Source: Candidatus Binataceae bacterium
Lineage (GTDB): Bacteria; Desulfobacterota; Binatia; Binatales; Binataceae
Direction of reading: 5' to 3'
Assembly: GCA_963722605.1 (NCBI GenBank)
Contig: CAVRNO010000004.1
Location: forward strand, 538,335-602,334
DNA length: 64,000 nt
Made by a program: the position numbers and the translations under genes. Positions 1-64,000 of the stretch are shown piece by piece (within the stretch, counting starts at the first letter, position 1; every line of letters starts with the position of its first letter). The notes beneath the pieces are model-generated. The model saw only the letters and a list, made by a program, of their open reading frames with translations, made no database searches and was not told the origin of the DNA.

Positions 1-341
1 AAAAGCGGGTAGTAGAAAATGTCGAGCGGGAAGACCTCGGCTTTGTCGACGAAGTTTCCGACCTGCCAGCAGAGTGATCCTTTGGGTGAGAGGACGCGGA
101 CGAGTTCATCGACGATGGGGTTCAGCGCGGTCAGGTACGCGTCGAGATTGGTGGCCTTTTCGTACGCCTTTCCTAGATTGTAAGGAGGAGAGGTGATGAT
201 CAGCTTCGCCAGGCCGTCGGGCAGTTTGCGAAGCGTATCCAGACAGTCTCCGGGTGAAATTACCACCTCGGCGTTCGGGGCGTATGATGAGAAAATATCG
301 TGCCCGAAGAGGGTATCTGTTCGCTCAGTCTGGGATTTCAA
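1..341 (-). CDS. DNA methyltransferase (amino-MTase, N4/N6 class), N-terminal part; the gene runs off the window start
   Basis: Reverse-strand translation reads ...GDCLDTLRKLPDGLAKLIITSPPYNLGKAYE...RVLSPKGSLCWQVGNF, with an SPPY catalytic motif and a flanking pattern typical of DNA amino-methyltransferases. Only a TTG start (at 341) precedes the in-frame TGA. Not in the ORF track because it is truncated by the window edge. Confidence 0.55.
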   Translation of the reverse strand, partial: MKSQTERTDTLFGHDIFSSYAPNAEVVISPGDCLDTLRKLPDGLAKLIITSPPYNLGKAYEKATNLDAYLTALNPIVDELVRVLSPKGSLCWQVGNFVDKAEVFPLDIFYYPL

Positions 342-386
342 TTTTCACCGCCGCGGAATCTCTATATCACAGATTATTTTGTCAAT

Positions 387-623
387 GCGACTATGTTCCG
401 CGCTGCTCTCGCGGTCCGTCTTTTGAATCGCGGGGCGAGCTTGGAAAACGTCGCGGCGATTTCGGGAAATTCCGCGAAGGTCGCCGAAATGCACTATGCA
501 CTGTGGATAAAGTCCCGCCAGGATGAGTTGGACGCGGCGGTACGGGCCACGTTTTATGCATCTGCCGTTTCAATTCAGAAAGAAGATGGCGGATGTCGTG
601 ATCGGAAAGTCCGCGCGCTTTAA
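387..623 (+). pseudogene. 3'-terminal fragment of a tyrosine recombinase (integrase) gene
   Basis: The ORF tail ...NATMFRAALAVRLLNRGASLENVAAISGNSAKVAEMHYALW matches the integrase C-terminal pattern (..HTFA..LL..G..L..I....GH........Y). The upstream part of the ORF is not protein-like and no catalytic R..H..R region is present. Confidence 0.35.
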
Positions 624-817
624 GATTCTCGATGAGCTGGCTCTCAGTGAGATTCTCGCCCATACAATACCTCTCATCCCTCTTCTTTTCATTCTGAAGA
701 TAGTCTCATGTTCGGGTGAATATGCGACTTCCCTCGGACTTTCGGGATCAATAGCATTTCACCAACTCCTGACTGCAACCTTGACGAAGAGCGCTAGTGC
801 CTTACAATCAAGAGGTC

Positions 818-1087
818 ATGAGCTTGGCCACAAGAAGAAAAAGAGGAGGTGGTCGCGTGCCGCAGTATCACTACACGGCCGTTTTTGAGCCCGCCGTAGA
901 GGGCGGCTATATCGTTTCTGTTCCCGCGCTCCCGGGGCTGGTTACCGAGGGCGACACCATCGAAGAAGCCCGTGCGATGGTCAAGGACGCCATCCGGGGT
1001 TACATCGAGAGTCTGGTGAAGCATGGCGAAGAGATCCCGATTGAATCCGGCACCGCCAACGTGGAGCGCGTCGAAATAACTATTTGA
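818..1087 (+). CDS. hicB: HicB-family antitoxin (UPF0150)
   Basis: HYTAVFEPAVEGGYIVSVPALPGLVTEGDTIEEARAMVKDAIRGYIESL matches the HicB fold pattern (Y.a..e...dGgY.a.vPdlPGc.TqGeT.EEA....eAI). Confidence 0.75.
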   Translation: MSLATRRKRGGGRVPQYHYTAVFEPAVEGGYIVSVPALPGLVTEGDTIEEARAMVKDAIRGYIESLVKHGEEIPIESGTANVERVEITI

Positions 1088-1093
1088 GAACTC

Positions 1094-1254
1094 ATGCCGC
1101 ACCTGCCCGCTTGCACGCTCACTGATGTGATTCGAGCGCTGCTCCGGCCGGGTTTTTATTTAGTCGGGATCAGCACGTTGCTCTATTCGCGTGAGGTTGC
1201 GAGTACGAGATTCGCCCAGCTACCAGCGAACCGCGCCGAGTCCTGTATCACTTA
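1094..1254 (+). CDS. Degenerate HicA-like small ORF (53 aa), possibly an inactive toxin remnant
   Basis: MPHLPACTLTDVIRALLRPGFYLVGISTLLYS loosely parallels the HicA pattern (..eliklLe.dGwylvr.kGSHh.y) but lacks the GSHH histidines. It lies directly downstream of hicB. Confidence 0.25.
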
Positions 1255-1948
1255 GCTCAATATTGGCTTTCTTCCAGCGCCCGTCCGTTGGGTCTAGGAA
1301 GGTCACGGCGCGTCCCTCAAACGTCTGGTCATTATTCAGCTTGGTCGACGATACTGGCTCGTAGGTAAAGTTGACTGCCAGCATCTGAAGAGGGGTGCCC
1401 ATAGGCGAAGCCTGATACTCATTCACATATGTGATCGAGCGAAGCTTTCGTTTTGCCAGCTGAAGCTCAAAAGTGAACGCTTGCGAACCCGGCAGCCAAC
1501 CGTAGCTTTGGAGAGGCGCTCTCGTAACGGTGAATGCGGCTGACGATGGCCGGACGAAGTAGTAACTAATTCCATGAGAATCTCGAGCAGTGCAAGGAGA
1601 GACGTTCACGGCGCCCGTTCTTTTGAGGAAACTCAGTTTCACATCGGATGTGAACAATGTGTCCCCATCGACGATCGTGCGGAATGGACCGGCGCCCTTA
1701 CCGAGATCGTCGCTGCAACGCGCTTCGATCAGCTTGACCGCCTCCGGGTCAAGGGCCGCATCCCATTTCAGACCAATAGGGTCTGAGAATGGGGCGCTTT
1801 CGAATACGGCTTGATATGCTTCCGGAGGAACGCGTTTCGAACAGTTTGAGAGGGTCAAAGCGCACGAGAGCGCGAACGCCAACCGAAGAGTCCGTGCTAG
1901 AAGGGCACCCTGATAGAGGCCTAGGCACCTCTTCGCCTCGCGCAGCAT
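1220..1948 (-). CDS. Hypothetical secreted protein / putative lipoprotein
   Basis: N-terminal signal-like segment LRLAFALSCALTLSNCS and a GGAGG RBS 6 nt upstream; no recognisable domain. Confidence 0.5.
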   Translation of the reverse strand: MLREAKRCLGLYQGALLARTLRLAFALSCALTLSNCSKRVPPEAYQAVFESAPFSDPIGLKWDAALDPEAVKLIEARCSDDLGKGAGPFRTIVDGDTLFTSDVKLSFLKRTGAVNVSPCTARDSHGISYYFVRPSSAAFTVTRAPLQSYGWLPGSQAFTFELQLAKRKLRSITYVNEYQASPMGTPLQMLAVNFTYEPVSSTKLNNDQTFEGRAVTFLDPTDGRWKKANIELSDTGLGAVRW

Positions 1949-2045
1949 TTTTTCCCTCCGACCCGACGACCACCACGCAGACGCGACGTCAATAGCTTGA
2001 TTTCGAGTTGACGCTCGTCCTCGTGCTCACAACCCACCATAGACC

Positions 2046-2134
2046 GGAATTTCCATTTTCAATCCTGAATCGGATTAGCACCGACAGCTGGCGCTTTGCA
2101 AACGCGGAGTCCTCGCGCAGTTTGAGTCCCAGGG
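2046..2134 (-). promoter_or_regulatory. Conserved upstream element, copy 1 (shared with 3034-3122)
   Basis: About 90 bp (~70% identical to copy 2 by eye), with conserved blocks GGAATTTCCATTTT(C/G)AATC, TTAGCACC and TTGC(A/G)AACGCG. It lies ~100 nt upstream of the 1220-1948 gene on the minus strand. Confidence 0.45.
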
Positions 2135-2294
2135 ATTTTGAACGGCATCCTCAAGCATGCCGACCTCTCGACCGGCTCGCATCGTTTCTTTCGCCATCCA
2201 ACCAAGCCGGGCCTTGTGGTCGTACCGTTCCATCGCCGAGATCTGAAGCTCGGCCCACCAAGCGGCCGTTCTTACGCAAGCGGCAGCGGGCTTA

Positions 2295-3026
2295 CTACTC
2301 CTTGGCGCCGCCACGTTGAAGCTCGCGCACAACCTCTGCCAGTCCCATCTGCTTGGCCCGCAGTAGCGGCGTCTCATCGGAGTATTTGACGTTCACGTCA
2401 GCGCCGTGCGCGATAAGTTCGTGCACAGTCTCCTCGTTTCCGCTCCAGACTGCTTGTGTCAGAGCTGTCCCACCGTCATTCTCCTTGGCGTTCACGTCAG
2501 CGCCGTGGGCGATAAGCTCGTGCACGATCTCGGGGCTTCTCATCTGGGCGGCATACATCAGCGCTGTCCGGCCCTCATTCTGCTTGGCGTTTACGTCAGC
2601 GCCGTGGGCAATAAGCTCGCTCGCGATTACAGCATTTCCCCCATCGGCGGCATCTATGAGCGCCGTATTGCCGCGCCACGGACCATGGGCGTTTACGTCA
2701 GCCCCGTGGGCGATAATCTCGCCCACAGTCTCCGCGTGGTTCCCCCATATGGCCCTCATTAGAGCCTCCTGTAGTGCTGGCTTATTCTGTTGCATTCCTG
2801 CGGCGAGAAAGAGCTGGACCGCCGTATTGTCTCCCTCTTGAACCTTTTGAAGGAAGGCAGCCTCACTGTATTCGACTCCCATCGCCTCCAGCTTGGCGCG
2901 TGCCTTCTCTTCGTGCGTCTGGCAGGCGGATATGGCCAGGGCCAGCAGGGAAATCAGTGCTGCGAGAATCAGGTTCGACTGTCCCCCGCGCAGCCGGCAG
3001 CGAACGCACTGGTTTGGTTCGCTCAT
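2295..3026 (-). CDS. Ankyrin-repeat lipoprotein
   Basis: Repeated LIAHGADVNAK...TAL ankyrin units, and an N-terminal signal ending in the lipobox LAISAC. Alternative start at 3044 (MEIPPNM). Confidence 0.8.
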   Translation of the reverse strand: MSEPNQCVRCRLRGGQSNLILAALISLLALAISACQTHEEKARAKLEAMGVEYSEAAFLQKVQEGDNTAVQLFLAAGMQQNKPALQEALMRAIWGNHAETVGEIIAHGADVNAHGPWRGNTALIDAADGGNAVIASELIAHGADVNAKQNEGRTALMYAAQMRSPEIVHELIAHGADVNAKENDGGTALTQAVWSGNEETVHELIAHGADVNVKYSDETPLLRAKQMGLAEVVRELQRGGAKE

Positions 3027-3033
3027 ATTAGGT

Positions 3034-3122
3034 GGAATTTCCATTTTGAATCGTGATCTCGCTTAGCACCAACCGTGGGCAGCTCGCAAACGCGAAGTTC
3101 GAACTAGATTTTGAGTGCAAGG
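3034..3122 (-). promoter_or_regulatory. Conserved upstream element, copy 2
   Basis: Same conserved blocks as 2046-2134. Here it abuts or overlaps the start of the ankyrin gene (AAAATGGAAATTCC contains the ATG at 3044). Confidence 0.45.
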
Positions 3123-3343
3123 CGCTTTCCATGGCCCCGCAACGGACCAACGAATTTATACCTTTGCTCTGAAATCCAGCAGTATGTCGGACGTCCGACA
3201 TTCCTCCAAACACCTCCTTTTTGTGGACCGCTGCCGTCCGTCACAGCGCCCTCGGCGACGAGTTATGCACAGCCGTCGGATTTTCGTTTTGTATAATGAA
3301 TCAATCAGTACACTATTCGTGCCGCCGCGCGGACGAGCGTGTA

Positions 3344-3577
3344 ATGCATCTTCATGCGCGACCCCAAACTCCAAAAAATTACCGCATCAGTCACCCTCGA
3401 AGTCGGCAGCTCGAACGGCTCAATGAAGCAGCCGACCGCGCGAGGGTCAGCCGCAGTGTGATTGTTCGAGACGCGATTGAACGCGAACTCAAGCGGTACG
3501 AGAAACCCAACGAGGTCGGCTACCCGCTGCCAAAGGCGAGCGGGACCGTCCTGCCAAAAACCGCAACGCGACCATGA
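3344..3577 (+). CDS. Ribbon-helix-helix (CopG/Arc-like) DNA-binding protein, first gene of the partition operon
   Basis: RLNEAADRARVSRSVIVRDAIEREL is an RHH motif; the stop overlaps the parA start (ATGA). Confidence 0.55.
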   Translation: MHLHARPQTPKNYRISHPRSRQLERLNEAADRARVSRSVIVRDAIERELKRYEKPNEVGYPLPKASGTVLPKTATRP

Positions 3578-4350
3578 CCAAGATTATCGCCATCGCGAAT
3601 CATAAAGGCGGGGTAGGGAAGACCACGTCTTCGCTCAATCTGGCGCACGCCTTGGCGATCGATGGGAAAACGCGCGTGCTCCTCTGTGACCTGGACCCGC
3701 AGGCGAGTCTCACGAAGCTCCTGGGCTTCGATCTTGCAACGCTGCCGCGCACGCTTTACGACCTCCTGCTGCAAACCGAGCCGCCGCTCTTGCCCGAGGA
3801 AATCATACAGCCCACGTCGATGTCCGGCGTGAGCCTCATTCCGGCGAACGGCCAACTGGCGAACGTCGAGACCCAACTCATCACGAGAATCAATCGAGAG
3901 CGATCGCTCGGCCGCGTGCTGCGTCCGCTCAGCGAAGCGTTTGACGTGGTACTCCTCGATTGTCCGCCCGCCTTGAATTTGCTCACCATGAATGCGCTCG
4001 CGGCTGCCGACGAGGTGCTCATTCCGGTTTCGAGCGAATACCTCGCGGTGCAAGCGCTGAGAGACTTCCTCGATACCGTCGAGGAGGTTCGCCGCGAGCT
4101 CAATCCGTCGCTCAAAATCGCCGGCATCGTGGTCACCCAATACCAGGCGAAGACGGAACACAGCAGGGGAACGGTGGAGGCGCTCCGCTCCGCATTCGGT
4201 CCCGCCGTGTTCGATTCCATCGTGCCGTATTCGGTCAGTGCGAAAGACAGCGTAGCGGCGGCGCAATCCATTTTGACTTACGAACCCACCTCGCCGGTCG
4301 CCGAGGCGTATCGGAACCTCGCTCGCGAACTCGTTGCGCCCCATGGCTAA
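3574..4350 (+). CDS. parA: ParA/Soj-family partition ATPase
   Basis: Deviant Walker A IAIANHKGGVGKTTSSLNLA; length and architecture match MinD/ParA. Confidence 0.9.
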   Translation: MTKIIAIANHKGGVGKTTSSLNLAHALAIDGKTRVLLCDLDPQASLTKLLGFDLATLPRTLYDLLLQTEPPLLPEEIIQPTSMSGVSLIPANGQLANVETQLITRINRERSLGRVLRPLSEAFDVVLLDCPPALNLLTMNALAAADEVLIPVSSEYLAVQALRDFLDTVEEVRRELNPSLKIAGIVVTQYQAKTEHSRGTVEALRSAFGPAVFDSIVPYSVSAKDSVAAAQSILTYEPTSPVAEAYRNLARELVAPHG

Positions 4351-5179
4351 AAAACTCAATTTCAAAGAAATCGGATTGCACGCAGTAAGCCCGAGGAGGC
4401 CGTCGGCCACCGCGCATCCCATTTCCCATTTGGCGGCGAATGCGGGCTTTCTCTATGTCCCGCTCGAACTGCTCCGGCCCGATCCCGACCAGCCCCGCAA
4501 ATATTTCGACGATGCGTCGCTCGACGATCTCACCGCATCGATCCGGGAGAAGGGCGTACTCCAGCCGATTTTGATTCGTAAGGAAGCGGCCGGCGAGGGA
4601 TTCGTCATCATCGCGGGTGAACGCCGCTGGCGTGCCGCCAAGGCGGTCGGCCTCAAAGAGCTTCCGGCGCTCATGCGCGATGCTCAGGATGCGCTCGAAG
4701 TCGCGCTCATCGAGAACGTGCAGCGAGAGAACTTGAAACCGCTCGAAGAAGCCGAGGCGCTCATGCGACTCAAGCAAGCACGCGGGTTTACCGATCAGGC
4801 GCTCGCCAAGATCATCGGCAAATCGCGCACGAGCGTGACCGAGCTCCTGACCCTCAATCAGCTGCCGGAGTCGATAAAAAAACAATGTCGAACGTCCGAC
4901 ATCTGGACCCGCAGTCAACTCTTGCAGCTCGTTCGCGCGGGATCACCCAAAGAGATTGAGGGAGTGTGGGCGAGGATTAAGGACGGGTCGGGCGCGACCG
5001 TGAGAGATTTGAGACGAAGCTCCCGGTCTGCCGGAAGGAAGCGTGCGGGTGGGCGATACCGGTTTTTGCACAAGCCCAAGGGCCGAACATTCCAGGTCCT
5101 CGTCACCTTCTCCAAAGCGAAGGCTACGAGATCGGAGGTCGGAGCCGCGCTCAAGGACGCTCTCAAACATTTACCCTAA
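4334..5179 (+). CDS. parB: ParB/Spo0J-family partition protein
   Basis: ParB N-terminal domain with the GERRWRAAKAVGL box; translationally coupled to parA. Confidence 0.85.
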   Translation: MRPMAKKLNFKEIGLHAVSPRRPSATAHPISHLAANAGFLYVPLELLRPDPDQPRKYFDDASLDDLTASIREKGVLQPILIRKEAAGEGFVIIAGERRWRAAKAVGLKELPALMRDAQDALEVALIENVQRENLKPLEEAEALMRLKQARGFTDQALAKIIGKSRTSVTELLTLNQLPESIKKQCRTSDIWTRSQLLQLVRAGSPKEIEGVWARIKDGSGATVRDLRRSSRSAGRKRAGGRYRFLHKPKGRTFQVLVTFSKAKATRSEVGAALKDALKHLP

Positions 5180-5184
5180 ACGCC

Positions 5185-6065
5185 ATGGAGTCACAGCCAA
5201 ACAACGAACAACGCAAGCCCCTCGTCAGTGTCGAATTTCAGACGGAGGTTGATGTCGCGACCGGCGACCGCGAGCGGCGGATGTTCATCAAAATGTACTT
5301 CGAGGCGCGTGACAGCGGGTTGCTCGCGGCGATTCCGGGTGAACTTTGGAAGATGCTATGCTGCCTCGCAACGTATATGAACGAAGACGGCAACTGCTAT
5401 CCGACGCAAGACAGAATCGCGCGCGATTTGGGCATTCGGCGACAGCGGGTAAACGAGCGGATTCAAAACCTCCTGAACTTCCGCTTTAATGGTCAGCCGG
5501 TCTTAAGCCTAAACCGCAAAACTCGAATTCGCGGTCGTTGGAACAACAACGTCTATCGCATCCAACCAATCTCGGCGCTCAAAATCTTCGATAAAACCGA
5601 GGGTTCTACCGTGTCCGCAAATCCGGACATGGCTCAAAAGCGTGCTACCGTGTCCGCTTCTACGGACACCGTGATAACGGACACCGTTGGCACGGACACT
5701 AACCAGATGCAGAGATTAACAAGACGTTTAAACGTTAATGATTTAGAAAAGTCAGCTTTGGAAAAGGGGACGCGAGTCAGGGCATTTCAGATTCCGAATT
5801 GCACGCTGCACGCCAACGCCGCATGTTGATCGCCGATATTCTGGAAGTCTGCGGAGACCAGCACTCGCGCGGTTTCTATACTCGGGTCGTGCAGAAGCTG
5901 CCGGCTGAAGTAATCCGCGCGGCGCTTTCCGAGACCAAGTATCAGGCGCAAACCGGAAAAATTAGAAAATCAAAAGGCGCTTTTTTTACGGACGAATTGA
6001 TGCGCCTCGCCCGGAAACGGGGAATCGATTTGCGAATCCCGGCTCCGCCGCGAGGGGCAGTCTAA
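5185..6065 (+). CDS. Replication-initiator-like winged-HTH protein; two ORFs (5185-5829, 5799-6065) joinable by a 1-nt shift at a G-run
   Basis: HTH segment NCYPTQDRIARDLGIRRQRVNERIQNLL. The downstream frame continues coherently (GDASQGISDSELHAARQRRMLIADILE...KSKGAFFTDELMRLARKRGIDL) if the G4 at 5766-5769 is read as G5. Confidence 0.5.
5606..5699 (+). repeat. Iteron-like short repeats inside the rep-like gene
   Basis: CTACCGTGTCCGC occurs twice (5606, 5645) and ACGGACACCGT three times with 15-bp periodicity (5662, 5677, 5692). The two motifs are near reverse complements of each other (GGACAC / GTGTCC core). Confidence 0.4.
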
Positions 6066-6134
6066 ACACCTGTTGAAACAACCATGAAAGCCATTTCCGT
6101 AATCAAAAGACCTGTGATAACTCCAAGATTGGCG

Positions 6135-6941
6135 ATGAGTAAGGTGAGGAAGGAGGAGGCAAACGGCGACCTCAAACCGCCGTTAAAGTGGGCGGGCGGC
6201 AAGCGGTGGCAGGTTCCACACCTGCGCGCGTTGTGGGCAGATCATAAACACCGTCGCCTCGTAGAGCCGTTTTGCGGAGGACTCGCAGTTACGGTTGGAC
6301 TCTCTCCAGACCGGGCATTTCTCAACGATATTAATCCGCATCTGATAAATTTCTACCGCTCGCTCAAGCGCGGCCTGAGAACTTCGGTCGCGATGATGAA
6401 TGACGAGCTCGCGTACTACGAGCAACGCGCCCGCTTCAACCAACTTCTCGCGGAAGGCAAAGGTGATTGCGAGGAAGCCGCAGCTCTTTTCTATTACCTC
6501 AACCGAACGGGTTACAACGGTCTTTGCAGATTCAATCAGAGCGGCCGTTTCAACGTGCCGTTCGGTCAGTATGCCCAAATCACATATACGCGCGACTTCA
6601 TGCCCTACCGCAGGCTATTCGCCAAATGGGAATTCGTGAGCATGGACTTCGAGACTGTGCCGCTCGAAGACGAAGATTTTGTATACGCTGATCCTCCGTA
6701 CGACGTGGAGTTCACGCAATATTCAAAGCAGGGATTCAGTTGGGAGGAACAGGTACGCGCGGCCGAGTGGCTCGCGAAGCACCCGGGCCCCGTTGTGCTC
6801 TCGAACCAAGCCACGGAACGAATCGTGACCCTGTACCGGAAGCTAAAATTCAAGCTCAAGTTTCTCGATGCTCCTCGCATGATAAGTTGCACCGGCGATC
6901 GCACTCCGGCTCGGGAGGTTCTTGCGATCAGAAATTTCTAA
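6135..6941 (+). CDS. dam: Dam-family DNA adenine methyltransferase (GATC class)
   Basis: Motifs LKWAGGKRW, FCGGLAV and FVYADPPYD. The track ORF starts at 6084; the internal ATG at 6135 is the more likely start. Confidence 0.85.
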   Translation: MSKVRKEEANGDLKPPLKWAGGKRWQVPHLRALWADHKHRRLVEPFCGGLAVTVGLSPDRAFLNDINPHLINFYRSLKRGLRTSVAMMNDELAYYEQRARFNQLLAEGKGDCEEAAALFYYLNRTGYNGLCRFNQSGRFNVPFGQYAQITYTRDFMPYRRLFAKWEFVSMDFETVPLEDEDFVYADPPYDVEFTQYSKQGFSWEEQVRAAEWLAKHPGPVVLSNQATERIVTLYRKLKFKLKFLDAPRMISCTGDRTPAREVLAIRNF

Positions 6942-6944
6942 GTA

Positions 6945-7361
6945 ATGTCCCCTCGAAACACCACAACGGGCGGAGTTCTCGAAGCAATGATTCTGCCCGC
7001 GCTCAAGCAGGGCGGCTACACATTTCTGACGCAACAACATATCGGTGATCGCTTCGGTGGTGGCCGACACTTCGTCGACGTAATCGCAGAAAAGAACGGC
7101 CTGAAATATCTGGTGTCGCTCAAATGGCAACAGGTTTCAGGCACGGCCGAGCAGAAAGTTCCCTTCGAGATAATCTGCCTGGCGGACGCGGTTCGTCAGG
7201 GCACGTATGACAAAGCCTACCTCGTGCTCGGGGGAGAGGGCTGGAAGCTGCGAAGTTTTTTTGTTGGAGGGGGTTTGAAATCGTATCTTGTAGACGCTGA
7301 TACGGTTGACATCTTGACCCTCGAAGGCTTCGTCGGGAGAGCAAATCAGGGCAAGCTGTAA
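6945..7361 (+). CDS. Small PD-(D/E)xK nuclease-like protein (Mrr-cat / restriction-endonuclease-like fold)
   Basis: GGVLEAMILPALKQGGYTFL...GGGRHFVDVIAEKNGLKYLVSLKWQ follows the Mrr_cat pattern (G..FE..v..lL...GY......g.GD.GiDiiae.dg...lVQcK). It starts 4 nt after the dam stop. Confidence 0.5.
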   Translation: MSPRNTTTGGVLEAMILPALKQGGYTFLTQQHIGDRFGGGRHFVDVIAEKNGLKYLVSLKWQQVSGTAEQKVPFEIICLADAVRQGTYDKAYLVLGGEGWKLRSFFVGGGLKSYLVDADTVDILTLEGFVGRANQGKL

Positions 7362-7532
7362 TTTAAACACCCCGCGATCGCCGGGGTCCTACGTTAGAAA
7401 GCGCACTTCTGAAATTCCCCCTATTTATTGGGAAACAGCAAAGCGCTAACATCTTCAAATCGGCGAACTCAACAACTTGTTTTCGCCATTCCAGCATGAT
7501 GTATCGCGACGCGAGAGAGTAGTGGAGCAGTA

Positions 7533-8354
7533 ATGGCAGACGACACCACTCAACGGGCAGCTCACGGGTTCATTTTGGAACATCTCCAGTCTCAAGAGCC
7601 ATTCACAATTGATGAGTTCCGTACGGCAACCGGATGGAAGAAACCTGGAACGCTAAATACGTACCTCCGCAAGCAGTACAAAGGTTTATTCGAAAAGATC
7701 GGCACCGATCAGTACAGGGTATCCGAGGCGTTTCGAAAGCTCGTTAGTTGGCCAAAATTCAAGCAACACGTCACCCAAGTCCGTCGCGTCGTAACTAGCT
7801 ACGACCCGAGCATTTCGGAGGTGATGATTTACGACTTCCTCATGCCTCTCACGAACGAAGCACATCTGCGAACAACTCTCGACGCCTTGTTCTTCAAAGA
7901 TAGCCTTGTAGCGCGACTCAAAACCATCGGAGCGGCCGCGCTGAAAAGCAACCTGAAATTTGTCGATCAGCCCGATGACGCTTATCTGAAAACCGTTCTT
8001 GCATTCATCGAGGACCACTTCGTCGGTTACTCCATTTTTCATGTCGACGGACGATTCCGCGCCGGAAAGCTCAAGACCCAAGACGAAGTCGCCAACATTC
8101 AGAAGCGGGGCGAGAAATATCTGATCGACGAGACGACAGCAGTAGCACGGTTCATCTTTCCATACAAAGATTCCGACGAGCTCGAAAACATACGTTACCT
8201 TTTCCGAATATTGTTTGTGCGGAGCATAATTCAATTGGTGAACGGCGAAGAGCAGATCTGGATGATCGAGACAGGACCGCAGAATCGCGTTCACATCTGG
8301 CAACGGCTGGACGATGACGATGGAGGAGAAGCCGAAGAACAGGAGGAAGCATGA
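7533..8354 (+). CDS. Hypothetical protein (273 aa), possible N-terminal winged helix; first gene of a three-gene operon
   Basis: Long clean ORF with an acidic C-terminal tail; no recognised catalytic motif. Its stop overlaps the next start (ATGA). Confidence 0.5.
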   Translation: MADDTTQRAAHGFILEHLQSQEPFTIDEFRTATGWKKPGTLNTYLRKQYKGLFEKIGTDQYRVSEAFRKLVSWPKFKQHVTQVRRVVTSYDPSISEVMIYDFLMPLTNEAHLRTTLDALFFKDSLVARLKTIGAAALKSNLKFVDQPDDAYLKTVLAFIEDHFVGYSIFHVDGRFRAGKLKTQDEVANIQKRGEKYLIDETTAVARFIFPYKDSDELENIRYLFRILFVRSIIQLVNGEEQIWMIETGPQNRVHIWQRLDDDDGGEAEEQEEA

Positions 8355-8725
8355 CGTGTCGTGACTGGCTCCTAGCAAACCGCTACGAAGACGTAGCTTT
8401 GTTAATCGATAACGCTATCGCCAAAATGGTAGCTCGGGGTAGCAAACAGCGGAGAAACTGGTGGGATATTTTGTCAGGTGCCGTCGATGGAAGGCCCTGC
8501 GTTCGCGAAGGCATCGAGTTTCCGGTGCTGCGTACAGCCCAAATCCGCCAGGGTAAACCAATCACCAAGAACGCGATTGCGAGGAACAATCACGAAAAAC
8601 CTCCAGAAATCGTGACGACCGGCCGCTGGATAAAAAAGAAGCTACCAATCCGCGCTCAACCCTTAGCAAACGATCGATCCAACCCGCAGAAATCGGAACA
8701 ACTGAAACGGAGACGCGTGTCCTAG
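8351..8725 (+). CDS. Hypothetical protein (124 aa)
   Basis: Translationally coupled to the upstream gene; basic C-terminus; no recognised domain. Confidence 0.45.
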   Translation: MTCRDWLLANRYEDVALLIDNAIAKMVARGSKQRRNWWDILSGAVDGRPCVREGIEFPVLRTAQIRQGKPITKNAIARNNHEKPPEIVTTGRWIKKKLPIRAQPLANDRSNPQKSEQLKRRRVS

Positions 8726-8749
8726 CACACTCCTGCGGATCGAAATCCA

Positions 8750-9382
8750 TTGACGGAGGGCAAAACGGTGCATCCGGACACACGAGAAGTGGCGCACCAC
8801 ATGCGAGAATTCGGTCTGACTATTCTCGGGCGGGCTACTTACGACGTTACTTTCTCCGAGATGACGAAGCCATTTGCGCATGCAATGGCTGTGGCGCATG
8901 CGGCGCACGGCGCAGAAATCGCCATCAAGGCGCGCATTGCGCAGGAGCACCCATTACTCTTGTTTAAGAGTCTCCCAAAATCAACCAACGCCGAAAACCA
9001 ACTGACGGTTGCGGAGCTGTTTGAGTACGGACGCACCATCGAGTTTCACGATCTTCCGGAGTCGCTCTGGGCTGCCACCGGCATTCGGATGGACGGCGTC
9101 GAAGAGTACCAGCGGTTCGGGAAACTTCGAAACACTATCATCCATTTCGCCGTTCCAGATCACGACTTTGCCTGTGAGACACTCAAGTTCTTGTTTCAAG
9201 TGATGGAACCGTTGGGGCATCGCTTCTGGGATACGTCCATCTTGCCGTACGCAAGTGAGTGGGATGAGGTCGCGGTCTCAGACGGTTATTTAGAAGAACG
9301 ACTCGTCGAATGCGGCATTGATATCACACCTGATTTGCGCGCTGCGCTCGACGCCGAAAAGCCCCAGCCCTATGCGCCCTAG
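8750..9382 (+). CDS. HEPN-like protein (210 aa)
   Basis: Contains GKLRNTIIHFAVP, i.e. the R-x4-H HEPN signature in its typical RN...H context; 25 nt downstream of the preceding gene. Confidence 0.45.
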   Translation: MTEGKTVHPDTREVAHHMREFGLTILGRATYDVTFSEMTKPFAHAMAVAHAAHGAEIAIKARIAQEHPLLLFKSLPKSTNAENQLTVAELFEYGRTIEFHDLPESLWAATGIRMDGVEEYQRFGKLRNTIIHFAVPDHDFACETLKFLFQVMEPLGHRFWDTSILPYASEWDEVAVSDGYLEERLVECGIDITPDLRAALDAEKPQPYAP

Positions 9383-9701
9383 TAATGAAACAACTTGCCC
9401 TCTGCTACTCCGGTATGAAAATGCCTGGCTCGAGGCTCGCAAAGACAATAAACCGTCCGCGTCGAAGACTTCGCGTATTCGAGCCGTCGAATCATTGTCA
9501 TGTCGATTTCGCTGAAGGATAATGTGATTTTGGAGGATCTTGCTGATCATCTGTAATGATCTTTTGTAATGATTTTTTTGACCGCCAAGCCGTCGAATGC
9601 AAATAGAGTAAAGGTTTATCCACAGGACGGGCTTGATTCGAGCGAATAATTAGCGAACACTGTAGAGAGAACTTTAGCCAAAACGCGCAAGGAGGAAGCT
9701 A

Positions 9702-9794
9702 ATGGTGCCAAATATCTTTTGCCGCAAGTCGAGTTTCCTGATAAAAGATGCAGACAGTTCGTCAACCTTTGAGCGGAGGAGGAGGAGGAGCTGA
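9702..9794 (+). CDS. Possible 31-aa leader peptide (MVPNIFCRKSSFLIKDADSSSTFERRRRRS)
   Basis: Strong RBS AAGGAGG 6 nt upstream of the ATG; the stop abuts the next ATG; the ORF ends in five Arg codons (AGG x4, AGC). Confidence 0.25.
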   Translation: MVPNIFCRKSSFLIKDADSSSTFERRRRRS

Positions 9795-9816
9795 GATGGG
9801 TCGCGAAAACAACAAG

Positions 9817-10050
9817 ATGAAAGCCACCGATCCCGCGTCCGGGAGGGGCCTGCGGCGGGCAGCTAGGCTGAAGGCAAACATAGCGGATCGAACTACGTTC
9901 GAAGTGATGGGAGCTGCTCAAGGAGGCTGGCTGCGCAGTTACAACGGTCCTGGTCACGGGACAGCCCTACCCGGAAGTTCTGCTAAACGGCACCTACTAC
10001 CGAGGCATCGACGAAATCCGAGCCGGAGTAGCCGAGCTCAGAAGCCAGTA
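9817..10050 (+). CDS. Small DUF433-like ORF requiring a 1-nt frameshift near 9905
   Basis: N-terminal frame MKATDPASGRGLRRAARLKANIADRTTFEV, then the +1 frame ELLKEAGCAVTTVLVTGQPYPEVLLNGTYYRGIDEIRAGVAELRSQ*. The fused product resembles DUF433 (DP..G.P.i.GTRi.v..vl.ll..G....ile.YP.l..edI.aal.ya). It ends just before a strong terminator. Confidence 0.3.
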
Positions 10051-10094
10051 GGAATATCGCTGGTCGCCGAAGCAGAATCCAAGAAATGCTCCAC

Positions 10095-10130
10095 GGGCGG
10101 GTCGACGAAGAGTCGACCCGCTTTTTTTGC
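10095..10130 (+). terminator. Rho-independent terminator
   Basis: CGGGTCGAC-gaaga-GTCGACCCG: a 9-bp GC-rich stem followed by a T7 run (10122-10128). Confidence 0.6.
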
Positions 10131-10212
10131 TCGAAAATATGGACAACCAGCAGTCATTTCCGATACACAATTGGTTCCAGATACTTGATCTCATTTACGC
10201 TCCGCCGACGAC

Positions 10213-12873
10213 ATGAGCAAAGATTACATCATAGTTTGCGCCCCGGCAGGCACATCTCTTACTGAAGCAGTAAACAAGATACGCGACGCCCTGGGCGGAA
10301 CGCCCGCCGTGGAAACTGCGGACGTCGAATGGGAACTCCGCCATCTCTCCGCAACGCCCGCCGACCTGCTAAAGGCGGGGCGGAAGGTCGAGTCTAACAA
10401 GATAACAATGCACGATGTCACATTCTACCTGCCTCGCGAGAATGTCATCAACCTAGCAAACATGGGATTACTCAATGCACTGAAGAAACTTGCGGATTCA
10501 GATAAGCCTACTCTGGTCCTATCGTGTCATCTCACCTATTTCGGGAGTAAACGCTTTGAGTTTTATACCGGGATAGACCCAACGCTTCTTTCCGCACAGC
10601 TAAAACCAACGCGCCTTCTGTTGCTCATCGACGATATCTATGACATGTATATGCGTTTGAGCACCAATGTCGAACCCTTCTTTAGTTTAGAGAGCGCGAT
10701 GCGTTCTACTCTTGCGACTATTCAAAAAGAGGAGGAGATAGAGCTAGACAAACTAGAAGACGAGGACTTGATAACTCTTTGTCTTGCCGAGAAGCTTGGG
10801 ATGATGACACATTTGCTTTCGTGGAGACATCTTGAGACGGTCGTCGCTGAAGGTGTAGCTCGCCAGATCGGCTGTCCGTTCATGGTGTATGGTACGAAGC
10901 AAGCAATTGCGGCTGCAGCCAGCTGGTTGAGGAGCCTTCAACCGATTCAAGTGTACGCATCGCATCCTATCTCTAGAGTGCGTCGAGAATTTCGAAAAAG
11001 CGGTGATTGGGGAGAGCTCCCAGAACAAATCTTTCGCTTCCAGCGTCTTTTATTGAAAGATAATGTCGTCGTCCTGATGCCGACAGCAATTGATGAACGG
11101 CGTATCAAGCGTGGAGACGGCGGGCCGCTGCAGCGCATGCACGTAGAACTAGAGGCGCGCTGGCCATCTCCCAAACAGGCGGAGGCCTCGTTACTTCTCT
11201 ATACGCCTCCACCCGGGGATAACGACTGGGAACACACCAGGATACTTCGCTACGAAACTTGGGACCGCAAAAGAAAACTTCTTCAACCGGTCGGCACCAC
11301 GACGGTGAAAGTCGACCAGAAAGCAAATGTACTCTTACGAGAGTTTGAACGGCAATGCGAGAGAGCACTCGCGTCTAGAGACTATTTGCTCGTCTCTACA
11401 GCCAGGACCATCGTGGTATTTCGCCCTTTCATGGAAGTGCCTTCAGAACCGCGCGAAGGATTGTCTCGGGCGCTTAGTCAAGAGCTGGGACTCTGGGAGC
11501 TGATCGCCAAGTCGCATCCACCCCAAAAAGATAGTGATTTGACCGCTACTCCGAAGGCGTTATTCATTCATTTTAAGAAAGACGTCGACAGCTGGCGAGA
11601 GTACTATAATTCGGGCGAGCCACGGTCTGTCAGATTATATCAAGAGAGGGAAAGAGTCGTTGAACTGATCGCGGAGCCTCACTCTTGGACGTTAAAGCTC
11701 GCTCGGGAACTCCTGGAAGGTTTGGAGGAACGCAAGGAGAATTACTTCTCAGAAGGAAGTGTGCCGAAGTCGAAAGCCGACCAAGTACGACGGGAGTTGC
11801 CGACGCTTGTGGCGCAGGCGCACGAGGAATGGGAGAACTATCAACTTACCGGTGCGGTCCTCAAGTATTTCCGCTTGACACCGACAGACGAGGTGTTCGT
11901 TCAACGCGAACAAGTTCATCTTATCGTTGCAAAAGATATGGACGAGGTGGAACAAAGACAGCGCGAGATTACAGATTTTCTCGCCAGCGGCCTTAAACCG
12001 CCGCCGCTTGGAATCCTCGCACTTAAGGCTCTCCAGTCCTTCGGCGATACCGTCTCTCTGAAAACGACGCGAATCGTTCGCAACTACTACCGTTATTCCC
12101 CGGAAGCTCGGGAAACGCTCAGGTATTGGCGAAATCAGATAGAGAATCCTCTTCGAGACAAGAAGATACCCTGTACCAATTTCCTAATGTGGGGTGAGTC
12201 CGCCTGGGGGAAAACCTCTTTCATCGAGGAGATCGCAGAGGACCTGAAGGTGCTCGGCGTCAAGTCGAAGATTCTCAATGTCGCAAACTTAAAAAACAAG
12301 GAGGTTGACCTCAAACAAGAGCTCGCCGAGATCGACGCGACACCCGAGCCGATAATATGTTTAATTGATGAGATAACCACACCTCGCGCCGAATGGCCGT
12401 TGAACACATTGTTTCCCTTCCTACTTCCGTCCAAGCAATATCCTCACCGTCGGGTCGTCTTCGTAGTGGCAGGCAGCCGCGGTAAAAGTCTTGAAGAGCT
12501 TACGGGAGAAATTAAGGAGCTTTGCCCCAAGCAGCCGAGCGACCTGTTAAATCGCACCCCATATCAATTTGGCTTTCCTCAACCTCAACTCGAAGACTCT
12601 GTTTTGATTTTCACTTCGAAGGTCAAGTTGGCCTTTCCGAGTGTCGACCGAATCGAGAGAGCTTGTCTATTGTATGTGCTTACGGAAAAGCGGACTGGTC
12701 ATCTAATACACGCTTTGGTGCTCGGCCTTGAGTCTAAACTGTCACCTGCGCCGACAACTGTTCATTTGGACGACGTGCTTCCGGTCGCAAGTCCCGATCG
12801 TCTTAAATTTCTATCTCAATACCGGAGCCAGATTGATCAACTCTCTGACAGCTGCGTCCAGATTGAATCGTAA
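10213..12873 (+). CDS. Large uncharacterised protein (886 aa) with a C-terminal P-loop NTPase domain
   Basis: Uninterrupted ORF. Walker A LMWGESAWGKTSF and Walker B PIICLIDEITTP lie near residues 650-720; no motif was recognised in the ~600-aa N-terminal region. It sits immediately upstream of the integrase. Confidence 0.6.
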   Translation: MSKDYIIVCAPAGTSLTEAVNKIRDALGGTPAVETADVEWELRHLSATPADLLKAGRKVESNKITMHDVTFYLPRENVINLANMGLLNALKKLADSDKPTLVLSCHLTYFGSKRFEFYTGIDPTLLSAQLKPTRLLLLIDDIYDMYMRLSTNVEPFFSLESAMRSTLATIQKEEEIELDKLEDEDLITLCLAEKLGMMTHLLSWRHLETVVAEGVARQIGCPFMVYGTKQAIAAAASWLRSLQPIQVYASHPISRVRREFRKSGDWGELPEQIFRFQRLLLKDNVVVLMPTAIDERRIKRGDGGPLQRMHVELEARWPSPKQAEASLLLYTPPPGDNDWEHTRILRYETWDRKRKLLQPVGTTTVKVDQKANVLLREFERQCERALASRDYLLVSTARTIVVFRPFMEVPSEPREGLSRALSQELGLWELIAKSHPPQKDSDLTATPKALFIHFKKDVDSWREYYNSGEPRSVRLYQERERVVELIAEPHSWTLKLARELLEGLEERKENYFSEGSVPKSKADQVRRELPTLVAQAHEEWENYQLTGAVLKYFRLTPTDEVFVQREQVHLIVAKDMDEVEQRQREITDFLASGLKPPPLGILALKALQSFGDTVSLKTTRIVRNYYRYSPEARETLRYWRNQIENPLRDKKIPCTNFLMWGESAWGKTSFIEEIAEDLKVLGVKSKILNVANLKNKEVDLKQELAEIDATPEPIICLIDEITTPRAEWPLNTLFPFLLPSKQYPHRRVVFVVAGSRGKSLEELTGEIKELCPKQPSDLLNRTPYQFGFPQPQLEDSVLIFTSKVKLAFPSVDRIERACLLYVLTEKRTGHLIHALVLGLESKLSPAPTTVHLDDVLPVASPDRLKFLSQYRSQIDQLSDSCVQIES

Positions 12874-12908
12874 CCCATAGCCTGGACTTTTTTCACAGCC
12901 TACACGTA

Positions 12909-13979
12909 TTGTCACAAGATGCTACAATTAGTCTGAGACATAATCGCCCTTATGTTGCAGACAACCGGTCTGGAGCGGGGGGAGCGGTTCCGAAATACAT
13001 GGCCAATCGTGATCTCGTTCCCGCAGATAATCAGCAACATAATGTTCCGAAGCTCCTTTCGGAAGGCAAACACAGTCTCCGGGCGCTCGCTCGCGCGTAC
13101 TTCGTAACCGAGGTTGCCGGCCAGGCACCATCGACGATCGACGCGAAGCGACGCGACCTCACACGATTCTTTCTCTTCTACGCAAAACTTTACGGCCACG
13201 ATCATCCGGAGGAGTGGTACGCATCCGTCACGCGCGAATTCTTGCGACAGACCGCACGCGAGGGAGTTGCGGAAGCGACCCTCGCGCGCACGTATGCAAG
13301 CGTCCGGCATTTCGCGCGATGGATTCATTTCAAAGTCCAGGCATTTCCGCTCGGCTGCCCAACGGACGGCGTCAGGCCTCCTCGCGAACCTGAGCCGCAA
13401 TGGAAGGGACTCTCGCGGGCCGATGAACTCAGGCTCCTCGCAGCCGCCCAGACCCTTCGCATCCGACCAGGGCGGGGGACGAACCAAGGATTGCGAGACC
13501 ACGCCGCGATTGCCGTGCTCTTGGGCTCTGGGCTCCGCGTCTCCGAACTCTTGAATCTCAACTGCGGCCAATACACCGGCCGAGGGTTTCAAAAGCTTCT
13601 CGCCAAAGGCGGACGCATTCGCGATTTCGTTCCGGTGAAGAACGACGCGCGCCAAGTGCTGGAGGAATGGCTCGCCGTCCGCGCCGGCGCACCGGCAGAC
13701 CCAATTTTTCCCACGCGGACCGGAGCTCGCCTATCACGAATGCAATTTTTCAAGGCGCTGCGGCGAGTCGCCGATCAAGCGAACGCGCATCGGAAAGACG
13801 GGGAGCGCCTCACGGTCTCGCCGCACGTGCTTCGGCACACGTTTCTCCGAAAGCTCGCTGAAGAGAAGGGCGTGCAGTACGCGAAGGAAGCGTCCGGTCA
13901 CCGGAGCGACCGCTACATCTGGCGATACGTGAAACCGAATCACGACAGCTTGGCTGACGCGATCGATTCACTGGATTAG
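12909..13979 (+). CDS. Tyrosine recombinase / phage-type integrase
   Basis: Catalytic-region motifs: GSGLRVSELLNLN (R box), HVLRHTFLRKL (H-x-x-R) and SGHRSDRYIWRYV (catalytic Tyr region). An alternative start at 12999 is possible. Confidence 0.85.
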   Translation: MSQDATISLRHNRPYVADNRSGAGGAVPKYMANRDLVPADNQQHNVPKLLSEGKHSLRALARAYFVTEVAGQAPSTIDAKRRDLTRFFLFYAKLYGHDHPEEWYASVTREFLRQTAREGVAEATLARTYASVRHFARWIHFKVQAFPLGCPTDGVRPPREPEPQWKGLSRADELRLLAAAQTLRIRPGRGTNQGLRDHAAIAVLLGSGLRVSELLNLNCGQYTGRGFQKLLAKGGRIRDFVPVKNDARQVLEEWLAVRAGAPADPIFPTRTGARLSRMQFFKALRRVADQANAHRKDGERLTVSPHVLRHTFLRKLAEEKGVQYAKEASGHRSDRYIWRYVKPNHDSLADAIDSLD

Positions 13980-14308
13980 AGGCGGTCGTTTCATGCTGGT
14001 CTCGGCCGCGTTCGAATCGGGCTAGGCTACTGTTCGGTCGGTTATCCCCATCCATTTCACAGGGACCTTATGTCTGCGTGTTATCGTTAGGTTTATGGAG
14101 AGGGACAATCTACAACGATTTGCGGTGTGAAGCTTGACACCCGTTGTGCACCGCGCAGTCTCGCCGGATCCTTCTACGTAAAGCCGTCCTAAAACTACAA
14201 CCAGCCCTCGGCCTAAAACTGCGGGCTCCCCAGAGGGACCAGGTCACTCCTTCCGGGGAGCCTACGCTCCACAGCCCTTTAACATTCCCGCCAAATAAGG
14301 AGTCAGAA

Positions 14309-15025
14309 ATGGAAGGATTATTCGCGCACGTTGATTCTCACAAACTTACCCGCAACGACTTGAAGCTCATCCCTGCCCCCGAGGGCACGGATACCTTCAG
14401 GCCCATCGCTCACGCCGAGCTCGTCGATTCCGTCCACGAGACGCTCTCATTCCGCCACATCAACGTGGTCAAGGACGAGTACGCCGTCTCCGAGGATGGC
14501 ATGAAGCTCTTCGGGGTCATGGAACTCGAGACGGCGATGAACGGCTTCCGCTTCGCTCTCGGCCTTCGCAACGCGAACAATCGCAGTATGCGCCTGGGGC
14601 TTGTCGTCGGCATCAAAGTCTTCTGCTGCGACAACATGGCCTTCTACGGGGACTTCCAACCCGTGCTCGCCAAGCATTCGAAGCACTTCAATCTCCACAA
14701 CGCGCTTGCCGTGGGCATCGACCAGATGCAGCGCAACTTCAAGCCCATGGCCGATCAAGTCGAAGCATGGAGAGCGGCGCAGATCGAGGACGATGACGCC
14801 CGGCGCATCATCTACCGCGCGTTCATCGAGGACCAGCTCGACGCGCCGAAGCATCTCGCGAAGGTCGTCCACGCAAACTACTTCAACCCTCAAATTGAAG
14901 AGTTCACGCCCCGGACGAAGTGGAGCTTGCAAAACGCTTTCACCGGCGCATTCAAACAGCTCGACCCGATACCGATGTATCGCGCAACCGCGAGCTTGGG
15001 AGAGTTCTTTCAGGCCTCGTTGTAA
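14309..15025 (+). CDS. DUF932-like protein typical of conjugative elements
   Basis: AAGGAG RBS 8 nt upstream of the ATG at 14309. Segments such as LSFRHINVVKDEYAVSEDGMKLFGVMELE and GLRNANNRSMRLGLVVGIKVFCCDNMAF resemble the DUF932 family found on ICEs and plasmids; family assignment is from memory. Confidence 0.5.
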   Translation: MEGLFAHVDSHKLTRNDLKLIPAPEGTDTFRPIAHAELVDSVHETLSFRHINVVKDEYAVSEDGMKLFGVMELETAMNGFRFALGLRNANNRSMRLGLVVGIKVFCCDNMAFYGDFQPVLAKHSKHFNLHNALAVGIDQMQRNFKPMADQVEAWRAAQIEDDDARRIIYRAFIEDQLDAPKHLAKVVHANYFNPQIEEFTPRTKWSLQNAFTGAFKQLDPIPMYRATASLGEFFQASL

Positions 15026-15275
15026 GCGGAGTTATGGATATTCGCAGTTTGTGCGGCGAGCCGATCCTCTCCAAGTCCCACGTCACACAGCACGAGCAAG
15101 ACGGCGAGCATCACTATCACGAGTACGGCATTTACCACTCCACCCTCTGCTATTAGACCGCCACTCAGAGCCGCCGCACATTCTGTGGATAACTCAGCTT
15201 GCCGAAATGACTATCTGTCGTAGGGTGAAATGAGCATGACTCGGTATTGAACTGAGTCTTGAAAGGAGAATCAAA

Positions 15276-15548
15276 ATGGCTAAAGGAAGGAAACCGGACT
15301 TCCGGGTGATGTTCCCAGTCACCGCAACGGTAGGGAACGGGAACAATCAGGAAAAGAAGACGCGCTGGCATCGTCATGGCGCGGCGTGGAGGCGCGAGGG
15401 CGGCAGTATCGGGATAGTGCTCGATGTGGGCGTGAAACTTGAGTATCCGGCCGGCGCGCAGCTTGTGCTCGTCGAGGAAAAGGAATTTGAGAGACGGGTC
15501 CAGGAAGGGCGGGCGGCCGGCGCGGATGAGGAAGATATCCCATTCTAA
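15276..15548 (+). CDS. Hypothetical small protein (90 aa)
   Basis: RBS AAAGGAGAA 7 nt upstream of the ATG; no recognised domain. Confidence 0.4.
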   Translation: MAKGRKPDFRVMFPVTATVGNGNNQEKKTRWHRHGAAWRREGGSIGIVLDVGVKLEYPAGAQLVLVEEKEFERRVQEGRAAGADEEDIPF

Positions 15549-15582
15549 CCCCGAGGCGCGCCGAGCCTCCCAGGGAACCATC

Positions 15583-16158
15583 ATGGGCAATTTGCTCAAA
15601 TTCGATGAGATCAAACGGATCCCTGTTGTGCAGGTGCTGGCGCGCTACAGGGTCAAGCTCCACTTCAACGGGACAGGAGCGAGTGCGCTCTGTCCACTCA
15701 AAACGCACCGAGCTGGCGAGAAAGAGCGAACCTTCAGCGTCCACCTCGACCGCAACTACTGGCAGTGCTTCTCGGCCTCGTGCAATTCGCAGAATGGGGG
15801 CCGGCGCGGCGGCGACGTAATCGATCTAGTTGCGCTCATGGAAGGTTGCCGAATGAGAGAAGCTGCCGAGAAGCTCGCCGAGTGGTACGGAATAAAAAGC
15901 GCCCCTCACATGGAGGAGCGCCGCGTGCCACAGGAGCACGCATCAATCAAGGGCTATTCAGATTCTAAGCCCGCGAGCGATAGCGTCAAGGCGAAGTACA
16001 CGGCGCACGTGGAGGAATGGTATCGAGAGCTGACCACGCGACGACAGGGAGAGGATGACGCCGGTTTTGAAAAGCGAGTGCTCACGGGTATCAAGAGCAA
16101 ACTGATTGAGAGTTATCGGAACGGAAAGGCGGCTCAGTCTGCTCGGCCAGATCGGTAG
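15583..16158 (+). CDS. CHC2 zinc-finger primase-like protein (DnaG-type zinc-binding domain)
   Basis: ALCPLKTHRAGEKERTFSVHLDRNYWQCFSASC...GGDVIDLV has the C-H-C-C zinc-ribbon spacing of the primase N-terminal domain; internal ATG at 15583 (MGNLLKF). Confidence 0.6.
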   Translation: MGNLLKFDEIKRIPVVQVLARYRVKLHFNGTGASALCPLKTHRAGEKERTFSVHLDRNYWQCFSASCNSQNGGRRGGDVIDLVALMEGCRMREAAEKLAEWYGIKSAPHMEERRVPQEHASIKGYSDSKPASDSVKAKYTAHVEEWYRELTTRRQGEDDAGFEKRVLTGIKSKLIESYRNGKAAQSARPDR

Positions 16159-16315
16159 GATTCTTCTTAGGTCTGCCGCGTTTCTTCGCAAGAGGGGACG
16201 CGGTTTTTTCATGCCCGAGCAACGCAAGCTGCGCATCTATGGCATCCCGTTCTTCGAGAAGGGTTCTAATGGCTTCCTGTCTCAACTGTTCTGCATGTTC
16301 GCGGGGAGTGGTCAT
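16091..16315 (-). CDS. Small AT-hook DNA-binding protein (74 aa)
   Basis: Coiled-coil-like N-terminus followed by KKRGRPKKNP (AT-hook GRP core). Its start overlaps the stop of the upstream small gene; its 3' end overlaps the primase gene convergently. Confidence 0.45.
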   Translation of the reverse strand: MTTPREHAEQLRQEAIRTLLEERDAIDAQLALLGHEKTASPLAKKRGRPKKNPTDLAEQTEPPFRSDNSQSVCS

Positions 16316-16575
16316 TTGGTTGTATCCTTACTTCGCGCTCGCTTCGCAAACAACTCGTCGGCTTGTCGTTCGATTTCTCCTAGTTCCTTGCCGAAGCGTT
16401 CCATTTCATCGAGTTCGTCTTGCGAGTATTCGTGCCATTCGGGATACGGATCGATGATGAGCAAGAGTTGGCGGGCGAGTTTGCCCGCAGTGAGGGCTTC
16501 AGGCAGTGTCGCGCCGCGGGCGGTGGTGATCTCTCGGAGTTTGGCTACTTTCGCGCGGATTTCATCGGGGGTCAT
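16312..16575 (-). CDS. Hypothetical small protein (87 aa)
   Basis: Excellent RBS on the minus strand (AAAAAGGAGAAATTACGAATG). Confidence 0.5.
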   Translation of the reverse strand: MTPDEIRAKVAKLREITTARGATLPEALTAGKLARQLLLIIDPYPEWHEYSQDELDEMERFGKELGEIERQADELFAKRARSKDTTK

Positions 16576-16623
16576 TCGTAATTTCTCCTTTTTGATGCGC
16601 GTTGGGGTAAGGGACGGTTTATA

Positions 16624-16890
16624 TTACTGACGCATACGTTTCCGAACATCGCGAGCATATCCTTCACGTGTTTTGCGAAGACATGTATCGCAGAATCCTG
16701 TGTCAGGGGCCTCCGAGCATTTGTAATGCACTGCATCGTTACACAAGTCGCAAACATTGAAGTCGCGATCTTCAGTGCCTTCGACTGATACGACAAAAGC
16801 ACCATCTGCCCGTGTGCCCTCGCGCACATTAAACCCACCATGCACCACCTTTTTGCAGACTACGCAAACCTCACCCAGATCTTCTGACAT
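16624..16890 (-). CDS. Cys-rich zinc-ribbon-like small protein
   Basis: Paired C-x2-C motifs (CVVC, CDLC, CDTC) consistent with a zinc ribbon. Confidence 0.4.
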   Translation of the reverse strand: MSEDLGEVCVVCKKVVHGGFNVREGTRADGAFVVSVEGTEDRDFNVCDLCNDAVHYKCSEAPDTGFCDTCLRKTREGYARDVRKRMRQ

Positions 16891-17019
16891 AGTTTTTGAG
16901 AGTTATTCATTGCGTCCCCTACCCCGTTCACGCGGACGGTTGACCTTGCGTTCCGCAAGCGGGGCTTCGGTATCCGTCAATTCAAATGCTAGATATTTTG
17001 CGGGGTGGTGTATGCAGGG

Positions 17020-18282
17020 CTAGTTACGCAGAATACGCTCGATGTCGGTTTGGATCTCGGTCTTTGGTTTTCCGGTGTTGGCCATTGCCCAGGCGATTGC
17101 TTTGCGGGCCGGTAATTCGTCTCCGGCGGCTTCGGGCTTTTCAATGAGGGCTACGGGATCGCTCAAAATTGGCTGGTTGTCGTTCATGGTGAACGCGACG
17201 AATTGATAGTTGGGGAGCTTGACGAGCTGTTCGGCGATCTCCTTGTCGCCGAAGTTGATGCCGATTTTCTCGGAATCGTCTCCAGATACTCTGAACGAGA
17301 AGATGTGCGAGCAATTCCCAAACGCGATGCGGTCGTTGAAGATGCGGCGGCTCTCGTCGCGCATCTGCTGGGTCGTCTGCGTAGCGAACAAATAATGGAT
17401 GCCGAATTTTCTTGATTCCGCGAGCATGGATTCAAAGTCAATGCCGTCGGTGAAGTTGTGGATTTCGTCCACGATGACGAGGACGGGCTTGTTGCGGTGC
17501 TTCCGGCGGAACGAGGCGAGATTGATTTTCGAGAGGATGAGCGAGCCAAGGACTTTGGCTGGCCGCTCGCCGATGAGCCCTTTGGGAATCCGGCAAAGCA
17601 ATATCTTCTGTCGGTCGAGAATCGTTTGAAAGTTGAGCGAGCGCTTCTGCGCGAGGAATTCGACGAGTCCGGGGCGCATGAGTTCCTCGATTTTATTGAG
17701 CGGATGGGAGAAGTTGCGGGCGCGTTCTTGGGGCTTCAGGTCGCGGAAGTATTGCTGGTGAAAGTCCTGCACGAGCGGGTTGGCGGATTTTGAGAGGAGT
17801 GCATCCGCAAATTTGCCGCGTGCGAGGATTTTGTAGATATCTAAAACGGTGGGGTGTTCTTGAGTTTCGAGCACGGCATCCGTAGCGCCCCGGATGATAT
17901 GCGCGGTCTCCGGACCCCAGCCGCTTCCAGCGTGGGCTTCCATGAGGCTCATGAAGGCCTGCACAGCCTTTTCTCTGTCCGGATAATCGAAGATGCCAAG
18001 GTCGGGAGCGCGGTCGTTTTCCGGGTTGATATAGACGATGTCCTTAAGGCGCGTTTGCGGGATGTAGTTGAAGATGTCGTAAATCAAATCGCCGTGAGGG
18101 TCTATCACGGCAACGCCGAAGTTATTGCGGATCGCCTCGACAATGATGTTGCGGAGAAGCGTCGATTTTCCTGTGCCGGACTTTCCGAGAAGCCAGCCGT
18201 GGCGGAATTGGCGGCGATCGAGATCAATCGAGAAGTATTTTTGTCCGCCGGAAGTATGGGTGAGGCCGATAGGAATGTTCAT
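17020..18282 (-). CDS. Type IV coupling-protein-like P-loop ATPase (TraD/TrwB/VirD4 family), soluble form
   Basis: LLGKSGTGKSTLLRNIIVEAIRNNFGVAVIDPHGDL (Walker A plus the hhDPxGd motif of T4CPs) and Walker B VLVIVDEIHNF. No N-terminal TM segment. Start at 18282 (MNIPIGL). Confidence 0.55.
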   Translation of the reverse strand: MNIPIGLTHTSGGQKYFSIDLDRRQFRHGWLLGKSGTGKSTLLRNIIVEAIRNNFGVAVIDPHGDLIYDIFNYIPQTRLKDIVYINPENDRAPDLGIFDYPDREKAVQAFMSLMEAHAGSGWGPETAHIIRGATDAVLETQEHPTVLDIYKILARGKFADALLSKSANPLVQDFHQQYFRDLKPQERARNFSHPLNKIEELMRPGLVEFLAQKRSLNFQTILDRQKILLCRIPKGLIGERPAKVLGSLILSKINLASFRRKHRNKPVLVIVDEIHNFTDGIDFESMLAESRKFGIHYLFATQTTQQMRDESRRIFNDRIAFGNCSHIFSFRVSGDDSEKIGINFGDKEIAEQLVKLPNYQFVAFTMNDNQPILSDPVALIEKPEAAGDELPARKAIAWAMANTGKPKTEIQTDIERILRN

Positions 18283-18375
18283 GTAAGAATCCCACCGTCC
18301 TCGCCCCTCGCGCGACCCATGCCATATGCGCGGGGGCAAGAAGGATGAGCGTCCCGCTCTTTCGAGCGATTAGTT

Positions 18376-19207
18376 TCAGTATAGCGAAAGAAGTGAATAT
18401 GTGTTGTGCGAATCGTCTTTTGGAGTCTCGAAAACAGGTCCGCTGATATCAGACTTGTAAAGCTCTTCAGTGGTCAGCCAAAACATCCGGTGGTTTAGCT
18501 TGTCGCGCAATACTTTTAAGAGGTTCTGACGCCGGGTGTCGTTGGTCTGTACGACAATGACGCGGAATTTGTTGAAACCCCAATCGTTAAGGCATTCGTC
18601 GGTGTCGTAGTATTCGGCATATCTTGCCAGCTTCCTGATGATGTTCGGTTCGCCGTCGATGTATTTGCTGTTCTTCGACTTCTCGATTTCGAGGAAGAAT
18701 CGCGTCTCGCCCTGTTCCTTGGTCAGTTTAAGGAGGGCGTCGGGGTGAATACCGCGCTTCAAGTCGGACTGCTGCCAGTAAGGTTCAAAGCCTTGAGTTT
18801 CGGCGAACTTTCTCGTAGCGATGTGGAAAAAACTGATTTCGAGCTCGTGGTCGAGAGTACGTCGAGAGTGTTCATCGAACGTCTTGCCGCCGAACTCGGC
18901 AACGGCTTTGTCCGATAGGCCATAGACGTAACCGATGCCTCCTTTCTCGCGGCCGAGTTCGAAGTAGGGGAGGCGGTTCGCCCATCCGTCGTTAAACAGC
19001 TTGAGGAGCGTGAGACGGGCGCGGAGCTGATTCGGCGGGAGTAGGTTCGCCGTCTGAAAGCAATGCGGCTACGTCCTGGGGCCGGAGGCAGAAGTATTCA
19101 GCGAGGAGGCTTAGGACGCTTCTCTTTGTGCGGGTTCGGGGGCTGAGTAGTAGGTTCGTCCGGCGGCCCGCCGTCGAGATCCTTCGTTTTGCTAGAACTT
19201 GAGGCAT
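18376..19207 (-). pseudogene. Replication-relaxation (Replic_Relax) family gene with one apparent frameshift
   Basis: The N-terminal wHTH (MPQVLAKRR...RSVLSLLAEYFCLRPQDVAALLSDGEP) is in one frame. The rest (NQLRARLTLLKLFNDGWANRLPYFEL...LDHELEISFFHIATRKFAE...RFFLEIEKS...FRVIVVQTNDTRRQNL) is in another. Removing one C from the CCC in the minus-strand GAACCTACTCCCGCC (forward GGG run at 19037-19039) yields a continuous ...GEPTPPNQLRARL... reading frame. Confidence 0.5.
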
Positions 19208-20690
19208 TACTGTTAGTATAACATGCTCTGTCCATCGGTTCGGCTTTGTACTGGTGGTCTGTGACGCGGTCAATGATTTCTGCGCAACTGGCTGGATTGT
19301 GCTTATCGTACGGTGGTGGAGTGGGAATGGTGCGGCATATTCGGTGAGGAATAGAGAGATAGAGACATTGCCCTTTGGGCATGTGTAGAAGTTCTTTTTG
19401 ATAGTCGGCAGTGGAGAGAGATTGGTCTTTCGCAATCTCGCTTTCGAGGTGTGAGATTTTCTCCTCAAGGTCGTAAGCGCGGCCGTTGTATCTCATGTAT
19501 TCGTCTAATTTTCTGTCGTTGTAGGCTTCGCGTTCCCTTTTTTCCGCCATGGTTTGGCCCTTTTCTTTTTGGAGATAGGATTCGTTGGCTAGCCCCGCGA
19601 GTGTTTCGGCATCATGGAGCTCGGCTTGTAGCTGCTCAAGTTCGTAGGAGCGGTCCCTGGGGACGTGCGGCTGCGGGAAATAGGGTTTGAATCGGGCGGT
19701 GTCTTCGGGGTCACTGTTGAAGAGATAATAATTGTTGGTGTTTTTGAATGTGGCGGCCCATGTCGCTGAATCAATTTGGCTGGGGTATTGGGTAATGAGG
19801 GTGAGGTGTAACCCTAGTCCTCCGGCACGAGAGAGCATGTCGGGAAAATCCGAAGTCTGATAGAGATGAAACTCATCGGCATAGAGATGATGGTGCATAG
19901 GAATGGGTTTGCCGATAAATCGGTAAAAGTGCTGCCGGATTTTCGCCACAATGAGGCCGGCATAAATCTTCTGGGGCTCGGTAAGCCTGCCGATGTCTAC
20001 GAGAATAATTCGTTGTTGCCGGATTGCTTGGCTGATATTGAGTTTCGGATTAGGGCAATCGAACATGCGGTGGAGGATGTCGGATGTCATGAAGTCCGAT
20101 AGACGTGTCGTGAGATGGCGGAGATTTTCTCCGGTCGGAATGTTGTTTGGGTCCGCCCAATAATCTCGTAATTTCTGCTGGCGCAATCTGGAAATGATTT
20201 CGCGTTGTCGGACTTTATTGGTGAGGAAATAGTTGAGATCGAGGAATGTCGCGCGTTTCTCGGATGGGGTTTTGGGGTTGTCGTTGTAGTCGAGGAATGC
20301 GCTCACGATCCAATCGGCATTGGCTTTGATGATGGGCATCGATACGGTGTTGGCCGTCTTTAAGAGAAGGAACTTAATCTCGGCGACCACTTCGTCTTTT
20401 TCGATATGTCGCTCCCATTCGTCTTGACCTTCCACGCTCATAAAGTCGATAGGAATCTGGCTTTTCATATCGAGGTAAATCACTCGGTGAGCGTGAGCGC
20501 GAGGAATCCATTGTTTGAGCTGCAGCACGAGCTCGGACTTGGCGTCGATGACGGTGACGCCACGCCCGCGATTGATGTCCGCGAGGATGCGATGGAACGC
20601 GAGAGTTGATTTACCGGATTGGGTTTTGCCCTGGATGTAGAGGTGTGGGTTTTGAGGGTCGTCCGCTAGGGCGTCTTCGTAATTAGCCAT
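19098..20690 (-). CDS. Second T4CP-like / FtsK-HerA-like P-loop ATPase
   Basis: YIQGKTQSGKSTLAFHRILADINRGRGVTVIDAKSEL (Walker A plus a DPxGE-like motif) and Walker B HLYADEFH; no TM segment. Start at 20690 (MANYED). Confidence 0.5.
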   Translation of the reverse strand: MANYEDALADDPQNPHLYIQGKTQSGKSTLAFHRILADINRGRGVTVIDAKSELVLQLKQWIPRAHAHRVIYLDMKSQIPIDFMSVEGQDEWERHIEKDEVVAEIKFLLLKTANTVSMPIIKANADWIVSAFLDYNDNPKTPSEKRATFLDLNYFLTNKVRQREIISRLRQQKLRDYWADPNNIPTGENLRHLTTRLSDFMTSDILHRMFDCPNPKLNISQAIRQQRIILVDIGRLTEPQKIYAGLIVAKIRQHFYRFIGKPIPMHHHLYADEFHLYQTSDFPDMLSRAGGLGLHLTLITQYPSQIDSATWAATFKNTNNYYLFNSDPEDTARFKPYFPQPHVPRDRSYELEQLQAELHDAETLAGLANESYLQKEKGQTMAEKREREAYNDRKLDEYMRYNGRAYDLEEKISHLESEIAKDQSLSTADYQKELLHMPKGQCLYLSIPHRICRTIPTPPPYDKHNPASCAEIIDRVTDHQYKAEPMDRACYTNSNASSSSKTKDLDGGPPDEPTTQPPNPHKEKRPKPPR

Positions 20691-20898
20691 CGTAGGGTAC
20701 GCCTTGGAGATGGAGGCGCGTGTAGTACAGGGCAAAGAGAAGAAATCCTATCGCGGCGAAAATATCGAGATAGGCAATGAAAAGGTGCAGGTGGAAATAT
20801 AAAAGGATACCGATGCCGATGAGAGTTGAGATGGTTGCGAGATAACAGAGTCCGGCGCGAACGAAGTATTCATCTTTCGGTTGTTTGGCCCAGTTCAT
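20683..20898 (-). CDS. Small membrane protein (71 aa, two predicted TM helices)
   Basis: Hydrophobic stretches LCYLATISTLIGIGILLYF and IFAAIGFLLFALYY; directly upstream of and overlapping the ATPase gene. Confidence 0.4.
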   Translation of the reverse strand: MNWAKQPKDEYFVRAGLCYLATISTLIGIGILLYFHLHLFIAYLDIFAAIGFLLFALYYTRLHLQGVPYDG

Positions 20899-20900
20899 AG

Positions 20901-21042
20901 CCGCCCCGTCGTCCCGTTAGGGCGACTCGAAAGAGGGGCAGTCCACACCAAGCGGTAGCGCAGCCCGAACGATAGTGAAGGGTCATCAGACGATAGTATG
21001 ATGAGCGGGGACTGCCCCTCGTTAGAGGCGAGACGGGGCGGC
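20901..21042. other. Nested inverted-repeat element (candidate oriT, att arm region or structured RNA)
   Basis: Outer 11-bp helix GCCGCCCCGTC (20901-20911) pairs with GACGGGGCGGC (21032-21042). Inner 12-bp helix GAGGGGCAGTCC (20933-20944) pairs with GGACTGCCCCTC (21009-21020). There is a local hairpin at 20912-20927, an internal TCATCA/TGATGA hairpin, and CGTTAG(A)GGCGA occurs twice. Confidence 0.45.
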
Positions 21043-21177
21043 AACCAGTCAATCGGGAAAATTGTGCATTCGCGCGGGTAATCCGCGCAACTCCGTTCGG
21101 GGGGTGTATTTGGTTTGTAAACTCTCACGTTCATTCTGCGTTCTTCTCATAGTGGAGAAGTTTTGATATGTAAAGGG

Positions 21178-21205
21178 CAGCCCCTACCCTTTTGGGTAGG
21201 GGGCG
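21178..21205. promoter_or_regulatory. Near-perfect palindrome upstream of the excisionase-like gene (operator candidate)
   Basis: CCCCTACCC-TTTT-GGGTAGGGG about 75 nt upstream of the ATG at 21281; no T-tract follows, so a terminator is unlikely. Confidence 0.4.
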
Positions 21206-21280
21206 CACAGGCGCAAGCCGCCGTAGCGGAAGCGTCTGAGAGTCTCACTTCTCCCGCTATTGGGAGAGGCGGAGACGCGC

Positions 21281-21592
21281 ATGGACGGTTCGGAACGCTG
21301 GTACTCGATTAAGGAGGTTGCAGCGCGGTACGGAGTCGGACGGGATACGATAGTCCGGCGGATCAAGAAAGGGCACTTGAAGGCGCTCGTCATGCCGGGC
21401 AAATCGTCCGTGCGGAGCCGAGTGTACAATGTGCGCCGTATTCACGAGAGCGAGTGCAACGCTTCGAGCGGGAGAACACGGTGTCCCGCTAGGGTACGAG
21501 GAGGGCGGTCGATTGACCGCCTTTCTTTTTGGCGTACTTGGGGCGTACTTGGGAGGCGCGTTTTCCGCGCTTTGTGCATATCGAGAGTGTAG
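21281..21592 (+). CDS. Excisionase / AlpA-like HTH DNA-binding protein
   Basis: WYSIKEVAARYGVGRDTIVRRIKKGHLKALVMPG is the excisionase-family HTH. GGAG RBS ~9 nt upstream. The C-terminal part of the ORF is probably non-functional read-through. Confidence 0.55.
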   Translation: MDGSERWYSIKEVAARYGVGRDTIVRRIKKGHLKALVMPGKSSVRSRVYNVRRIHESECNASSGRTRCPARVRGGRSIDRLSFWRTWGVLGRRVFRALCISRV

Positions 21593-21629
21593 GAAAATCA
21601 AAGACTTTATGATTGGCGGGACGGCTTGA

Positions 21630-21654
21630 TGGTTCAATTCCCCCCGCCTCCACC
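21630..21654 (+). other. tmRNA/tRNA 3'-end-like fragment (T-loop, acceptor 3' strand, CCA); candidate attR core
   Basis: GGTTCAATTCCCCCCGCCTCCACCA resembles the 3' end of ssrA (remembered E. coli end ...GGGGGUUCAAAUCCCCCCAGCUCCACCA). The upstream GATGG cannot form the T-stem with CCCCC and no cloverleaf body is present, so this is a fragment rather than a gene. It coincides with the G+C shift. Confidence 0.45.
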
Positions 21655-21669
21655 AATTTCAGGTGCTTG

Positions 21670-22659
21670 ATGTCAGCCCTGCGATGGAAATTGATTCTCG
21701 CCATTATCGTGATCGCCGCTATCGGGGTGGCGGCAAACGCAATCCGCTATCGCCCCACCGTCGTGCGTGGGCCCGATATCTCGCCGGCGCTGATCGGGCT
21801 TGACCGCTCAAACTGGCCGGCTATTCCCGGCATGCGTCTGCACGTATTCAACACCGGGATGAACCGTGTGTCGGGCTTGCTGGCGGGCGCTGATACCAAG
21901 TGGCGCCCGGTACCGGCATTTGTCATCGAGCATCCGGCTCGGGGACTGATCGTCTTCGACGCGGGACTCGGGCCCGAAATCGCGGAGAAAGGCGAGGCGG
22001 CGCTGCCGTTCATCGTCGGATTTCTGTTCAAGAGCCGCTCGCGGCCGGGGCTCGGGCTGGCAGCCCAAATGCGCGCGAATGGACTCGATCCACTCGCGGT
22101 CCGCTTCGTAATTCTCTCGCATCTGCACTTCGATCACGTCGGCGACGCGGACGCATTCCGAAACGCGACATTCATTGCCGGAGCGGATGCGCGCGCCACC
22201 GACCGCTCACCGAATGAAGGCTTTGCGCCGGGGCATACCGATTGGGTACCAGCAAACCGATGGCGCGAGATCGATTTCGAGCACGATGGCAAGCCTTACG
22301 CGACCTTCGATCGGGTGATCGATCTGTTCGGCGACCGCAGCATCATGCTGATCGGCGGCGGTGGCCACGCCACCAACGATCTTGCCGCGCTGCTCGCGCT
22401 TCCGGGCGGTCCGGCGCTGCTTGCCGGCGACGTGATCGTGCATCACGACTGGCTCGGAAGCGACGACGTCGAGCGCATCGCGGCGCATCCTGCGCGGGCG
22501 GCCGAGACGCGAAACCGGGTGCGCGCCCTGCTCGTCGCCGCGCCCGGGACGGTGCTGATTTGCGGGCACGATCTGGGCGGCGTGCCCGCCGGTCGCGCCG
22601 ATATCTTGCTGCACCGTCCCGATCTGTATTCACCAGGTGCGTGGAATCTCTCGGATTGA
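21670..22659 (+). CDS. MBL-fold metallo-hydrolase (lactonase-like), secreted or membrane-anchored
   Basis: HLHFDHVGD metal-binding motif; N-terminal hydrophobic segment; AGGTG RBS. Confidence 0.75.
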   Translation: MSALRWKLILAIIVIAAIGVAANAIRYRPTVVRGPDISPALIGLDRSNWPAIPGMRLHVFNTGMNRVSGLLAGADTKWRPVPAFVIEHPARGLIVFDAGLGPEIAEKGEAALPFIVGFLFKSRSRPGLGLAAQMRANGLDPLAVRFVILSHLHFDHVGDADAFRNATFIAGADARATDRSPNEGFAPGHTDWVPANRWREIDFEHDGKPYATFDRVIDLFGDRSIMLIGGGGHATNDLAALLALPGGPALLAGDVIVHHDWLGSDDVERIAAHPARAAETRNRVRALLVAAPGTVLICGHDLGGVPAGRADILLHRPDLYSPGAWNLSD

Positions 22660-22840
22660 AAATTCTGCAATTTCGTTAACCATTGCCGGAAATTCGCGCT
22701 GGATGCGCACCAGGATGGTTGGTTCGCAGGTACCGCGCCATATCTGCCTGCTATGGGCGTTGCCCTTGGCCGTCGTTGCACTTCGCTCAGAATAATGTCT
22801 GTACTGTCGATCAGTTCGATCGGCTGAAGGAACCAACCAG

Positions 22841-23674
22841 ATGATCCCTGCTGATGCCGCGCCGCTGGCAATCGCGCTCCTCGGATTGATGCTCGGAATG
22901 CGCCACGCTACCGATCCCGATCACGTAATCGCCGTCACGACCATTCTGAGCCGCGAACGCCGCCTGGCCGTTGCCACCCGGATCGGTGTCGTATGGGGAC
23001 TCGGCCACACGCTGACCGTGCTGCTGGTGGGCGCCGCCATCATCGTTTTCAAAATTGCGATCCCGGTCCGGCTCGGACTGGCGATGGAATTCGCCGTCGC
23101 GGTCGTGCTGATTATGCTCGGCGTCGGCGCAGCGGCCAGCCTGGTTCGCAAAGCGGCGACTCGGATGCGCGCGAGTTCATCGCAACATGAGGGCCTGCTC
23201 GTCCATGCGCACGCTCACACCCATGGCGGCGCGGTGCATTTGCATTCGCACGTTCACGTTGATCCTCACGAAAATACCGGCGATGCGACGCATCACGATC
23301 ACCGCATCCCGGCCGGCCAATTGCCGCCGTTCGCCGCGCGCCGTCCGCTGCTCAGGTCATTCGCAGTGGGACTCGTCCATGGACTTGCCGGCAGCGCCGC
23401 GATTGCGTTGCTGGTCCTGAGCGCGATTCCGCAAGCACTCTGGGCGACGCTCTACCTCGCGATTTTCTGCGTCGGTACGATAATCGGAATGGGGCTCATC
23501 ACAACCGCAATCGCCACGCCGTTCATGATCGTGTCGCGGCGAGCGTCGCGGATCCACCAAATCCTCGTCACCGGCTCCGGGCTCCTGAGTTTCGGTTTTG
23601 GCCTGTTCCTCGCCTACCAGATAGGTATCGTTGACCATTTGTTCAGCGCCGCTCCCATCTGGATTCCGCAATAG
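22841..23674 (+). CDS. NiCoT-family nickel/cobalt transporter with a His-rich loop
   Basis: RHATDPDHVIAV (H-x4-DH NiCoT signature), GLGHTLTV, and a His-rich loop HAHAHTHGGAVHLHSHVHVDPHENTGDATHHDH. Confidence 0.6.
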   Translation: MIPADAAPLAIALLGLMLGMRHATDPDHVIAVTTILSRERRLAVATRIGVVWGLGHTLTVLLVGAAIIVFKIAIPVRLGLAMEFAVAVVLIMLGVGAAASLVRKAATRMRASSSQHEGLLVHAHAHTHGGAVHLHSHVHVDPHENTGDATHHDHRIPAGQLPPFAARRPLLRSFAVGLVHGLAGSAAIALLVLSAIPQALWATLYLAIFCVGTIIGMGLITTAIATPFMIVSRRASRIHQILVTGSGLLSFGFGLFLAYQIGIVDHLFSAAPIWIPQ

Positions 23675-23746
23675 CGGAGCGGGGGAGCGTCCCCCGTGAA
23701 ACCAGGCATCACGGTGATGGCCGGCCTACCACTCCCCGTTTCAGCT

Positions 23747-25114
23747 CTAGCGATGCCCCCCACCGCCGCCGCCAAGTCCACCGCCACCAGCGCCGCCGCC
23801 GTGCGGCTGCGCGAACGTCCGCAACTGCTGCGCATGCTGCCGCTCAAAGGATTGCGCCTGCTCGGCGTGCTGACGCTGTAGCTCCTGCAGGCGTGCTGAA
23901 TACTGTCGCTCGGCCGCCTGCTGCTGCTCTGAACGCTGGCGCTCGAGCGCCTGCGACTCCTGCTGTTGCCGACGCTGGAGTTCCGCCGCTTGCTTTTCAT
24001 GGGCTTCTTCTAGCGCGCGCGATTCCTGCTCGGCTTGGGCCTTCTCGCGTGCCTGTTGCTCTTCCTGAAGATGCCGGCTCTCCAGGTCCTGCGTCTCCTG
24101 CTCATGTTTTTGCTGAAGCGACCGCAGTTGCTCGGTGTGCTCGCGCTCGGCCTGCTGTTCTTGCTGGCCGCGTCTGCGCTCGAGGTCCAGCGACTTGACG
24201 TTTTGCTGATGCTGCAGCGCCACCCGTTGGTCGCCGTGTGCGCCTTGGACTGATCGAAGCATGGCGCCATTCCAATCGGGATGATGCTCCTGCGCCCATC
24301 TGGGATTTTTCACCGCCCACCAGTGGACATCGTGCCATACGTGTTTGTCGTCGTAATCGCCTTTCCAGTCGGGGTGATGCTGGCGCGCCCACGCCGGGTC
24401 GTGAGAATACCACCAGCTGTTGGTGTGCCAGACGTGTCTATCGTCGAAGTCACCATGCCAATGGGGATGATGCTCGCGCGCATAGTCGGGATGAAATCGA
24501 TACCACCATGGAGCGGGGTACCAGACGCCCCCATAATAGTCGCCCCACCATTCGGGATAGTTTTGCGACACCCAGGAAGGCTGCAGCAGCCACCACCACG
24601 ACGCTGGATACCACATCCCGTTCCAGGGAGAGCCCCACCATTCGGGATAGAGTCCGCCGAATGCGCCGGGATTGCGCCACCACCACCATCCGGCCGGATA
24701 CCAAACCCCCTGGTAGGGAGCGCCCCACCATTCGGGATGCTGCTCCGCTGCCCAAGCCGGCTGATACTGGTACCACCATGCGGCCGGGTACCACGCGCGC
24801 TGGTAAAAGTCGCCCCACCATTCCGGATGGTGTTCGCGGACCCAGGCGGGGTCGCTATCCCACCACCACCACGCGGGATGCCAGATGCGGCCTTCGTCGA
24901 AATCGCCCCACCATTCGGGATGATGCTGGGGCACCCAGGCTGGTTGGTTCTGCCACCACCATGCGGCATCGCGCCATACGTGTCCGCCATCGTACTCACC
25001 CCAGGCAGGCGCGGCAGGAAAGGGGGTTGGCCATGGTCTGTACTCTGCGAATGCGGGCGTCGCCAGCATCAGCAGAATCGTCGTTGTCGTCAGCAGATGC
25101 TTGATTCTGGTCAT
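23747..25114 (-). CDS. Secreted Trp-rich tandem-repeat protein with a Gln/Glu-rich coiled-coil region and a Gly-rich tail
   Basis: Signal peptide MTRIKHLLTTTTILLMLATPAFA. About 11 repeats of a ~25-aa unit (HHPEWWGDxDxxxVWHxxWWWxxxPAWxxE). Then ~150 aa of Q/E/R-rich heptad-like sequence, ending GGGAGGGGLGGGGGGHR. GGGGGTGG RBS before the ATG at 25114. Confidence 0.65.
   Translation of the reverse strand: MTRIKHLLTTTTILLMLATPAFAEYRPWPTPFPAAPAWGEYDGGHVWRDAAWWWQNQPAWVPQHHPEWWGDFDEGRIWHPAWWWWDSDPAWVREHHPEWWGDFYQRAWYPAAWWYQYQPAWAAEQHPEWWGAPYQGVWYPAGWWWWRNPGAFGGLYPEWWGSPWNGMWYPASWWWLLQPSWVSQNYPEWWGDYYGGVWYPAPWWYRFHPDYAREHHPHWHGDFDDRHVWHTNSWWYSHDPAWARQHHPDWKGDYDDKHVWHDVHWWAVKNPRWAQEHHPDWNGAMLRSVQGAHGDQRVALQHQQNVKSLDLERRRGQQEQQAEREHTEQLRSLQQKHEQETQDLESRHLQEEQQAREKAQAEQESRALEEAHEKQAAELQRRQQQESQALERQRSEQQQAAERQYSARLQELQRQHAEQAQSFERQHAQQLRTFAQPHGGGAGGGGLGGGGGGHR
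24285..25010. repeat. ~75-bp tandem DNA repeats encoding the Trp-rich units
   Basis: Periodic recurrence of CCACCA(T/C)TCGGGATG...CCACCACCA motifs throughout the coding region. Confidence 0.6.
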
Positions 25115-25267
25115 CGATGCCACCCCCGGAATAATGGTCAGGTCAATCGCATCGCAAGCCAATCTACCTGGGCAAATCATTACTTAGTACATGATACGGA
25201 TTACGCCAACGGGCGGTTGCAAATCAGACCGGCTTCGATTTCATCGAAATAAAGTCCGGACCTCTGG

Positions 25268-26005
25268 CTAACGCTCCTCTCTCATCGATTGAGCGATTTC
25301 GAGGCCGACCAGCCGCGCGATCAGAATAGCCAGATACAACTGGCCGAACACCGCCTCCATCACCGAGAGGCTGCGGGCGCCCTCGGATACCGGCAGGATA
25401 TCTCCAAAGCCCGTCGTCGTCAGGCACACAAAGCTGTAGTAGGTGAAGGTGTGAATCAAGGCGAGCATAGGCGCGATGTTGCCGGCCGGCCTTCGGAGGA
25501 TCGCGGCGCTGAACGCATCCGGATTCCGCAGTTCCACGGCTGCGAAGGCATAGGCCCAAGCGACGCCAATCAGCAGGTAGGAGCAAATTGCGGCGCTTAT
25601 AGTGTCCACGGTAACGCTCTTTACCGTGAACAGCCTCGATACCAGCGCAATGACCGTTACGGTCAGGAACAGACACGAACAGATCGCTCCGGCCATCTCG
25701 AGCGTCGGGTTCAGCGTGAATTGCGCCGCCCATCGGCTTCCAAGCGCAGGTACCATCAGTATTAGCGCAATCGTGAAGAAGGTCTTGGTCGTCCGAAATG
25801 CATAAAGAGCGGACAGCAGCACCAGCGCTATCGTCACGGTCGCAAAAGTCTGCGCGAAGATGTGGCTCGAGAAAAACGGCTGCGAGACGAGCAGCAACAG
25901 AATCGTCGCCAGCAGAACGGTAAATCTGCCCGGCCAGTTGTGGCGCGCCAGCCCCAGCCGTCGCCATAGCGCCGAAGGGCTCGGCAGGCTGATTTTCTCG
26001 CTCAC
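25268..26005 (-). CDS. Potassium-channel family protein
   Basis: Selectivity-filter-like TTTGFGD with flanking TM helices. Confidence 0.7.
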   Translation of the reverse strand: MSEKISLPSPSALWRRLGLARHNWPGRFTVLLATILLLLVSQPFFSSHIFAQTFATVTIALVLLSALYAFRTTKTFFTIALILMVPALGSRWAAQFTLNPTLEMAGAICSCLFLTVTVIALVSRLFTVKSVTVDTISAAICSYLLIGVAWAYAFAAVELRNPDAFSAAILRRPAGNIAPMLALIHTFTYYSFVCLTTTGFGDILPVSEGARSLSVMEAVFGQLYLAILIARLVGLEIAQSMREER

Positions 26006-26136
26006 GATGCATCCCTTTCGCGCAACCGGACCCGCGGTGTCAAGCCGGGCATTCCCGCCGCGCGATAAGCCAGGCCAGCATCAGGATCATCCCGCCGGCA
26101 AAGCGGTCCGTCGTCTGCCCGAGCAGCGCGGCGCAC

Positions 26137-26835
26137 TCACGCAAGATCGAACAACAGCACTTCGGCGGGAGAGTTGGCGACGATAGTCACTTTCTCTTCG
26201 TCGCTAATCGCGGCGCCGTCGCCTTCCGCTAGCGCGATACCATTGACTGTGACGGTGCCGCGCGCCACTTGCACCCATCCGTGGCGCCCCTCCTTCAGGT
26301 TGGTCGCGACAGTCTGTCCGTGATCGAGCTTCGCGACTGATAGCACGGCGTCTTGATGAATCTTCACGGAATGATCGCGGCCATCGGGAGAGCCTACAGG
26401 AGCGAAGCCGCCGCGCGCCTTCGCATCGTCGATCGTCCGCTGCTCGTAACCCGGAGCGATTCCGTGCGCGGAAGGCGTGATCCAAATTTGCAGAAAATGA
26501 ACCGGGTCGGTTTTTGAATGATTGAATTCGCTGTGCGTGATTCCCGCCCCCGCACTCATTCTCTGCGCTTCGCCCGGACGAATGACCGAGCCGGTACCAA
26601 TGCTGTCCTTGTGTTCGAGCGCGCCTTCGAGGACGTAGGTGATTATCTCCATGTCGCGATGCCCATGAGTGGCGAAACCCGCGCCGGGGCGGATGCGATC
26701 CTCGTTGATTACGCGCAGCGCGCGAAATCCCACCTGGCCGGGATCGTAGTAGTCGCCGAACGAGAAAGTGTGGCGGCTGTCGAGCCAGTCGATCTTTGTG
26801 CGTCCGCGCTCGGCGGACCTGCGCGGAGTTATCAT
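26137..26835 (-). CDS. Pirin-family protein
   Basis: DWLDSRHTFSFGDYYDP...GFATHGHRDMEIITYVLEG is the cupin/pirin signature. Confidence 0.9.
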   Translation of the reverse strand: MITPRRSAERGRTKIDWLDSRHTFSFGDYYDPGQVGFRALRVINEDRIRPGAGFATHGHRDMEIITYVLEGALEHKDSIGTGSVIRPGEAQRMSAGAGITHSEFNHSKTDPVHFLQIWITPSAHGIAPGYEQRTIDDAKARGGFAPVGSPDGRDHSVKIHQDAVLSVAKLDHGQTVATNLKEGRHGWVQVARGTVTVNGIALAEGDGAAISDEEKVTIVANSPAEVLLFDLA

Positions 26836-26848
26836 TGAGGACTTCTCC

Positions 26849-28108
26849 TCAGCCTGCCGCGGCCGCCGGCTTCATCTTCATGCGGATCGGCATGTGCTTG
26901 ATTCCGCCCACGAAGCTCGAGCGCAGCCGCTCGACCGGGCCCGCGAGTTCGGCCTGATCGAGGCGATCCGCCAACTGGCTGAAAATCACCTTCAGTTCCA
27001 GCCGCGCCAGGTTCGCGCCGAGACAGGAATGCTGGCCGATGCCGAATGCGATCTGCGGATTCGGACTGCGGCTGATGTCGAACTTGAAAGGCTGCTCGAA
27101 AACTTCTTCGTCGCGGTTCGCCGACGGATAAAACAGGCACACCGATTCCCCGGCTTTGATCTTCTGGCCGCGAATCACCGTGTCTTCGGACGCGGTCCGC
27201 GCGAACTGAATAACCGGTGTCGTCCAGCGCACGATCTCTTCGACCGCCGAGTCGATCAGCCCGGGATCGCGCTTGAGCTTTTGCCACTCGGCCGGATGCT
27301 CGATGAAAGCCAGCAGGCCGCCGGTGGTCGCGTTGCGCGTGGTCTCGTTGCCGGCCACCACCAGCAGGAAATAGTACGACAGCATCTCGAACTGCGGTAT
27401 CGGATGGCCATTGACCTTGCCGTTGGCGACGATGCTGGTGATGTCGTTGGTCGGGTGCTTCATCCGTTCCACCACCATGTCGGTGAAATACTGAAACAAT
27501 CCCAGCCGCGAACGATCCATCGTCTCCTGCGCGCTCGTCCCAGCCTGGAACTCGGGGTCGCCGCCGCCGATCGTCTCGTTGGTCCATCGGAAGAGTTGTT
27601 CCCAATCTTTATGCGGGACGCCCAGCAGCTCGGCGATCACAGCGAGCGGAATCTTCGACGATACCTCGGTGACGAAGTCGCACTTGTCGCGCCCGGTCAC
27701 GTCGTCGAGCACTTGGCGCGTAATCCTCTCGATCTCAGGCTGCAACGGTTGCACCTGGCGCGGCGTGAAACGGCGGCTCAGGATCGCGCGATAGTCGCCG
27801 TGTTCCGGCGGATCCATGTCGAGCAGGTGGCGGAACGGCGGCGTCGGACTCTGCTCCAGCCCTTCCTCGTTGACAAACACCAGCAAGCGGGGACCGTTGA
27901 GGAACAGCCGCGGTTGCTTGGAAATCTCCATGATGTCGGCGTGCTTGGTGATCGCCCAAAATGGATCGGTCTTTGGATACTCGCACCAGAAAACCGGTTT
28001 GTGCTTGCGCAAATACGTCCACTCGCGATGCGGATAGCCGTTTTTTGCGTAATGGTCGGGCCCAATTATGTTCAACGATTCCAGTGACAGTGCGTTCTCA
28101 GCTTCCAT
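26849..28108 (-). CDS. Cytochrome P450
   Basis: Heme-binding loop FGIGQHSCLGANLA and an EXXR region. Confidence 0.9.
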   Translation of the reverse strand: MEAENALSLESLNIIGPDHYAKNGYPHREWTYLRKHKPVFWCEYPKTDPFWAITKHADIMEISKQPRLFLNGPRLLVFVNEEGLEQSPTPPFRHLLDMDPPEHGDYRAILSRRFTPRQVQPLQPEIERITRQVLDDVTGRDKCDFVTEVSSKIPLAVIAELLGVPHKDWEQLFRWTNETIGGGDPEFQAGTSAQETMDRSRLGLFQYFTDMVVERMKHPTNDITSIVANGKVNGHPIPQFEMLSYYFLLVVAGNETTRNATTGGLLAFIEHPAEWQKLKRDPGLIDSAVEEIVRWTTPVIQFARTASEDTVIRGQKIKAGESVCLFYPSANRDEEVFEQPFKFDISRSPNPQIAFGIGQHSCLGANLARLELKVIFSQLADRLDQAELAGPVERLRSSFVGGIKHMPIRMKMKPAAAAG

Positions 28109-28172
28109 TAAAAATTGTCTCCGCTATCCCGCGATTTCAGTCTTGATTCCGTATTCTGACCCCTCGGGCCTG

Positions 28173-28367
28173 CTAGTCGTCGCTGACCGTAATGGCTTGG
28201 CGCGGGCACATCCGCGCCGCAAGCTCGATCTTTTCGCGCATGCGCTCGGGTGGCCTGTCGATCAACAGGTGGCTCTTTTCGTCCTCTCGCACCTCGAATA
28301 CTTCCGGCGCCACCTGCTGGCATTTCGTGTTCCCTTCGCACAGGTTCTGATCGACAACGACCTTCAT
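28173..28367 (-). CDS. Small ferredoxin (P450 redox partner)
   Basis: 64 aa with the C-x2-x-x-C...CP cluster ligands (CEGNTKC...CP); immediately upstream of the P450 gene. Confidence 0.8.
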   Translation of the reverse strand: MKVVVDQNLCEGNTKCQQVAPEVFEVREDEKSHLLIDRPPERMREKIELAARMCPRQAITVSDD

Positions 28368-28632
28368 TTGATTGCTTCTCCTTTTTCATTTCCCACGGAA
28401 CGCCGCACGGCGAACTGATCATATAAAAGCGCCATTCTTACGGCCAGCATCGCCGAGCCGCGGAATAAGCACCCGGCGGACCGGGCCACGGCCGCCGTTT
28501 CAGAACTCGCCAAGCATAGTCCGAAATCGGGCGACTCCCCTCTTTGCGGCAGAAATATTTGTAATCCGAGCTCTTGACTGAACCGGTCTCGATCTTTAAT
28601 CTAGCGACCCTATCGACTAAATTGTCGATAAG

Positions 28633-29091
28633 ATGCTTTCGAAAAAGTCGAAATACGCGCTCAAGGCAATGATGGTGTTGGCCAAAGAATACGGGCAGGG
28701 ACCCGTGCTCATATCCGATTTGGCTCAGCGCGAAGCTATTCCGCGCAAGTTTCTGGAACTGATCCTGCTCGAACTCAAGAACCAGGGACTCCTCCAGAGC
28801 AAGAAGGGCAAGGGCGGCGGATATTTCCTCGCGCGCGATCCTCAGACGATCAGCGTTGGGCACATTGTGCGCGTATTGGATGGGCCAATCGCACCATTGC
28901 CCTGCGTCAGCAAGATGGCATACATGCGATGCCGCGAATGCCGCGACGAGCGCACTTGTGGAATTAGAATCGTGATGAAGGAAGTCCGCGACGCGACCGC
29001 AAAGATAATGGACTCGACTTCGCTGGTGGACATGCTCAAGAACGTCGAGGCAATGGTCAGCGGCAAGGAATCGCTGAATTTCGCGATTTGA
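28633..29091 (+). CDS. Rrf2-family transcriptional regulator
   Basis: KYALKAMMVLAKEYGQGPVLISDLAQREAIPRKFLELILLELKNQGLLQSKKGKGGGYFLAR plus C-terminal Cys ligands (PLPCVSKMAYMRCRECRDERTC). Confidence 0.85.
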   Translation: MLSKKSKYALKAMMVLAKEYGQGPVLISDLAQREAIPRKFLELILLELKNQGLLQSKKGKGGGYFLARDPQTISVGHIVRVLDGPIAPLPCVSKMAYMRCRECRDERTCGIRIVMKEVRDATAKIMDSTSLVDMLKNVEAMVSGKESLNFAI

Positions 29092-29111
29092 AAGCAGTTT
29101 TGCTTTTTTTT
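29091..29111 (+). terminator. Probable intrinsic terminator after the Rrf2 gene
   Basis: AAAGCA-gttt-TGCTTT followed by a long T-run. Confidence 0.4.
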
Positions 29112-29144
29112 GGGGATTAGTCCAGTCACCTAATAGGATAGATT

Positions 29145-29342
29145 ATGAAAATCGACTCAACCCTGACCAGCCGGCGCGAAGGTCAGTCCGAACTTGATTC
29201 CGGCGACGACATTCTGCGGCGCATCGCAAGCGCCATCAGCGGCGTGCGCTTTGGCTCGGTGGAGGTCGTAATCCAGGACTCGCGAGTCGTGCAAATCGAG
29301 CGCAAAGAGAAGTTTCGCTTCGACAAGCCCGGCCGTGGGTAA
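29145..29342 (+). CDS. YezD/DUF2292-like small protein
   Basis: GSVEVVIQDSRVVQIERKEK motif. The family commonly accompanies sulfate-transport genes, as here. Confidence 0.5.
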   Translation: MKIDSTLTSRREGQSELDSGDDILRRIASAISGVRFGSVEVVIQDSRVVQIERKEKFRFDKPGRG

Positions 29343-29502
29343 CCGCATCCGCCTAAAGAAATGAATCGCCCACGACCATCGCAAATTCAGGCAGGAGCCC
29401 GGACCAGGGAAGGATCCGGGTACGCCATGACAGAGCCGTTAATCACCAACCGCGAGCCGACCGGTCATCCGGAAGTTCCCAAGACGATGAGGGGCTTTCG
29501 AG

Positions 29503-30994
29503 ATGAGAAAATGCACTTTGCCGATTCTGCCAGTTCTGCTGGCGGCGGTAATTGCCGGGGTGTTTATTCCCGCCGCGCGGGCGCATGCGCAGTCGAAGCT
29601 TTCCGCCGATCCGAAGGATCAGGAAATCCAACTGCTCAAGACAGAGATCAAGCAACTCGAGCAGAGGGTCGATACGCTGGAAGGGCTTGATCAGAAAGTG
29701 AAAGTGATCGACCGCAAGCTTGAGGTTCAGGCCGAGACCCAGAGGGATCAGGCCGCCACCGAGCAGAAAAAGTTCCTCGAGATGCCAATTGTCAAGGCGG
29801 GCGACGAGGGATTCTCGCTCTCTTCGCCCAACCACGACTACAACATAAATTTCGGCGGGATCATCCAGGGCGATGGCCGCTTCTTCACCAGCGGCGCGGA
29901 CAAGAACGTCAGCAGCACGTTTTACCTCAACCGAGTGCGCCCGATTATCACCGGCTCGCTTGCGAAGTACTACAACTTCAACATCACACCCGACTTCGGC
30001 CAGGGCAAGGTCGTGCTGCAAGACGCCTACCTCAATAACACCTATTTCGATTTTGCCAGCCTGAGGGCCGGGAAGTTCAAAGCGCCGCTGGATCTCGAGC
30101 GCCTGCAGTCGGATCGCGACCTGGAGTTCAGCGAGCGATCGCAGATTCAGAACCTGGTCCCGAACCGCGACACTGGTCTCGACCTGCACGGCAAACTTCT
30201 GGACGGTCTCGTCTTCTATGACGCCGCGTTGATGAACGGAGTGCCGAACAACACCGCGTCGGATACGGTGGACCTCGACAACAACGACGGCAAGGATTTC
30301 GTCGGCCGCGTTTTCACCACGCCGTTCACGCTAAGCGAAAACCAATGGCTCAAGGGACTGGGCTTCGGTTTCGCCGGTTCCTATGGCGACGAGCGCGGCG
30401 CCACCACCTCGGCCTACAAGACGTATGGCGCGAGCACCTGGTTCTCGTACAACAAGGGCGTGACCGCGTCCGGCCTGCGCGCGCGTCTCGAGCCGCAAGC
30501 CTACTACTACGCGGGCCCCTTCGGATTGATGGCCGCGTACGCGCAGGACGAGCACTCGCTGAACCTGTTCACCAGCGCCGGGAAGACCCCGTTCGTCAAG
30601 CCCATCAACCGGACCGATACCTTCACCGACACCGGCTATTTCGCGCAGGCTTCCTACTATCTGACCGGAGAAAATGTCCTCTTACGGCTGGGTCAAGCCA
30701 TCTCGCCCCTTCGACCCGCGCAACGGAGCGTGGGGCGCATGGGAGTTGGCGGCCAGAATCAGCAACGTCGCCGCGCAAACTCGCCAGTTCCAGCTCGGGT
30801 TCGCCAATCCGAGCGTGTCCGCGAAAACCGCCACCGAGTTCGCGCTCGGCGTCAACTGGTACCTGACCAGCAACATCAAGTGGTATTTCGACTACGCGAA
30901 CACCTTCTTCGACGGAGGCGCCGGCACGACCGCCGCGCCCAAGGACCGGCCGAACGAAAGCGTGTTCGAGTCGGAACTGCAAATCTCTTTCTAA
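29503..30994 (+). CDS. OprO/OprP-family anion-selective porin, joinable across a 1-nt shift near 30671-30674
   Basis: Signal peptide, then ...[27 protein letters not shown].. The C-terminal part ([29 protein letters not shown]...ELQISF) is in the +1 frame. Reading the A4 run as A3 gives ...TGEMSSYGW.... Confidence 0.7.
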
Positions 30995-32043
30995 TGAAAC
31001 TGGTGCAAGGAATGTCCGGTCGAAAATCCAAATTTACCGTGACGCTCGCTGCCGTCACTTTGGCGGCGAGCGTTGTTCTCGGCGTGGGCATCGCGCGCGC
31101 AGCCCAGGTCACACTCCTCAACGTCTCGTACGATCCGACCCGCGGACTTTACGAATCGATCAACGCACGGTTCGCGAAGGATTGGAAAGCGAAGACGGGC
31201 GACGACGTCACCGTCAACCAATCGCACGGCGGCTCGGGCAAGCAGGCGCGCGCGGTAATCGACGGCCTGGAGGCCGACGTGGTGACGCTCGGCCTGGCCG
31301 GCGATATCGACGCGATCGCCGAGAAGGCGAGCCTGCTGCCGTCGAACTGGCAATCGCGCCTGCCCGACAACAGTTGTCCCTACACTTCAACCATCGTGCT
31401 GCTGGTGCGCAAGGGAAATCCGAGAAAGATCCACGATTGGGATGACCTGGTGAAACCGGGCATCTCGGTGATCACGCCGAATCCGAAGACCTCGGGCGGC
31501 GCGCGATGGAATTTTCTGGCGGCGTGGGGGTACGCGCTCAAGCGCAACGGCGGCGACGAGGCGAAGGCGGCGGCGTTCGTCCGCGCGCTTTACAAAAACG
31601 TGCCGGTGCTCGATTCCGGAGCGCGCGGCTCGACCACTACTTTCGTCGAGCGCGAAATCGGCGACGTGCTGATCGGGTGGGAAAACGAGGCGCAGATGGC
31701 GATCAAGCAATTTGGCGCCGACAAGTTCGAGCTCGTCTATCCGTCGGTAAGCATCCTGGCCGAACCTCCGGTCGCTTGGGTGGACAAGGTTGACGGCCGT
31801 CACGGCACGGCCGCGGCTGCGAAGGCGTATCTGGAATTTCTGTACACGCCCGCGGGCCAGGAAATAATCGCGCAGAATTTCTTCCGTCCGCGCGACAAGG
31901 CCGTCGCCGCGAAGTATGCGAGCCAATTTCCGGGCATCAGCCTGCTCACGATCGATTCGGATTTCGGCGGATGGAAAAAGGCGCAGCCCAGGTTTTTCGG
32001 CGACGGCGGCGTATTCGACAGGATCTATCAACCGGGAAGCTAG
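30994..32043 (+). CDS. cysP: Sulfate/thiosulfate ABC transporter substrate-binding protein
   Basis: Signal peptide plus the conserved Sbp/CysP core ([13 protein letters not shown]...[12 protein letters not shown]...[16 protein letters not shown]). ATG at 30994 overlaps the porin stop (TAATG). Confidence 0.85.
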
Positions 32044-32070
32044 GCAGGGCGGGGCAAAGCGACGCGCGCG

Positions 32071-32904
32071 ATGGGATCGAACACGAAACGGAACAACGTG
32101 CTGCCGGGATTCAACCTGAGCCTGGGCTTCACGGTCGCGTACCTCGGGATCGTCGTGCTGATTCCGATCTCGACGATCTTCTTCAAGACATTCACTCTGA
32201 CCTGGCCCCAGTTCTGGGCCGCGGTCGCGAGTCCGCGCACTATCGCGGCCTACCGGCTGAGCTTCGGGGCGTCGATTGCAGGAGCGCTGGCCAACTCGGT
32301 GTTCGGGTTCGTCGTGGCGTGGAGCCTGGTTCGTTACGAATTCCCGGGCAAGAGCCTGATTGACGTGATGGTCGATCTTCCGTTCGCGCTGCCGACTTCG
32401 GTGGCGGGAATCACTCTGACCGCGATTTATGCGGGCAACGGATGGATCGGGCGGTACCTCGCGCCGCTTGGAATAAAAGTTGCCTACGCCCCGCTCGGAG
32501 TGGTGGTCGCGCTTACTTTCGTCGGGCTGCCGTTCGTGGTTCGCACCATCCAGCCGGTGCTCGAGGATCTCGATCAGGAATACGAGGAGGCCGCGGCGAC
32601 GCTCGGCGCAAGCCGCTTGCAGACGTTCGTACTGGTGATCGCGCCCGCGCTGATTCCCGCACTGCTGACCGGATTCGCGCTCGCGTTCGCGCGCGCGCTG
32701 GGTGAATACGGCTCGGTCGTATTCATTTCCGGCAACATGCCGATGCGCACCGAAGTGGTACCGTTGCTGATCATGAGCAAGCTCGAGCAATTCGATTACG
32801 CCGGCGCGACGGCGATCGCGGTGGTGATGCTGTCGGTGTCGTTCGTGCTGCTGTTCGGCATCAACGTGCTGCAAAGGTGGAGCAGCCGCCGGCTGGCGGC
32901 TTGA
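32071..32904 (+). CDS. cysT: Sulfate ABC transporter permease CysT
   Basis: ABC permease with an EAA-like region (GASRLQTFVLVIAPALIPAL); gene order cysP-T-W-A. Confidence 0.85.
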   Translation: MGSNTKRNNVLPGFNLSLGFTVAYLGIVVLIPISTIFFKTFTLTWPQFWAAVASPRTIAAYRLSFGASIAGALANSVFGFVVAWSLVRYEFPGKSLIDVMVDLPFALPTSVAGITLTAIYAGNGWIGRYLAPLGIKVAYAPLGVVVALTFVGLPFVVRTIQPVLEDLDQEYEEAAATLGASRLQTFVLVIAPALIPALLTGFALAFARALGEYGSVVFISGNMPMRTEVVPLLIMSKLEQFDYAGATAIAVVMLSVSFVLLFGINVLQRWSSRRLAA

Positions 32905-33797
32905 GGTTCAAGATGACCGGCCATCCGCAACGCGAACCGAAGAGGCCCGGGACGGCGGATCCGCCCGCGGTCAGAATCGCGCTAATCGCGATCGCGCTCG
33001 CGTTCCTCGCGCTGTTTCTTTTCCTCCCGGTAATCGCGGTCTTCGCCGAGGCGCTGCAAAAAGGTATCGGCGCCTACTTTGCCGCGATCGCCGATCCAGA
33101 GGCCCGCGCCGCAATTCGGCTGACGCTGATGACCGCTGCGATCGCAGTGCCGCTCAACGTCAGTTTCGGAATCGCCGCGTCATGGGCGATCGCGCGTTTC
33201 GATTTTCCCGGCAAGCAAACGCTGTTGACGCTGATCGACATACCGTTCTCGGTCTCGCCGGTCATCTCGGGGATGCTGTTCGTGCTGCTGCTCGGCGTGC
33301 GCGCGCCGCTTGGCGGGTTCCTCGCCGATCACGGCATCCGGGTGATCTTTGCGGAGCCGGGGATCGTGCTCGCGACAATCTTCGTCACCTTTCCGCTGGC
33401 CGCGCGCGAGCTGATCCCGATCATGCAGGCGGTCGGCAGCGAGGAGGAGGAAGCCGCGATCGTGCTGGGCGCCGGCGGATGGCAGATGTTTTTTCGGGTG
33501 ACGATTCCCAACGTCAAGTGGGGGCTGCTGTACGGGCTGGTGTTGTGCAACGCGCGCGCGATGGGCGAGTTCGGCGCGGTCTCGGTGGTTTCGGGGCATA
33601 TCCGCGGGCACACGAACACGATGCCGCTGTACGTCGAGATTCTGTACAATGATTACCAGTTCGCGGCCGCGTTTGCGGTCTCGTCGCTGCTTACCCTGCT
33701 CGCGATCGCGACGCTCATCGCCAAGCGTTATCTGGTGCGCCGCGTGATTCCCGCGAAGCAGGAACAAGATGATATGGCGGTGAAGGTTGCGGCATGA
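32877..33797 (+). CDS. cysW: Sulfate ABC transporter permease CysW
   Basis: Second permease paralog in cysPTWA order. Confidence 0.85.
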
Positions 33798-34863
33798 GCA
33801 TCGAGCTCAGAAATATCAGTAAGAAGTTCGGCGACTTCGTTGCGGTTGACAATATCAACCTGCATATCGAAACCGGCGAGCTGGTCGCGCTGCTGGGGCT
33901 GTCGGGGTCGGGCAAGACCACGCTGCTCAGGATAATCGCGGGGCTGGAAACGCCGGACACCGGCGAGGTGCTGTTTCACGGCGAGGACGCCAGCGACGTG
34001 AGCGTCCGCGAGCGCAAAGTCGGTTTCGTATTTCAGCACTACGCGCTGTTTCGCCACATGACGGTGTTCGAGAACATCGCGTTCGGGATGCGCGTGATCG
34101 CGCGGCGCGCACGCCCGCCGAGGCCGAGATCGCGCGGCGCGTGCACGAGCTGCTGAAACTCGTGCAGCTTGACGTTTTTGCCGATCGCTACCCCTCGCAG
34201 CTCTCCGGCGGGCAGCGCCAGCGCGTCGCCCTGGCGCGCACGCTCGCGGTTGAACCAAAAGTGCTGCTGCTCGACGAGCCGTTCGGCGCGCTCGACGCCA
34301 AGGTGCGGCAGGAACTGCGCCGATGGCTGCGCCGCCTGCACGACGAGATCAAGATAACCAGCGTCTTCGTCACTCACGATCAGGAAGAGGCGCTGGAACT
34401 CGCCAACCGGATCGTGGTGATGAACCAGGGGCGGATCGAGCAGATCGGCACGGCCGAGGAAGTCTATCACCATCCCGCCAATGCCTTCGTGTACAACTTC
34501 CTGGGCAACGTGAACCTGTTCCACGGACGAATCGAGGACGGCCGCGTGTTTCTCGGCGATACCGCCGTCGAGCTCGAAAATACCCATACCCACGCGCATC
34601 CCGAGACCGGCAAGGCGGTGCTTTACGTGCGGCCGCATCTGCTCGAAATCGTGTTGAAGCCCAACGGCAAGCAGACGTTCCCCGCGACCGTGAAGTCGAT
34701 CAATCCGGCCGGTCCGCAGGTCAAGATCGAGCTGGTCGCCGAGTGGGGCGACATGGTGCAGGTCGAGATCGATCACGAACGCTACCAGGCGCTGCATCTG
34801 GAGCCGGGCGCGAACGTGTTTCTCAGGCCCAAGGAACCGAAGCTGTTCGTCTATACGATCTAG
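33794..34863 (+). CDS. cysA: Sulfate ABC transporter ATP-binding protein CysA, joinable across a 1-nt shift near 34121
   Basis: Walker [10 protein letters not shown] and [15 protein letters not shown]. The two ORFs (33794-34156, 34141-34863) join as ...[19 protein letters not shown]... if one G is added at CCGCCGAGG. Confidence 0.8.
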
Positions 34864-34966
34864 CAGTTTGCATACGTTTCTCCGGAGCCCGGGTATTTTC
34901 AACTCGCCGGCTGACTGTTGCACTGCGATTGACAATTATATTGCATGCTATGCACAATGCGCGATG

Positions 34967-35288
34967 AAGTGATCCGGAGCACTTCGACACAACGGCGGCT
35001 CAAAGAGCTGGTTCGAGACGGGAGGCAGCACATACGGGTTTAATGCCTACCAAGGGCGCAAGCGACTGCGGACGAAGGTGCCGTTTAATGGAAGTCCTGG
35101 ACGAAGCCGAGAATTTGAGTGATTTGTCAGCACTGAAGGCCCGGGCATGTCGGCAATCCATCCGCTGCACACGAAGACCGCCGCGATATGCGATGGCGGT
35201 CAATGAAGTCAATGGCGGATTAGCTTTTCAATTTGAGGAGGGGGACCGTCACTGCTGGTCGAATTACGAACGACCGTACTGGCACTGA
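34967..35288 (+). pseudogene. HigB-like toxin gene (plasmid-maintenance killer family), apparently multiply frameshifted
   Basis: The N-terminal frame MRDEVIRSTSTQRRLKELVRDG parallels HigB ..IkSF.HKgLk.LfekG. The C-terminal frame ...LAFQFEEGDRHCWSNYERPYWH parallels ..RitFqf.dGda.ildyeDYH. The frames differ, and higA follows. Confidence 0.3.
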
Positions 35289-35356
35289 GAGCACCGGTTA
35301 CCATTACGCCTATAGTTTAATCCATACGTTACTATGAGTCTAGAGTAATTTGGAAA

Positions 35357-35683
35357 ATGAGGCCGGAGTATGCCGTTGATCGCGAAAAGGTAGCCGCCCG
35401 CAGGCCGATTCATCCCGGTATTATTTTTGCCGAAGAGGTGATGCCTGAACTGCGACGTCATCGGACGATCGGCGAGATTGCCACTCTGCTCGGCGTGAGC
35501 CGTCAGACTTTGCATCGCGTGATGGTCGGCGACATCTCTATCAGCTCCGAGATGGCGGTTCGTCTGGGCAAGCTATGCGGCAACGGCCCGGGAATTTGGA
35601 TCAGGCTGCAGGGGCGTTACGACACGTGGGAAGCCGCGCGCCGGCTTGGCAATCGGATCGAGAAGATTCCGACTCTGGTCTAA
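35357..35683 (+). CDS. higA: HigA-family antitoxin (XRE-type HTH)
   Basis: [70 protein letters not shown] is the canonical HigA/VapI fold. Confidence 0.7.
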
Positions 35684-35739
35684 CGATTACGGCTGGCGCC
35701 GGGAACCGCGCGGCCTTCGTAGCCGTTGTCCAATATGCA

Positions 35740-36402
35740 ATGATCGAGACAGCGGATCGAAAGTTGGCTGAAGCCGGGAACAACACCGCCGGGCAGGGCG
35801 AGCGTCTGATCGCGCGGCGGGTATTCATCGCCGCGATTGCCGCGATACCGGCGATCATCGCATTCGGATGCGCTGAAACCGCCGCCGCATCCGACGCATC
35901 CGGCAATTCGCCGGATCCGGACGCGCCGGGCATCGTCAAAGTACCGATAGTAGAGTTCACCGATTCGGGCCAGAGAAAGGGACTCGTGATGGAAGATAAA
36001 GTCGTCAAGACGGACGAGGAATGGCGCAAAGAGCTGACCCCGGAGCAGTACGAGGTCACGCGCAAGAAGGGCACCGAGCGGCCGTTCCAAAACCTGTACG
36101 CCGAGAATCACGACAAGGGTCTCTATCGATGCGTCTGCTGCGGCAACGCGCTGTTCAGCTCCGACGCCAAGTTCGATTCCGGCACGGGATGGCCGAGCTT
36201 CTATCAGCCGATCGCGCCGGAGAACGTCAAGACGGAGACTGATCGTTCGCTTTTCAGGAAGCGGACCGAGGTGTTGTGCGCGAAATGCGATGCGCATCTC
36301 GGCCACGTGTTCGACGACGGTCCGCGGCCGACCGGGTTGCGCTATTGCATGAATTCCGCGTCGCTCAAGTTCATCAAGTCCGGCGAACAGAATAAGCCGT
36401 GA
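35740..36402 (+). CDS. msrB: Peptide-methionine (R)-S-oxide reductase MsrB with a Tat/lipoprotein-type signal
   Basis: C-terminal MsrB domain with [11 protein letters not shown]...GWPSF...[17 protein letters not shown]-terminal [19 protein letters not shown] contains an RR motif and a lipobox. Confidence 0.8.
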
Positions 36403-36458
36403 GTCGCGGCGGCCCGCGCGCACAATCGTTGCGCGAGCTGCGATCAGGAGATCGTGAC

Positions 36459-37001
36459 ATGCACGGCGACGCGCGGAAATATTGCGTCGATGCCAGGATG
36501 CTCGACGGCGCCGCGATCCGGATCCGCGCGATTCGCCCCGACGATCAGGATCGCCTGTACGAACATTTCAGGGGGCTCGGCGAACAGTCCGTCTACTTTC
36601 GTTTCATGGGAGCCAAGCGCGATCTGTCGGCGCACGATCTCAAGGGTCTGACCGAGCTCGACTTCAAGAATCACGCCGGTCTGGCCGCGACGGTAACCGA
36701 GAATGGGCGCGAGCGCTTCATCGGCGTCGGTCGTTACATTTGCGGCTCCGATCCGCATCGCGCTGAGGTCGCGTTCGCAATTCTCGACGAGTTCCAGGGC
36801 CGCGGCATCGGCACTCTGCTGCTCGAGCATCTCGGCCTTATCGCCGACGCAAACGGGATCGCGGAATTCGAAGCCGACGTGCTCGGCGACAACCGCCAGA
36901 TGCTGGAGGTGTTCGCCCACGGCGGTTTCAAGAGCAGCCGCTCTTTGGAATCGGGCGTCGTACATCTCCACTGCTCGACAAGCAAAATGTTGAGCAAGTA
37001 A
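36459..37001 (+). CDS. GNAT-family N-acetyltransferase
   Basis: Acetyl-CoA-binding motif ILDEFQGRGIGTLLLEHL. Confidence 0.75.
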   Translation: MHGDARKYCVDARMLDGAAIRIRAIRPDDQDRLYEHFRGLGEQSVYFRFMGAKRDLSAHDLKGLTELDFKNHAGLAATVTENGRERFIGVGRYICGSDPHRAEVAFAILDEFQGRGIGTLLLEHLGLIADANGIAEFEADVLGDNRQMLEVFAHGGFKSSRSLESGVVHLHCSTSKMLSK

Positions 37002-37041
37002 GTTTCTTGGGCAATCGCACCAAAGCCGCGGAGGTCATTCG

Positions 37042-37807
37042 ATGAGTCTGGTCGAGTTCGCAATCGAGGACGAAATCGCAATCGTAACTATCAACCGTCC
37101 CGAGGCGCGCAACGCCGTCGATCGGCCCACCGCCGCCGCGCTGGCCGCCGCGATGCGCCGTTTCGACGCCGACGATGCTCTCTCGGTCGCGATCCTGACC
37201 GGCGCGGGCGGGACGTTTTGCGCGGGCGCGGATCTGAAAGCGGTCGCCACCGATCGCGGCAATCGCGTGACCGAGGACGGCGACGGACCGATGGGATGCT
37301 CGCGGATGATGCTCGGCAAGCCGGTGATTGCGGCGGTCGAGGGATTCGCAGTCGCGGGCGGGATCGAACTCGCGCTGTGGTGCGACCTGCGCGTGGCCGC
37401 TCGCGACGCGACCTTCGGCGTGTATTGCCGGCGCTTCGGCGTGCCGCTGGTCGATGGCGGCACGATCCGGCTGCCGCGCTTGATTGGGATGAGCCGTGCG
37501 ATGGATATGATCCTGACCGGCCGCGGTGTCTCGGGCGAAGAGGCGTTCGCGATCGGCCTGGCGAATCGAGTGGTCGAGCCGGGCGCAGCGCTGGCGGCGG
37601 CGCGTGAACTCGCCAAACAAATCGCGGGCTTTCCGCAGCGATGCATGCGCTCGGACCGGATGTCCGCGTACGAGGGCTGGACGGCTCGCGCTCGACGATG
37701 CGCTCAAAAACGAGTACCGACACGGGATCGCGACGATCCAATCAGGTGAGACGCGCGCCGGCGCCGAGCGCTTCGCGTCGGGAGTGGGCAGGCACGGCAA
37801 ATTCTGA
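37042..37807 (+). CDS. Enoyl-CoA hydratase/isomerase (crotonase) family, joinable across a 1-nt shift near 37680
   Basis: N-terminus IAIVTINRPEARNAV...GAGGTFCAGADLK. The C-terminus LALDDALKNEYRHGIATIQSGETRAGAERFASG..HGKF is in the +1 frame (ORF 37526-37807). Confidence 0.75.
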
Positions 37808-38002
37808 GCGCAGACTCGATTTAACTGCCGGTGGAGGGGGGGCATTGTGCCGCTGCCCCACTTCCTGTACCCTTACTCTCAAGTCAATCGTGACTTTATG
37901 CGCGCGTCGGATTCCGTGACGCCACCCCCTCAACCCATCAGACCCACACGTTCGGTACTACCTTCGAACTGGAATCCGGGGCTCTGAACCATAGGATACT
38001 AT

Positions 38003-39217
38003 TTGTCGTTTTCTGAATTCCCCGTATCACCCGAGATCCATCGTTCAATCAAAGACCGCGGTCATCACACACCGACCCCGGTCCAGGCCGGAGCTATCCC
38101 GGTCGCGCTCAGCGGGCGCGACGTGGTTGCCACGGCTGAAACCGGCAGCGGCAAGACCGCGGCCTTTCTGATCCCGACTATCGATCGGCTGCATCGCAAG
38201 AACACCCGGCATCTCGCCGCGCTGGTGATCATGCCGACGCGCGAGCTCGCGGCGCAGGCCGCGCGCGAGTTCGATCTGATCGCACGCCACACCCGCATCC
38301 GTTGCACGACCGTCGTCGGCGGCGAATCCGAACGGCGCCAAATCGACGAGATTCGCAAGGGCGTGCAGGTGCTCGTCGCGTGTCCCGGACGGCTCATCGA
38401 TTTTATCGAGCGCGGCATCGTCAAGCTCGACAAAATTGAAGTCGTGATCATCGACGAAGCCGACCGGCTGCTCGACATGGGCTTTCTGCCGCAGCTGCGC
38501 CGGATCATGCGGATGGTGCCGAAGAATCGCCAGACCATGATGTTCTCGGCGACGATGGCGTCCGGTCCCGAAATGATCGCGCGCGAATTTCTGACCACGC
38601 CCCAGCGGGTCACGGTCGGCGGCAAATCCGCGCCGCCGTCGCAGATTCGCCAGTCCATTTATCCGGTCACGCTCGAAAACAAGGGACCCGTGCTGCTCGA
38701 GATTCTCAAGCGTCCCGAAGTGGAGAGCGCGATCGTCTTCACCCGCACCAAGAGCCGCGCCGACCGGGTCGCCAAGATGCTGCAACGCGCCAACGTCAGG
38801 GCGGTGCAGATTCACGGCGATCGCTCGCAGAGCCAGCGCAATGCGGCGTTGGCGGGCTTCCGCGCGCGAAAGTTCCGCGTGATGGTCGCGACCGACGTGG
38901 CCGCCCGCGGACTCGACATCCCCGACGTTTCGCACGTCATCAACTTCGATCTTCCCGACGAGACCGAGGGCTACATCCATCGCATCGGCCGCACGGCCAG
39001 GATGGGCAAGGCGGGCGAAGCGATCAGCCTCGTCACCCAGGAGGAGCGCGTCAACCTGGCGCGGCTGGAACGCACGCTCGGCAACGCGCTCGATCGCGAG
39101 CACGTCGAAGGTTTCGAAAAAATCGAAATTCACGCGCCCAAGCCGGTGACCGTCTTCCGCTCGTCGGGCGCGCGCAATCGATCGGCGCGCAATCGCCCGC
39201 GCTCGCGCTGGGCGTAA
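38003..39217 (+). CDS. DEAD-box ATP-dependent RNA helicase
   Basis: Q-motif PTPVQ, AETGSGKT, PTRELA, DEAD, SAT and HRIGRTAR; TTG start in the track. Confidence 0.9.
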   Translation: MSFSEFPVSPEIHRSIKDRGHHTPTPVQAGAIPVALSGRDVVATAETGSGKTAAFLIPTIDRLHRKNTRHLAALVIMPTRELAAQAAREFDLIARHTRIRCTTVVGGESERRQIDEIRKGVQVLVACPGRLIDFIERGIVKLDKIEVVIIDEADRLLDMGFLPQLRRIMRMVPKNRQTMMFSATMASGPEMIAREFLTTPQRVTVGGKSAPPSQIRQSIYPVTLENKGPVLLEILKRPEVESAIVFTRTKSRADRVAKMLQRANVRAVQIHGDRSQSQRNAALAGFRARKFRVMVATDVAARGLDIPDVSHVINFDLPDETEGYIHRIGRTARMGKAGEAISLVTQEERVNLARLERTLGNALDREHVEGFEKIEIHAPKPVTVFRSSGARNRSARNRPRSRWA

Positions 39218-39471
39218 CCGCCGTAATTTCCCGCAACTGAGTCCGTCCACCGCCGAGCCGATCGCAACCGCGATCGGCTCGGTGGAAATCACCACGGCCA
39301 TCCCCGCCGTCGCCGGCGCCGAGCCTTCCCAAACACCCATCGACATGAACCGTCGATGCTCTCCGTCGCAGTCGCGCGTCAGTACGAAAAATCGCTACCC
39401 TGATACGCGCCAGCCGGAAGCGATCGTGCCTCTCTGTTTTTTGCGAGTCGTATTGAGCTAAAAACGGTCTG

Positions 39472-41223
39472 ATGCTGCACCAATACCCGGTTTCAATCCT
39501 CATCCGCCGCGCGCTGCTCTCGACGTGCGTCGCTCTGCTGGCCCTGACTTCGTGCAGTTCGGCTAAACTCCTGCTTCACGGAGGTGAAAGGCAAATAAAA
39601 CATGAGCCTCGGCCACCCGAGCCCGGTCCGTACGTTTTGATCTTCGCCTTTGATGGGGCCGGTTATGATCAATTGATGGCCGCGATTCAATCGGGCAAAG
39701 CGCCCGCGATGGCCGGGATGCTTGGCAAGCCCGAGGGGGGCGGATTGTACGAGCACGCCTACTCCGTGCCAAATGCGGTCAGCATTCTGCCCTCGACCAC
39801 GATCGCCGCCTGGTCGGCCATTTTCACCGGCGCGCCTACGGCCTGGAACGGGGTGGCGGGCAACGAATGGTTCGTGCGCGAGGAGATGAAATTCTACGCG
39901 CCAGTGCCCGTCTCAGTCCAAGAGATGGACGACAATCGCGCCATGATAACCGAAGGGCTGGTCGGCAAGTCGCTCAAAAGCCCGACGTTGTTTCAGCAGG
40001 CCGGGGTAAAATCGTCCGTTTCGTTGAATCCGGTTTATCGGGGCGCCGACTATTTCACGGTCATCGATCCGGTCTCGATGGTCACGCTGTACACGGATTT
40101 TTTGGTGCGTGCAGGTGGCGAGAATTCGCCCGAAAAAATCGATATCTACGAGGATCTCGACAAGGATTCAGTGCCGAAGCTGCTCGAATCCATGAAAGAT
40201 CATGGCGTTCCGAAAATTCAAGTTGTCTATTTTCCGGGAATCGATTTGTACACGCATCTCGCCGCCGATCCATTGCCGATGGAAGTCGGCTACCTCGAGA
40301 CGGTAACCGATCCTCTGGTTGCCCAAATTCTCGCGGCTTATCAAGATTACGGGATTCTCGATCAGACATACGTCATGGTGATCGCCGATCACGGCCATAC
40401 TCCTGTGTTGAGAGATCCGCAGCACGCGCTTGGCGCCGACACCAATGACGGGCCGGGAGCGGTGGTCAAAGCGGCGGGATTCCGGCCGAGAAAATTTGTC
40501 CTGAACCCCGGCGCCAACGAACAGGACTACCAGGCGGCCTTCGCATACCAGGGCGCGATCGCCTACGTCTATTTGGCCGACCGCTCAACCTGTCCCAATC
40601 CCGGCATGACCTGCGATTGGAAGCGTCCGCCTCGGTACAAGCAGGACGTGCTGCCGGCCGCGCGGGCATTCTACAACTCGAACAAAACCGGCAAGCCGGT
40701 GCCGATGATGAAGGGCGCGCTCGACTTGATCTTCGCGCGGGTTCCGACTCCGGCCGGGAAAGCTACGAAGGAGTACGAAATCTTCGACGGTCATCGATTG
40801 GTGCCGATTTGGGAATACTTGATAAGGCATCCGCGACCCGACTTGATCAAACTCGACAAGCGGATGGAATGGTTGAGCGCTGGGCCGTACGGTAATCGCA
40901 GCGGCGATATCCTGCTGCTCACAAGATCGGGACTGAACAATCCCATCCAGAACCGATACTACTTCTCGGGCCCGTATCACTCATGGCATGGCAGCGCGTC
41001 GCCACAGGACAGCCACATACCGCTGATCGTGGCGCGCAAAGATTATCCCAGCGCCAAGCTCAAGAGGATCGTCGACAAGGCCGCGGGTACGGTGCCGTCG
41101 CATCTGTCCTTGGTGCCGATCGTCCGCGCTCTGCTCGCTTCCGAACCGGCGGCTGCACCCGCCCTGCCGTCCGTCAGCGCGGGATCGGACCGGTCAGCGA
41201 CGCCCGCTGCGAAATCTCAATGA
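39472..41223 (+). CDS. Alkaline-phosphatase / nucleotide-pyrophosphatase-family lipoprotein
   Basis: Lipobox LALTSCS; metal-site motifs FAFDGAGYD and VMVIADHGHT, characteristic of AlkP-core phosphoesterases. Confidence 0.6.
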   Translation: MLHQYPVSILIRRALLSTCVALLALTSCSSAKLLLHGGERQIKHEPRPPEPGPYVLIFAFDGAGYDQLMAAIQSGKAPAMAGMLGKPEGGGLYEHAYSVPNAVSILPSTTIAAWSAIFTGAPTAWNGVAGNEWFVREEMKFYAPVPVSVQEMDDNRAMITEGLVGKSLKSPTLFQQAGVKSSVSLNPVYRGADYFTVIDPVSMVTLYTDFLVRAGGENSPEKIDIYEDLDKDSVPKLLESMKDHGVPKIQVVYFPGIDLYTHLAADPLPMEVGYLETVTDPLVAQILAAYQDYGILDQTYVMVIADHGHTPVLRDPQHALGADTNDGPGAVVKAAGFRPRKFVLNPGANEQDYQAAFAYQGAIAYVYLADRSTCPNPGMTCDWKRPPRYKQDVLPAARAFYNSNKTGKPVPMMKGALDLIFARVPTPAGKATKEYEIFDGHRLVPIWEYLIRHPRPDLIKLDKRMEWLSAGPYGNRSGDILLLTRSGLNNPIQNRYYFSGPYHSWHGSASPQDSHIPLIVARKDYPSAKLKRIVDKAAGTVPSHLSLVPIVRALLASEPAAAPALPSVSAGSDRSATPAAKSQ

Positions 41224-41906
41224 AGTTGCCGTCGGGGTCGCGGATGAACGAAATCCGCGCCACCGCGCCCAGCGTCACCGGCGCCGCGCCTTCCCAAACC
41301 CCCATCGACATGAACCGTCGATGCTCTCCGTCGCAGTCGCGCACCTGCGCCGTGATATAACGCATTCCCACTGCGCGCATCGACGCGATCACGTCCGCCG
41401 CGCCGGCCGGCGGCGTTTTCCGGGCGCGTACCGCTGCGGGATCGTGCCGGAAGCTGATAATCGTCTCTCCCAGCTTGAAGCGGCCCGCGCCAATCCTCTG
41501 CGCCTGTAGCGCGCCGGCATAGAAATTCTCAAACGCGGCCTCGTCGCTGACGCCGATATGGATTTCGATCTGATTGACGCCGCGCTGGCCGCTCGGCGTC
41601 AGCTCGACCTCGTTGCCGTCGGGGTCCTGCAACGGAAGCGGCATCGGCGTGCGCGCGATCGGAAATCAAAAGCTTTCGGTAGCCGCCCGCGACACGGGCC
41701 GGGAGAGGATCGCGGACGTGATTTATCTTGAGCACCGATCCGAGCAATCCGTAGCGATATTGCCTCACGCCTGCGCCGACCGGCAGCATCTCCTCGTAGG
41801 GCAGCCGGATTCGTTCGCCGTAAAATGCGCGCATCTCGTCCAGCCGGTTGGTGAACATCCCCACGTCGATGAATCGCTTTGCCAATTCCATTTCGATCTC
41901 CCGCAA
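41174..41906 (-). CDS. VOC/glyoxalase-family protein, joinable across a 1-nt shift near 41650
   Basis: N-terminal ORF (41529-41906) MELAKRFIDVGMFTNRLDEMRAFYGE...GGYRKLLI and C-terminal ORF (41174-41644) ...LPLQDPDGNEVELTP...IRDPDGNFIEISQ. These are tandem VOC modules in adjacent frames. Confidence 0.6.
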
Positions 41907-42050
41907 ACGCGCCGCGCGCCGTGATTATCCTCGCCCATCGCACGATCTCCGTTCAATCCCGGATGCAGGGTCACCCGGCTCCACAGACTTCGCCCGGGAT
42001 AACGCAAGCAAGCTATTGCATCGGGCAGATTATTAACTATAGTTAAGTAC

Positions 42051-42812
42051 ATGCCGGCTGCGAACCAGAGCTGGAACCGGGACGCGTACGCGCGCAACGC
42101 ACGCTTCGTCTCCGACCTCGGCGCGCCGGTGGTCGAGCTGCTGGCGCCTCGCGCCGGCGAGCGAATCCTCGACCTCGGATGCGGCGACGGAGCTCTCACC
42201 AAAAAACTCGTCGAGCTGGGATGCGACGTCGTCGGCGTGGACTCGAGCGCGCCCCAGGTCGAGGCCGCCCGCCGCCTCGGTCTCGACGCGCGCGTAGCCG
42301 ACGGCGAGCGGCTTGCCTTCGACACCGAGTTCGACGCCGTGTTCAGCAATGCCGCAATCCACTGGATGAAGCCAGCCGACGACGTGATCGCCGGTGTATG
42401 GCGCGCGCTGAAGCCCGGCGGCCGCTTCGTCGCTGAGTTCGGCGGCTACGGCTGCGTCGCCACGATCGAGCGCGCGCTGAAGGGCGCGCTCCGGCGCCGC
42501 GGCATCGACGTTGACGCACTCAACCCGTGGTACTTCCCGGCCGTCGAGGATTATTCCGCCCGGCTCGCGCGCCGCGGATTCGCCGTCAGGTACATCGCAC
42601 TAATCCCCCGCCCCACGCCGCTGCCTACTGCAATCAACGGATGGCTGGATACGTTTGCGCAAAGCTTCATGGCGCCGCTGGCGGATAGTGATCGCGCCGG
42701 TTTTATCGACGAGGTTCGCGAAGCGCTGCGGCCGGAACTCTGCGACGGCGACGGCAATTGGTTCGCCGACTACGTTCGGCTGCGCTTTGCCGCTGGCAAG
42801 CCGCGTGACTGA
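42051..42812 (+). CDS. Class I SAM-dependent methyltransferase
   Basis: Motif I ILDLGCGDGALT. Confidence 0.8.
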   Translation: MPAANQSWNRDAYARNARFVSDLGAPVVELLAPRAGERILDLGCGDGALTKKLVELGCDVVGVDSSAPQVEAARRLGLDARVADGERLAFDTEFDAVFSNAAIHWMKPADDVIAGVWRALKPGGRFVAEFGGYGCVATIERALKGALRRRGIDVDALNPWYFPAVEDYSARLARRGFAVRYIALIPRPTPLPTAINGWLDTFAQSFMAPLADSDRAGFIDEVREALRPELCDGDGNWFADYVRLRFAAGKPRD

Positions 42813-42824
42813 CAGCCGGGGCGT

Positions 42825-43601
42825 TTGAGTTCGCCAGCGTCCGGCGGCAGTATCCTGTGGGAGATGAGTATCTTCCGCGAGTTGACCGAAGGCCTGCCGC
42901 GACAGGCCCCCGGCTCCCCTAAGACAACGCTGCGTGCGCTCGCCTTGGCGCGCGGGCTGCCGCCGCGTCCGCGAATTCTGGACGTTGGATGCGGTCCCGG
43001 CGCGCAGACGATTGAGCTTGCGCGCGCCACCGGCGGCCGGATCGTGGCGGTCGATATCCGCCAGCGATTCCTCGATGAACTGACCGAGCGCGCCGCCGCG
43101 GCCGGAGTTCTGCCGGATGTGACGACCGTCAAGGCTTCGATGCTCGATATGGATTTCGCCGACGCGTCGTTCGATTTGATCTGGTCGGAGGGCGCCATCT
43201 ATATCGCGGGATTCGCCGCCGGCCTTGGCGCGTGGCGGCGGTTCCTGAAGCCCGGCGGATGGATCGCGGTCTCCGAACTGACGTGGTTGGTGCCCGATCC
43301 TCCCGCCGAAGCTGTCGCATTTTGGGCGCGAGGCTATCCCGGCATGGGATCGATCGAGCGCAACTGCCGGATCGTCGCGCAAGCCGGATACGTCGACGCC
43401 GACTGGTTCGTGCTTCCGGTGCAGGACTGGCGCAACTACTACGGGCCGGCCGAGATGCGGGTCGCCGAGCTGCGGGAAAAGTACGCCGGCGATCGCGAGG
43501 TCCTCGCAACCCTCGACGAGGCACAGCGCGAGCACGATCTCTTCCGCGCGCATCCCGGCGCCTACGGATACGTCTTCTACGTGATGCGCAAACCCGCCTG
43601 A
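42825..43601 (+). CDS. Class I SAM-dependent methyltransferase
   Basis: Motif I ILDVGCGPGAQT; a hairpin CCCCTTCCC-acat-GGGAAGGGG follows the stop (43622-43643). Confidence 0.8.
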   Translation: MSSPASGGSILWEMSIFRELTEGLPRQAPGSPKTTLRALALARGLPPRPRILDVGCGPGAQTIELARATGGRIVAVDIRQRFLDELTERAAAAGVLPDVTTVKASMLDMDFADASFDLIWSEGAIYIAGFAAGLGAWRRFLKPGGWIAVSELTWLVPDPPAEAVAFWARGYPGMGSIERNCRIVAQAGYVDADWFVLPVQDWRNYYGPAEMRVAELREKYAGDREVLATLDEAQREHDLFRAHPGAYGYVFYVMRKPA

Positions 43602-43750
43602 GCCCGCTCACCGCGATTGTTCCCCTTCCCACATGGGAAGGGGATTAGGGGTTAGGTTTGATTGGATCAAATTGACCTCTCCCTGCTCGCTTTCATTTAT
43701 TGGCGATCTGAGTTACCTGTTGCGATACAAATCAGCAGGCCTCGCGAGGA

Positions 43751-44944
43751 TTGAAAATGGACTTTTCGCTGACCCCAAAAACCGAACAATTGCGCAAGCG
43801 CGTCTCCGACTTCATGGACCAGCACGTTTATCCCATCGAAAAGGAAGTTCAGCGCGAGATGGGCGAGAGCGGGCATACCGAGCCCCAATGCCTCAAGGAC
43901 GTCCGCAAAAAAGCCAAGGCCGAGGGCCTCTGGAACCTATTTCTGCCCGGCAAAGACGGCGCCGGCCTCAAGAACCACGAGTACGCGCCGCTCTGCGAGC
44001 TGATGGGCCGCAGCCAGATTGGCGCGCGCGCGTTCAACTGCATGGCGCCCGATACCGGCAACATGGAAATCCTCTCCGAGTTCGGCACTCCCGACCAGAA
44101 AAAGAAATGGCTCCAGCCCTGCCTCGACGGCGAGATGCGCACCTGCTTCTCGATGACCGAGCCTGATACCGCCGGCTCCGATCCGACCCAGCTCAAGTCC
44201 CGCGCCGTTCGCGAGGGCGACTACTACGTGATCAACGGCCACAAGTGGTTCACCTCCAACGCGATCGGCTCGAGCTTCGCGATCGCGATGGTCGTCACCG
44301 ACCCCGACGCGCCGCCGCATCGCCGCGCCAGCCAGATAATCGTTCCGACCGACACTCCCGGATTCAACCTGGTTCGCCCCGTGCCGGTGATGGGCCACAC
44401 CGGCGGCGGCGGGCATTGCGAGATAATCTACAAGGACTGCCGCGTGCCGGTGACCAACGTGCTCGGCGAGGAAGGCGGCGGCTTCGCAATCTCGCAGGCG
44501 CGGCTCGGCCCCGGACGCATCCACCACTGCATGCGGATGATCGGCGTCGCCGAGCGAGGGCTCGAGCTGATGTGCAAGCGGGCGAACACCCGCTTCACCC
44601 ACGGCAGCTTGCTCGCCGAAAAGGCCAACATCCAGGAGTGGATCGCCAACTCCCGAATCGAGATCGACTCGTGCCGCCTGATGGTGATGCATGCGGCGTG
44701 GAAGATGGACACCGTCGGCAAGCGCGAAGCGCGCAACGAAATCTCGATGATCAAAGTGATGTGCGCGAACATGGTGATGATCGTCCTCGATCGCGCCATC
44801 CAGGTGTTCGGCGCGGCCGGCGTCAGCGACGACATCCCGATCGCGCGGATGTGGCGCGACAGCCGCTCGCTGCGAATCGCCGACGGCCCCGACGAAGTCC
44901 ATCGCATGACCATCGCGCGGCGCGAAGTGCGCAAGTACAAGTGA
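43751..44944 (+). CDS. Acyl-CoA dehydrogenase
   Basis: Full ACAD architecture with the C-terminal catalytic region (...RIADGPDEVH). Confidence 0.9.
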   Translation: MKMDFSLTPKTEQLRKRVSDFMDQHVYPIEKEVQREMGESGHTEPQCLKDVRKKAKAEGLWNLFLPGKDGAGLKNHEYAPLCELMGRSQIGARAFNCMAPDTGNMEILSEFGTPDQKKKWLQPCLDGEMRTCFSMTEPDTAGSDPTQLKSRAVREGDYYVINGHKWFTSNAIGSSFAIAMVVTDPDAPPHRRASQIIVPTDTPGFNLVRPVPVMGHTGGGGHCEIIYKDCRVPVTNVLGEEGGGFAISQARLGPGRIHHCMRMIGVAERGLELMCKRANTRFTHGSLLAEKANIQEWIANSRIEIDSCRLMVMHAAWKMDTVGKREARNEISMIKVMCANMVMIVLDRAIQVFGAAGVSDDIPIARMWRDSRSLRIADGPDEVHRMTIARREVRKYK

Positions 44945-45029
44945 CCCCGAGGCGTGTCCCAGCGGTCATCCTGAGCTCCTGCGAAGGATCTCTCCGGCGC
45001 GTCCGAGTCGCATCCTGAGCAAGTGAAGC

Positions 45030-46124
45030 ATGGCTGAAGCGGCAAAAATCGTCCCCGAATATGGCGACGTCCGCGACGAGGAGCAGCTCGACTGGGTCAA
45101 GCTCGCCGCCTTCTTGCGCGGCAAGATTCCCGGCGCCGACGCCCCCCTCACCGTCCAGCAGTTCCGCGGCGGCTCGTCCAATCTGACCTACCTGCTGCGC
45201 TTCGGCGACCGCGAATGGGTCGTGCGACGGCCGCCATTCGGGCCGCTGCCCGTCGGCGGGCACGACATGGGCCGCGAGTACAAGGTGCTCTCGCGGCTGT
45301 GGGAGGTCTTCAAGCCGGCGCCGCGCGCGATGCTCTACAGCGACGACGTGTCGATCATCGGCGCTCCATTTTTCGTGATGGAACGGCGCACCGGGATCGT
45401 CATCAAGAATCGCGAACCGCTGCCCCCGGAACTCGGCAACGAACCGGCGACCTTTCGCGCAATCTCGGAGGGTTTCATCGACACGCTGGCCGATTTGCAC
45501 GAAGTCGATTACGCGGCGATCGGACTTGCCTCGCTCGGCAAGCCCGACGGATTCCTGAAGCGCCAGGTCACCGGATGGATGGGGCGATGGGAGAAGGCCA
45601 AGACCCGCGAAGTGCCGCTGATGGAGAAACTCGGCGCCTGGTTTCTCGACAACCTCCCCGTGTCGCCCCCGCCGGTGCTCGTGCACAACGACTTCTACCT
45701 GCACAACATCATGCTCGGCGCGGTCAATCACGGTGAGGTGGTCGGTGTGTTCGACTGGGAAATGTCCACCATCGGCGATCCGCTGGTCGATCTCGGCATC
45801 GCGATTGGCTATTGGCGCGACAAGAGCGACCCGCCCGAACTGCTGGTGACTTCCTACGGCGAGGCGCACACGCTGCGCCCCGGCTTCATGACCCGCGACG
45901 AGCTGGTGCATCGCTATTCGACCCGCACCGGCCGCGACGTGAGCGGCATCCCGTTTTACTGGGCGTGGGCGCATTGGAAGACTGCGACCGTCGTCGAGCA
46001 AATCTACGTCCGCTACGTGCGCGGGCAGACCACCGATCCGCGCTTCGCCCTGATGGGTCCGATGGCGCCGGCGCTCGCGCACGCCGCCGCGCAGGTAGCC
46101 TCCCGCCTCGGCTTCAAGGAGTAA
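45030..46124 (+). CDS. Phosphotransferase-family (APH-like) protein associated with acyl-CoA dehydrogenase
   Basis: APH/CHK kinase motifs LVHNDFYLHNIM and DWEMSTIGDP. Confidence 0.8.
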   Translation: MAEAAKIVPEYGDVRDEEQLDWVKLAAFLRGKIPGADAPLTVQQFRGGSSNLTYLLRFGDREWVVRRPPFGPLPVGGHDMGREYKVLSRLWEVFKPAPRAMLYSDDVSIIGAPFFVMERRTGIVIKNREPLPPELGNEPATFRAISEGFIDTLADLHEVDYAAIGLASLGKPDGFLKRQVTGWMGRWEKAKTREVPLMEKLGAWFLDNLPVSPPPVLVHNDFYLHNIMLGAVNHGEVVGVFDWEMSTIGDPLVDLGIAIGYWRDKSDPPELLVTSYGEAHTLRPGFMTRDELVHRYSTRTGRDVSGIPFYWAWAHWKTATVVEQIYVRYVRGQTTDPRFALMGPMAPALAHAAAQVASRLGFKE

Positions 46125-46179
46125 CACTTCGGCGCGTCTCAGGAGCCCACGCCGCGCGCGGTGGCGGACCGGTAATCCG

Positions 46180-47172
46180 CTATCGTGACCGCCGGGCTGG
46201 TGCGCCCGACCATTTCCGGATTTCGTTCCAGCTCCAACTCTCGAGGTTCGGCACCTCGCCGCCGTCAATGAATACCTCGCCAAGATTTTTCGCACGATGT
46301 GAAAATTGCTGCGCAAACGGAGTCAAGTGGTCTTCAAGATATTTGTCGAAGAAATCGATGTGAACGGCATCAATCGCGGAGTGCCTAAAGGGGGTGTCGC
46401 CGCTGAGGGGAGCCACGTTTGGTTCCTGCCGAACTATCCTTACCCAAGGAGTATAGACGGGCTCTGCGACGCGATCCGGGCCTTCCACCAGAATCATAGG
46501 GGCATCGAGCACCGCTACCGATAAGGCCGCTCTTGCGAAGACGCCACTGTTGTCCGGGCTGTGAGCGTGACCGTAGACCGATCTGGCATGATCAGCGGCC
46601 TTCGACAGAGGAAGAACGAGACTGTTGAAAGGGTTAGCGCCTGAGAGCTCGACTTTGTTGCCATTCGGTCTGGCCTGACTGAACGAGGCCGCTCTATCTG
46701 TCCCTAGCGACACGAAAGGCAGCTCGCATAGTCCCAGAGCCCGAGAAGCTGAGACGAGTTCGTGCCGCTCGGGATTCTTTGACGAGTTCTTTTCCCAAAG
46801 CGAAACCCCTCCATATGGCAGGCCGAAAACGGAAGGGAACCAGAGCATGTCTGGACGAGTCACCATTCGGAAGAAAATGTAGGGGTGCTCCGACTTTTTG
46901 CATTCGATCATTAGGACAATGCCTGGTATCACTTCCGCTCTTAGATCGAATCTCCCTTCCGACGATGCAAGTACGTCTAGGCTTCTTGTGTCGCCGCTGT
47001 CCCGATCTGAATATCCCCACTCCTCGGTGACGTTAAATCCGCGCTTCACCAACCGATCAGCAACCACGCTCTGGAGAGGGTATCCAGATTTCTCGATGCC
47101 ATTGATGAGATCGGCTTCTCTGATTCCTGTGGGGATACGGTTTCGTTCCGGGTTGCTGGGCTTTTGCTTCAT
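46180..47172 (-). CDS. Hypothetical protein with a PD-(D/E)xK-like nuclease motif (lower-GC islet)
   Basis: SLDVLASSEGRFDLRAEVIPGIVLMIECKKS gives a D...E-x-K arrangement; by eye the G+C is lower than in flanking genes. Confidence 0.45.
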   Translation of the reverse strand: MKQKPSNPERNRIPTGIREADLINGIEKSGYPLQSVVADRLVKRGFNVTEEWGYSDRDSGDTRSLDVLASSEGRFDLRAEVIPGIVLMIECKKSEHPYIFFRMVTRPDMLWFPSVFGLPYGGVSLWEKNSSKNPERHELVSASRALGLCELPFVSLGTDRAASFSQARPNGNKVELSGANPFNSLVLPLSKAADHARSVYGHAHSPDNSGVFARAALSVAVLDAPMILVEGPDRVAEPVYTPWVRIVRQEPNVAPLSGDTPFRHSAIDAVHIDFFDKYLEDHLTPFAQQFSHRAKNLGEVFIDGGEVPNLESWSWNEIRKWSGAPARRSR

Positions 47173-47292
47173 CTGGTTTAGACCCCAATGGTTGGTTCGG
47201 TAACCTCAACATTGTGAACTACGCGAAGATTAGAGCACAATATTCACCACGGTAAATCTCGGGAAACGACCCGCAAAAGGACGCTCAACAAA

Positions 47293-48335
47293 ATGAGCAG
47301 AGTATTCGTTCTGGGTGCTGGCGCATCCGCCTTCGCTGGGTATCCCCTCGCTCTGGATCTGTGGCGATTTATTCGCGACTCGGACCCGGCAGAGTCTCAA
47401 GCTCGCGAAGCGCACGCGGCAGTTATGAAGGTCATAGAACCTATCGTGCGAACGAACCTTCTTCCGCAAGAAGATGGCCGTCCGAATCTGGAGAACCTCT
47501 TTACACAGTTGGACCTTGGCCACATGGGGATCGGCCCGGAGGAACTGAGACTCGGAGATTGGCCCCTAATCCGAATGAAAATTGTGCGTCTAATAGTCGA
47601 AAATTTCCGATGGCAAGAATGGCGATTCCAAGGGCAGATAGTTCATGCCCGTTACCAGTCGGGTCTTGAGGTAGATCGCACCTTAGCGTTGTCCGTCCTC
47701 GATGCATGGGCGGATACGCTCAAACCGGGGGATACAATACTGAGTTTCAATTGGGATCTTTTTGCACGAATCGGCTTTGTGGCGCGCCGGCAAATGGCAT
47801 TTTGCAGACGGCTATGGCTTTCAATGTAGAGACGCGCCAGATTCTACTCACTCACCCGTCAAGATTCTGAAACTGCACGGATCCGTCAAATTGGGCCCAA
47901 GAATCAGACATGGACATTGCAGCCGAAATTGAGAACAAGAGAGATTTCTTCGAAGGCGCGGCTGACGATCGAAACACATTTCTGAAACGACGCGGTGCTT
48001 GGAACATGGGGCGACAGTTGATCGTTCCGAGCTACATCAAGGACCCGAGCGCTAATCGTCTTCTCGTCCGTATATGGAACCAAGCGGAAGCGGCATTACG
48101 CCAAGCCGATGAGATAATCGTAATCGGTTTCAGTCTCAACAAGGCTGACTCAGCCGCACGAAGGCTGTTCGCAACAGCTTTGGACGGAAGGTCGCCGACG
48201 CCTCGTCTTGTGGTTGTCTCCCCGGAGCAGCCTGAATGGGATATGTTCTGCTACTACAACCTGCAGATCAAACAAGAACGAATCAGGAAACGGTTTGAAG
48301 ACTGGATCACAACAAGACCGATTTCCGACGATTGA
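47293..48335 (+). pseudogene. SIR2-like (SIR2_2 / DHS-like NAD-binding) gene disrupted by several frameshifts
   Basis: N-terminus VFVLGAGASAFAGYPLALDLWRFI (SIR2_2 start pattern). KILKLHGSV (LHGS motif) is in another frame at ~47860-47890. The C-terminal ORF contains IIVIGFSLNKADS. At least three single-base shifts are needed between 47800 and 47900. Confidence 0.5.
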
Positions 48336-48355
48336 GGCGTTCGTACGCTGTAAGC

Positions 48356-48664
48356 ATGGCTCGCGCAAAGAAAATACCGCCGCTTCACCCCGGCGAGGTC
48401 CTGTACGAGGACTTCATCGTTCCGACCGGCGTCAGCATCCATCAGCTCGCGATGGATTTGCGGGTGCCGGCCAATCGGATCGCGGAAATCGTGAAGGGCC
48501 AGCGCGCGATATCCGCAGACACCGCGCTTCGCCTCGCTCGTTATCTCGGTACGTCGGCGGAATTCTGGCTGGGATTGCAAAGCGACTACGAACTCGAAAA
48601 AGCCAAAGACGAGCTGGCGCCCAAAATCGAGCGCGAGGTCCGTCCCCGCAAGCGCGCGGCGTGA
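48356..48664 (+). CDS. HigA-like XRE-family HTH protein
   Basis: KIPPLHPGEVLYEDFIVPTGVSIHQLAMDLRVPANRIAEIVKGQRAISADTALRLARYLGTSAEFWLGLQSDYELEKA is the canonical antidote HTH. No cognate toxin ORF is evident upstream. Confidence 0.65.
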   Translation: MARAKKIPPLHPGEVLYEDFIVPTGVSIHQLAMDLRVPANRIAEIVKGQRAISADTALRLARYLGTSAEFWLGLQSDYELEKAKDELAPKIEREVRPRKRAA

Positions 48665-48764
48665 CGCGCGCCGCGCCTGCCGTCCCCTTTTCACCCAGCC
48701 GGAACTAGGCTATCCAAGGTACAACGGCGGCTGACAATTGCCCCGGCCCGGAGGTTTCCCAGTC

Positions 48765-49634
48765 TTGCACGCCATCAACTACGAAGCCCCAACCACGCTC
48801 GATCAGGCGATCGGCATCCTCAAAGCCCACGGCGAAAACGCCCGCCCGTTCTGCGGCGGTACCGACCTCATCATCCAATTGCGCGCCGGAGTCCGCCGCA
48901 CCGAGCATCTCGTTGACATCAAGAAAATCAAGGAGCTGCAAACTCTCTCCTTCGATGCGAAGAAGGGATTGCGGCTCGGCGCGGCCGTGCCTTGCATCGA
49001 CGTCGGCGAGAGCAAGGTGATGCGGCGTCATTACCCCGGCCTGACCGAGGCGGCCAATCTCATCGGCTCGATTCAGATTCGCAACCGCGCCTCGGTGGGC
49101 GGCAATCTGTGCAATGGATCTCCCGCCGCCGACACCACCCCTGCCCTGATTGCGCTCGGCGCGCGCGCCCGAATCGCCGGCCCCAAGGGCGAGCGCGAGG
49201 TGCCGGTCGAGGATTTCGTCGTATCGCCCGGACGCACCGTGCTCAAGCCCGGCGAGTTGCTGGTCGAACTCCTGGTTCCGGCCCCCGCGCCCCATTCGAG
49301 CGACGCCTATCTTCGTTTCATCCCGCGCAACGAGATGGATATCGCCGTCGTCGGCGTGGGCGCCGCGCTTACCCTCGACGGCGACAAGGTCAAGGCCGCG
49401 CGGATCGCGCTGGGCGCCGTTGCGCCGACTCCGATCTTCGCAAGCAAAGCCTCCGCCGCGCTCATTGGCAAGAAACTCGGCGACGCCGCGCTCGAGGCCG
49501 CCGGACGTGCGGCGAGCGCCGCCTGTTCGCCGATCGACGACATGCGCGGAACCGCGGAATTTCGGCTTCACATCGCCGCGGTGCTCACCCGCCGCGTGCT
49601 CTCAATCGCCGCCGAACGCGCGAAAAAGAACTGA
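48765..49634 (+). CDS. FAD-binding (medium) subunit of a xanthine-dehydrogenase / CO-dehydrogenase-family molybdoenzyme
   Basis: CoxM/XdhB-like FAD-binding domain (..YEAPTTLDQAIGILKAHGENARPFCGGTDL..). Probable TTG start at 48765, with GGAGG 10 nt upstream. Confidence 0.8.
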   Translation: MHAINYEAPTTLDQAIGILKAHGENARPFCGGTDLIIQLRAGVRRTEHLVDIKKIKELQTLSFDAKKGLRLGAAVPCIDVGESKVMRRHYPGLTEAANLIGSIQIRNRASVGGNLCNGSPAADTTPALIALGARARIAGPKGEREVPVEDFVVSPGRTVLKPGELLVELLVPAPAPHSSDAYLRFIPRNEMDIAVVGVGAALTLDGDKVKAARIALGAVAPTPIFASKASAALIGKKLGDAALEAAGRAASAACSPIDDMRGTAEFRLHIAAVLTRRVLSIAAERAKKN

Positions 49635-49668
49635 ATCACGACGACTCAACCCAACGGCAAATATCACA

Positions 49669-50172
49669 ATGTCAAAAAAGACTCTGGTAGAAGCGACGAT
49701 TAACGGCGAAACCGTCGAGTTTCTGTGCGAGCCGCGCCAAAGCCTGCTCGAAACCCTGCGCGACGTGCTCGAACTCACCGGCTCCAAGGAAGGATGCCTC
49801 ACCGGCGATTGCGGCGCTTGCACCGTGCTGGTCGACGGCCGCCCGGTCTGCTCGTGCCTGATGCTTGGCGTCGAAGCGCAAGGCAGGAACATCGTGACCG
49901 TCGAAGGGCTCGCCATCAACGGCGTGCTTAACATTTTGCAGAAAAAGTTTCTCGAGCACGCGGCCTTGCAGTGCGGCATCTGCACGCCCGGATTCCTGAT
50001 CTCGGCCAAGTCGCTGCTCGATCGCAATCCGAAACCGACTGAGCACGAAGTCCGCTACGCGCTGGCCGGCAATCTGTGCCGATGCACCGGTTACGACAAG
50101 ATCGTCAAGGCGGTGCTCGACGCGGCTGCCGATATTCGCTCCCAGCACGAAGGCAAAGCGGCCGCACGATGA
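49669..50172 (+). CDS. (2Fe-2S)-binding small subunit of the molybdoenzyme
   Basis: CLTGDCGACTV and CGICTPGF...CRCTGY cluster motifs. ATG at 49669; the track ORF starting at 49150 is an upstream over-extension. Confidence 0.85.
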   Translation: MSKKTLVEATINGETVEFLCEPRQSLLETLRDVLELTGSKEGCLTGDCGACTVLVDGRPVCSCLMLGVEAQGRNIVTVEGLAINGVLNILQKKFLEHAALQCGICTPGFLISAKSLLDRNPKPTEHEVRYALAGNLCRCTGYDKIVKAVLDAAADIRSQHEGKAAAR

Positions 50173-50230
50173 GACCATCGGATGACTGACCGGACCACCG
50201 ATACGCGCTGGCGATTCGAGAGGTAAGGGC

Positions 50231-52498
50231 ATGGCGGAATCAACCACCACAGGCGATTTCAAAGTCATCGGCACGCGTCCGATTCGGCCCGATGGCGTCG
50301 ACAAAGTGATCGGCCGCGCCAAGTTCGGCGCCGACTACGCATTCCCCGGGATGCTCCACGGCAAGGTGCTGCGCAGCCCGCACGCCCACGCGATTATCAA
50401 ATCGATCAAATTCGACAAGGCGCTCAAGCTCCCCGGCGTCAAGGCTATCGTCACCGCCAAGGATCTCCCGGATATCGAGAACAAGCTCGAACAGGCCGGC
50501 GAGATGATGATCAATCCAAGGCACCTGTCGATGAACATCCTCGCGCGCGACAAGGTCCTGTACGACGGCCATGCGATCGCCGCCGTCGCCGCGACCAGCC
50601 CGCATATCGCCGAGGAAGCGCTGCGCCTCATCGAAGTCGATTACGAAGTGCTGCCGCCCGTGATGACCGTCGATGCCGCCATGAAGCCGGGCGCCCCGAT
50701 TCTCCACCAGGACCTGCGCAACCATGAGGAAGGCGACAAGCCGACCAACGTCGCGCAGCACTACCAGTTCAAACGCGGCGACCTCGAGGCGGGCTTCAAG
50801 GCTGCCGACTATGTGATCGAGCGCGAATTCAACACCGCGATGGTGCATCAGGGATACATCGAGCCGCACAACGCCGTCGGCATCTACAACTCCGACGGAC
50901 AGGCGACGATTTACTGCTCGACCCAGGGCTCCTTCGACGTGCGCTCGCTCAGCGCGCAGGTGTTGGGGATGCCGGTCGGGAAAATCAAAGTCGTGCCGGC
51001 CGAAATCGGCGGCGGCTTCGGCGGCAAAACCACCATCTACCTCGAGCCGCTCTCGGTGCTGCTCTCCAAAAAGACCGGCGCCCCCGTCAAGCTCGTCATG
51101 TCGCGCTCGGAAGTGCTCCGCGCGAGCGGGCCGACCCCCGGCTCGAAGATCAAAGTGAAGATGGGCGCGACCAAGGACGGCACGCTCGTCGCCGCCGAAA
51201 TCTGGATGGCGTACGAGGCCGGCGGATTCCCGGGCTCGATGGTGGCGGCCGGCGCGATGTGCATCATCGCGCCTTACACCTTCGAGAATTTTCAAATCGA
51301 CGCCTACGACGTAGTGGTCAATCGGCCCAAGACCAACGCCTATCGCGCGCCCGGCGCAACCAACGCCGCGTTCGCCTCCGAGACTGTGATCGACGAACTG
51401 GCCGAAAAGTGCAAAATCGATCCGCTCGACTTCCGGATCAAGAACGGCGTCAAGGAAGGCTCGGCCCAGATCATGGGCCCTCCCTTCAAGCGCATCGGCT
51501 TTATCCAGACCTGCGAAGCGATCAAGAACAGCCCGCATTACAACTCGAAACTGACCGGCAAGTTCCGCGGACGCGGCGTCGCCTCGGGCTTCTGGTTCAA
51601 CGCCGGGATGCAGTCCTCGGCTACCGTGAATATCCACACCGACGGCACCGCCAGCGTCGTCACCGGCTCCCCGGATATCGGCGGCTCGCGCGCGTCGATG
51701 GCGATGATCACCGCCGAAGTGCTCGGACTCCCCGTGACTGACGTGCGGCCGCTCACCGCCGACACCGATTCGATCGGCCATACCGACGTCTCCGCCGGCA
51801 GCCGCGTCACTTTTGCAACCGGGATGGCGGTGTACGAGGCGGCCAAGGACGCCGTGCGCCAGTTGATCGAGCGCGCCGCCAAGGTCTGGGAGAAAAAGCC
51901 CGACGATGTCGAATTCCGCGACGGGATGGTCCATCTAAAGGGCGACGGCGTGCCCCCCATGTCGATCAAGCAGCTCGCACCACGCCTGGCCCGCACCGGC
52001 GGTCCGATCACCGGCCGCGCCAGCGTCAATGCGCGCGGCGTCGGCCCCGGATTTGCCACCACCCTCGTCGATGTCGAGGTCGATCCCGACACCGGCAAGG
52101 TGCAAGTGCTGCGATGCACCGTCGCGCAAGACGCCGGCAAGGCGATTCATCCGGCCTACGTCGAAGGACAAATGCAGGGCGGAACGGTGCAGGGACTCGG
52201 TTGGGCGCTCAACGAAGAATACTTCTATGACGACAAGGGCACGCTGCGTAATACCGGCTTCCTCGACTACCGCATCCCGACCTGCCTCGACTTGCCGATG
52301 ATCGAGACGGTCATCGTCGAGGAAGCAAACCCCGGCCATCCGCTAGGCGTGCGCGGCGTCGGCGAGGCGTCGATCGTGCCGGCGGTGGCGGCGGTCGCCA
52401 ATGCGATCTATCACGCGGTGGGCGTCCGGATGACCGAGACGCCGATGTCCCCGCCCAGGTTGCTCAAGGCGATCCTGAAGCATCGCGGCGCCAACTAA
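50231..52498 (+). CDS. Molybdopterin-binding large subunit (xanthine dehydrogenase / aldehyde oxidase / CoxL family)
   Basis: 755 aa with the conserved MoCo-binding architecture; M-S-L gene order. Confidence 0.85.
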   Translation: MAESTTTGDFKVIGTRPIRPDGVDKVIGRAKFGADYAFPGMLHGKVLRSPHAHAIIKSIKFDKALKLPGVKAIVTAKDLPDIENKLEQAGEMMINPRHLSMNILARDKVLYDGHAIAAVAATSPHIAEEALRLIEVDYEVLPPVMTVDAAMKPGAPILHQDLRNHEEGDKPTNVAQHYQFKRGDLEAGFKAADYVIEREFNTAMVHQGYIEPHNAVGIYNSDGQATIYCSTQGSFDVRSLSAQVLGMPVGKIKVVPAEIGGGFGGKTTIYLEPLSVLLSKKTGAPVKLVMSRSEVLRASGPTPGSKIKVKMGATKDGTLVAAEIWMAYEAGGFPGSMVAAGAMCIIAPYTFENFQIDAYDVVVNRPKTNAYRAPGATNAAFASETVIDELAEKCKIDPLDFRIKNGVKEGSAQIMGPPFKRIGFIQTCEAIKNSPHYNSKLTGKFRGRGVASGFWFNAGMQSSATVNIHTDGTASVVTGSPDIGGSRASMAMITAEVLGLPVTDVRPLTADTDSIGHTDVSAGSRVTFATGMAVYEAAKDAVRQLIERAAKVWEKKPDDVEFRDGMVHLKGDGVPPMSIKQLAPRLARTGGPITGRASVNARGVGPGFATTLVDVEVDPDTGKVQVLRCTVAQDAGKAIHPAYVEGQMQGGTVQGLGWALNEEYFYDDKGTLRNTGFLDYRIPTCLDLPMIETVIVEEANPGHPLGVRGVGEASIVPAVAAVANAIYHAVGVRMTETPMSPPRLLKAILKHRGAN

Positions 52499-52570
52499 CG
52501 TTCCGCCGCGGCGGATTGACAGCGAGTGATCGAAAAGCGGCGGGCCAAGCCGCCCGCCTATTTTTCTGCA

Positions 52571-52840
52571 ATGCCAACCGTTGTGATTCCCGCGCTGCTG
52601 CGCAAATTCACCGGCGGCGTCGAGCGCGTCGAGGTGCCGGGAAAATCGATTCGCGAGCTGGTTCGGAACCTCGGCGAGCGTTTTCCGGGTATCGACCGCC
52701 AATTGCTCGACAATGGCGACATCCGGCCGTCGATCGCGGTCTCCATCGACGGTGAAATAGCCACCGGCGGCGTGCTCGACACCGTCGGCGAGAACAGCGA
52801 AGTGCATTTCTTTCCCGCGATTGGCGGAGGCAGGGCCTGA
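52571..52840 (+). CDS. MoaD/ThiS-family sulfur-carrier-like protein
   Basis: ~90 aa, ubiquitin-like, ending ...FFPAIGGGRA with a C-terminal Gly-Gly; directly follows the molybdoenzyme genes. Confidence 0.55.
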   Translation: MPTVVIPALLRKFTGGVERVEVPGKSIRELVRNLGERFPGIDRQLLDNGDIRPSIAVSIDGEIATGGVLDTVGENSEVHFFPAIGGGRA

Positions 52841-53165
52841 GCGCCAAAAGGACGCGCGCGAAAGGCGCTGTTTCCCTGCTGATAGCGGGTTAGACCGGCA
52901 TCCTGAGCGCAGTTGCAACGTACACGCAGTTGCGTACAATACCTCTGTCGGCCGGGGTTTGCCCCCCTTTTCCCGGTTGGCTAAGGGCCGGGTGGAGCAA
53001 TCTGCCTGGCCCTAATTTTTTTGGTTCGGTATGATTTCCTGACCGCCGCGTCGGAGTAATTTCCTTTCCACAATGCTAACAGACTTCCAGCCTTCAGTTC
53101 GATCTTCTTGCTAACTGCCTGTCGCGTCGATATAAATCTCGGCCATCACAAGATTGAGGACTGAA

Positions 53166-53441
53166 ATGACGTACAAATATCCGTTTGCCTCAGCCAGCGA
53201 ACAGTTGAAGCTGAGCGTATGGGCAAAGGGTGAGACCGCCATGGGGTACAACCCGATCTTCTACCGTCGTGACGCGTTCGGTACCTGGATGCAGTACAGC
53301 GCGCATGGTAATACGTCGTCTCATTTTGGTTGGGAGATCGCTCACATTAGGCCCATTGCAAAAGGCGGAACCGACGAGCTTTCCAATCTTCAACCGCTCC
53401 AATGGCGGAACAACCGCAACCGGAGCCGTCCCTCGCCGTAA
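53166..53441 (+). CDS. HNH endonuclease
   Basis: HFGWEIAHIRPIAKGGTDELSNLQPLQWRNN is the HNH motif (H..H...N......N); lower local G+C by eye. Confidence 0.6.
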   Translation: MTYKYPFASASEQLKLSVWAKGETAMGYNPIFYRRDAFGTWMQYSAHGNTSSHFGWEIAHIRPIAKGGTDELSNLQPLQWRNNRNRSRPSP

Positions 53442-53466
53442 ACCGTCCCGTCCGATTCTCTTTTCA

Positions 53467-53527
53467 CTGGGTGCAGGGGTCAGCCCCTGCGGTGCAGGGC
53501 TCAGCCCTGCCAGGGCTCAGCCCTGCC
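53467..53527. repeat. Cluster of three REP-like palindromic units
   Basis: GGGTGCAGGGGTCAGCCCCTGC, GGTGCAGGGCTCAGCCCTGCC and AGGGCTCAGCCCTGCC; the same family recurs at 56810-56990. Confidence 0.55.
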
Positions 53528-53528
53528 G

Positions 53529-53984
53529 CTACCGCTCGCGGTGCCGGTAAACCAGTACCGAGCACGGCGCGATGCGCAACAGCTTCTCGGTGACGCTGCC
53601 GAGCAAAAGACGCTCGCCGCCGGTCCGCCCGTGCGTCGCAACCATGATTAGGTCGATCTCCTGCTCTTTGGCGTACGCGGCGAGTTTCTGAACCGGAGCG
53701 CCGACCACGGCAAACGTGATGACCTTCTTCGAATCGCCGAACTCGTCCTTCTTGATCCGCGCGAGTTCCTGTTCCGCCTGCTCGAGCATCGCCGATTCCC
53801 GCGCCAGCTCGCGGTTCTGCTCGATCGTGGACGGGATGAAACTTTGCTGCGGCGCGATCACGTGCATCAGGTGAACTTCGCTGGCGCCGAGGTCTTTCGC
53901 CAGCTCCATCGCGCCACGCATCGCTTCCATCGAGTGTTCGGAAAAGTCGATCGGGGCAAGAATTTTCTTGATATTCTGAATCAT
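53529..53984 (-). CDS. Universal stress protein (UspA family)
   Basis: ILAPIDFSEHSMEAM...HLMHVI and the C-terminal ATP-binding motif MVATHGRTGGERLLLGSVTEKLL. GGAGG RBS before the ATG at 53984. Confidence 0.8.
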   Translation of the reverse strand: MIQNIKKILAPIDFSEHSMEAMRGAMELAKDLGASEVHLMHVIAPQQSFIPSTIEQNRELARESAMLEQAEQELARIKKDEFGDSKKVITFAVVGAPVQKLAAYAKEQEIDLIMVATHGRTGGERLLLGSVTEKLLRIAPCSVLVYRHRER

Positions 53985-54121
53985 AAGGGCCTCCCGGCTG
54001 CGATGGACAGAGTCTGGGATTACCATGCGCTTCGCCGCCACTGCAAACCCGCCCCGGTCTATGCCATTATCCCGGCAAACCGCCGCCTCTTCGGCGCCAC
54101 AAGGACAGGAAGGGATTTCAC

Positions 54122-55177
54122 ATGAAGGGAACTGTTTTCCACGGCCCCCACGACGTCCGCGTTGAGCGTGTTGACGACCCCGCGCTGCAGACTCCCACCG
54201 ACGCGCTGGTGCGAATCACCCGCGCGGGAATTTGCGGCTCCGACCTGCACTTCTATGACGGCGCGCTGCCCATCGTGCCCGGCTTCGTGCTGGGCCATGA
54301 GGGCGTCGGCGTGATCGAGGAAGTGGGGGCGGGCGTCGATCGGCTGAAGAAGGGGGATCGGGTCGTGATGTCGGGGGTGGTCGCCTGCGGCCGATGCTAC
54401 TTCTGCCGGCGCGGGCAGTCGGCGCAATGCGCGGAAAGTGGGTCCGCCATCTTCGGCTACGGAGCCAATTCCGCGGGCAAGCTCGGATGGCTGGGGGGCG
54501 AGCAATCCGAGGCGGTGCGGGTGCCGATGGCGGATTACACATGCTATCCGCTGCCCGACGCGATCGACGATGATGCCGCGGTCTTTCTCGCCGATATCCT
54601 GCCGACCGGCTTTTTCGGCGCGGTCAACGGCGATATCCGGCCGGGCGACACCGTGGCGGTTTTCGGATGCGGTCCGGTGGGTTTATGCGCCGTGATGTGC
54701 GCCAAGCTGTTCGGCCCCGCCGAGGTGATCGCCGTCGATAGCATCCCGTACCGGCTGGAACGGGCGCGCAAGCTCGGTGCGATGCCGGTGAACCTGGAGC
54801 AAGCGCATCAGACGATTCTCGATCGCACCGATGGACGCGGCGCCGACGTGACGATCGAGGCGGTGGGCAACGAGAGCGCGCTGACGGCTGCGATAATGGC
54901 TGCGCGCGGGGGAGGAACAGTGTCGGTAATCGGCGTGTTCGGCGCGCCTTCGTTCAATTTTCCAGTCGGCTACGCGTTTATGCGCGATCTCACGCTTCGG
55001 ATCGGGCTTGCGAACATCAACGCGCACATACCTGAACTGACGCGCCTGATCGAACGCGGCGCGATCGACCCGCGCCCGCTGGTCAGCCACGTGATGCCGC
55101 TGCGCGATGCCGCCAAGGGCTACGAAATCTTCAGCGCCCGCAAAGACAACGTGATGAAGGTGCTGTTGAAGCCCTGA
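54122..55177 (+). CDS. Zinc-dependent alcohol dehydrogenase (MDR family)
   Basis: GHEGVGVIEEVG zinc site, structural-Zn cysteines (CGRCYFCRRG) and the GCGPVGL NAD-binding motif. Confidence 0.85.
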   Translation: MKGTVFHGPHDVRVERVDDPALQTPTDALVRITRAGICGSDLHFYDGALPIVPGFVLGHEGVGVIEEVGAGVDRLKKGDRVVMSGVVACGRCYFCRRGQSAQCAESGSAIFGYGANSAGKLGWLGGEQSEAVRVPMADYTCYPLPDAIDDDAAVFLADILPTGFFGAVNGDIRPGDTVAVFGCGPVGLCAVMCAKLFGPAEVIAVDSIPYRLERARKLGAMPVNLEQAHQTILDRTDGRGADVTIEAVGNESALTAAIMAARGGGTVSVIGVFGAPSFNFPVGYAFMRDLTLRIGLANINAHIPELTRLIERGAIDPRPLVSHVMPLRDAAKGYEIFSARKDNVMKVLLKP

Positions 55178-55338
55178 GATGGGGTGCTGTGCTCAGCCGC
55201 AGTTTCCCATCGGGCTCCTGACCTTGGCGATACCGCCATTCTTTGGCGTGCAAGTCGGCGCACCAGTGTCGGTGCCGGCCGCTATCGAGCCCTTGGTCGC
55301 GAGCGCGGTTACAACGCTCCCGGTGTTCACACAAACCG

Positions 55339-56466
55339 CTACCGCCTCGCCGCCGGCGCCGAACCGGTGGCGGTCGCCTTGCACCGCGCCGCGTTCGCTA
55401 CTCCCTCGACATCATTCGCCCCGTCGCTCGCGGCAGCCTTCGCGGCGCCGCCGTTTGATGCTTGGGCCACGGCAACGCTTCCAGCTCCGCTTGAAACGCT
55501 GTTCGCCTTCCCGCCTCCACCTTCTATTTCGGAGACGGCCTGAGCGGCCGCATCCTTCGCCGTCGCTACTGCGTCGCCGCCCCCTCCTGACGGAATCCCC
55601 GCCACGGCCGTAGCACCGCCGGTGGAGGTCGCAGTGGCTTTGCCTCCGCCGGTGTCCGTAATCTCCGCGACGGCCGTGCTGCTATCGCCTTTGGCGGTCG
55701 ATTTGGTTGCCCCGCTTATTGCCGAGGACACCGCCGTGTCGTTCACTCCCGACGCGGATGCCACAGCGGCGCCGCCGTTTGCTACCTGGGCCGTCGCAGT
55801 GCTTCCATTTCCGCTTGAAACGCTATTTGCCTTCCCGCCTCCGCCTTCTATTATGGACTCTGCCTGAGCGGTCGCATCCTTCGCCGTCGCGACTGCGTTC
55901 CCGCCCCCTCCTGATGGAATCTCCGCCACGGCCGTAGCGCCGCCGGTGGAGGTCGCGGTCGCTTTGCCTCCTCCGCTTTCCGAAATCACTGCGTCGGCTA
56001 TGCTGTCGTTGCCTTTGGCCGCCGCCTTGGTTGCACCGCTGGCCGCGACGGCATCCGCCACGGCGTGGTCTCCCGACGCGGTTGCTCCAGCCTTGGCGGC
56101 ACTTAGTGCCTCGGCCACCGCCGCGGCGTCCGTTCCCGACGCGGAACTGGTAGCGTTGCTGTTACTATCTGCCACAGCCGTCGCCGCGCTGCCCGTTCCC
56201 GACGCGGAACTTTTAGCCGTGCTGCCGTTCTCCGCCAGTGAATCCGCCGCGCCTTGGTCCGATGCGTGGGCTGTCGCCCTGTTCGGTGGGCCGGTTGAAG
56301 CATCGCAGGTGACCGCAGTACCGTCAACGTTCGTAGCCGAGACGTTCGTGGTGATCGTCGAGCATGACTCTTTGTCCGAGGCCGCGAACGCCTCGGCGCG
56401 AGCCACGACGAGAGCAAGTACAACCGCGGCTATTGCCGCGCCGGTCTGAACGATTCGTGTCTGCAT
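55339..56466 (-). CDS. Secreted low-complexity Ala/Gly/Ser/Thr-rich repeat protein
   Basis: Signal peptide MQTRIVQTGAAIAAVVLALVVARAEA. About 90-aa internal duplications (SGGGKATATSTGGATAVA(E/G)IPSGGGG(N/D)AVATAKDA(T/A)AQA...). Confidence 0.55.
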   Translation of the reverse strand: MQTRIVQTGAAIAAVVLALVVARAEAFAASDKESCSTITTNVSATNVDGTAVTCDASTGPPNRATAHASDQGAADSLAENGSTAKSSASGTGSAATAVADSNSNATSSASGTDAAAVAEALSAAKAGATASGDHAVADAVAASGATKAAAKGNDSIADAVISESGGGKATATSTGGATAVAEIPSGGGGNAVATAKDATAQAESIIEGGGGKANSVSSGNGSTATAQVANGGAAVASASGVNDTAVSSAISGATKSTAKGDSSTAVAEITDTGGGKATATSTGGATAVAGIPSGGGGDAVATAKDAAAQAVSEIEGGGGKANSVSSGAGSVAVAQASNGGAAKAAASDGANDVEGVANAARCKATATGSAPAARR

Positions 56467-56602
56467 GAATTTCCCCTCCGCTCCGCGATCGGGAAGTAAC
56501 CTGATGGCCCTTGTCCCGGAAAAGATATTTTGTGCGGCTTGACGACCCTGTCCGTCTCAGCTCTCCCTGCCTGAGTCGCACGCGGGCCGGCGCGGCCAAC
56601 TA

Positions 56603-56697
56603 ATCCGGGATTTCCGTCTTGAGTCCCCGATTGCAGTTCCCCTATAGACCCGACGGCTTCCCTAGAGCAAGGTTCCCGGCCGGCTTTGGCCCACGCC
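56603..56697 (+). repeat. ~100-bp repeat element, copy 1 (paired with 58181-58287)
   Basis: By eye ~75% identity to copy 2 (CCGG(G/A)ATTTCCG.(C/T)TTGAG.C(C/T)CCGATT(G/C)CAGTTCC.CTATAGAC...GCAAGGTTCC.GGCCGG.TT). Confidence 0.5.
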
Positions 56698-56885
56698 CTT
56701 TCCAGCGGCGCCGCATCTCCATCTTAACTTGTTCTAACAGGGTCCTTCGGCCTGCTCAGGATAAACTCCACCCGCATCCCGCGGCGGTGCCGATTTTCTT
56801 ACTTTTCACCGGGCGCAGGGGTCACCCCTGGCCGTTGGCACGGCTGGCCAGTATTAAGAAACCGCGCAACCGCGGCAGTGGACGC

Positions 56886-56990
56886 GCGCGACAACGGAGC
56901 GCGGCCTTAAGACCGGGTGCAGGGATCAGCCCCTGCCGCGCGACAACGGAGCGCGGCCTTAACACTGGGTGCAGGGCTCAGCCCTGCTCA
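56886..56990. repeat. Two tandem ~52-bp REP-like units
   Basis: CGCGCGACAACGGAGCGCGGCCTTAA(G/C)AC(C/T)GGGTGCAGGG(A/C)TCAGCCC(C)TGC occurs twice. A related palindrome GCGCAGGGGTCACCCCTGG lies at 56813-56834. Confidence 0.55.
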
Positions 56991-58070
56991 CCCCTGCCGG
57001 AAATTGCGGCGGTAGATAAGGTAATTCGCGCAGACCTTGGCGCCCAGCTTCTCCGCCGTCCGCCGCGACGGCCAGTTGTCGTCGAGCACCAGCGTGTAGC
57101 TCAGATACTTCGCGCCCTTGCGGATCAGTTTCAGAAACGCGTACGACGCCATCGCCAGGTTGACCCCGCGCCCGCGCCCCGCTTCGCGCACCCCGATTCC
57201 GAGCGTGTTCAGCTTTTCCGAGTCTGCGATCTTCCGCCCCGATTCGAGGATCGCGGCCGATGAAATGTCCGGCGTGACGTAAAGCGCCCCCACCGCCGCG
57301 CCCTCACGGTACGCGATAACCGAGGTTTCATGCCCTCCGGTGAAGGCTGCCAGCGCGTCGAGCAGCGCGCCTTCCTCGGGCGAACTCGGAACGTGCCCCC
57401 AATGCCGCTTGAACGCGTCGTTCATCACGTCGATGTAATCTGCCACGCGCCGGTCGTTCGGTATCTCTTTGGCCGGCACGATTTCGAATCCCGCCCGCCG
57501 TGCCGCTTCGAGCGCGCTCTCGTAGCGCGCGACCAGCTCCGGCGTCACTTCGATCTTGTAATCGACCATCCCCTTCTCGGTCTCGAAGCCCGCATCCTTG
57601 AGTAGCGAATGGTAATAGTCGGGATTCTGCCTGAGCAGGTTGGGCGGAAGCAGTTCGTATTCATCGATCACGAAGGGACAATCGAGCGGGAAGAGATCGC
57701 CCGCGCGCGCGGCGACGGTGCCGCGCGACTCAAGCCATCGGCACGCTTCGTCCATGACCAACTTGACCGCGTCGCGAGCGCCCGGCATCGCCTCGAACAT
57801 CACGACGTGGCCCAGACGTTCGTTCCAATGGCGGCAGTACCGCTCATCGACCACCGCTGCGGCCCGCGCGACCAACTCGCCACCGTCGCGCGCGGCGATC
57901 GGGTGTAGCGTCCGCCCCTCGCAGAACGGACTCTGGCCCATCAGAAACGGCAGCTCGATCTCCGCCGACGCGGGCCAGCGGGCGCTGCGGTAGGCGTAAA
58001 CGCGGTCGGCGAACCCAACGAATTCGGTCAGGGACGCATTGTCTTCGGGGATTTCGATCCTGATTGCCAT
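56988..58070 (-). CDS. Hypothetical protein, possibly GNAT-fold acyltransferase-like
   Basis: 360-aa clean ORF; the C-terminal half has weak GNAT-like features (..IGVREAGRGRGVNLAMASYAF..); the assignment is tentative. Confidence 0.45.
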   Translation of the reverse strand: MAIRIEIPEDNASLTEFVGFADRVYAYRSARWPASAEIELPFLMGQSPFCEGRTLHPIAARDGGELVARAAAVVDERYCRHWNERLGHVVMFEAMPGARDAVKLVMDEACRWLESRGTVAARAGDLFPLDCPFVIDEYELLPPNLLRQNPDYYHSLLKDAGFETEKGMVDYKIEVTPELVARYESALEAARRAGFEIVPAKEIPNDRRVADYIDVMNDAFKRHWGHVPSSPEEGALLDALAAFTGGHETSVIAYREGAAVGALYVTPDISSAAILESGRKIADSEKLNTLGIGVREAGRGRGVNLAMASYAFLKLIRKGAKYLSYTLVLDDNWPSRRTAEKLGAKVCANYLIYRRNFRQG

Positions 58071-58180
58071 TCCAACTCCAAGCTAGGCGTCCGGCGATAC
58101 GATCGCTGCATCGCGAACGACATGAAAATTGATCGCTGAACCCCCTCTCAGTTGGAGCAGTTCGCCCAGCGGGCTGCGAA

Positions 58181-58287
58181 TCAAACCGGAATTTCCGGTT
58201 TGAGCCTCCGATTCCAGTTCCGCTATAGACTAGGGCGGCCTCCATCTGCAAGGTTCCAGGCCGGTTTCGCGTCTGGTGGGCCGCGCC
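58181..58287 (+). repeat. ~100-bp repeat element, copy 2
   Basis: Same orientation as copy 1; lies 25-130 nt upstream of the crotonase gene at 58313. Confidence 0.5.
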
Positions 58288-58312
58288 CGCATGCGGTTGA
58301 ATAGCAACGAAG

Positions 58313-59131
58313 GTGGAAGAAATGGAAGAAAAAATCATCAAAGTTCGAATCGAGGGTGAGCTCGCGTATATCGCTCTCAACCGTCCTGAAAAGCGCAACG
58401 CGATTAACCAGGCGATGCTCCGCGCGATTCCATCGGCGCTCGACGAGGTCGATCGTCCCGAGGTTCGCGCGATCATCCTCTACGGCGAGGGGCAGGCGTT
58501 CTCGGCGGGGATCGATTTCACCTCGCTCGCCAACGACACCGGCGTGCAGGGCGGTCAGAGCGGCGGCCCCAACGTGCAGCGCTTTCGGCGCTTCGTGGCG
58601 GAGTCGCAGGCGTCGCTGAACCGCTTTGAGAGTATCGAGAAGCCGGTGATCGGCGCGCTCCATGGCTTCGTCGGCGGTCTCGGGCTCGAACTGGCGCTCG
58701 CGTGCGATGTCAGGGTGGCGGCGGCGGGCGCGCGGCTGGGGATGCCGGAAGTGCGAGTCGGCCTGGTGCCCGACGTCGGCGGCACCACGCGGCTTACGCG
58801 GACGGTCGGTTATGCGCGCTCGAAGGAGCTGATCATGACGGCGCGGATGATCGACGCGCCGGAGGCGGAGCGGATTGGGCTGGTGAATCGCGTCGTCGCC
58901 GAAGGCGCGCATATCGCGGCGGCCGAAGAGCTTGCCCGCGAGATGGCGCGCAACGCCCCGCTCGCAGTCGGGCTGGCGAAGCGGATCATCGACAGAGGCT
59001 ACGGCCTGGACAAGATGACGTTTCAGGAACTCGAGGCGCTGGCGCAGAGCTCGCTGATCGTCACCGAAGATTTTCGCGAGGGCGCGGCGGCACTGGCCGG
59101 GCGGCGCGAGCCGCGCTTCAAGGGGCGCTGA
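58313..59131 (+). CDS. Enoyl-CoA hydratase/isomerase family protein
   Basis: Motifs AYIALNRPEKRNAIN and GEGQAFSAGIDF of the crotonase fold. Confidence 0.8.
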   Translation: MEEMEEKIIKVRIEGELAYIALNRPEKRNAINQAMLRAIPSALDEVDRPEVRAIILYGEGQAFSAGIDFTSLANDTGVQGGQSGGPNVQRFRRFVAESQASLNRFESIEKPVIGALHGFVGGLGLELALACDVRVAAAGARLGMPEVRVGLVPDVGGTTRLTRTVGYARSKELIMTARMIDAPEAERIGLVNRVVAEGAHIAAAEELAREMARNAPLAVGLAKRIIDRGYGLDKMTFQELEALAQSSLIVTEDFREGAAALAGRREPRFKGR

Positions 59132-60068
59132 GGCGAATCTCGAAGCCGGCTTCAAAGGTATCGCCGGGCGCCAGCGCGCGCATCCCGGCCGCGATCTCGC
59201 GGGCCGCAAGATTGAACGCATCGGGCGCGCAGGTGTACGGCTCGATCGCGACGACTGGACGGTCCTCGGGGGCATAGACGATGAACTCGCCGAACGCGGG
59301 ATCGGCGCGAAGCTCGATCGCGATTTTAAGTGACGGATCGACGAGCCGCGCGCGCGGCGCGCACCCGTCGTTATTCGCCGATCGCGCCGCGATCGGCGCC
59401 ATGCGGAATGCGTCGTCGTAAGTATCGGCTCCAAGAGCACGCGGCGCGCGAAAATCGTACTTGCCCGCCAACGGCTCGGCGGCCCCGGTGGGTATCAGGC
59501 GCGCGTCGAGCGGCCATCGAGCGATGGCGTCGAGCTGGATCAGCATCGCATCGCGCAAGCCTGCGGGATTGAGCGGGGCGTGAAAGTAGGGATGCGCGCC
59601 GAATCCGAACGGCATGACCGAGTTGCCGGTGTTGCTGATGCGGGCCTTCAATCTCAGTCCATTACCTACTTCGTAGTCTATCTCGAGCACGAACGGCCAC
59701 GGCCAAATCGAATTTAGATCCGGATAGTCCGACGAATCGAGAATCGCCGTCACGAAATACGCTCCGCGCCGCGTCACGCGGAAGGCGCGTTCGCACGCTA
59801 AGCCATGAATCGCGTGCCCGCGTGCGGGCTCATTCACCGGCAGCCGGTATTCGCGGCCCTCGAACGTGAAGCGTGCGCCGGCTACGCGCCCCGGCCACGG
59901 GAAGAGAATCGGAATGCCGCTGCGATGCGGATGCTCGCGCCATGCGTCGGGACTGGCGGGACCCGCGACGACGTCGAGCGTGCCGGCGCGGTAGCCCAGG
60001 CACTGGCACCCGGCGCCGGGCGCAATCACCGCGCGCTCGCGGTCCGCTTCAAGCGTTATGAGTTCCAC
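59118..60068 (-). CDS. Aldose 1-epimerase (galactose mutarotase-like) family protein
   Basis: Architecture and motifs (..HGL..., FGFGAHPYF, ...D..F...) consistent with the mutarotase superfamily. Confidence 0.6.
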   Translation of the reverse strand: MELITLEADRERAVIAPGAGCQCLGYRAGTLDVVAGPASPDAWREHPHRSGIPILFPWPGRVAGARFTFEGREYRLPVNEPARGHAIHGLACERAFRVTRRGAYFVTAILDSSDYPDLNSIWPWPFVLEIDYEVGNGLRLKARISNTGNSVMPFGFGAHPYFHAPLNPAGLRDAMLIQLDAIARWPLDARLIPTGAAEPLAGKYDFRAPRALGADTYDDAFRMAPIAARSANNDGCAPRARLVDPSLKIAIELRADPAFGEFIVYAPEDRPVVAIEPYTCAPDAFNLAAREIAAGMRALAPGDTFEAGFEIRLSAP

Positions 60069-60212
60069 GGTGATGGTTCAATCCGGGGAGTGCTCGACCG
60101 CATGGCTTCGGCCCGAGGTTTGGGCCTCCCCGCAAGCGGGTTCAGTACATACTGTGCGGCGCGACGTGAAGGCGAACTACAATCGCGCGCTATACGGAAA
60201 TGCCGGAACTGA

Positions 60213-60530
60213 CTAGTGGTCGCGTCCGCCGCGGCGTTCGCCGCCGCCGCCTCCACCACCGCCGCCACCACCGGCTCCGCCGCTGCGCGCCTGCGCTTCG
60301 TTGACGCGAATCGGACGGCCCTTGATGTCGCGGCCGTTCAGTTTCTTGATCGCGCCTTCGGCCGCCTCATCGGTCGCCATCTCGACGAAGCCGAATCCCC
60401 GCGAGCGGTTGGTGGCGCGGTCGATGATGACTTGCGAGCTGTCCACCTTTCCTGCTTCTGAAAACGCGTCGAGCAGATCCTGGTCGGTCACAGTCCAAGC
60501 CAGATTCCCAACATACAGTCTGCGGCCCAT
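60213..60530 (-). CDS. RRM-type glycine-rich RNA-binding protein
   Basis: RNP-2 LYVGNL and RNP-1 RGFGFVEM, then a GGAGGGGGGGGGGG tail. ATG at 60530 with a GGAGAGGG RBS. A long AT-rich 5' leader lies upstream. Confidence 0.8.
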   Translation of the reverse strand: MGRRLYVGNLAWTVTDQDLLDAFSEAGKVDSSQVIIDRATNRSRGFGFVEMATDEAAEGAIKKLNGRDIKGRPIRVNEAQARSGGAGGGGGGGGGGGERRGGRDH

Positions 60531-61225
60531 TACCCTCTCCTCGCGCGCGACCCGGCTGCTCCGCAGCATACTCCGTCTGTATCTATAGGCATTAGGAAGC
60601 CTGATCGGCGGTACAGACAGCCAAGCGGCGGGGCGATACCTACGGCACGCATCTAATCCAAATTCCCGAATGCTTATAGCATCGCACCAAGCGCAAACAT
60701 AGTGCTCTGTACGCTTTCTGTCCAATCCCCGAGCTTTCTTTCTCGATTTTGCCCAAGTCATTCGATGCGGGAATCGTTAACAGCTTGACAGCGTAGAGAC
60801 CCGCGGACAAATAGGAATTATGACTACCGAATTGAACGAATGCCTATGCACGATATTGTATGCATTATGATTCCTGATTGATTCTAAAATCGCTATATCG
60901 CACGAAATCGTCGGCCGGTCATCGTTCCCTAATATTGGCTTTCAACCTGTCGTTTCAACACCCTCGGCACGGGGAAGTACTCGAAGGCGAAGAATCCGGG
61001 GTCCGGAATCCGGCGTTAGTCGCGCACAGTTTCGACAGTATCTTGACGCTGTGCGGATTAGTATGAAGAGCCGGAACAGAAGAGGCATTGAGAACACCTC
61101 GCGCTATACCCAGTTGACTGATGTTGATAATGGGCAAAATGATTTTGATACTTGTAGGATTAGGATCGAATGCGTATATTCACACTCGATTTGTACTGAC
61201 CAATTCCCCCAAAGGAGCTTGCTAA

Positions 61226-61609
61226 ATGCCTCGGAAGAAAGCCTCTCGCGGATCCGCGTCGGCATTTCAACAAGTACAGCGGCAAGCGCGCACTCTGCTC
61301 ACGCATCTGCGCAAAGACATCCGCTTGAAAGAGTCGATACTGAGTAAACTCAAAGAAGAGGAAGCGCGGCTGGGATCGTTGATCGGCCGTCGCGGCGGCA
61401 ACGCGAAAGCGGTCAGCGGCGGACCACGCGGCCGGGTCAATTGGCGCAACGTGCTTTCGGAGCTTCCCAGGCAGTTCAAGGCCGCCGACGTGCGCAAGGT
61501 GCGGGGACTCAAGGAGAAGCGGCCGTCGGAGATATTTGCGGCGATCACGCGATGGATCGATGCCGGAGCTGCAAAGCGAAGGGCTCGCGGAGCGTACGAA
61601 AAAGTCTAG
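61226..61609 (+). CDS. Hypothetical basic protein (127 aa)
   Basis: AAAGGAG RBS 9 nt upstream; no recognised domain. Confidence 0.45.
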   Translation: MPRKKASRGSASAFQQVQRQARTLLTHLRKDIRLKESILSKLKEEEARLGSLIGRRGGNAKAVSGGPRGRVNWRNVLSELPRQFKAADVRKVRGLKEKRPSEIFAAITRWIDAGAAKRRARGAYEKV

Positions 61610-61819
61610 CCCAGGCTGCGCGCGTACCGGCCGCGATCGGTATCGCGCAATCAGAGCAGAGTCGAGCGGCGCCGCGAAGCATCAGTTGCGCCGTTTTCTA
61701 TTGTTCAATTTACCTGAAGCATCCGAGCCTCATCCTGCGTTCCAATTGCGCTCTGAATAAACTCCGCACAGCGAAGAATGACAGCTACGCAAGGTTGCTA
61801 TAAGCTTTTCTGAAACCTT

Positions 61820-62854
61820 ATGGCCGTGAAGACAATTGAATGGCGGGCGGACACCGTCCGTATGATCGACCAGCGCCTGCTTCCTGCGCGCGAGGTAATT
61901 CGAACCTATCGCGACTACCGTGGCGTCGCACGCGCTATCCGCACGATGGTGATTCGCGGCGCACCCGCAATTGGCGTCGCCGCCGCAATGGGTGTCGCGC
62001 TCGGGATCAAGGGCACCGCAGGCGCGAAAGCGCGAAAACGCTTCGAGGTGGTCGCGCGAACGCTCAAGGCCACTCGGCCAACCGCGGTAAATCTGGCGTG
62101 GGCAGTCGATCGAATGGGCCGCACGCTCGACGACAGCACTTCGCTCGGAGCGGCAGAGTTGTTTCGCCGCATGCGTGCGGAGGCGATCGCGATTTACCGT
62201 GAAGACCTGGCGGTGAATCACGCGCTGGGCCGGTTTGGCGCCGAACTCATCGGAAACCCGGCCACGGTGTTGACGCATTGCAACGCCGGCGCGCTGGCCA
62301 CCGCCGGATACGGCACGGCGCTCGGGGTGGTCCGCGCCGCACGCGACGCGGGCAAAAAGATCCAGGTCTTCGCCGACGAGACGCGGCCGTTCTTGCAGGG
62401 ATCGCGCCTGACCGCGTGGGAACTCCACAAAGATCACATACCGGTGACGGTGATCGCTGACAACATGGCGGCGACCGTGCTCGCGCAGAACAAGATCGAT
62501 TGCGTGGTGGTGGGAACGGATCGCACGGCGGCGAACGGCGATGTCGCCAACAAAATCGGCACTTACCCGCTGGCGGTGATGGCGCGGCGCCACCGCGTGC
62601 CGTTTTACGTCGCGGCGCCGCTGTCGTCGATCGACCTGGATTGTCCCGACGGCGCGGCGATCCCGATCGAAGAGCGACCGGGCCGCGAGCTCACCGAGTA
62701 CCGCGGGATGCAGATTGCGCCGAAGGGCGTCAGCACGTTCAACCCCGCGTTCGATGTCACCCCGGCCGAGCTGGTGACCGCGATCATCACCGAACGCGGC
62801 GTCGCCTATCCGCCCTACTCGGAGAGCTTGCGCGTGCTGAAAAGCGGACGATGA
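61820..62854 (+). CDS. mtnA: S-methyl-5-thioribose-1-phosphate isomerase
   Basis: eIF-2B/MtnA-family motifs (MIDQRLLP...VIRGAPAIGVAAAMG...VVVGTDRTAANGDVANKIGTY). Confidence 0.85.
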   Translation: MAVKTIEWRADTVRMIDQRLLPAREVIRTYRDYRGVARAIRTMVIRGAPAIGVAAAMGVALGIKGTAGAKARKRFEVVARTLKATRPTAVNLAWAVDRMGRTLDDSTSLGAAELFRRMRAEAIAIYREDLAVNHALGRFGAELIGNPATVLTHCNAGALATAGYGTALGVVRAARDAGKKIQVFADETRPFLQGSRLTAWELHKDHIPVTVIADNMAATVLAQNKIDCVVVGTDRTAANGDVANKIGTYPLAVMARRHRVPFYVAAPLSSIDLDCPDGAAIPIEERPGRELTEYRGMQIAPKGVSTFNPAFDVTPAELVTAIITERGVAYPPYSESLRVLKSGR

Positions 62855-62884
62855 CCGGCTTATCCGGCGCGGGCGGCGCCGAGC

Positions 62885-63904
62885 CTACTCATCAAACTGA
62901 TCCAGATACTCGGAAAGCCCGTAGCCAATTTTCCCGTCCCAGTTCCACTCGGTCATGCCTTCGGCGATCCGAGTGACTACACCCTTGCGCCGGTTGCGCA
63001 GCGGAATCATCGATAGCACCTTGCCGGTAATTACTATTGGCGCTCCACCTTCGATGCTCTGGCCAGTTACCTTGATTTTGTCGTGGAGCTGCTGCTCGCC
63101 GATGAATTCGGTCTGAATATCCACCTTCATGAGATTGAGAAACGGCTGGCCTTTGCGCGCAATGAATCCTCCCGGGCGTTCGCTGCCGTCGCGATTCACC
63201 GTAATCGTAGCCATCGCGCCAAGCCCCTCGTCGAAGTTCATCGTAAGCCATCGGTAGAACTTCGGCGCCTGCCAATAGCGCGGTCCCCAGCTATGATCGC
63301 GCAGGCCAAGCGCGTCGATTTCGAACTCGCGCTCGATGCCGCCGGCCGTCAGCACCAGTTTTCCCGTTGCGTGGCCAAGCTGCTCCAGGTGCCCCTTGGC
63401 GAATTGAGTCTCGAGGTCACCGGATAGTTTCGGCGAGACCCATTGATCTCCAATTTTTTCCCGCACTTCGCCGCCCCATGCCAAAGAAGTAGCCACATAG
63501 TCGATTTCGAGCGCGGCCCGCGAGTATGGATTACTCTTGAACGCCTTGGCTGGATCGGCCATCTCGAGCGGGTTCTTCAGAATGCAAAGATTGCCGTGGT
63601 AGCTGACGCGATGGCGTTCGAACGGCTTGACGACCTCGAACCTTGCGCCGCCGGCGTCATGAGCGTTGTTGTCCTTGATCTCGGGCCGCTGAAACATGAA
63701 GCCGACGGTGCCGTCCGGAAGGTACAGGCACGCGGTCATTTCGGCGTAACCTTCGTTCGCGCGATTACCTAGTCTGATGAAACCGCCGACGCGCCGATTA
63801 CGATCGTAGAAATTATAGTATGCACTTTCGTTGAAATTAGACTCGCCGGTATTGGGATGCATCAAGTCGTCTTGTTCAAGCAGTACCACTTTGATTTCCG
63901 GCAT
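62885..63904 (-). CDS. Hypothetical conserved protein (339 aa)
   Basis: Clean ORF with protein-like composition; no motif recognised. Confidence 0.45.
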   Translation of the reverse strand: MPEIKVVLLEQDDLMHPNTGESNFNESAYYNFYDRNRRVGGFIRLGNRANEGYAEMTACLYLPDGTVGFMFQRPEIKDNNAHDAGGARFEVVKPFERHRVSYHGNLCILKNPLEMADPAKAFKSNPYSRAALEIDYVATSLAWGGEVREKIGDQWVSPKLSGDLETQFAKGHLEQLGHATGKLVLTAGGIEREFEIDALGLRDHSWGPRYWQAPKFYRWLTMNFDEGLGAMATITVNRDGSERPGGFIARKGQPFLNLMKVDIQTEFIGEQQLHDKIKVTGQSIEGGAPIVITGKVLSMIPLRNRRKGVVTRIAEGMTEWNWDGKIGYGLSEYLDQFDE

Positions 63905-64000
63905 TAGTCAATTCTCCCTTTTCGCGTTGCGAATTGCCATGTCACTCTCAAGGTAGCGCGGATTCGCGATACGCAGTTTGTCCTCGACGCTTTGACGCAC

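Follow-up and report, generated by a model that had tools for sequence, protein, structure and literature searches.

Between a pair of genes for an ACAD and a phosphotransferase and the genes of a molybdoenzyme, the window (the whole 64-kb stretch of DNA analyzed here) carries a gene for a 330-amino-acid (aa) protein, a disrupted SIR2-type gene, and a HigA-like antitoxin gene. Are these three genes the remains of a defense islet that has decayed, or has been misassembled, as the sequence-only reading proposed, or does the locus have a different history? Comparison with related contigs makes it likely that the chromosomal higBA locus of a Candidatus Binatus-like bacterium has a slot of variable content and that the region represents one of its alleles, in which a cassette has been swapped in for higB. 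The features are listed in Table 1.

Table 1. Features of the locus (positions are those of the window)
Feature	Position	Strand	Basis or remark
APH-family phosphotransferase, left backbone flank	45030..46124	+	Pfam; ACAD precedes at 43751-44944
Low-GC allelic cassette, 2.2 kb (likely allele of the slot)	46125..48351	.	Fills higB slot, from APH stop codon to higA start codon
330-aa gene, intact	46180..47172	-	Predicted nuclease domain of PD-(D/E)xK type at N terminus (approximately residues 20-105) and C-terminal domain of about 220 aa
Divergent intergenic region, 330-aa gene/SIR2	47173..47292	.	Conserved block at 47211-47243
SIR2_2-type gene, broken into three frame pieces (346 aa after repair)	47293..48335	+	Alignment to L001
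Frameshift 1: T5 run, T4 in intact relatives	47759..47763	+	Alignment to L001
Frameshift 2: extra C within KLHGSVNW motif, GTCAAA versus GTAAA in relatives	47887	+	Alignment to L001
higA, 102 aa, backbone gene, antitoxin half of higBA module	48356..48664	+	TIGR02607
FAD-binding, 2Fe-2S, and Mo-cofactor subunits (xanthine-dehydrogenase-family enzyme), right backbone flank	48738..52498	+	Pfam

A variable slot upstream of higA

The stretch of lower G+C content, described earlier as about 2.5 kb long, is real and measures 2.2 kb (G+C fraction of 0.54 versus 0.64). The fraction falls to 0.50 to 0.58 over positions ~46200 to 48400, compared to 0.62 to 0.69 on either side; it is 0.538 for positions 46141 to 48355, 0.645 and 0.638 for the flanks, and 0.618 for HigA. 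The inclusion of HigA in the islet did not hold, since the gene lies outside the low-GC segment and is a member of the conserved backbone. On the left, the APH region is syntenic in L167, L171, and L181 at 85 to 92% nucleotide identity, and on the right the Mo-enzyme subunits are syntenic across all related loci. Homology to L181, the closest HigB-bearing relative (91 to 92% nucleotide identity), ends at window position 46123 and restarts at 48352, and comparisons with L167 to L170 gave identical boundaries. A search around the cassette for an integrase, target duplications, and terminal repeats turned up nothing convincing, only an inverted pair of 12 nt that is rich in G+C and probably fortuitous.

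The same slot is filled differently in relatives. Nine related contigs with the flanks seen in the window (ACAD and APH on one side, the FAD-Fer2-Mo enzyme on the other; L168 to L170 and L181 to L186) hold a 92-aa HigB (PF05015) in this place; in L181, the interval matching the cassette is 399 nt long, including higB. A single contig, L167, carries a 242-aa HTH_3 protein. The combination of the 330-aa gene and the SIR2 gene is present in the window, L171, L163 (the same as L172), L173, and L001; besides the window, at least three independent relatives carry it. All three alternative inserts are low in G+C content (0.54 to 0.55, with flanks at 0.63 to 0.645). No HigB-like sequence or higB remnant was found anywhere in the window, and the earlier description of an antitoxin without an obvious toxin was correct; HigB precedes the HigA orthologs in the nine contigs. 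Backbone divergence from the window is 8.5% for the HigB-bearing L181 to L186 and 14.7% for the cassette-bearing L171; slot content thus does not track the backbone tree, which argues that cassettes are exchanged between lineages.

We propose that the common state of the lineage is APH-higB-higA-Mo-enzyme operon and that a 2.2-kb low-GC cassette of two unrelated accessory genes without a constant partner would have displaced higB and its promoter region, with one junction exactly at the APH stop codon and the other exactly at the higA start codon. HigA would look like an orphan because its toxin gene gave way to this cassette. SIR2 would take the position of HigB, with 20 nt between its stop codon (ending at 48335) and the higA ATG at 48356 (19 nt in L171), a placement from which higA would most likely be transcribed from the SIR2 promoter. 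The three kinds of cassettes (HigB, the 242-aa HTH protein, and SIR2 with the 330-aa protein) would move from lineage to lineage, with the conserved flanks presumably serving as substrates for homologous recombination. HigB is taken as the ancestral occupant on the basis of the canonical HigB-HigA pairing and of its being the commonest state in a contig sample that is small and nonrandom. The dS of SIR2 between the window and L171 is 1.46, above the ~0.46 of the flanks and not what one would expect had the cassette simply passed between these two lineages in recent times; this high value may reflect an old polymorphism or a weaker constraint on codon usage.

A putative HigB-promoter inverted repeat, CACGTA-N8-TACGTG, is present in L181 and missing upstream of the window SIR2 gene. 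The conserved block between the two divergent cassette genes reads ATTGTG-N19-CACAAT and is nearly identical in L171, although the proteins are only 75% identical; we infer that it is probably a promoter or operator. HigA itself scored 104.2 bits against TIGR02607 (cutoff, 47.7 bits) and 32.8 bits against Pfam HTH_3, and its HTH matches in PADLOC were marginal. It is 85 to 94% identical at the amino acid level among relatives, whatever gene lies upstream, with dN/dS values of 0.07 to 0.14. On this comparative evidence, HigA is a backbone gene under purifying selection and no decaying orphan.

The two genes of the cassette

The 330-aa protein had been singled out for a PD-(D/E)xK-like D...ExK motif, and the motif is real: all 40 homologs share D66, E90, and K92 without exception, as well as E51 and C91. 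In the AF2 model (pLDDT of 92.4), D66, E90, and K92 sit on strands E62-72 and E84-93. Foldseek searches with this model returned local matches only (64 to 80 columns; probability of 0.98 to 0.99; E values of 0.04 to 0.05), to the R2 RLE domain, AF1548, Hjc, and Cas4, and a search of a viral library gave a similar picture. The protein had no match in Pfam, NCBIfam, PADLOC, PHROGs, or PDB sequences, the last two searched with the family profile, and its beta-rich C-terminal domain of 220 aa had no structural or sequence match.

For the SIR2 gene, the repaired protein scored 23.6 bits against Pfam SIR2_2 (PF13289), just below the gathering cutoff of 24.5 bits, and 24.3 bits against NCBIfam NF042942, for which the cutoff is 500 bits; some homologs have precomputed PF13289 matches. 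The AF2 model (pLDDT of 89.6; pTM of 0.91) gave 47 PDB matches at an E value of ≤1e-3 in Foldseek, and all 50 of the 50 matches listed have the SIR2 fold, with the SIR2 of the E. coli SIR2-HerA system at the top (E value of 1.5e-8). Residues G8, A9, G10, S12, N153, and H195 are invariant in 43 family members, and D155 is nearly so (at least 90%). The sequence contains no CxxC zinc-ribbon pairs. The view that this protein stands nearer to defense-type SIR2s than to a housekeeping sirtuin was upheld, both by its best structural matches and by the absence of the zinc-ribbon cysteines. From the invariant GAGAS, N153/D155, and H195 and the predicted fold, which resembles that of defense SIR2s, the intact protein is most likely an NAD+-consuming toxic or abortive-infection effector.

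The neighbors of SIR2 family members are a mix of toxin-antitoxin (TA), ResIII/helicase, methylase, integrase, and NACHT genes. No conserved partner emerged in 55 to 64 loci, and all-versus-all clustering of neighboring open reading frames (ORFs) showed that 6 of 64 loci is the most that any neighbor family reaches. When 150 neighboring ORFs were sorted by Pfam family, again no partner came to light, the commonest family having only 4 members, and neither HerA, TIR/ThsB, pAgo, STAND, nor a DSR C-terminal domain was found as a conserved partner or sensor.

Origin of the frameshifts in the SIR2 gene

In the window, the SIR2 gene lies in three frame pieces (47293 to 47829, 47762 to 47932, and 47910 to 48335). 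It had been read as broken by several frameshifts; the disruption stands, and the number is exactly two by alignment to L001. Both are +1 insertions, 128 nt apart. The first falls directly after the FNWD motif and so shifts the catalytic His195 into a different frame from that of the N-terminal portion; since the two insertions cut the Asn/Asp motif off from this residue, no functional SIR2 product is expected in this genome. Deletion of both extra bases yields a 346-aa ORF that is one residue (I/L near the C terminus) off the database protein P0001. Programmed frameshifting was considered and rejected, as relatives encode the protein in one frame. Intact versions were indeed found among relatives: in L001, which is 99.66% identical to the window at the nucleotide level; as HEY9157447.1 (98% aa identity), whose adjoining 330-aa gene is 95% identical; and in L171 (75% aa identity; dN/dS of 0.105 versus the window). 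With intact genes at 99.7% nucleotide identity and at 98 and 75% aa identity, either the break arose very recently or it reflects a local error in the consensus.

That both frameshifts are consensus errors, so that the organism would have an intact SIR2 gene and a live rather than a decayed cassette, is a serious possibility to which we give somewhat less than even credence. The window comes from a 937,815-nt contig of a soil-type metagenome-assembled genome, and related records have Flye-style "contig_N" names, which together suggest a long-read assembly. Relative to L001, indels and substitutions stand at 3:3 in 1.77 kb, an unusually high share of indels for real divergence, and the first frameshift site is a homopolymer. 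GGATC occurs within 5 nt of both sites, directly 5' of the T5 run and 4 nt 5' of the extra C; proximity of both sites to GATC has a chance probability of about 1.5% and would fit a methylation-linked basecalling error. The gene is, moreover, intact in all relatives examined. On the other side, SIR2 is the only split gene that we found in all 64 kb of the window, a point in favor of a real change; candidate split pairs (ParA/ParB/HTH_36, two ABC permeases, and others) turned out to be separate genes. Alignment of the flanking genes to L181 reveals no disturbance of frame, the 443 GATC sites in the window show no visible damage, and the second insertion is not within a homopolymer. In addition, L171 and L121 have a split 330-aa gene, a complementary decay which indicates that the cassette does erode in nature.

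Gene partnerships and known systems

A search of the locus with PADLOC-DB v2 yielded no complete system; the SIR2 models matched the repaired protein weakly and partially (E value of about 1e-6), and nothing matched the 330-aa protein, so the proposal of a decayed defense islet finds no support in the form of a recognizable defense system. Nor do the three genes belong to one islet: HigA is the remainder of a higBA module, and the SIR2 and 330-aa families occur mostly apart. Both families are found in variable neighborhoods rich in defense, TA, or mobile-element genes. Their contexts include metagenome contigs and metagenome-assembled genomes (MAGs) from peat, soil, and groundwater and, for the 330-aa family, Streptomyces genomes.

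Could SIR2 and HigA nonetheless form a new TA-like pair, in which HigA neutralizes or represses the SIR2 NADase after the swap as it did HigB before? SIR2 sits exactly where the toxin gene would be expected, ending 20 nt before higA in a bicistronic arrangement of the TA type, no plus-strand terminator-like site separates the two genes, and the arrangement is retained in L171/L163 at 75% aa identity. NAD+-degrading toxins with HTH antitoxins, such as RES-Xre, exist and count in favor of such a pair. So does the documented partner swapping among type II TA modules (PMC8832971, PMC10440598); neither paper mentions SIR2 in its text. We nevertheless consider the pair unlikely. HigA is 91% identical to HigB-partnered copies and hence gives no hint of having adapted to a different partner. 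It adjoins SIR2 only in one syntenic clade (L001, L163, and L171 to L173) and in none of about 60 SIR2-family loci outside it. The third allele of the slot is a plain HTH protein, the putative HigB-promoter repeat is missing upstream of SIR2, and HigA is intact here despite the broken SIR2. We found no precedent in the literature for a SIR2-HigA or SIR2-toxin TA pair.

We are equally doubtful that the 330-aa protein and SIR2 constitute a two-gene defense system, with a sensor or nuclease and an NADase effector. The divergent pair is retained in the window, L001, the HEY9157447/8 MAG, and L171/L121, and the defense-, TA-, or mobile-element-rich neighborhoods of both families would suit such a role. 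Against it, members of the two families mostly occur without each other: SIR2 homologs at 69 to 73% identity (L162, L082) lack the 330-aa gene, and 330-aa homologs are found without SIR2 in L164 to L166 and L175 to L180. A 263-aa protein accompanies the 330-aa homologs only in the group at 78 to 82% identity; the more distant members stand alone, in unrelated contexts, and the family has no constant partner. Decay is also uncoupled, with SIR2 broken and the 330-aa gene intact here and the reverse in L171, and PADLOC holds no system that combines the two.

That the SIR2-like gene is a housekeeping sirtuin, a protein deacylase and not a defense or toxin gene, is very improbable: it has the general SIR2 fold, with CobB and SIRT2 among its Foldseek matches (E value of about 1e-4), but defense SIR2s outscore housekeeping sirtuins by 3 to 4 orders of magnitude, zinc-ribbon cysteines are lacking, and the gene is patchily distributed, low in G+C content, carried in a swappable slot, and dispensable in this genome.

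As a cassette swap at a TA locus, the preferred reading describes a modest and mostly ordinary case. It would show, in a concrete case that can be dated, how an antitoxin comes to be an "orphan," with higB exchanged for an unrelated cassette and the antitoxin still under selection. The locus also draws attention to two sizeable unannotated families that model libraries do not capture (at least 399 members in one and at least 83 in the other). The stand-alone SIR2, with its catalytic residues intact, and the PD-(D/E)xK protein, with its novel C-terminal domain, are candidates for single-gene defense or toxin functions. A bolder proposal, which we regard as speculative and improbable, would make Binatus higA a promiscuous "anchor" antitoxin or regulator for plugged-in effectors (HigB, a SIR2 NADase, an HTH-fusion protein), SIR2-HigA an undescribed NAD+-depleting TA or abortive-infection module, and the 346-aa SIR2 and the 330-aa PD-(D/E)xK protein new single-gene defense effectors. 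For annotation, the lesson is that calls of a "decayed defense islet" need relatives and read-level checks before they are trusted.

Among known systems, the defense SIR2 NADases (SIR2-HerA/Nezha, ThsA, DSR2, the SPARSA SIR2, and KomC) share with the window SIR2 the SIR2 Rossmann fold, the GAGxS loop, the catalytic His of KLHGS, and the lack of a zinc ribbon; the Asn/Asp motif is FNWD here and TTNYD there. The best structural matches are 8uae, 8suw, 8w9l, and 8wld (E values of about 1e-8; TM of about 0.5 to 0.58), and 8w9l is also the best PDB sequence match. However, identity to these proteins is only 14 to 20%, the window SIR2, a putative NADase, falls below the thresholds of the Pfam and NCBIfam models, and, unlike them, it has no extra sensor domain in its 346 aa and no conserved HerA, TIR, pAgo, STAND, or other sensor or partner adjoining it. 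The 330-aa protein is predicted to have the core alpha-beta-beta-beta-alpha-beta fold of PD-(D/E)xK nucleases (Hjc, AF1548, the R2 RLE domain, and Cas4), with invariant E51, D66, and E90-x-K92, but only about 80 of its 330 residues match them, and no family model recognizes it.

At the level of the locus, TA partner-swapping networks (Panacea/NetFlax; PMC8832971, PMC10440598) and the turnover of defense hotspots offer a close parallel, in that a conserved antitoxin-type gene stands beside a site whose unrelated occupants differ among close relatives and slot content does not follow phylogeny. Unlike in TA partner swapping, neutralization of the new neighbors by HigA is hypothetical here, and one occupant is an HTH protein rather than an obvious toxin. 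The locus is also close to the type II HigBA module itself: the window HigA is a full-scoring member, and HigB precedes its orthologs at this chromosomal position, whereas here the toxin gene has been lost along with its promoter, a cassette stands in their place, and HigA alone has been retained.

A variable slot upstream of higA

The sequence-only reading described a low-GC stretch carrying a gene for a 330-aa protein, a frameshifted SIR2-like gene, and a HigA-like antitoxin, and this description is largely accurate: GC content is 0.50 to 0.58 over approximately 46200 to 48400, compared with 0.62 to 0.69 around it in the window profile. The related contigs (L handles) share a backbone in which methyltransferase, ACAD, and phosphotransferase (APH) genes precede a slot that is followed by higA and the FAD, Fer2, and molybdoenzyme genes. 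The slot is occupied by a 92-aa HigB toxin (PF05015) in L168 to L170 and L181 to L186, by a 242-aa HTH_3 protein in L167, and by the 330-aa/SIR2 cassette in the window, L001, L163 (the same as L172), L171, and L173; all three alternative inserts have a GC content of 0.54 to 0.55.

Features in and beside the slot and at other loci (window coordinates unless a contig is named)
Feature	Location	Strand	Remarks
330-aa ORF	46180-47172	-	reading frame
SIR2-like frame, three pieces	47293-47829, 47762-47932, 47910-48335	+	split reading frame
HTH gene, 102 aa	ATG at 48356	+	reading frame, after SIR2-like pieces
242-aa protein, third slot occupant	L167:3198-3926		N-terminal HTH_3; unannotated cysteine-containing C-terminal part
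263-aa protein	L164:4102-4893, L166:4069-4857, L165:2-166		83% identical between loci
Split 330-aa gene	L171:3819-4821, L121:426-1419		tblastn break at residue 187/189; called as 201 + 79 aa

The closest backbone relative of the window is L181 (91 to 92% nucleotide identity). Homology between the two stops at the APH stop codon (46123) and restarts at 48352, 4 nt ahead of the higA ATG, and the slot measures 2,228 nt in the window versus 399 nt with higB in L181. Thus, higB has been replaced by the cassette with exact boundaries. In a distance tree of higA and the FAD-subunit gene, the window lies 8.5% from the HigB-bearing L181 to L186 and 14.7% from the cassette-bearing L171, L163, and L173, which cluster with L167 to L170. 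Since the window is nearer to the HigB-bearing contigs, slot content does not track the backbone, a discordance that points to either cassette exchange or an old polymorphism kept by recombination. Exchange could proceed through recombination in the flanks. The swap in L167 was recent, since its backbone is just 3% diverged from that of the HigB-bearing L168 to L170.

The HTH gene encodes a full-scoring HigA (TIGR02607, 104 bits). Its close homologues number in the thousands, and several carry the source name Candidatus Binatus sp. It is conserved, and its GC content (0.62), its nucleotide identity to relatives, similar to that of the flanks, and a dN/dS of 0.07 to 0.14 regardless of the upstream gene identify it as a backbone gene. 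The 64-kb window indeed holds no HigB remnant, but HigA is not an orphan of the islet; it is a backbone antitoxin that looks orphaned because its toxin was replaced. An allelic cassette at the toxin position of higBA explains the locus better than a decayed three-gene defense islet does. No terminator-like site was found on the + strand between SIR2 and higA, and the SIR2 promoter probably now drives higA. Between the divergent 330-aa and SIR2 genes lies a conserved block of ~33 nt, ATTGTG-N19-CACAAT (window 47211 to 47243; L171:4858-4892), which is almost unchanged between the window and L171 despite proteins just 75% identical and probably serves as a promoter or operator. The comparison with L001 shows a third single-nucleotide indel at 48338 (GGCGTT in the window, GGCGGTT in L001), within the 20 nt that separate the stop codon of SIR2 from the start of higA.

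Frameshifts in the SIR2-like gene

Deletion of a single T at 47759 to 47763 (a T5 run) together with the C at 47887 yields one continuous ORF of 346 aa; the gene is frameshifted as described, but by two +1 insertions 128 nt apart rather than "several" lesions. Both fall between the FNWD and KLHGSVNW motifs, which puts the catalytic histidine and the N-terminal half in different frames, and SIR2 is disrupted in the window sequence. The suggested comparison with relatives did recover intact copies: in L001, a Logan contig (99.66% nucleotide identity over 1,770 nt); in a Candidatus Binatus MAG (HEY9157447.1, 98% amino acid identity, adjoining a 95%-identical 330-aa gene); and in L171 (75% amino acid identity, dN/dS of 0.105). 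These three copies and the low dN/dS indicate that SIR2 was under purifying selection until very recently.

We lean toward a real, very recent inactivation: a search of the 64-kb window found no further split gene, the flanks align cleanly to L181, and the second insertion lies outside a homopolymer. A local consensus error is nevertheless a sizable possibility, as one insertion is in a homopolymer, indels and substitutions relative to L001 stand in an unusual 3:3 ratio, and the assembly is probably long read, judging from contig size and naming. Moreover, both sites lie 1 to 5 nt 3' of GGATC (window 47754 to 47763 and 47879 to 47887). The chance of both falling near GATC is ~1.5%, and the window, which contains 443 GATC sites, shows no further frameshift; the proximity may reflect a methylation-motif-linked long-read consensus error or coincidence.

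Association of the cassette genes

Among 64 loci, ORF clustering revealed no conserved neighbor of the SIR2 family, no neighbor family being present in more than 6 loci, and a Pfam census of 150 neighbors gave at most 4 members per family. Neighboring domains are mixed (BrnT/CopG, PIN, ResIII/helicase, DNA methylase, integrase, NACHT, and Cas3-like_C), and no 330-aa gene accompanies SIR2 homologues at 69 to 73% identity. Directly upstream of 330-aa homologues at 78 to 82% identity, the nearest ones outside the syntenic loci, lies a conserved, unannotated 263-aa protein (no Pfam match; a weak PHROG match of unassigned function), and the two may form an alternative two-gene module. Nearby (L166:6408-10990, L164:1-3580) are an AAA_15/AAA_21 ATPase, a ThiF/Prok-E2_E/Multi_ubiq cluster, ResIII, and a helicase (AAA_11/AAA_12) bearing an MTES_1575 nuclease domain; these neighborhoods look like defense islands. 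More distant homologues stand alone among housekeeping genes or are cargo of a Streptomyces integrative element. In Streptomyces canus (CP109012.2; L179:1-5029), a 36%-identical homologue adjoins RepSA, FtsK/SpoIIIE, and GntR genes, a combination that characterizes the integrative conjugative elements of actinomycetes, which indicates that the family travels as mobile-element cargo. Elsewhere in the window, positions 3481 to 16155 encode ParA (AAA_31), ParB, an HTH_36 protein, DUF932, and a CHC2 zinc-finger (primase-type) protein at a GC content below that of the window's second half, and resemble a segment of a plasmid or of an integrative conjugative element.

Decay is also uncoupled: the window has a broken SIR2 beside an intact 330-aa gene, and the reverse holds in L171 and L121. 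Lacking constant partners, with HigA adjacency limited to one clade and with uncoupled decay, the cassette is read as two independent accessory genes rather than as a three-gene system. HigA might still control or neutralize SIR2, and partner swapping among TA modules is documented in principle (PMC8832971, PMC10440598). On balance, the observations speak against such a role: HigA shows no change from the copies partnering HigB, the inverted repeat of the putative HigB promoter was not found upstream of SIR2, HigA-SIR2 adjacency is restricted to the syntenic Binatus clade, and no precedent for SIR2-HigA was found in the literature searched.

Relation of the cassette proteins to known families

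The 330-aa protein has no match in Pfam, NCBIfam, PADLOC, PHROGs, or PDB sequences. Its family comprises at least 83 homologues, some from Streptomyces, and E51, D66, and E90-C91-K92 are invariant across those aligned. Foldseek searches with a very confident model (pLDDT 92.4) returned only local matches of 65 to 80 residues, all to PD-(D/E)xK nucleases (the R2 RLE domain, AF1548, Hjc, Cas4, and resolvases of viruses); the C-terminal ~220 residues had no match. The PD-(D/E)xK motif itself is established, and the protein may be a nuclease.

The repaired SIR2 protein scores 23.6 bits against Pfam SIR2_2, just under the 24.5 threshold, matches several PADLOC SIR2 models with E values of ~1e-6, and falls far under the NCBIfam "SIR2_antiphage" cutoff. 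The family has at least 399 other members of ~345 aa, all annotated as hypothetical. The catalytic residues are conserved: among 43 of these homologues, no variation occurs in the GAGAS loop, N153, or H195, and D155 is nearly invariant.

The novelty of the locus is modest, a variant of known themes plus two uncharacterized families, both worth testing. In Foldseek comparisons of a confident AF2 model (pLDDT 89.6), the SIR2 protein has the SIR2 fold and is structurally nearest to the SIR2 subunit of SIR2-HerA (E value of 1.5e-8), followed by KomC, SPARSA SIR2, ThsA, and DSR2, whereas CobB and SIRT2 rank lower, at only ~1e-4, and the zinc-ribbon cysteine pattern is absent. Judged by this model, it is a defense-type rather than a housekeeping SIR2 and would act as an NAD+-consuming toxic or abortive-infection effector.
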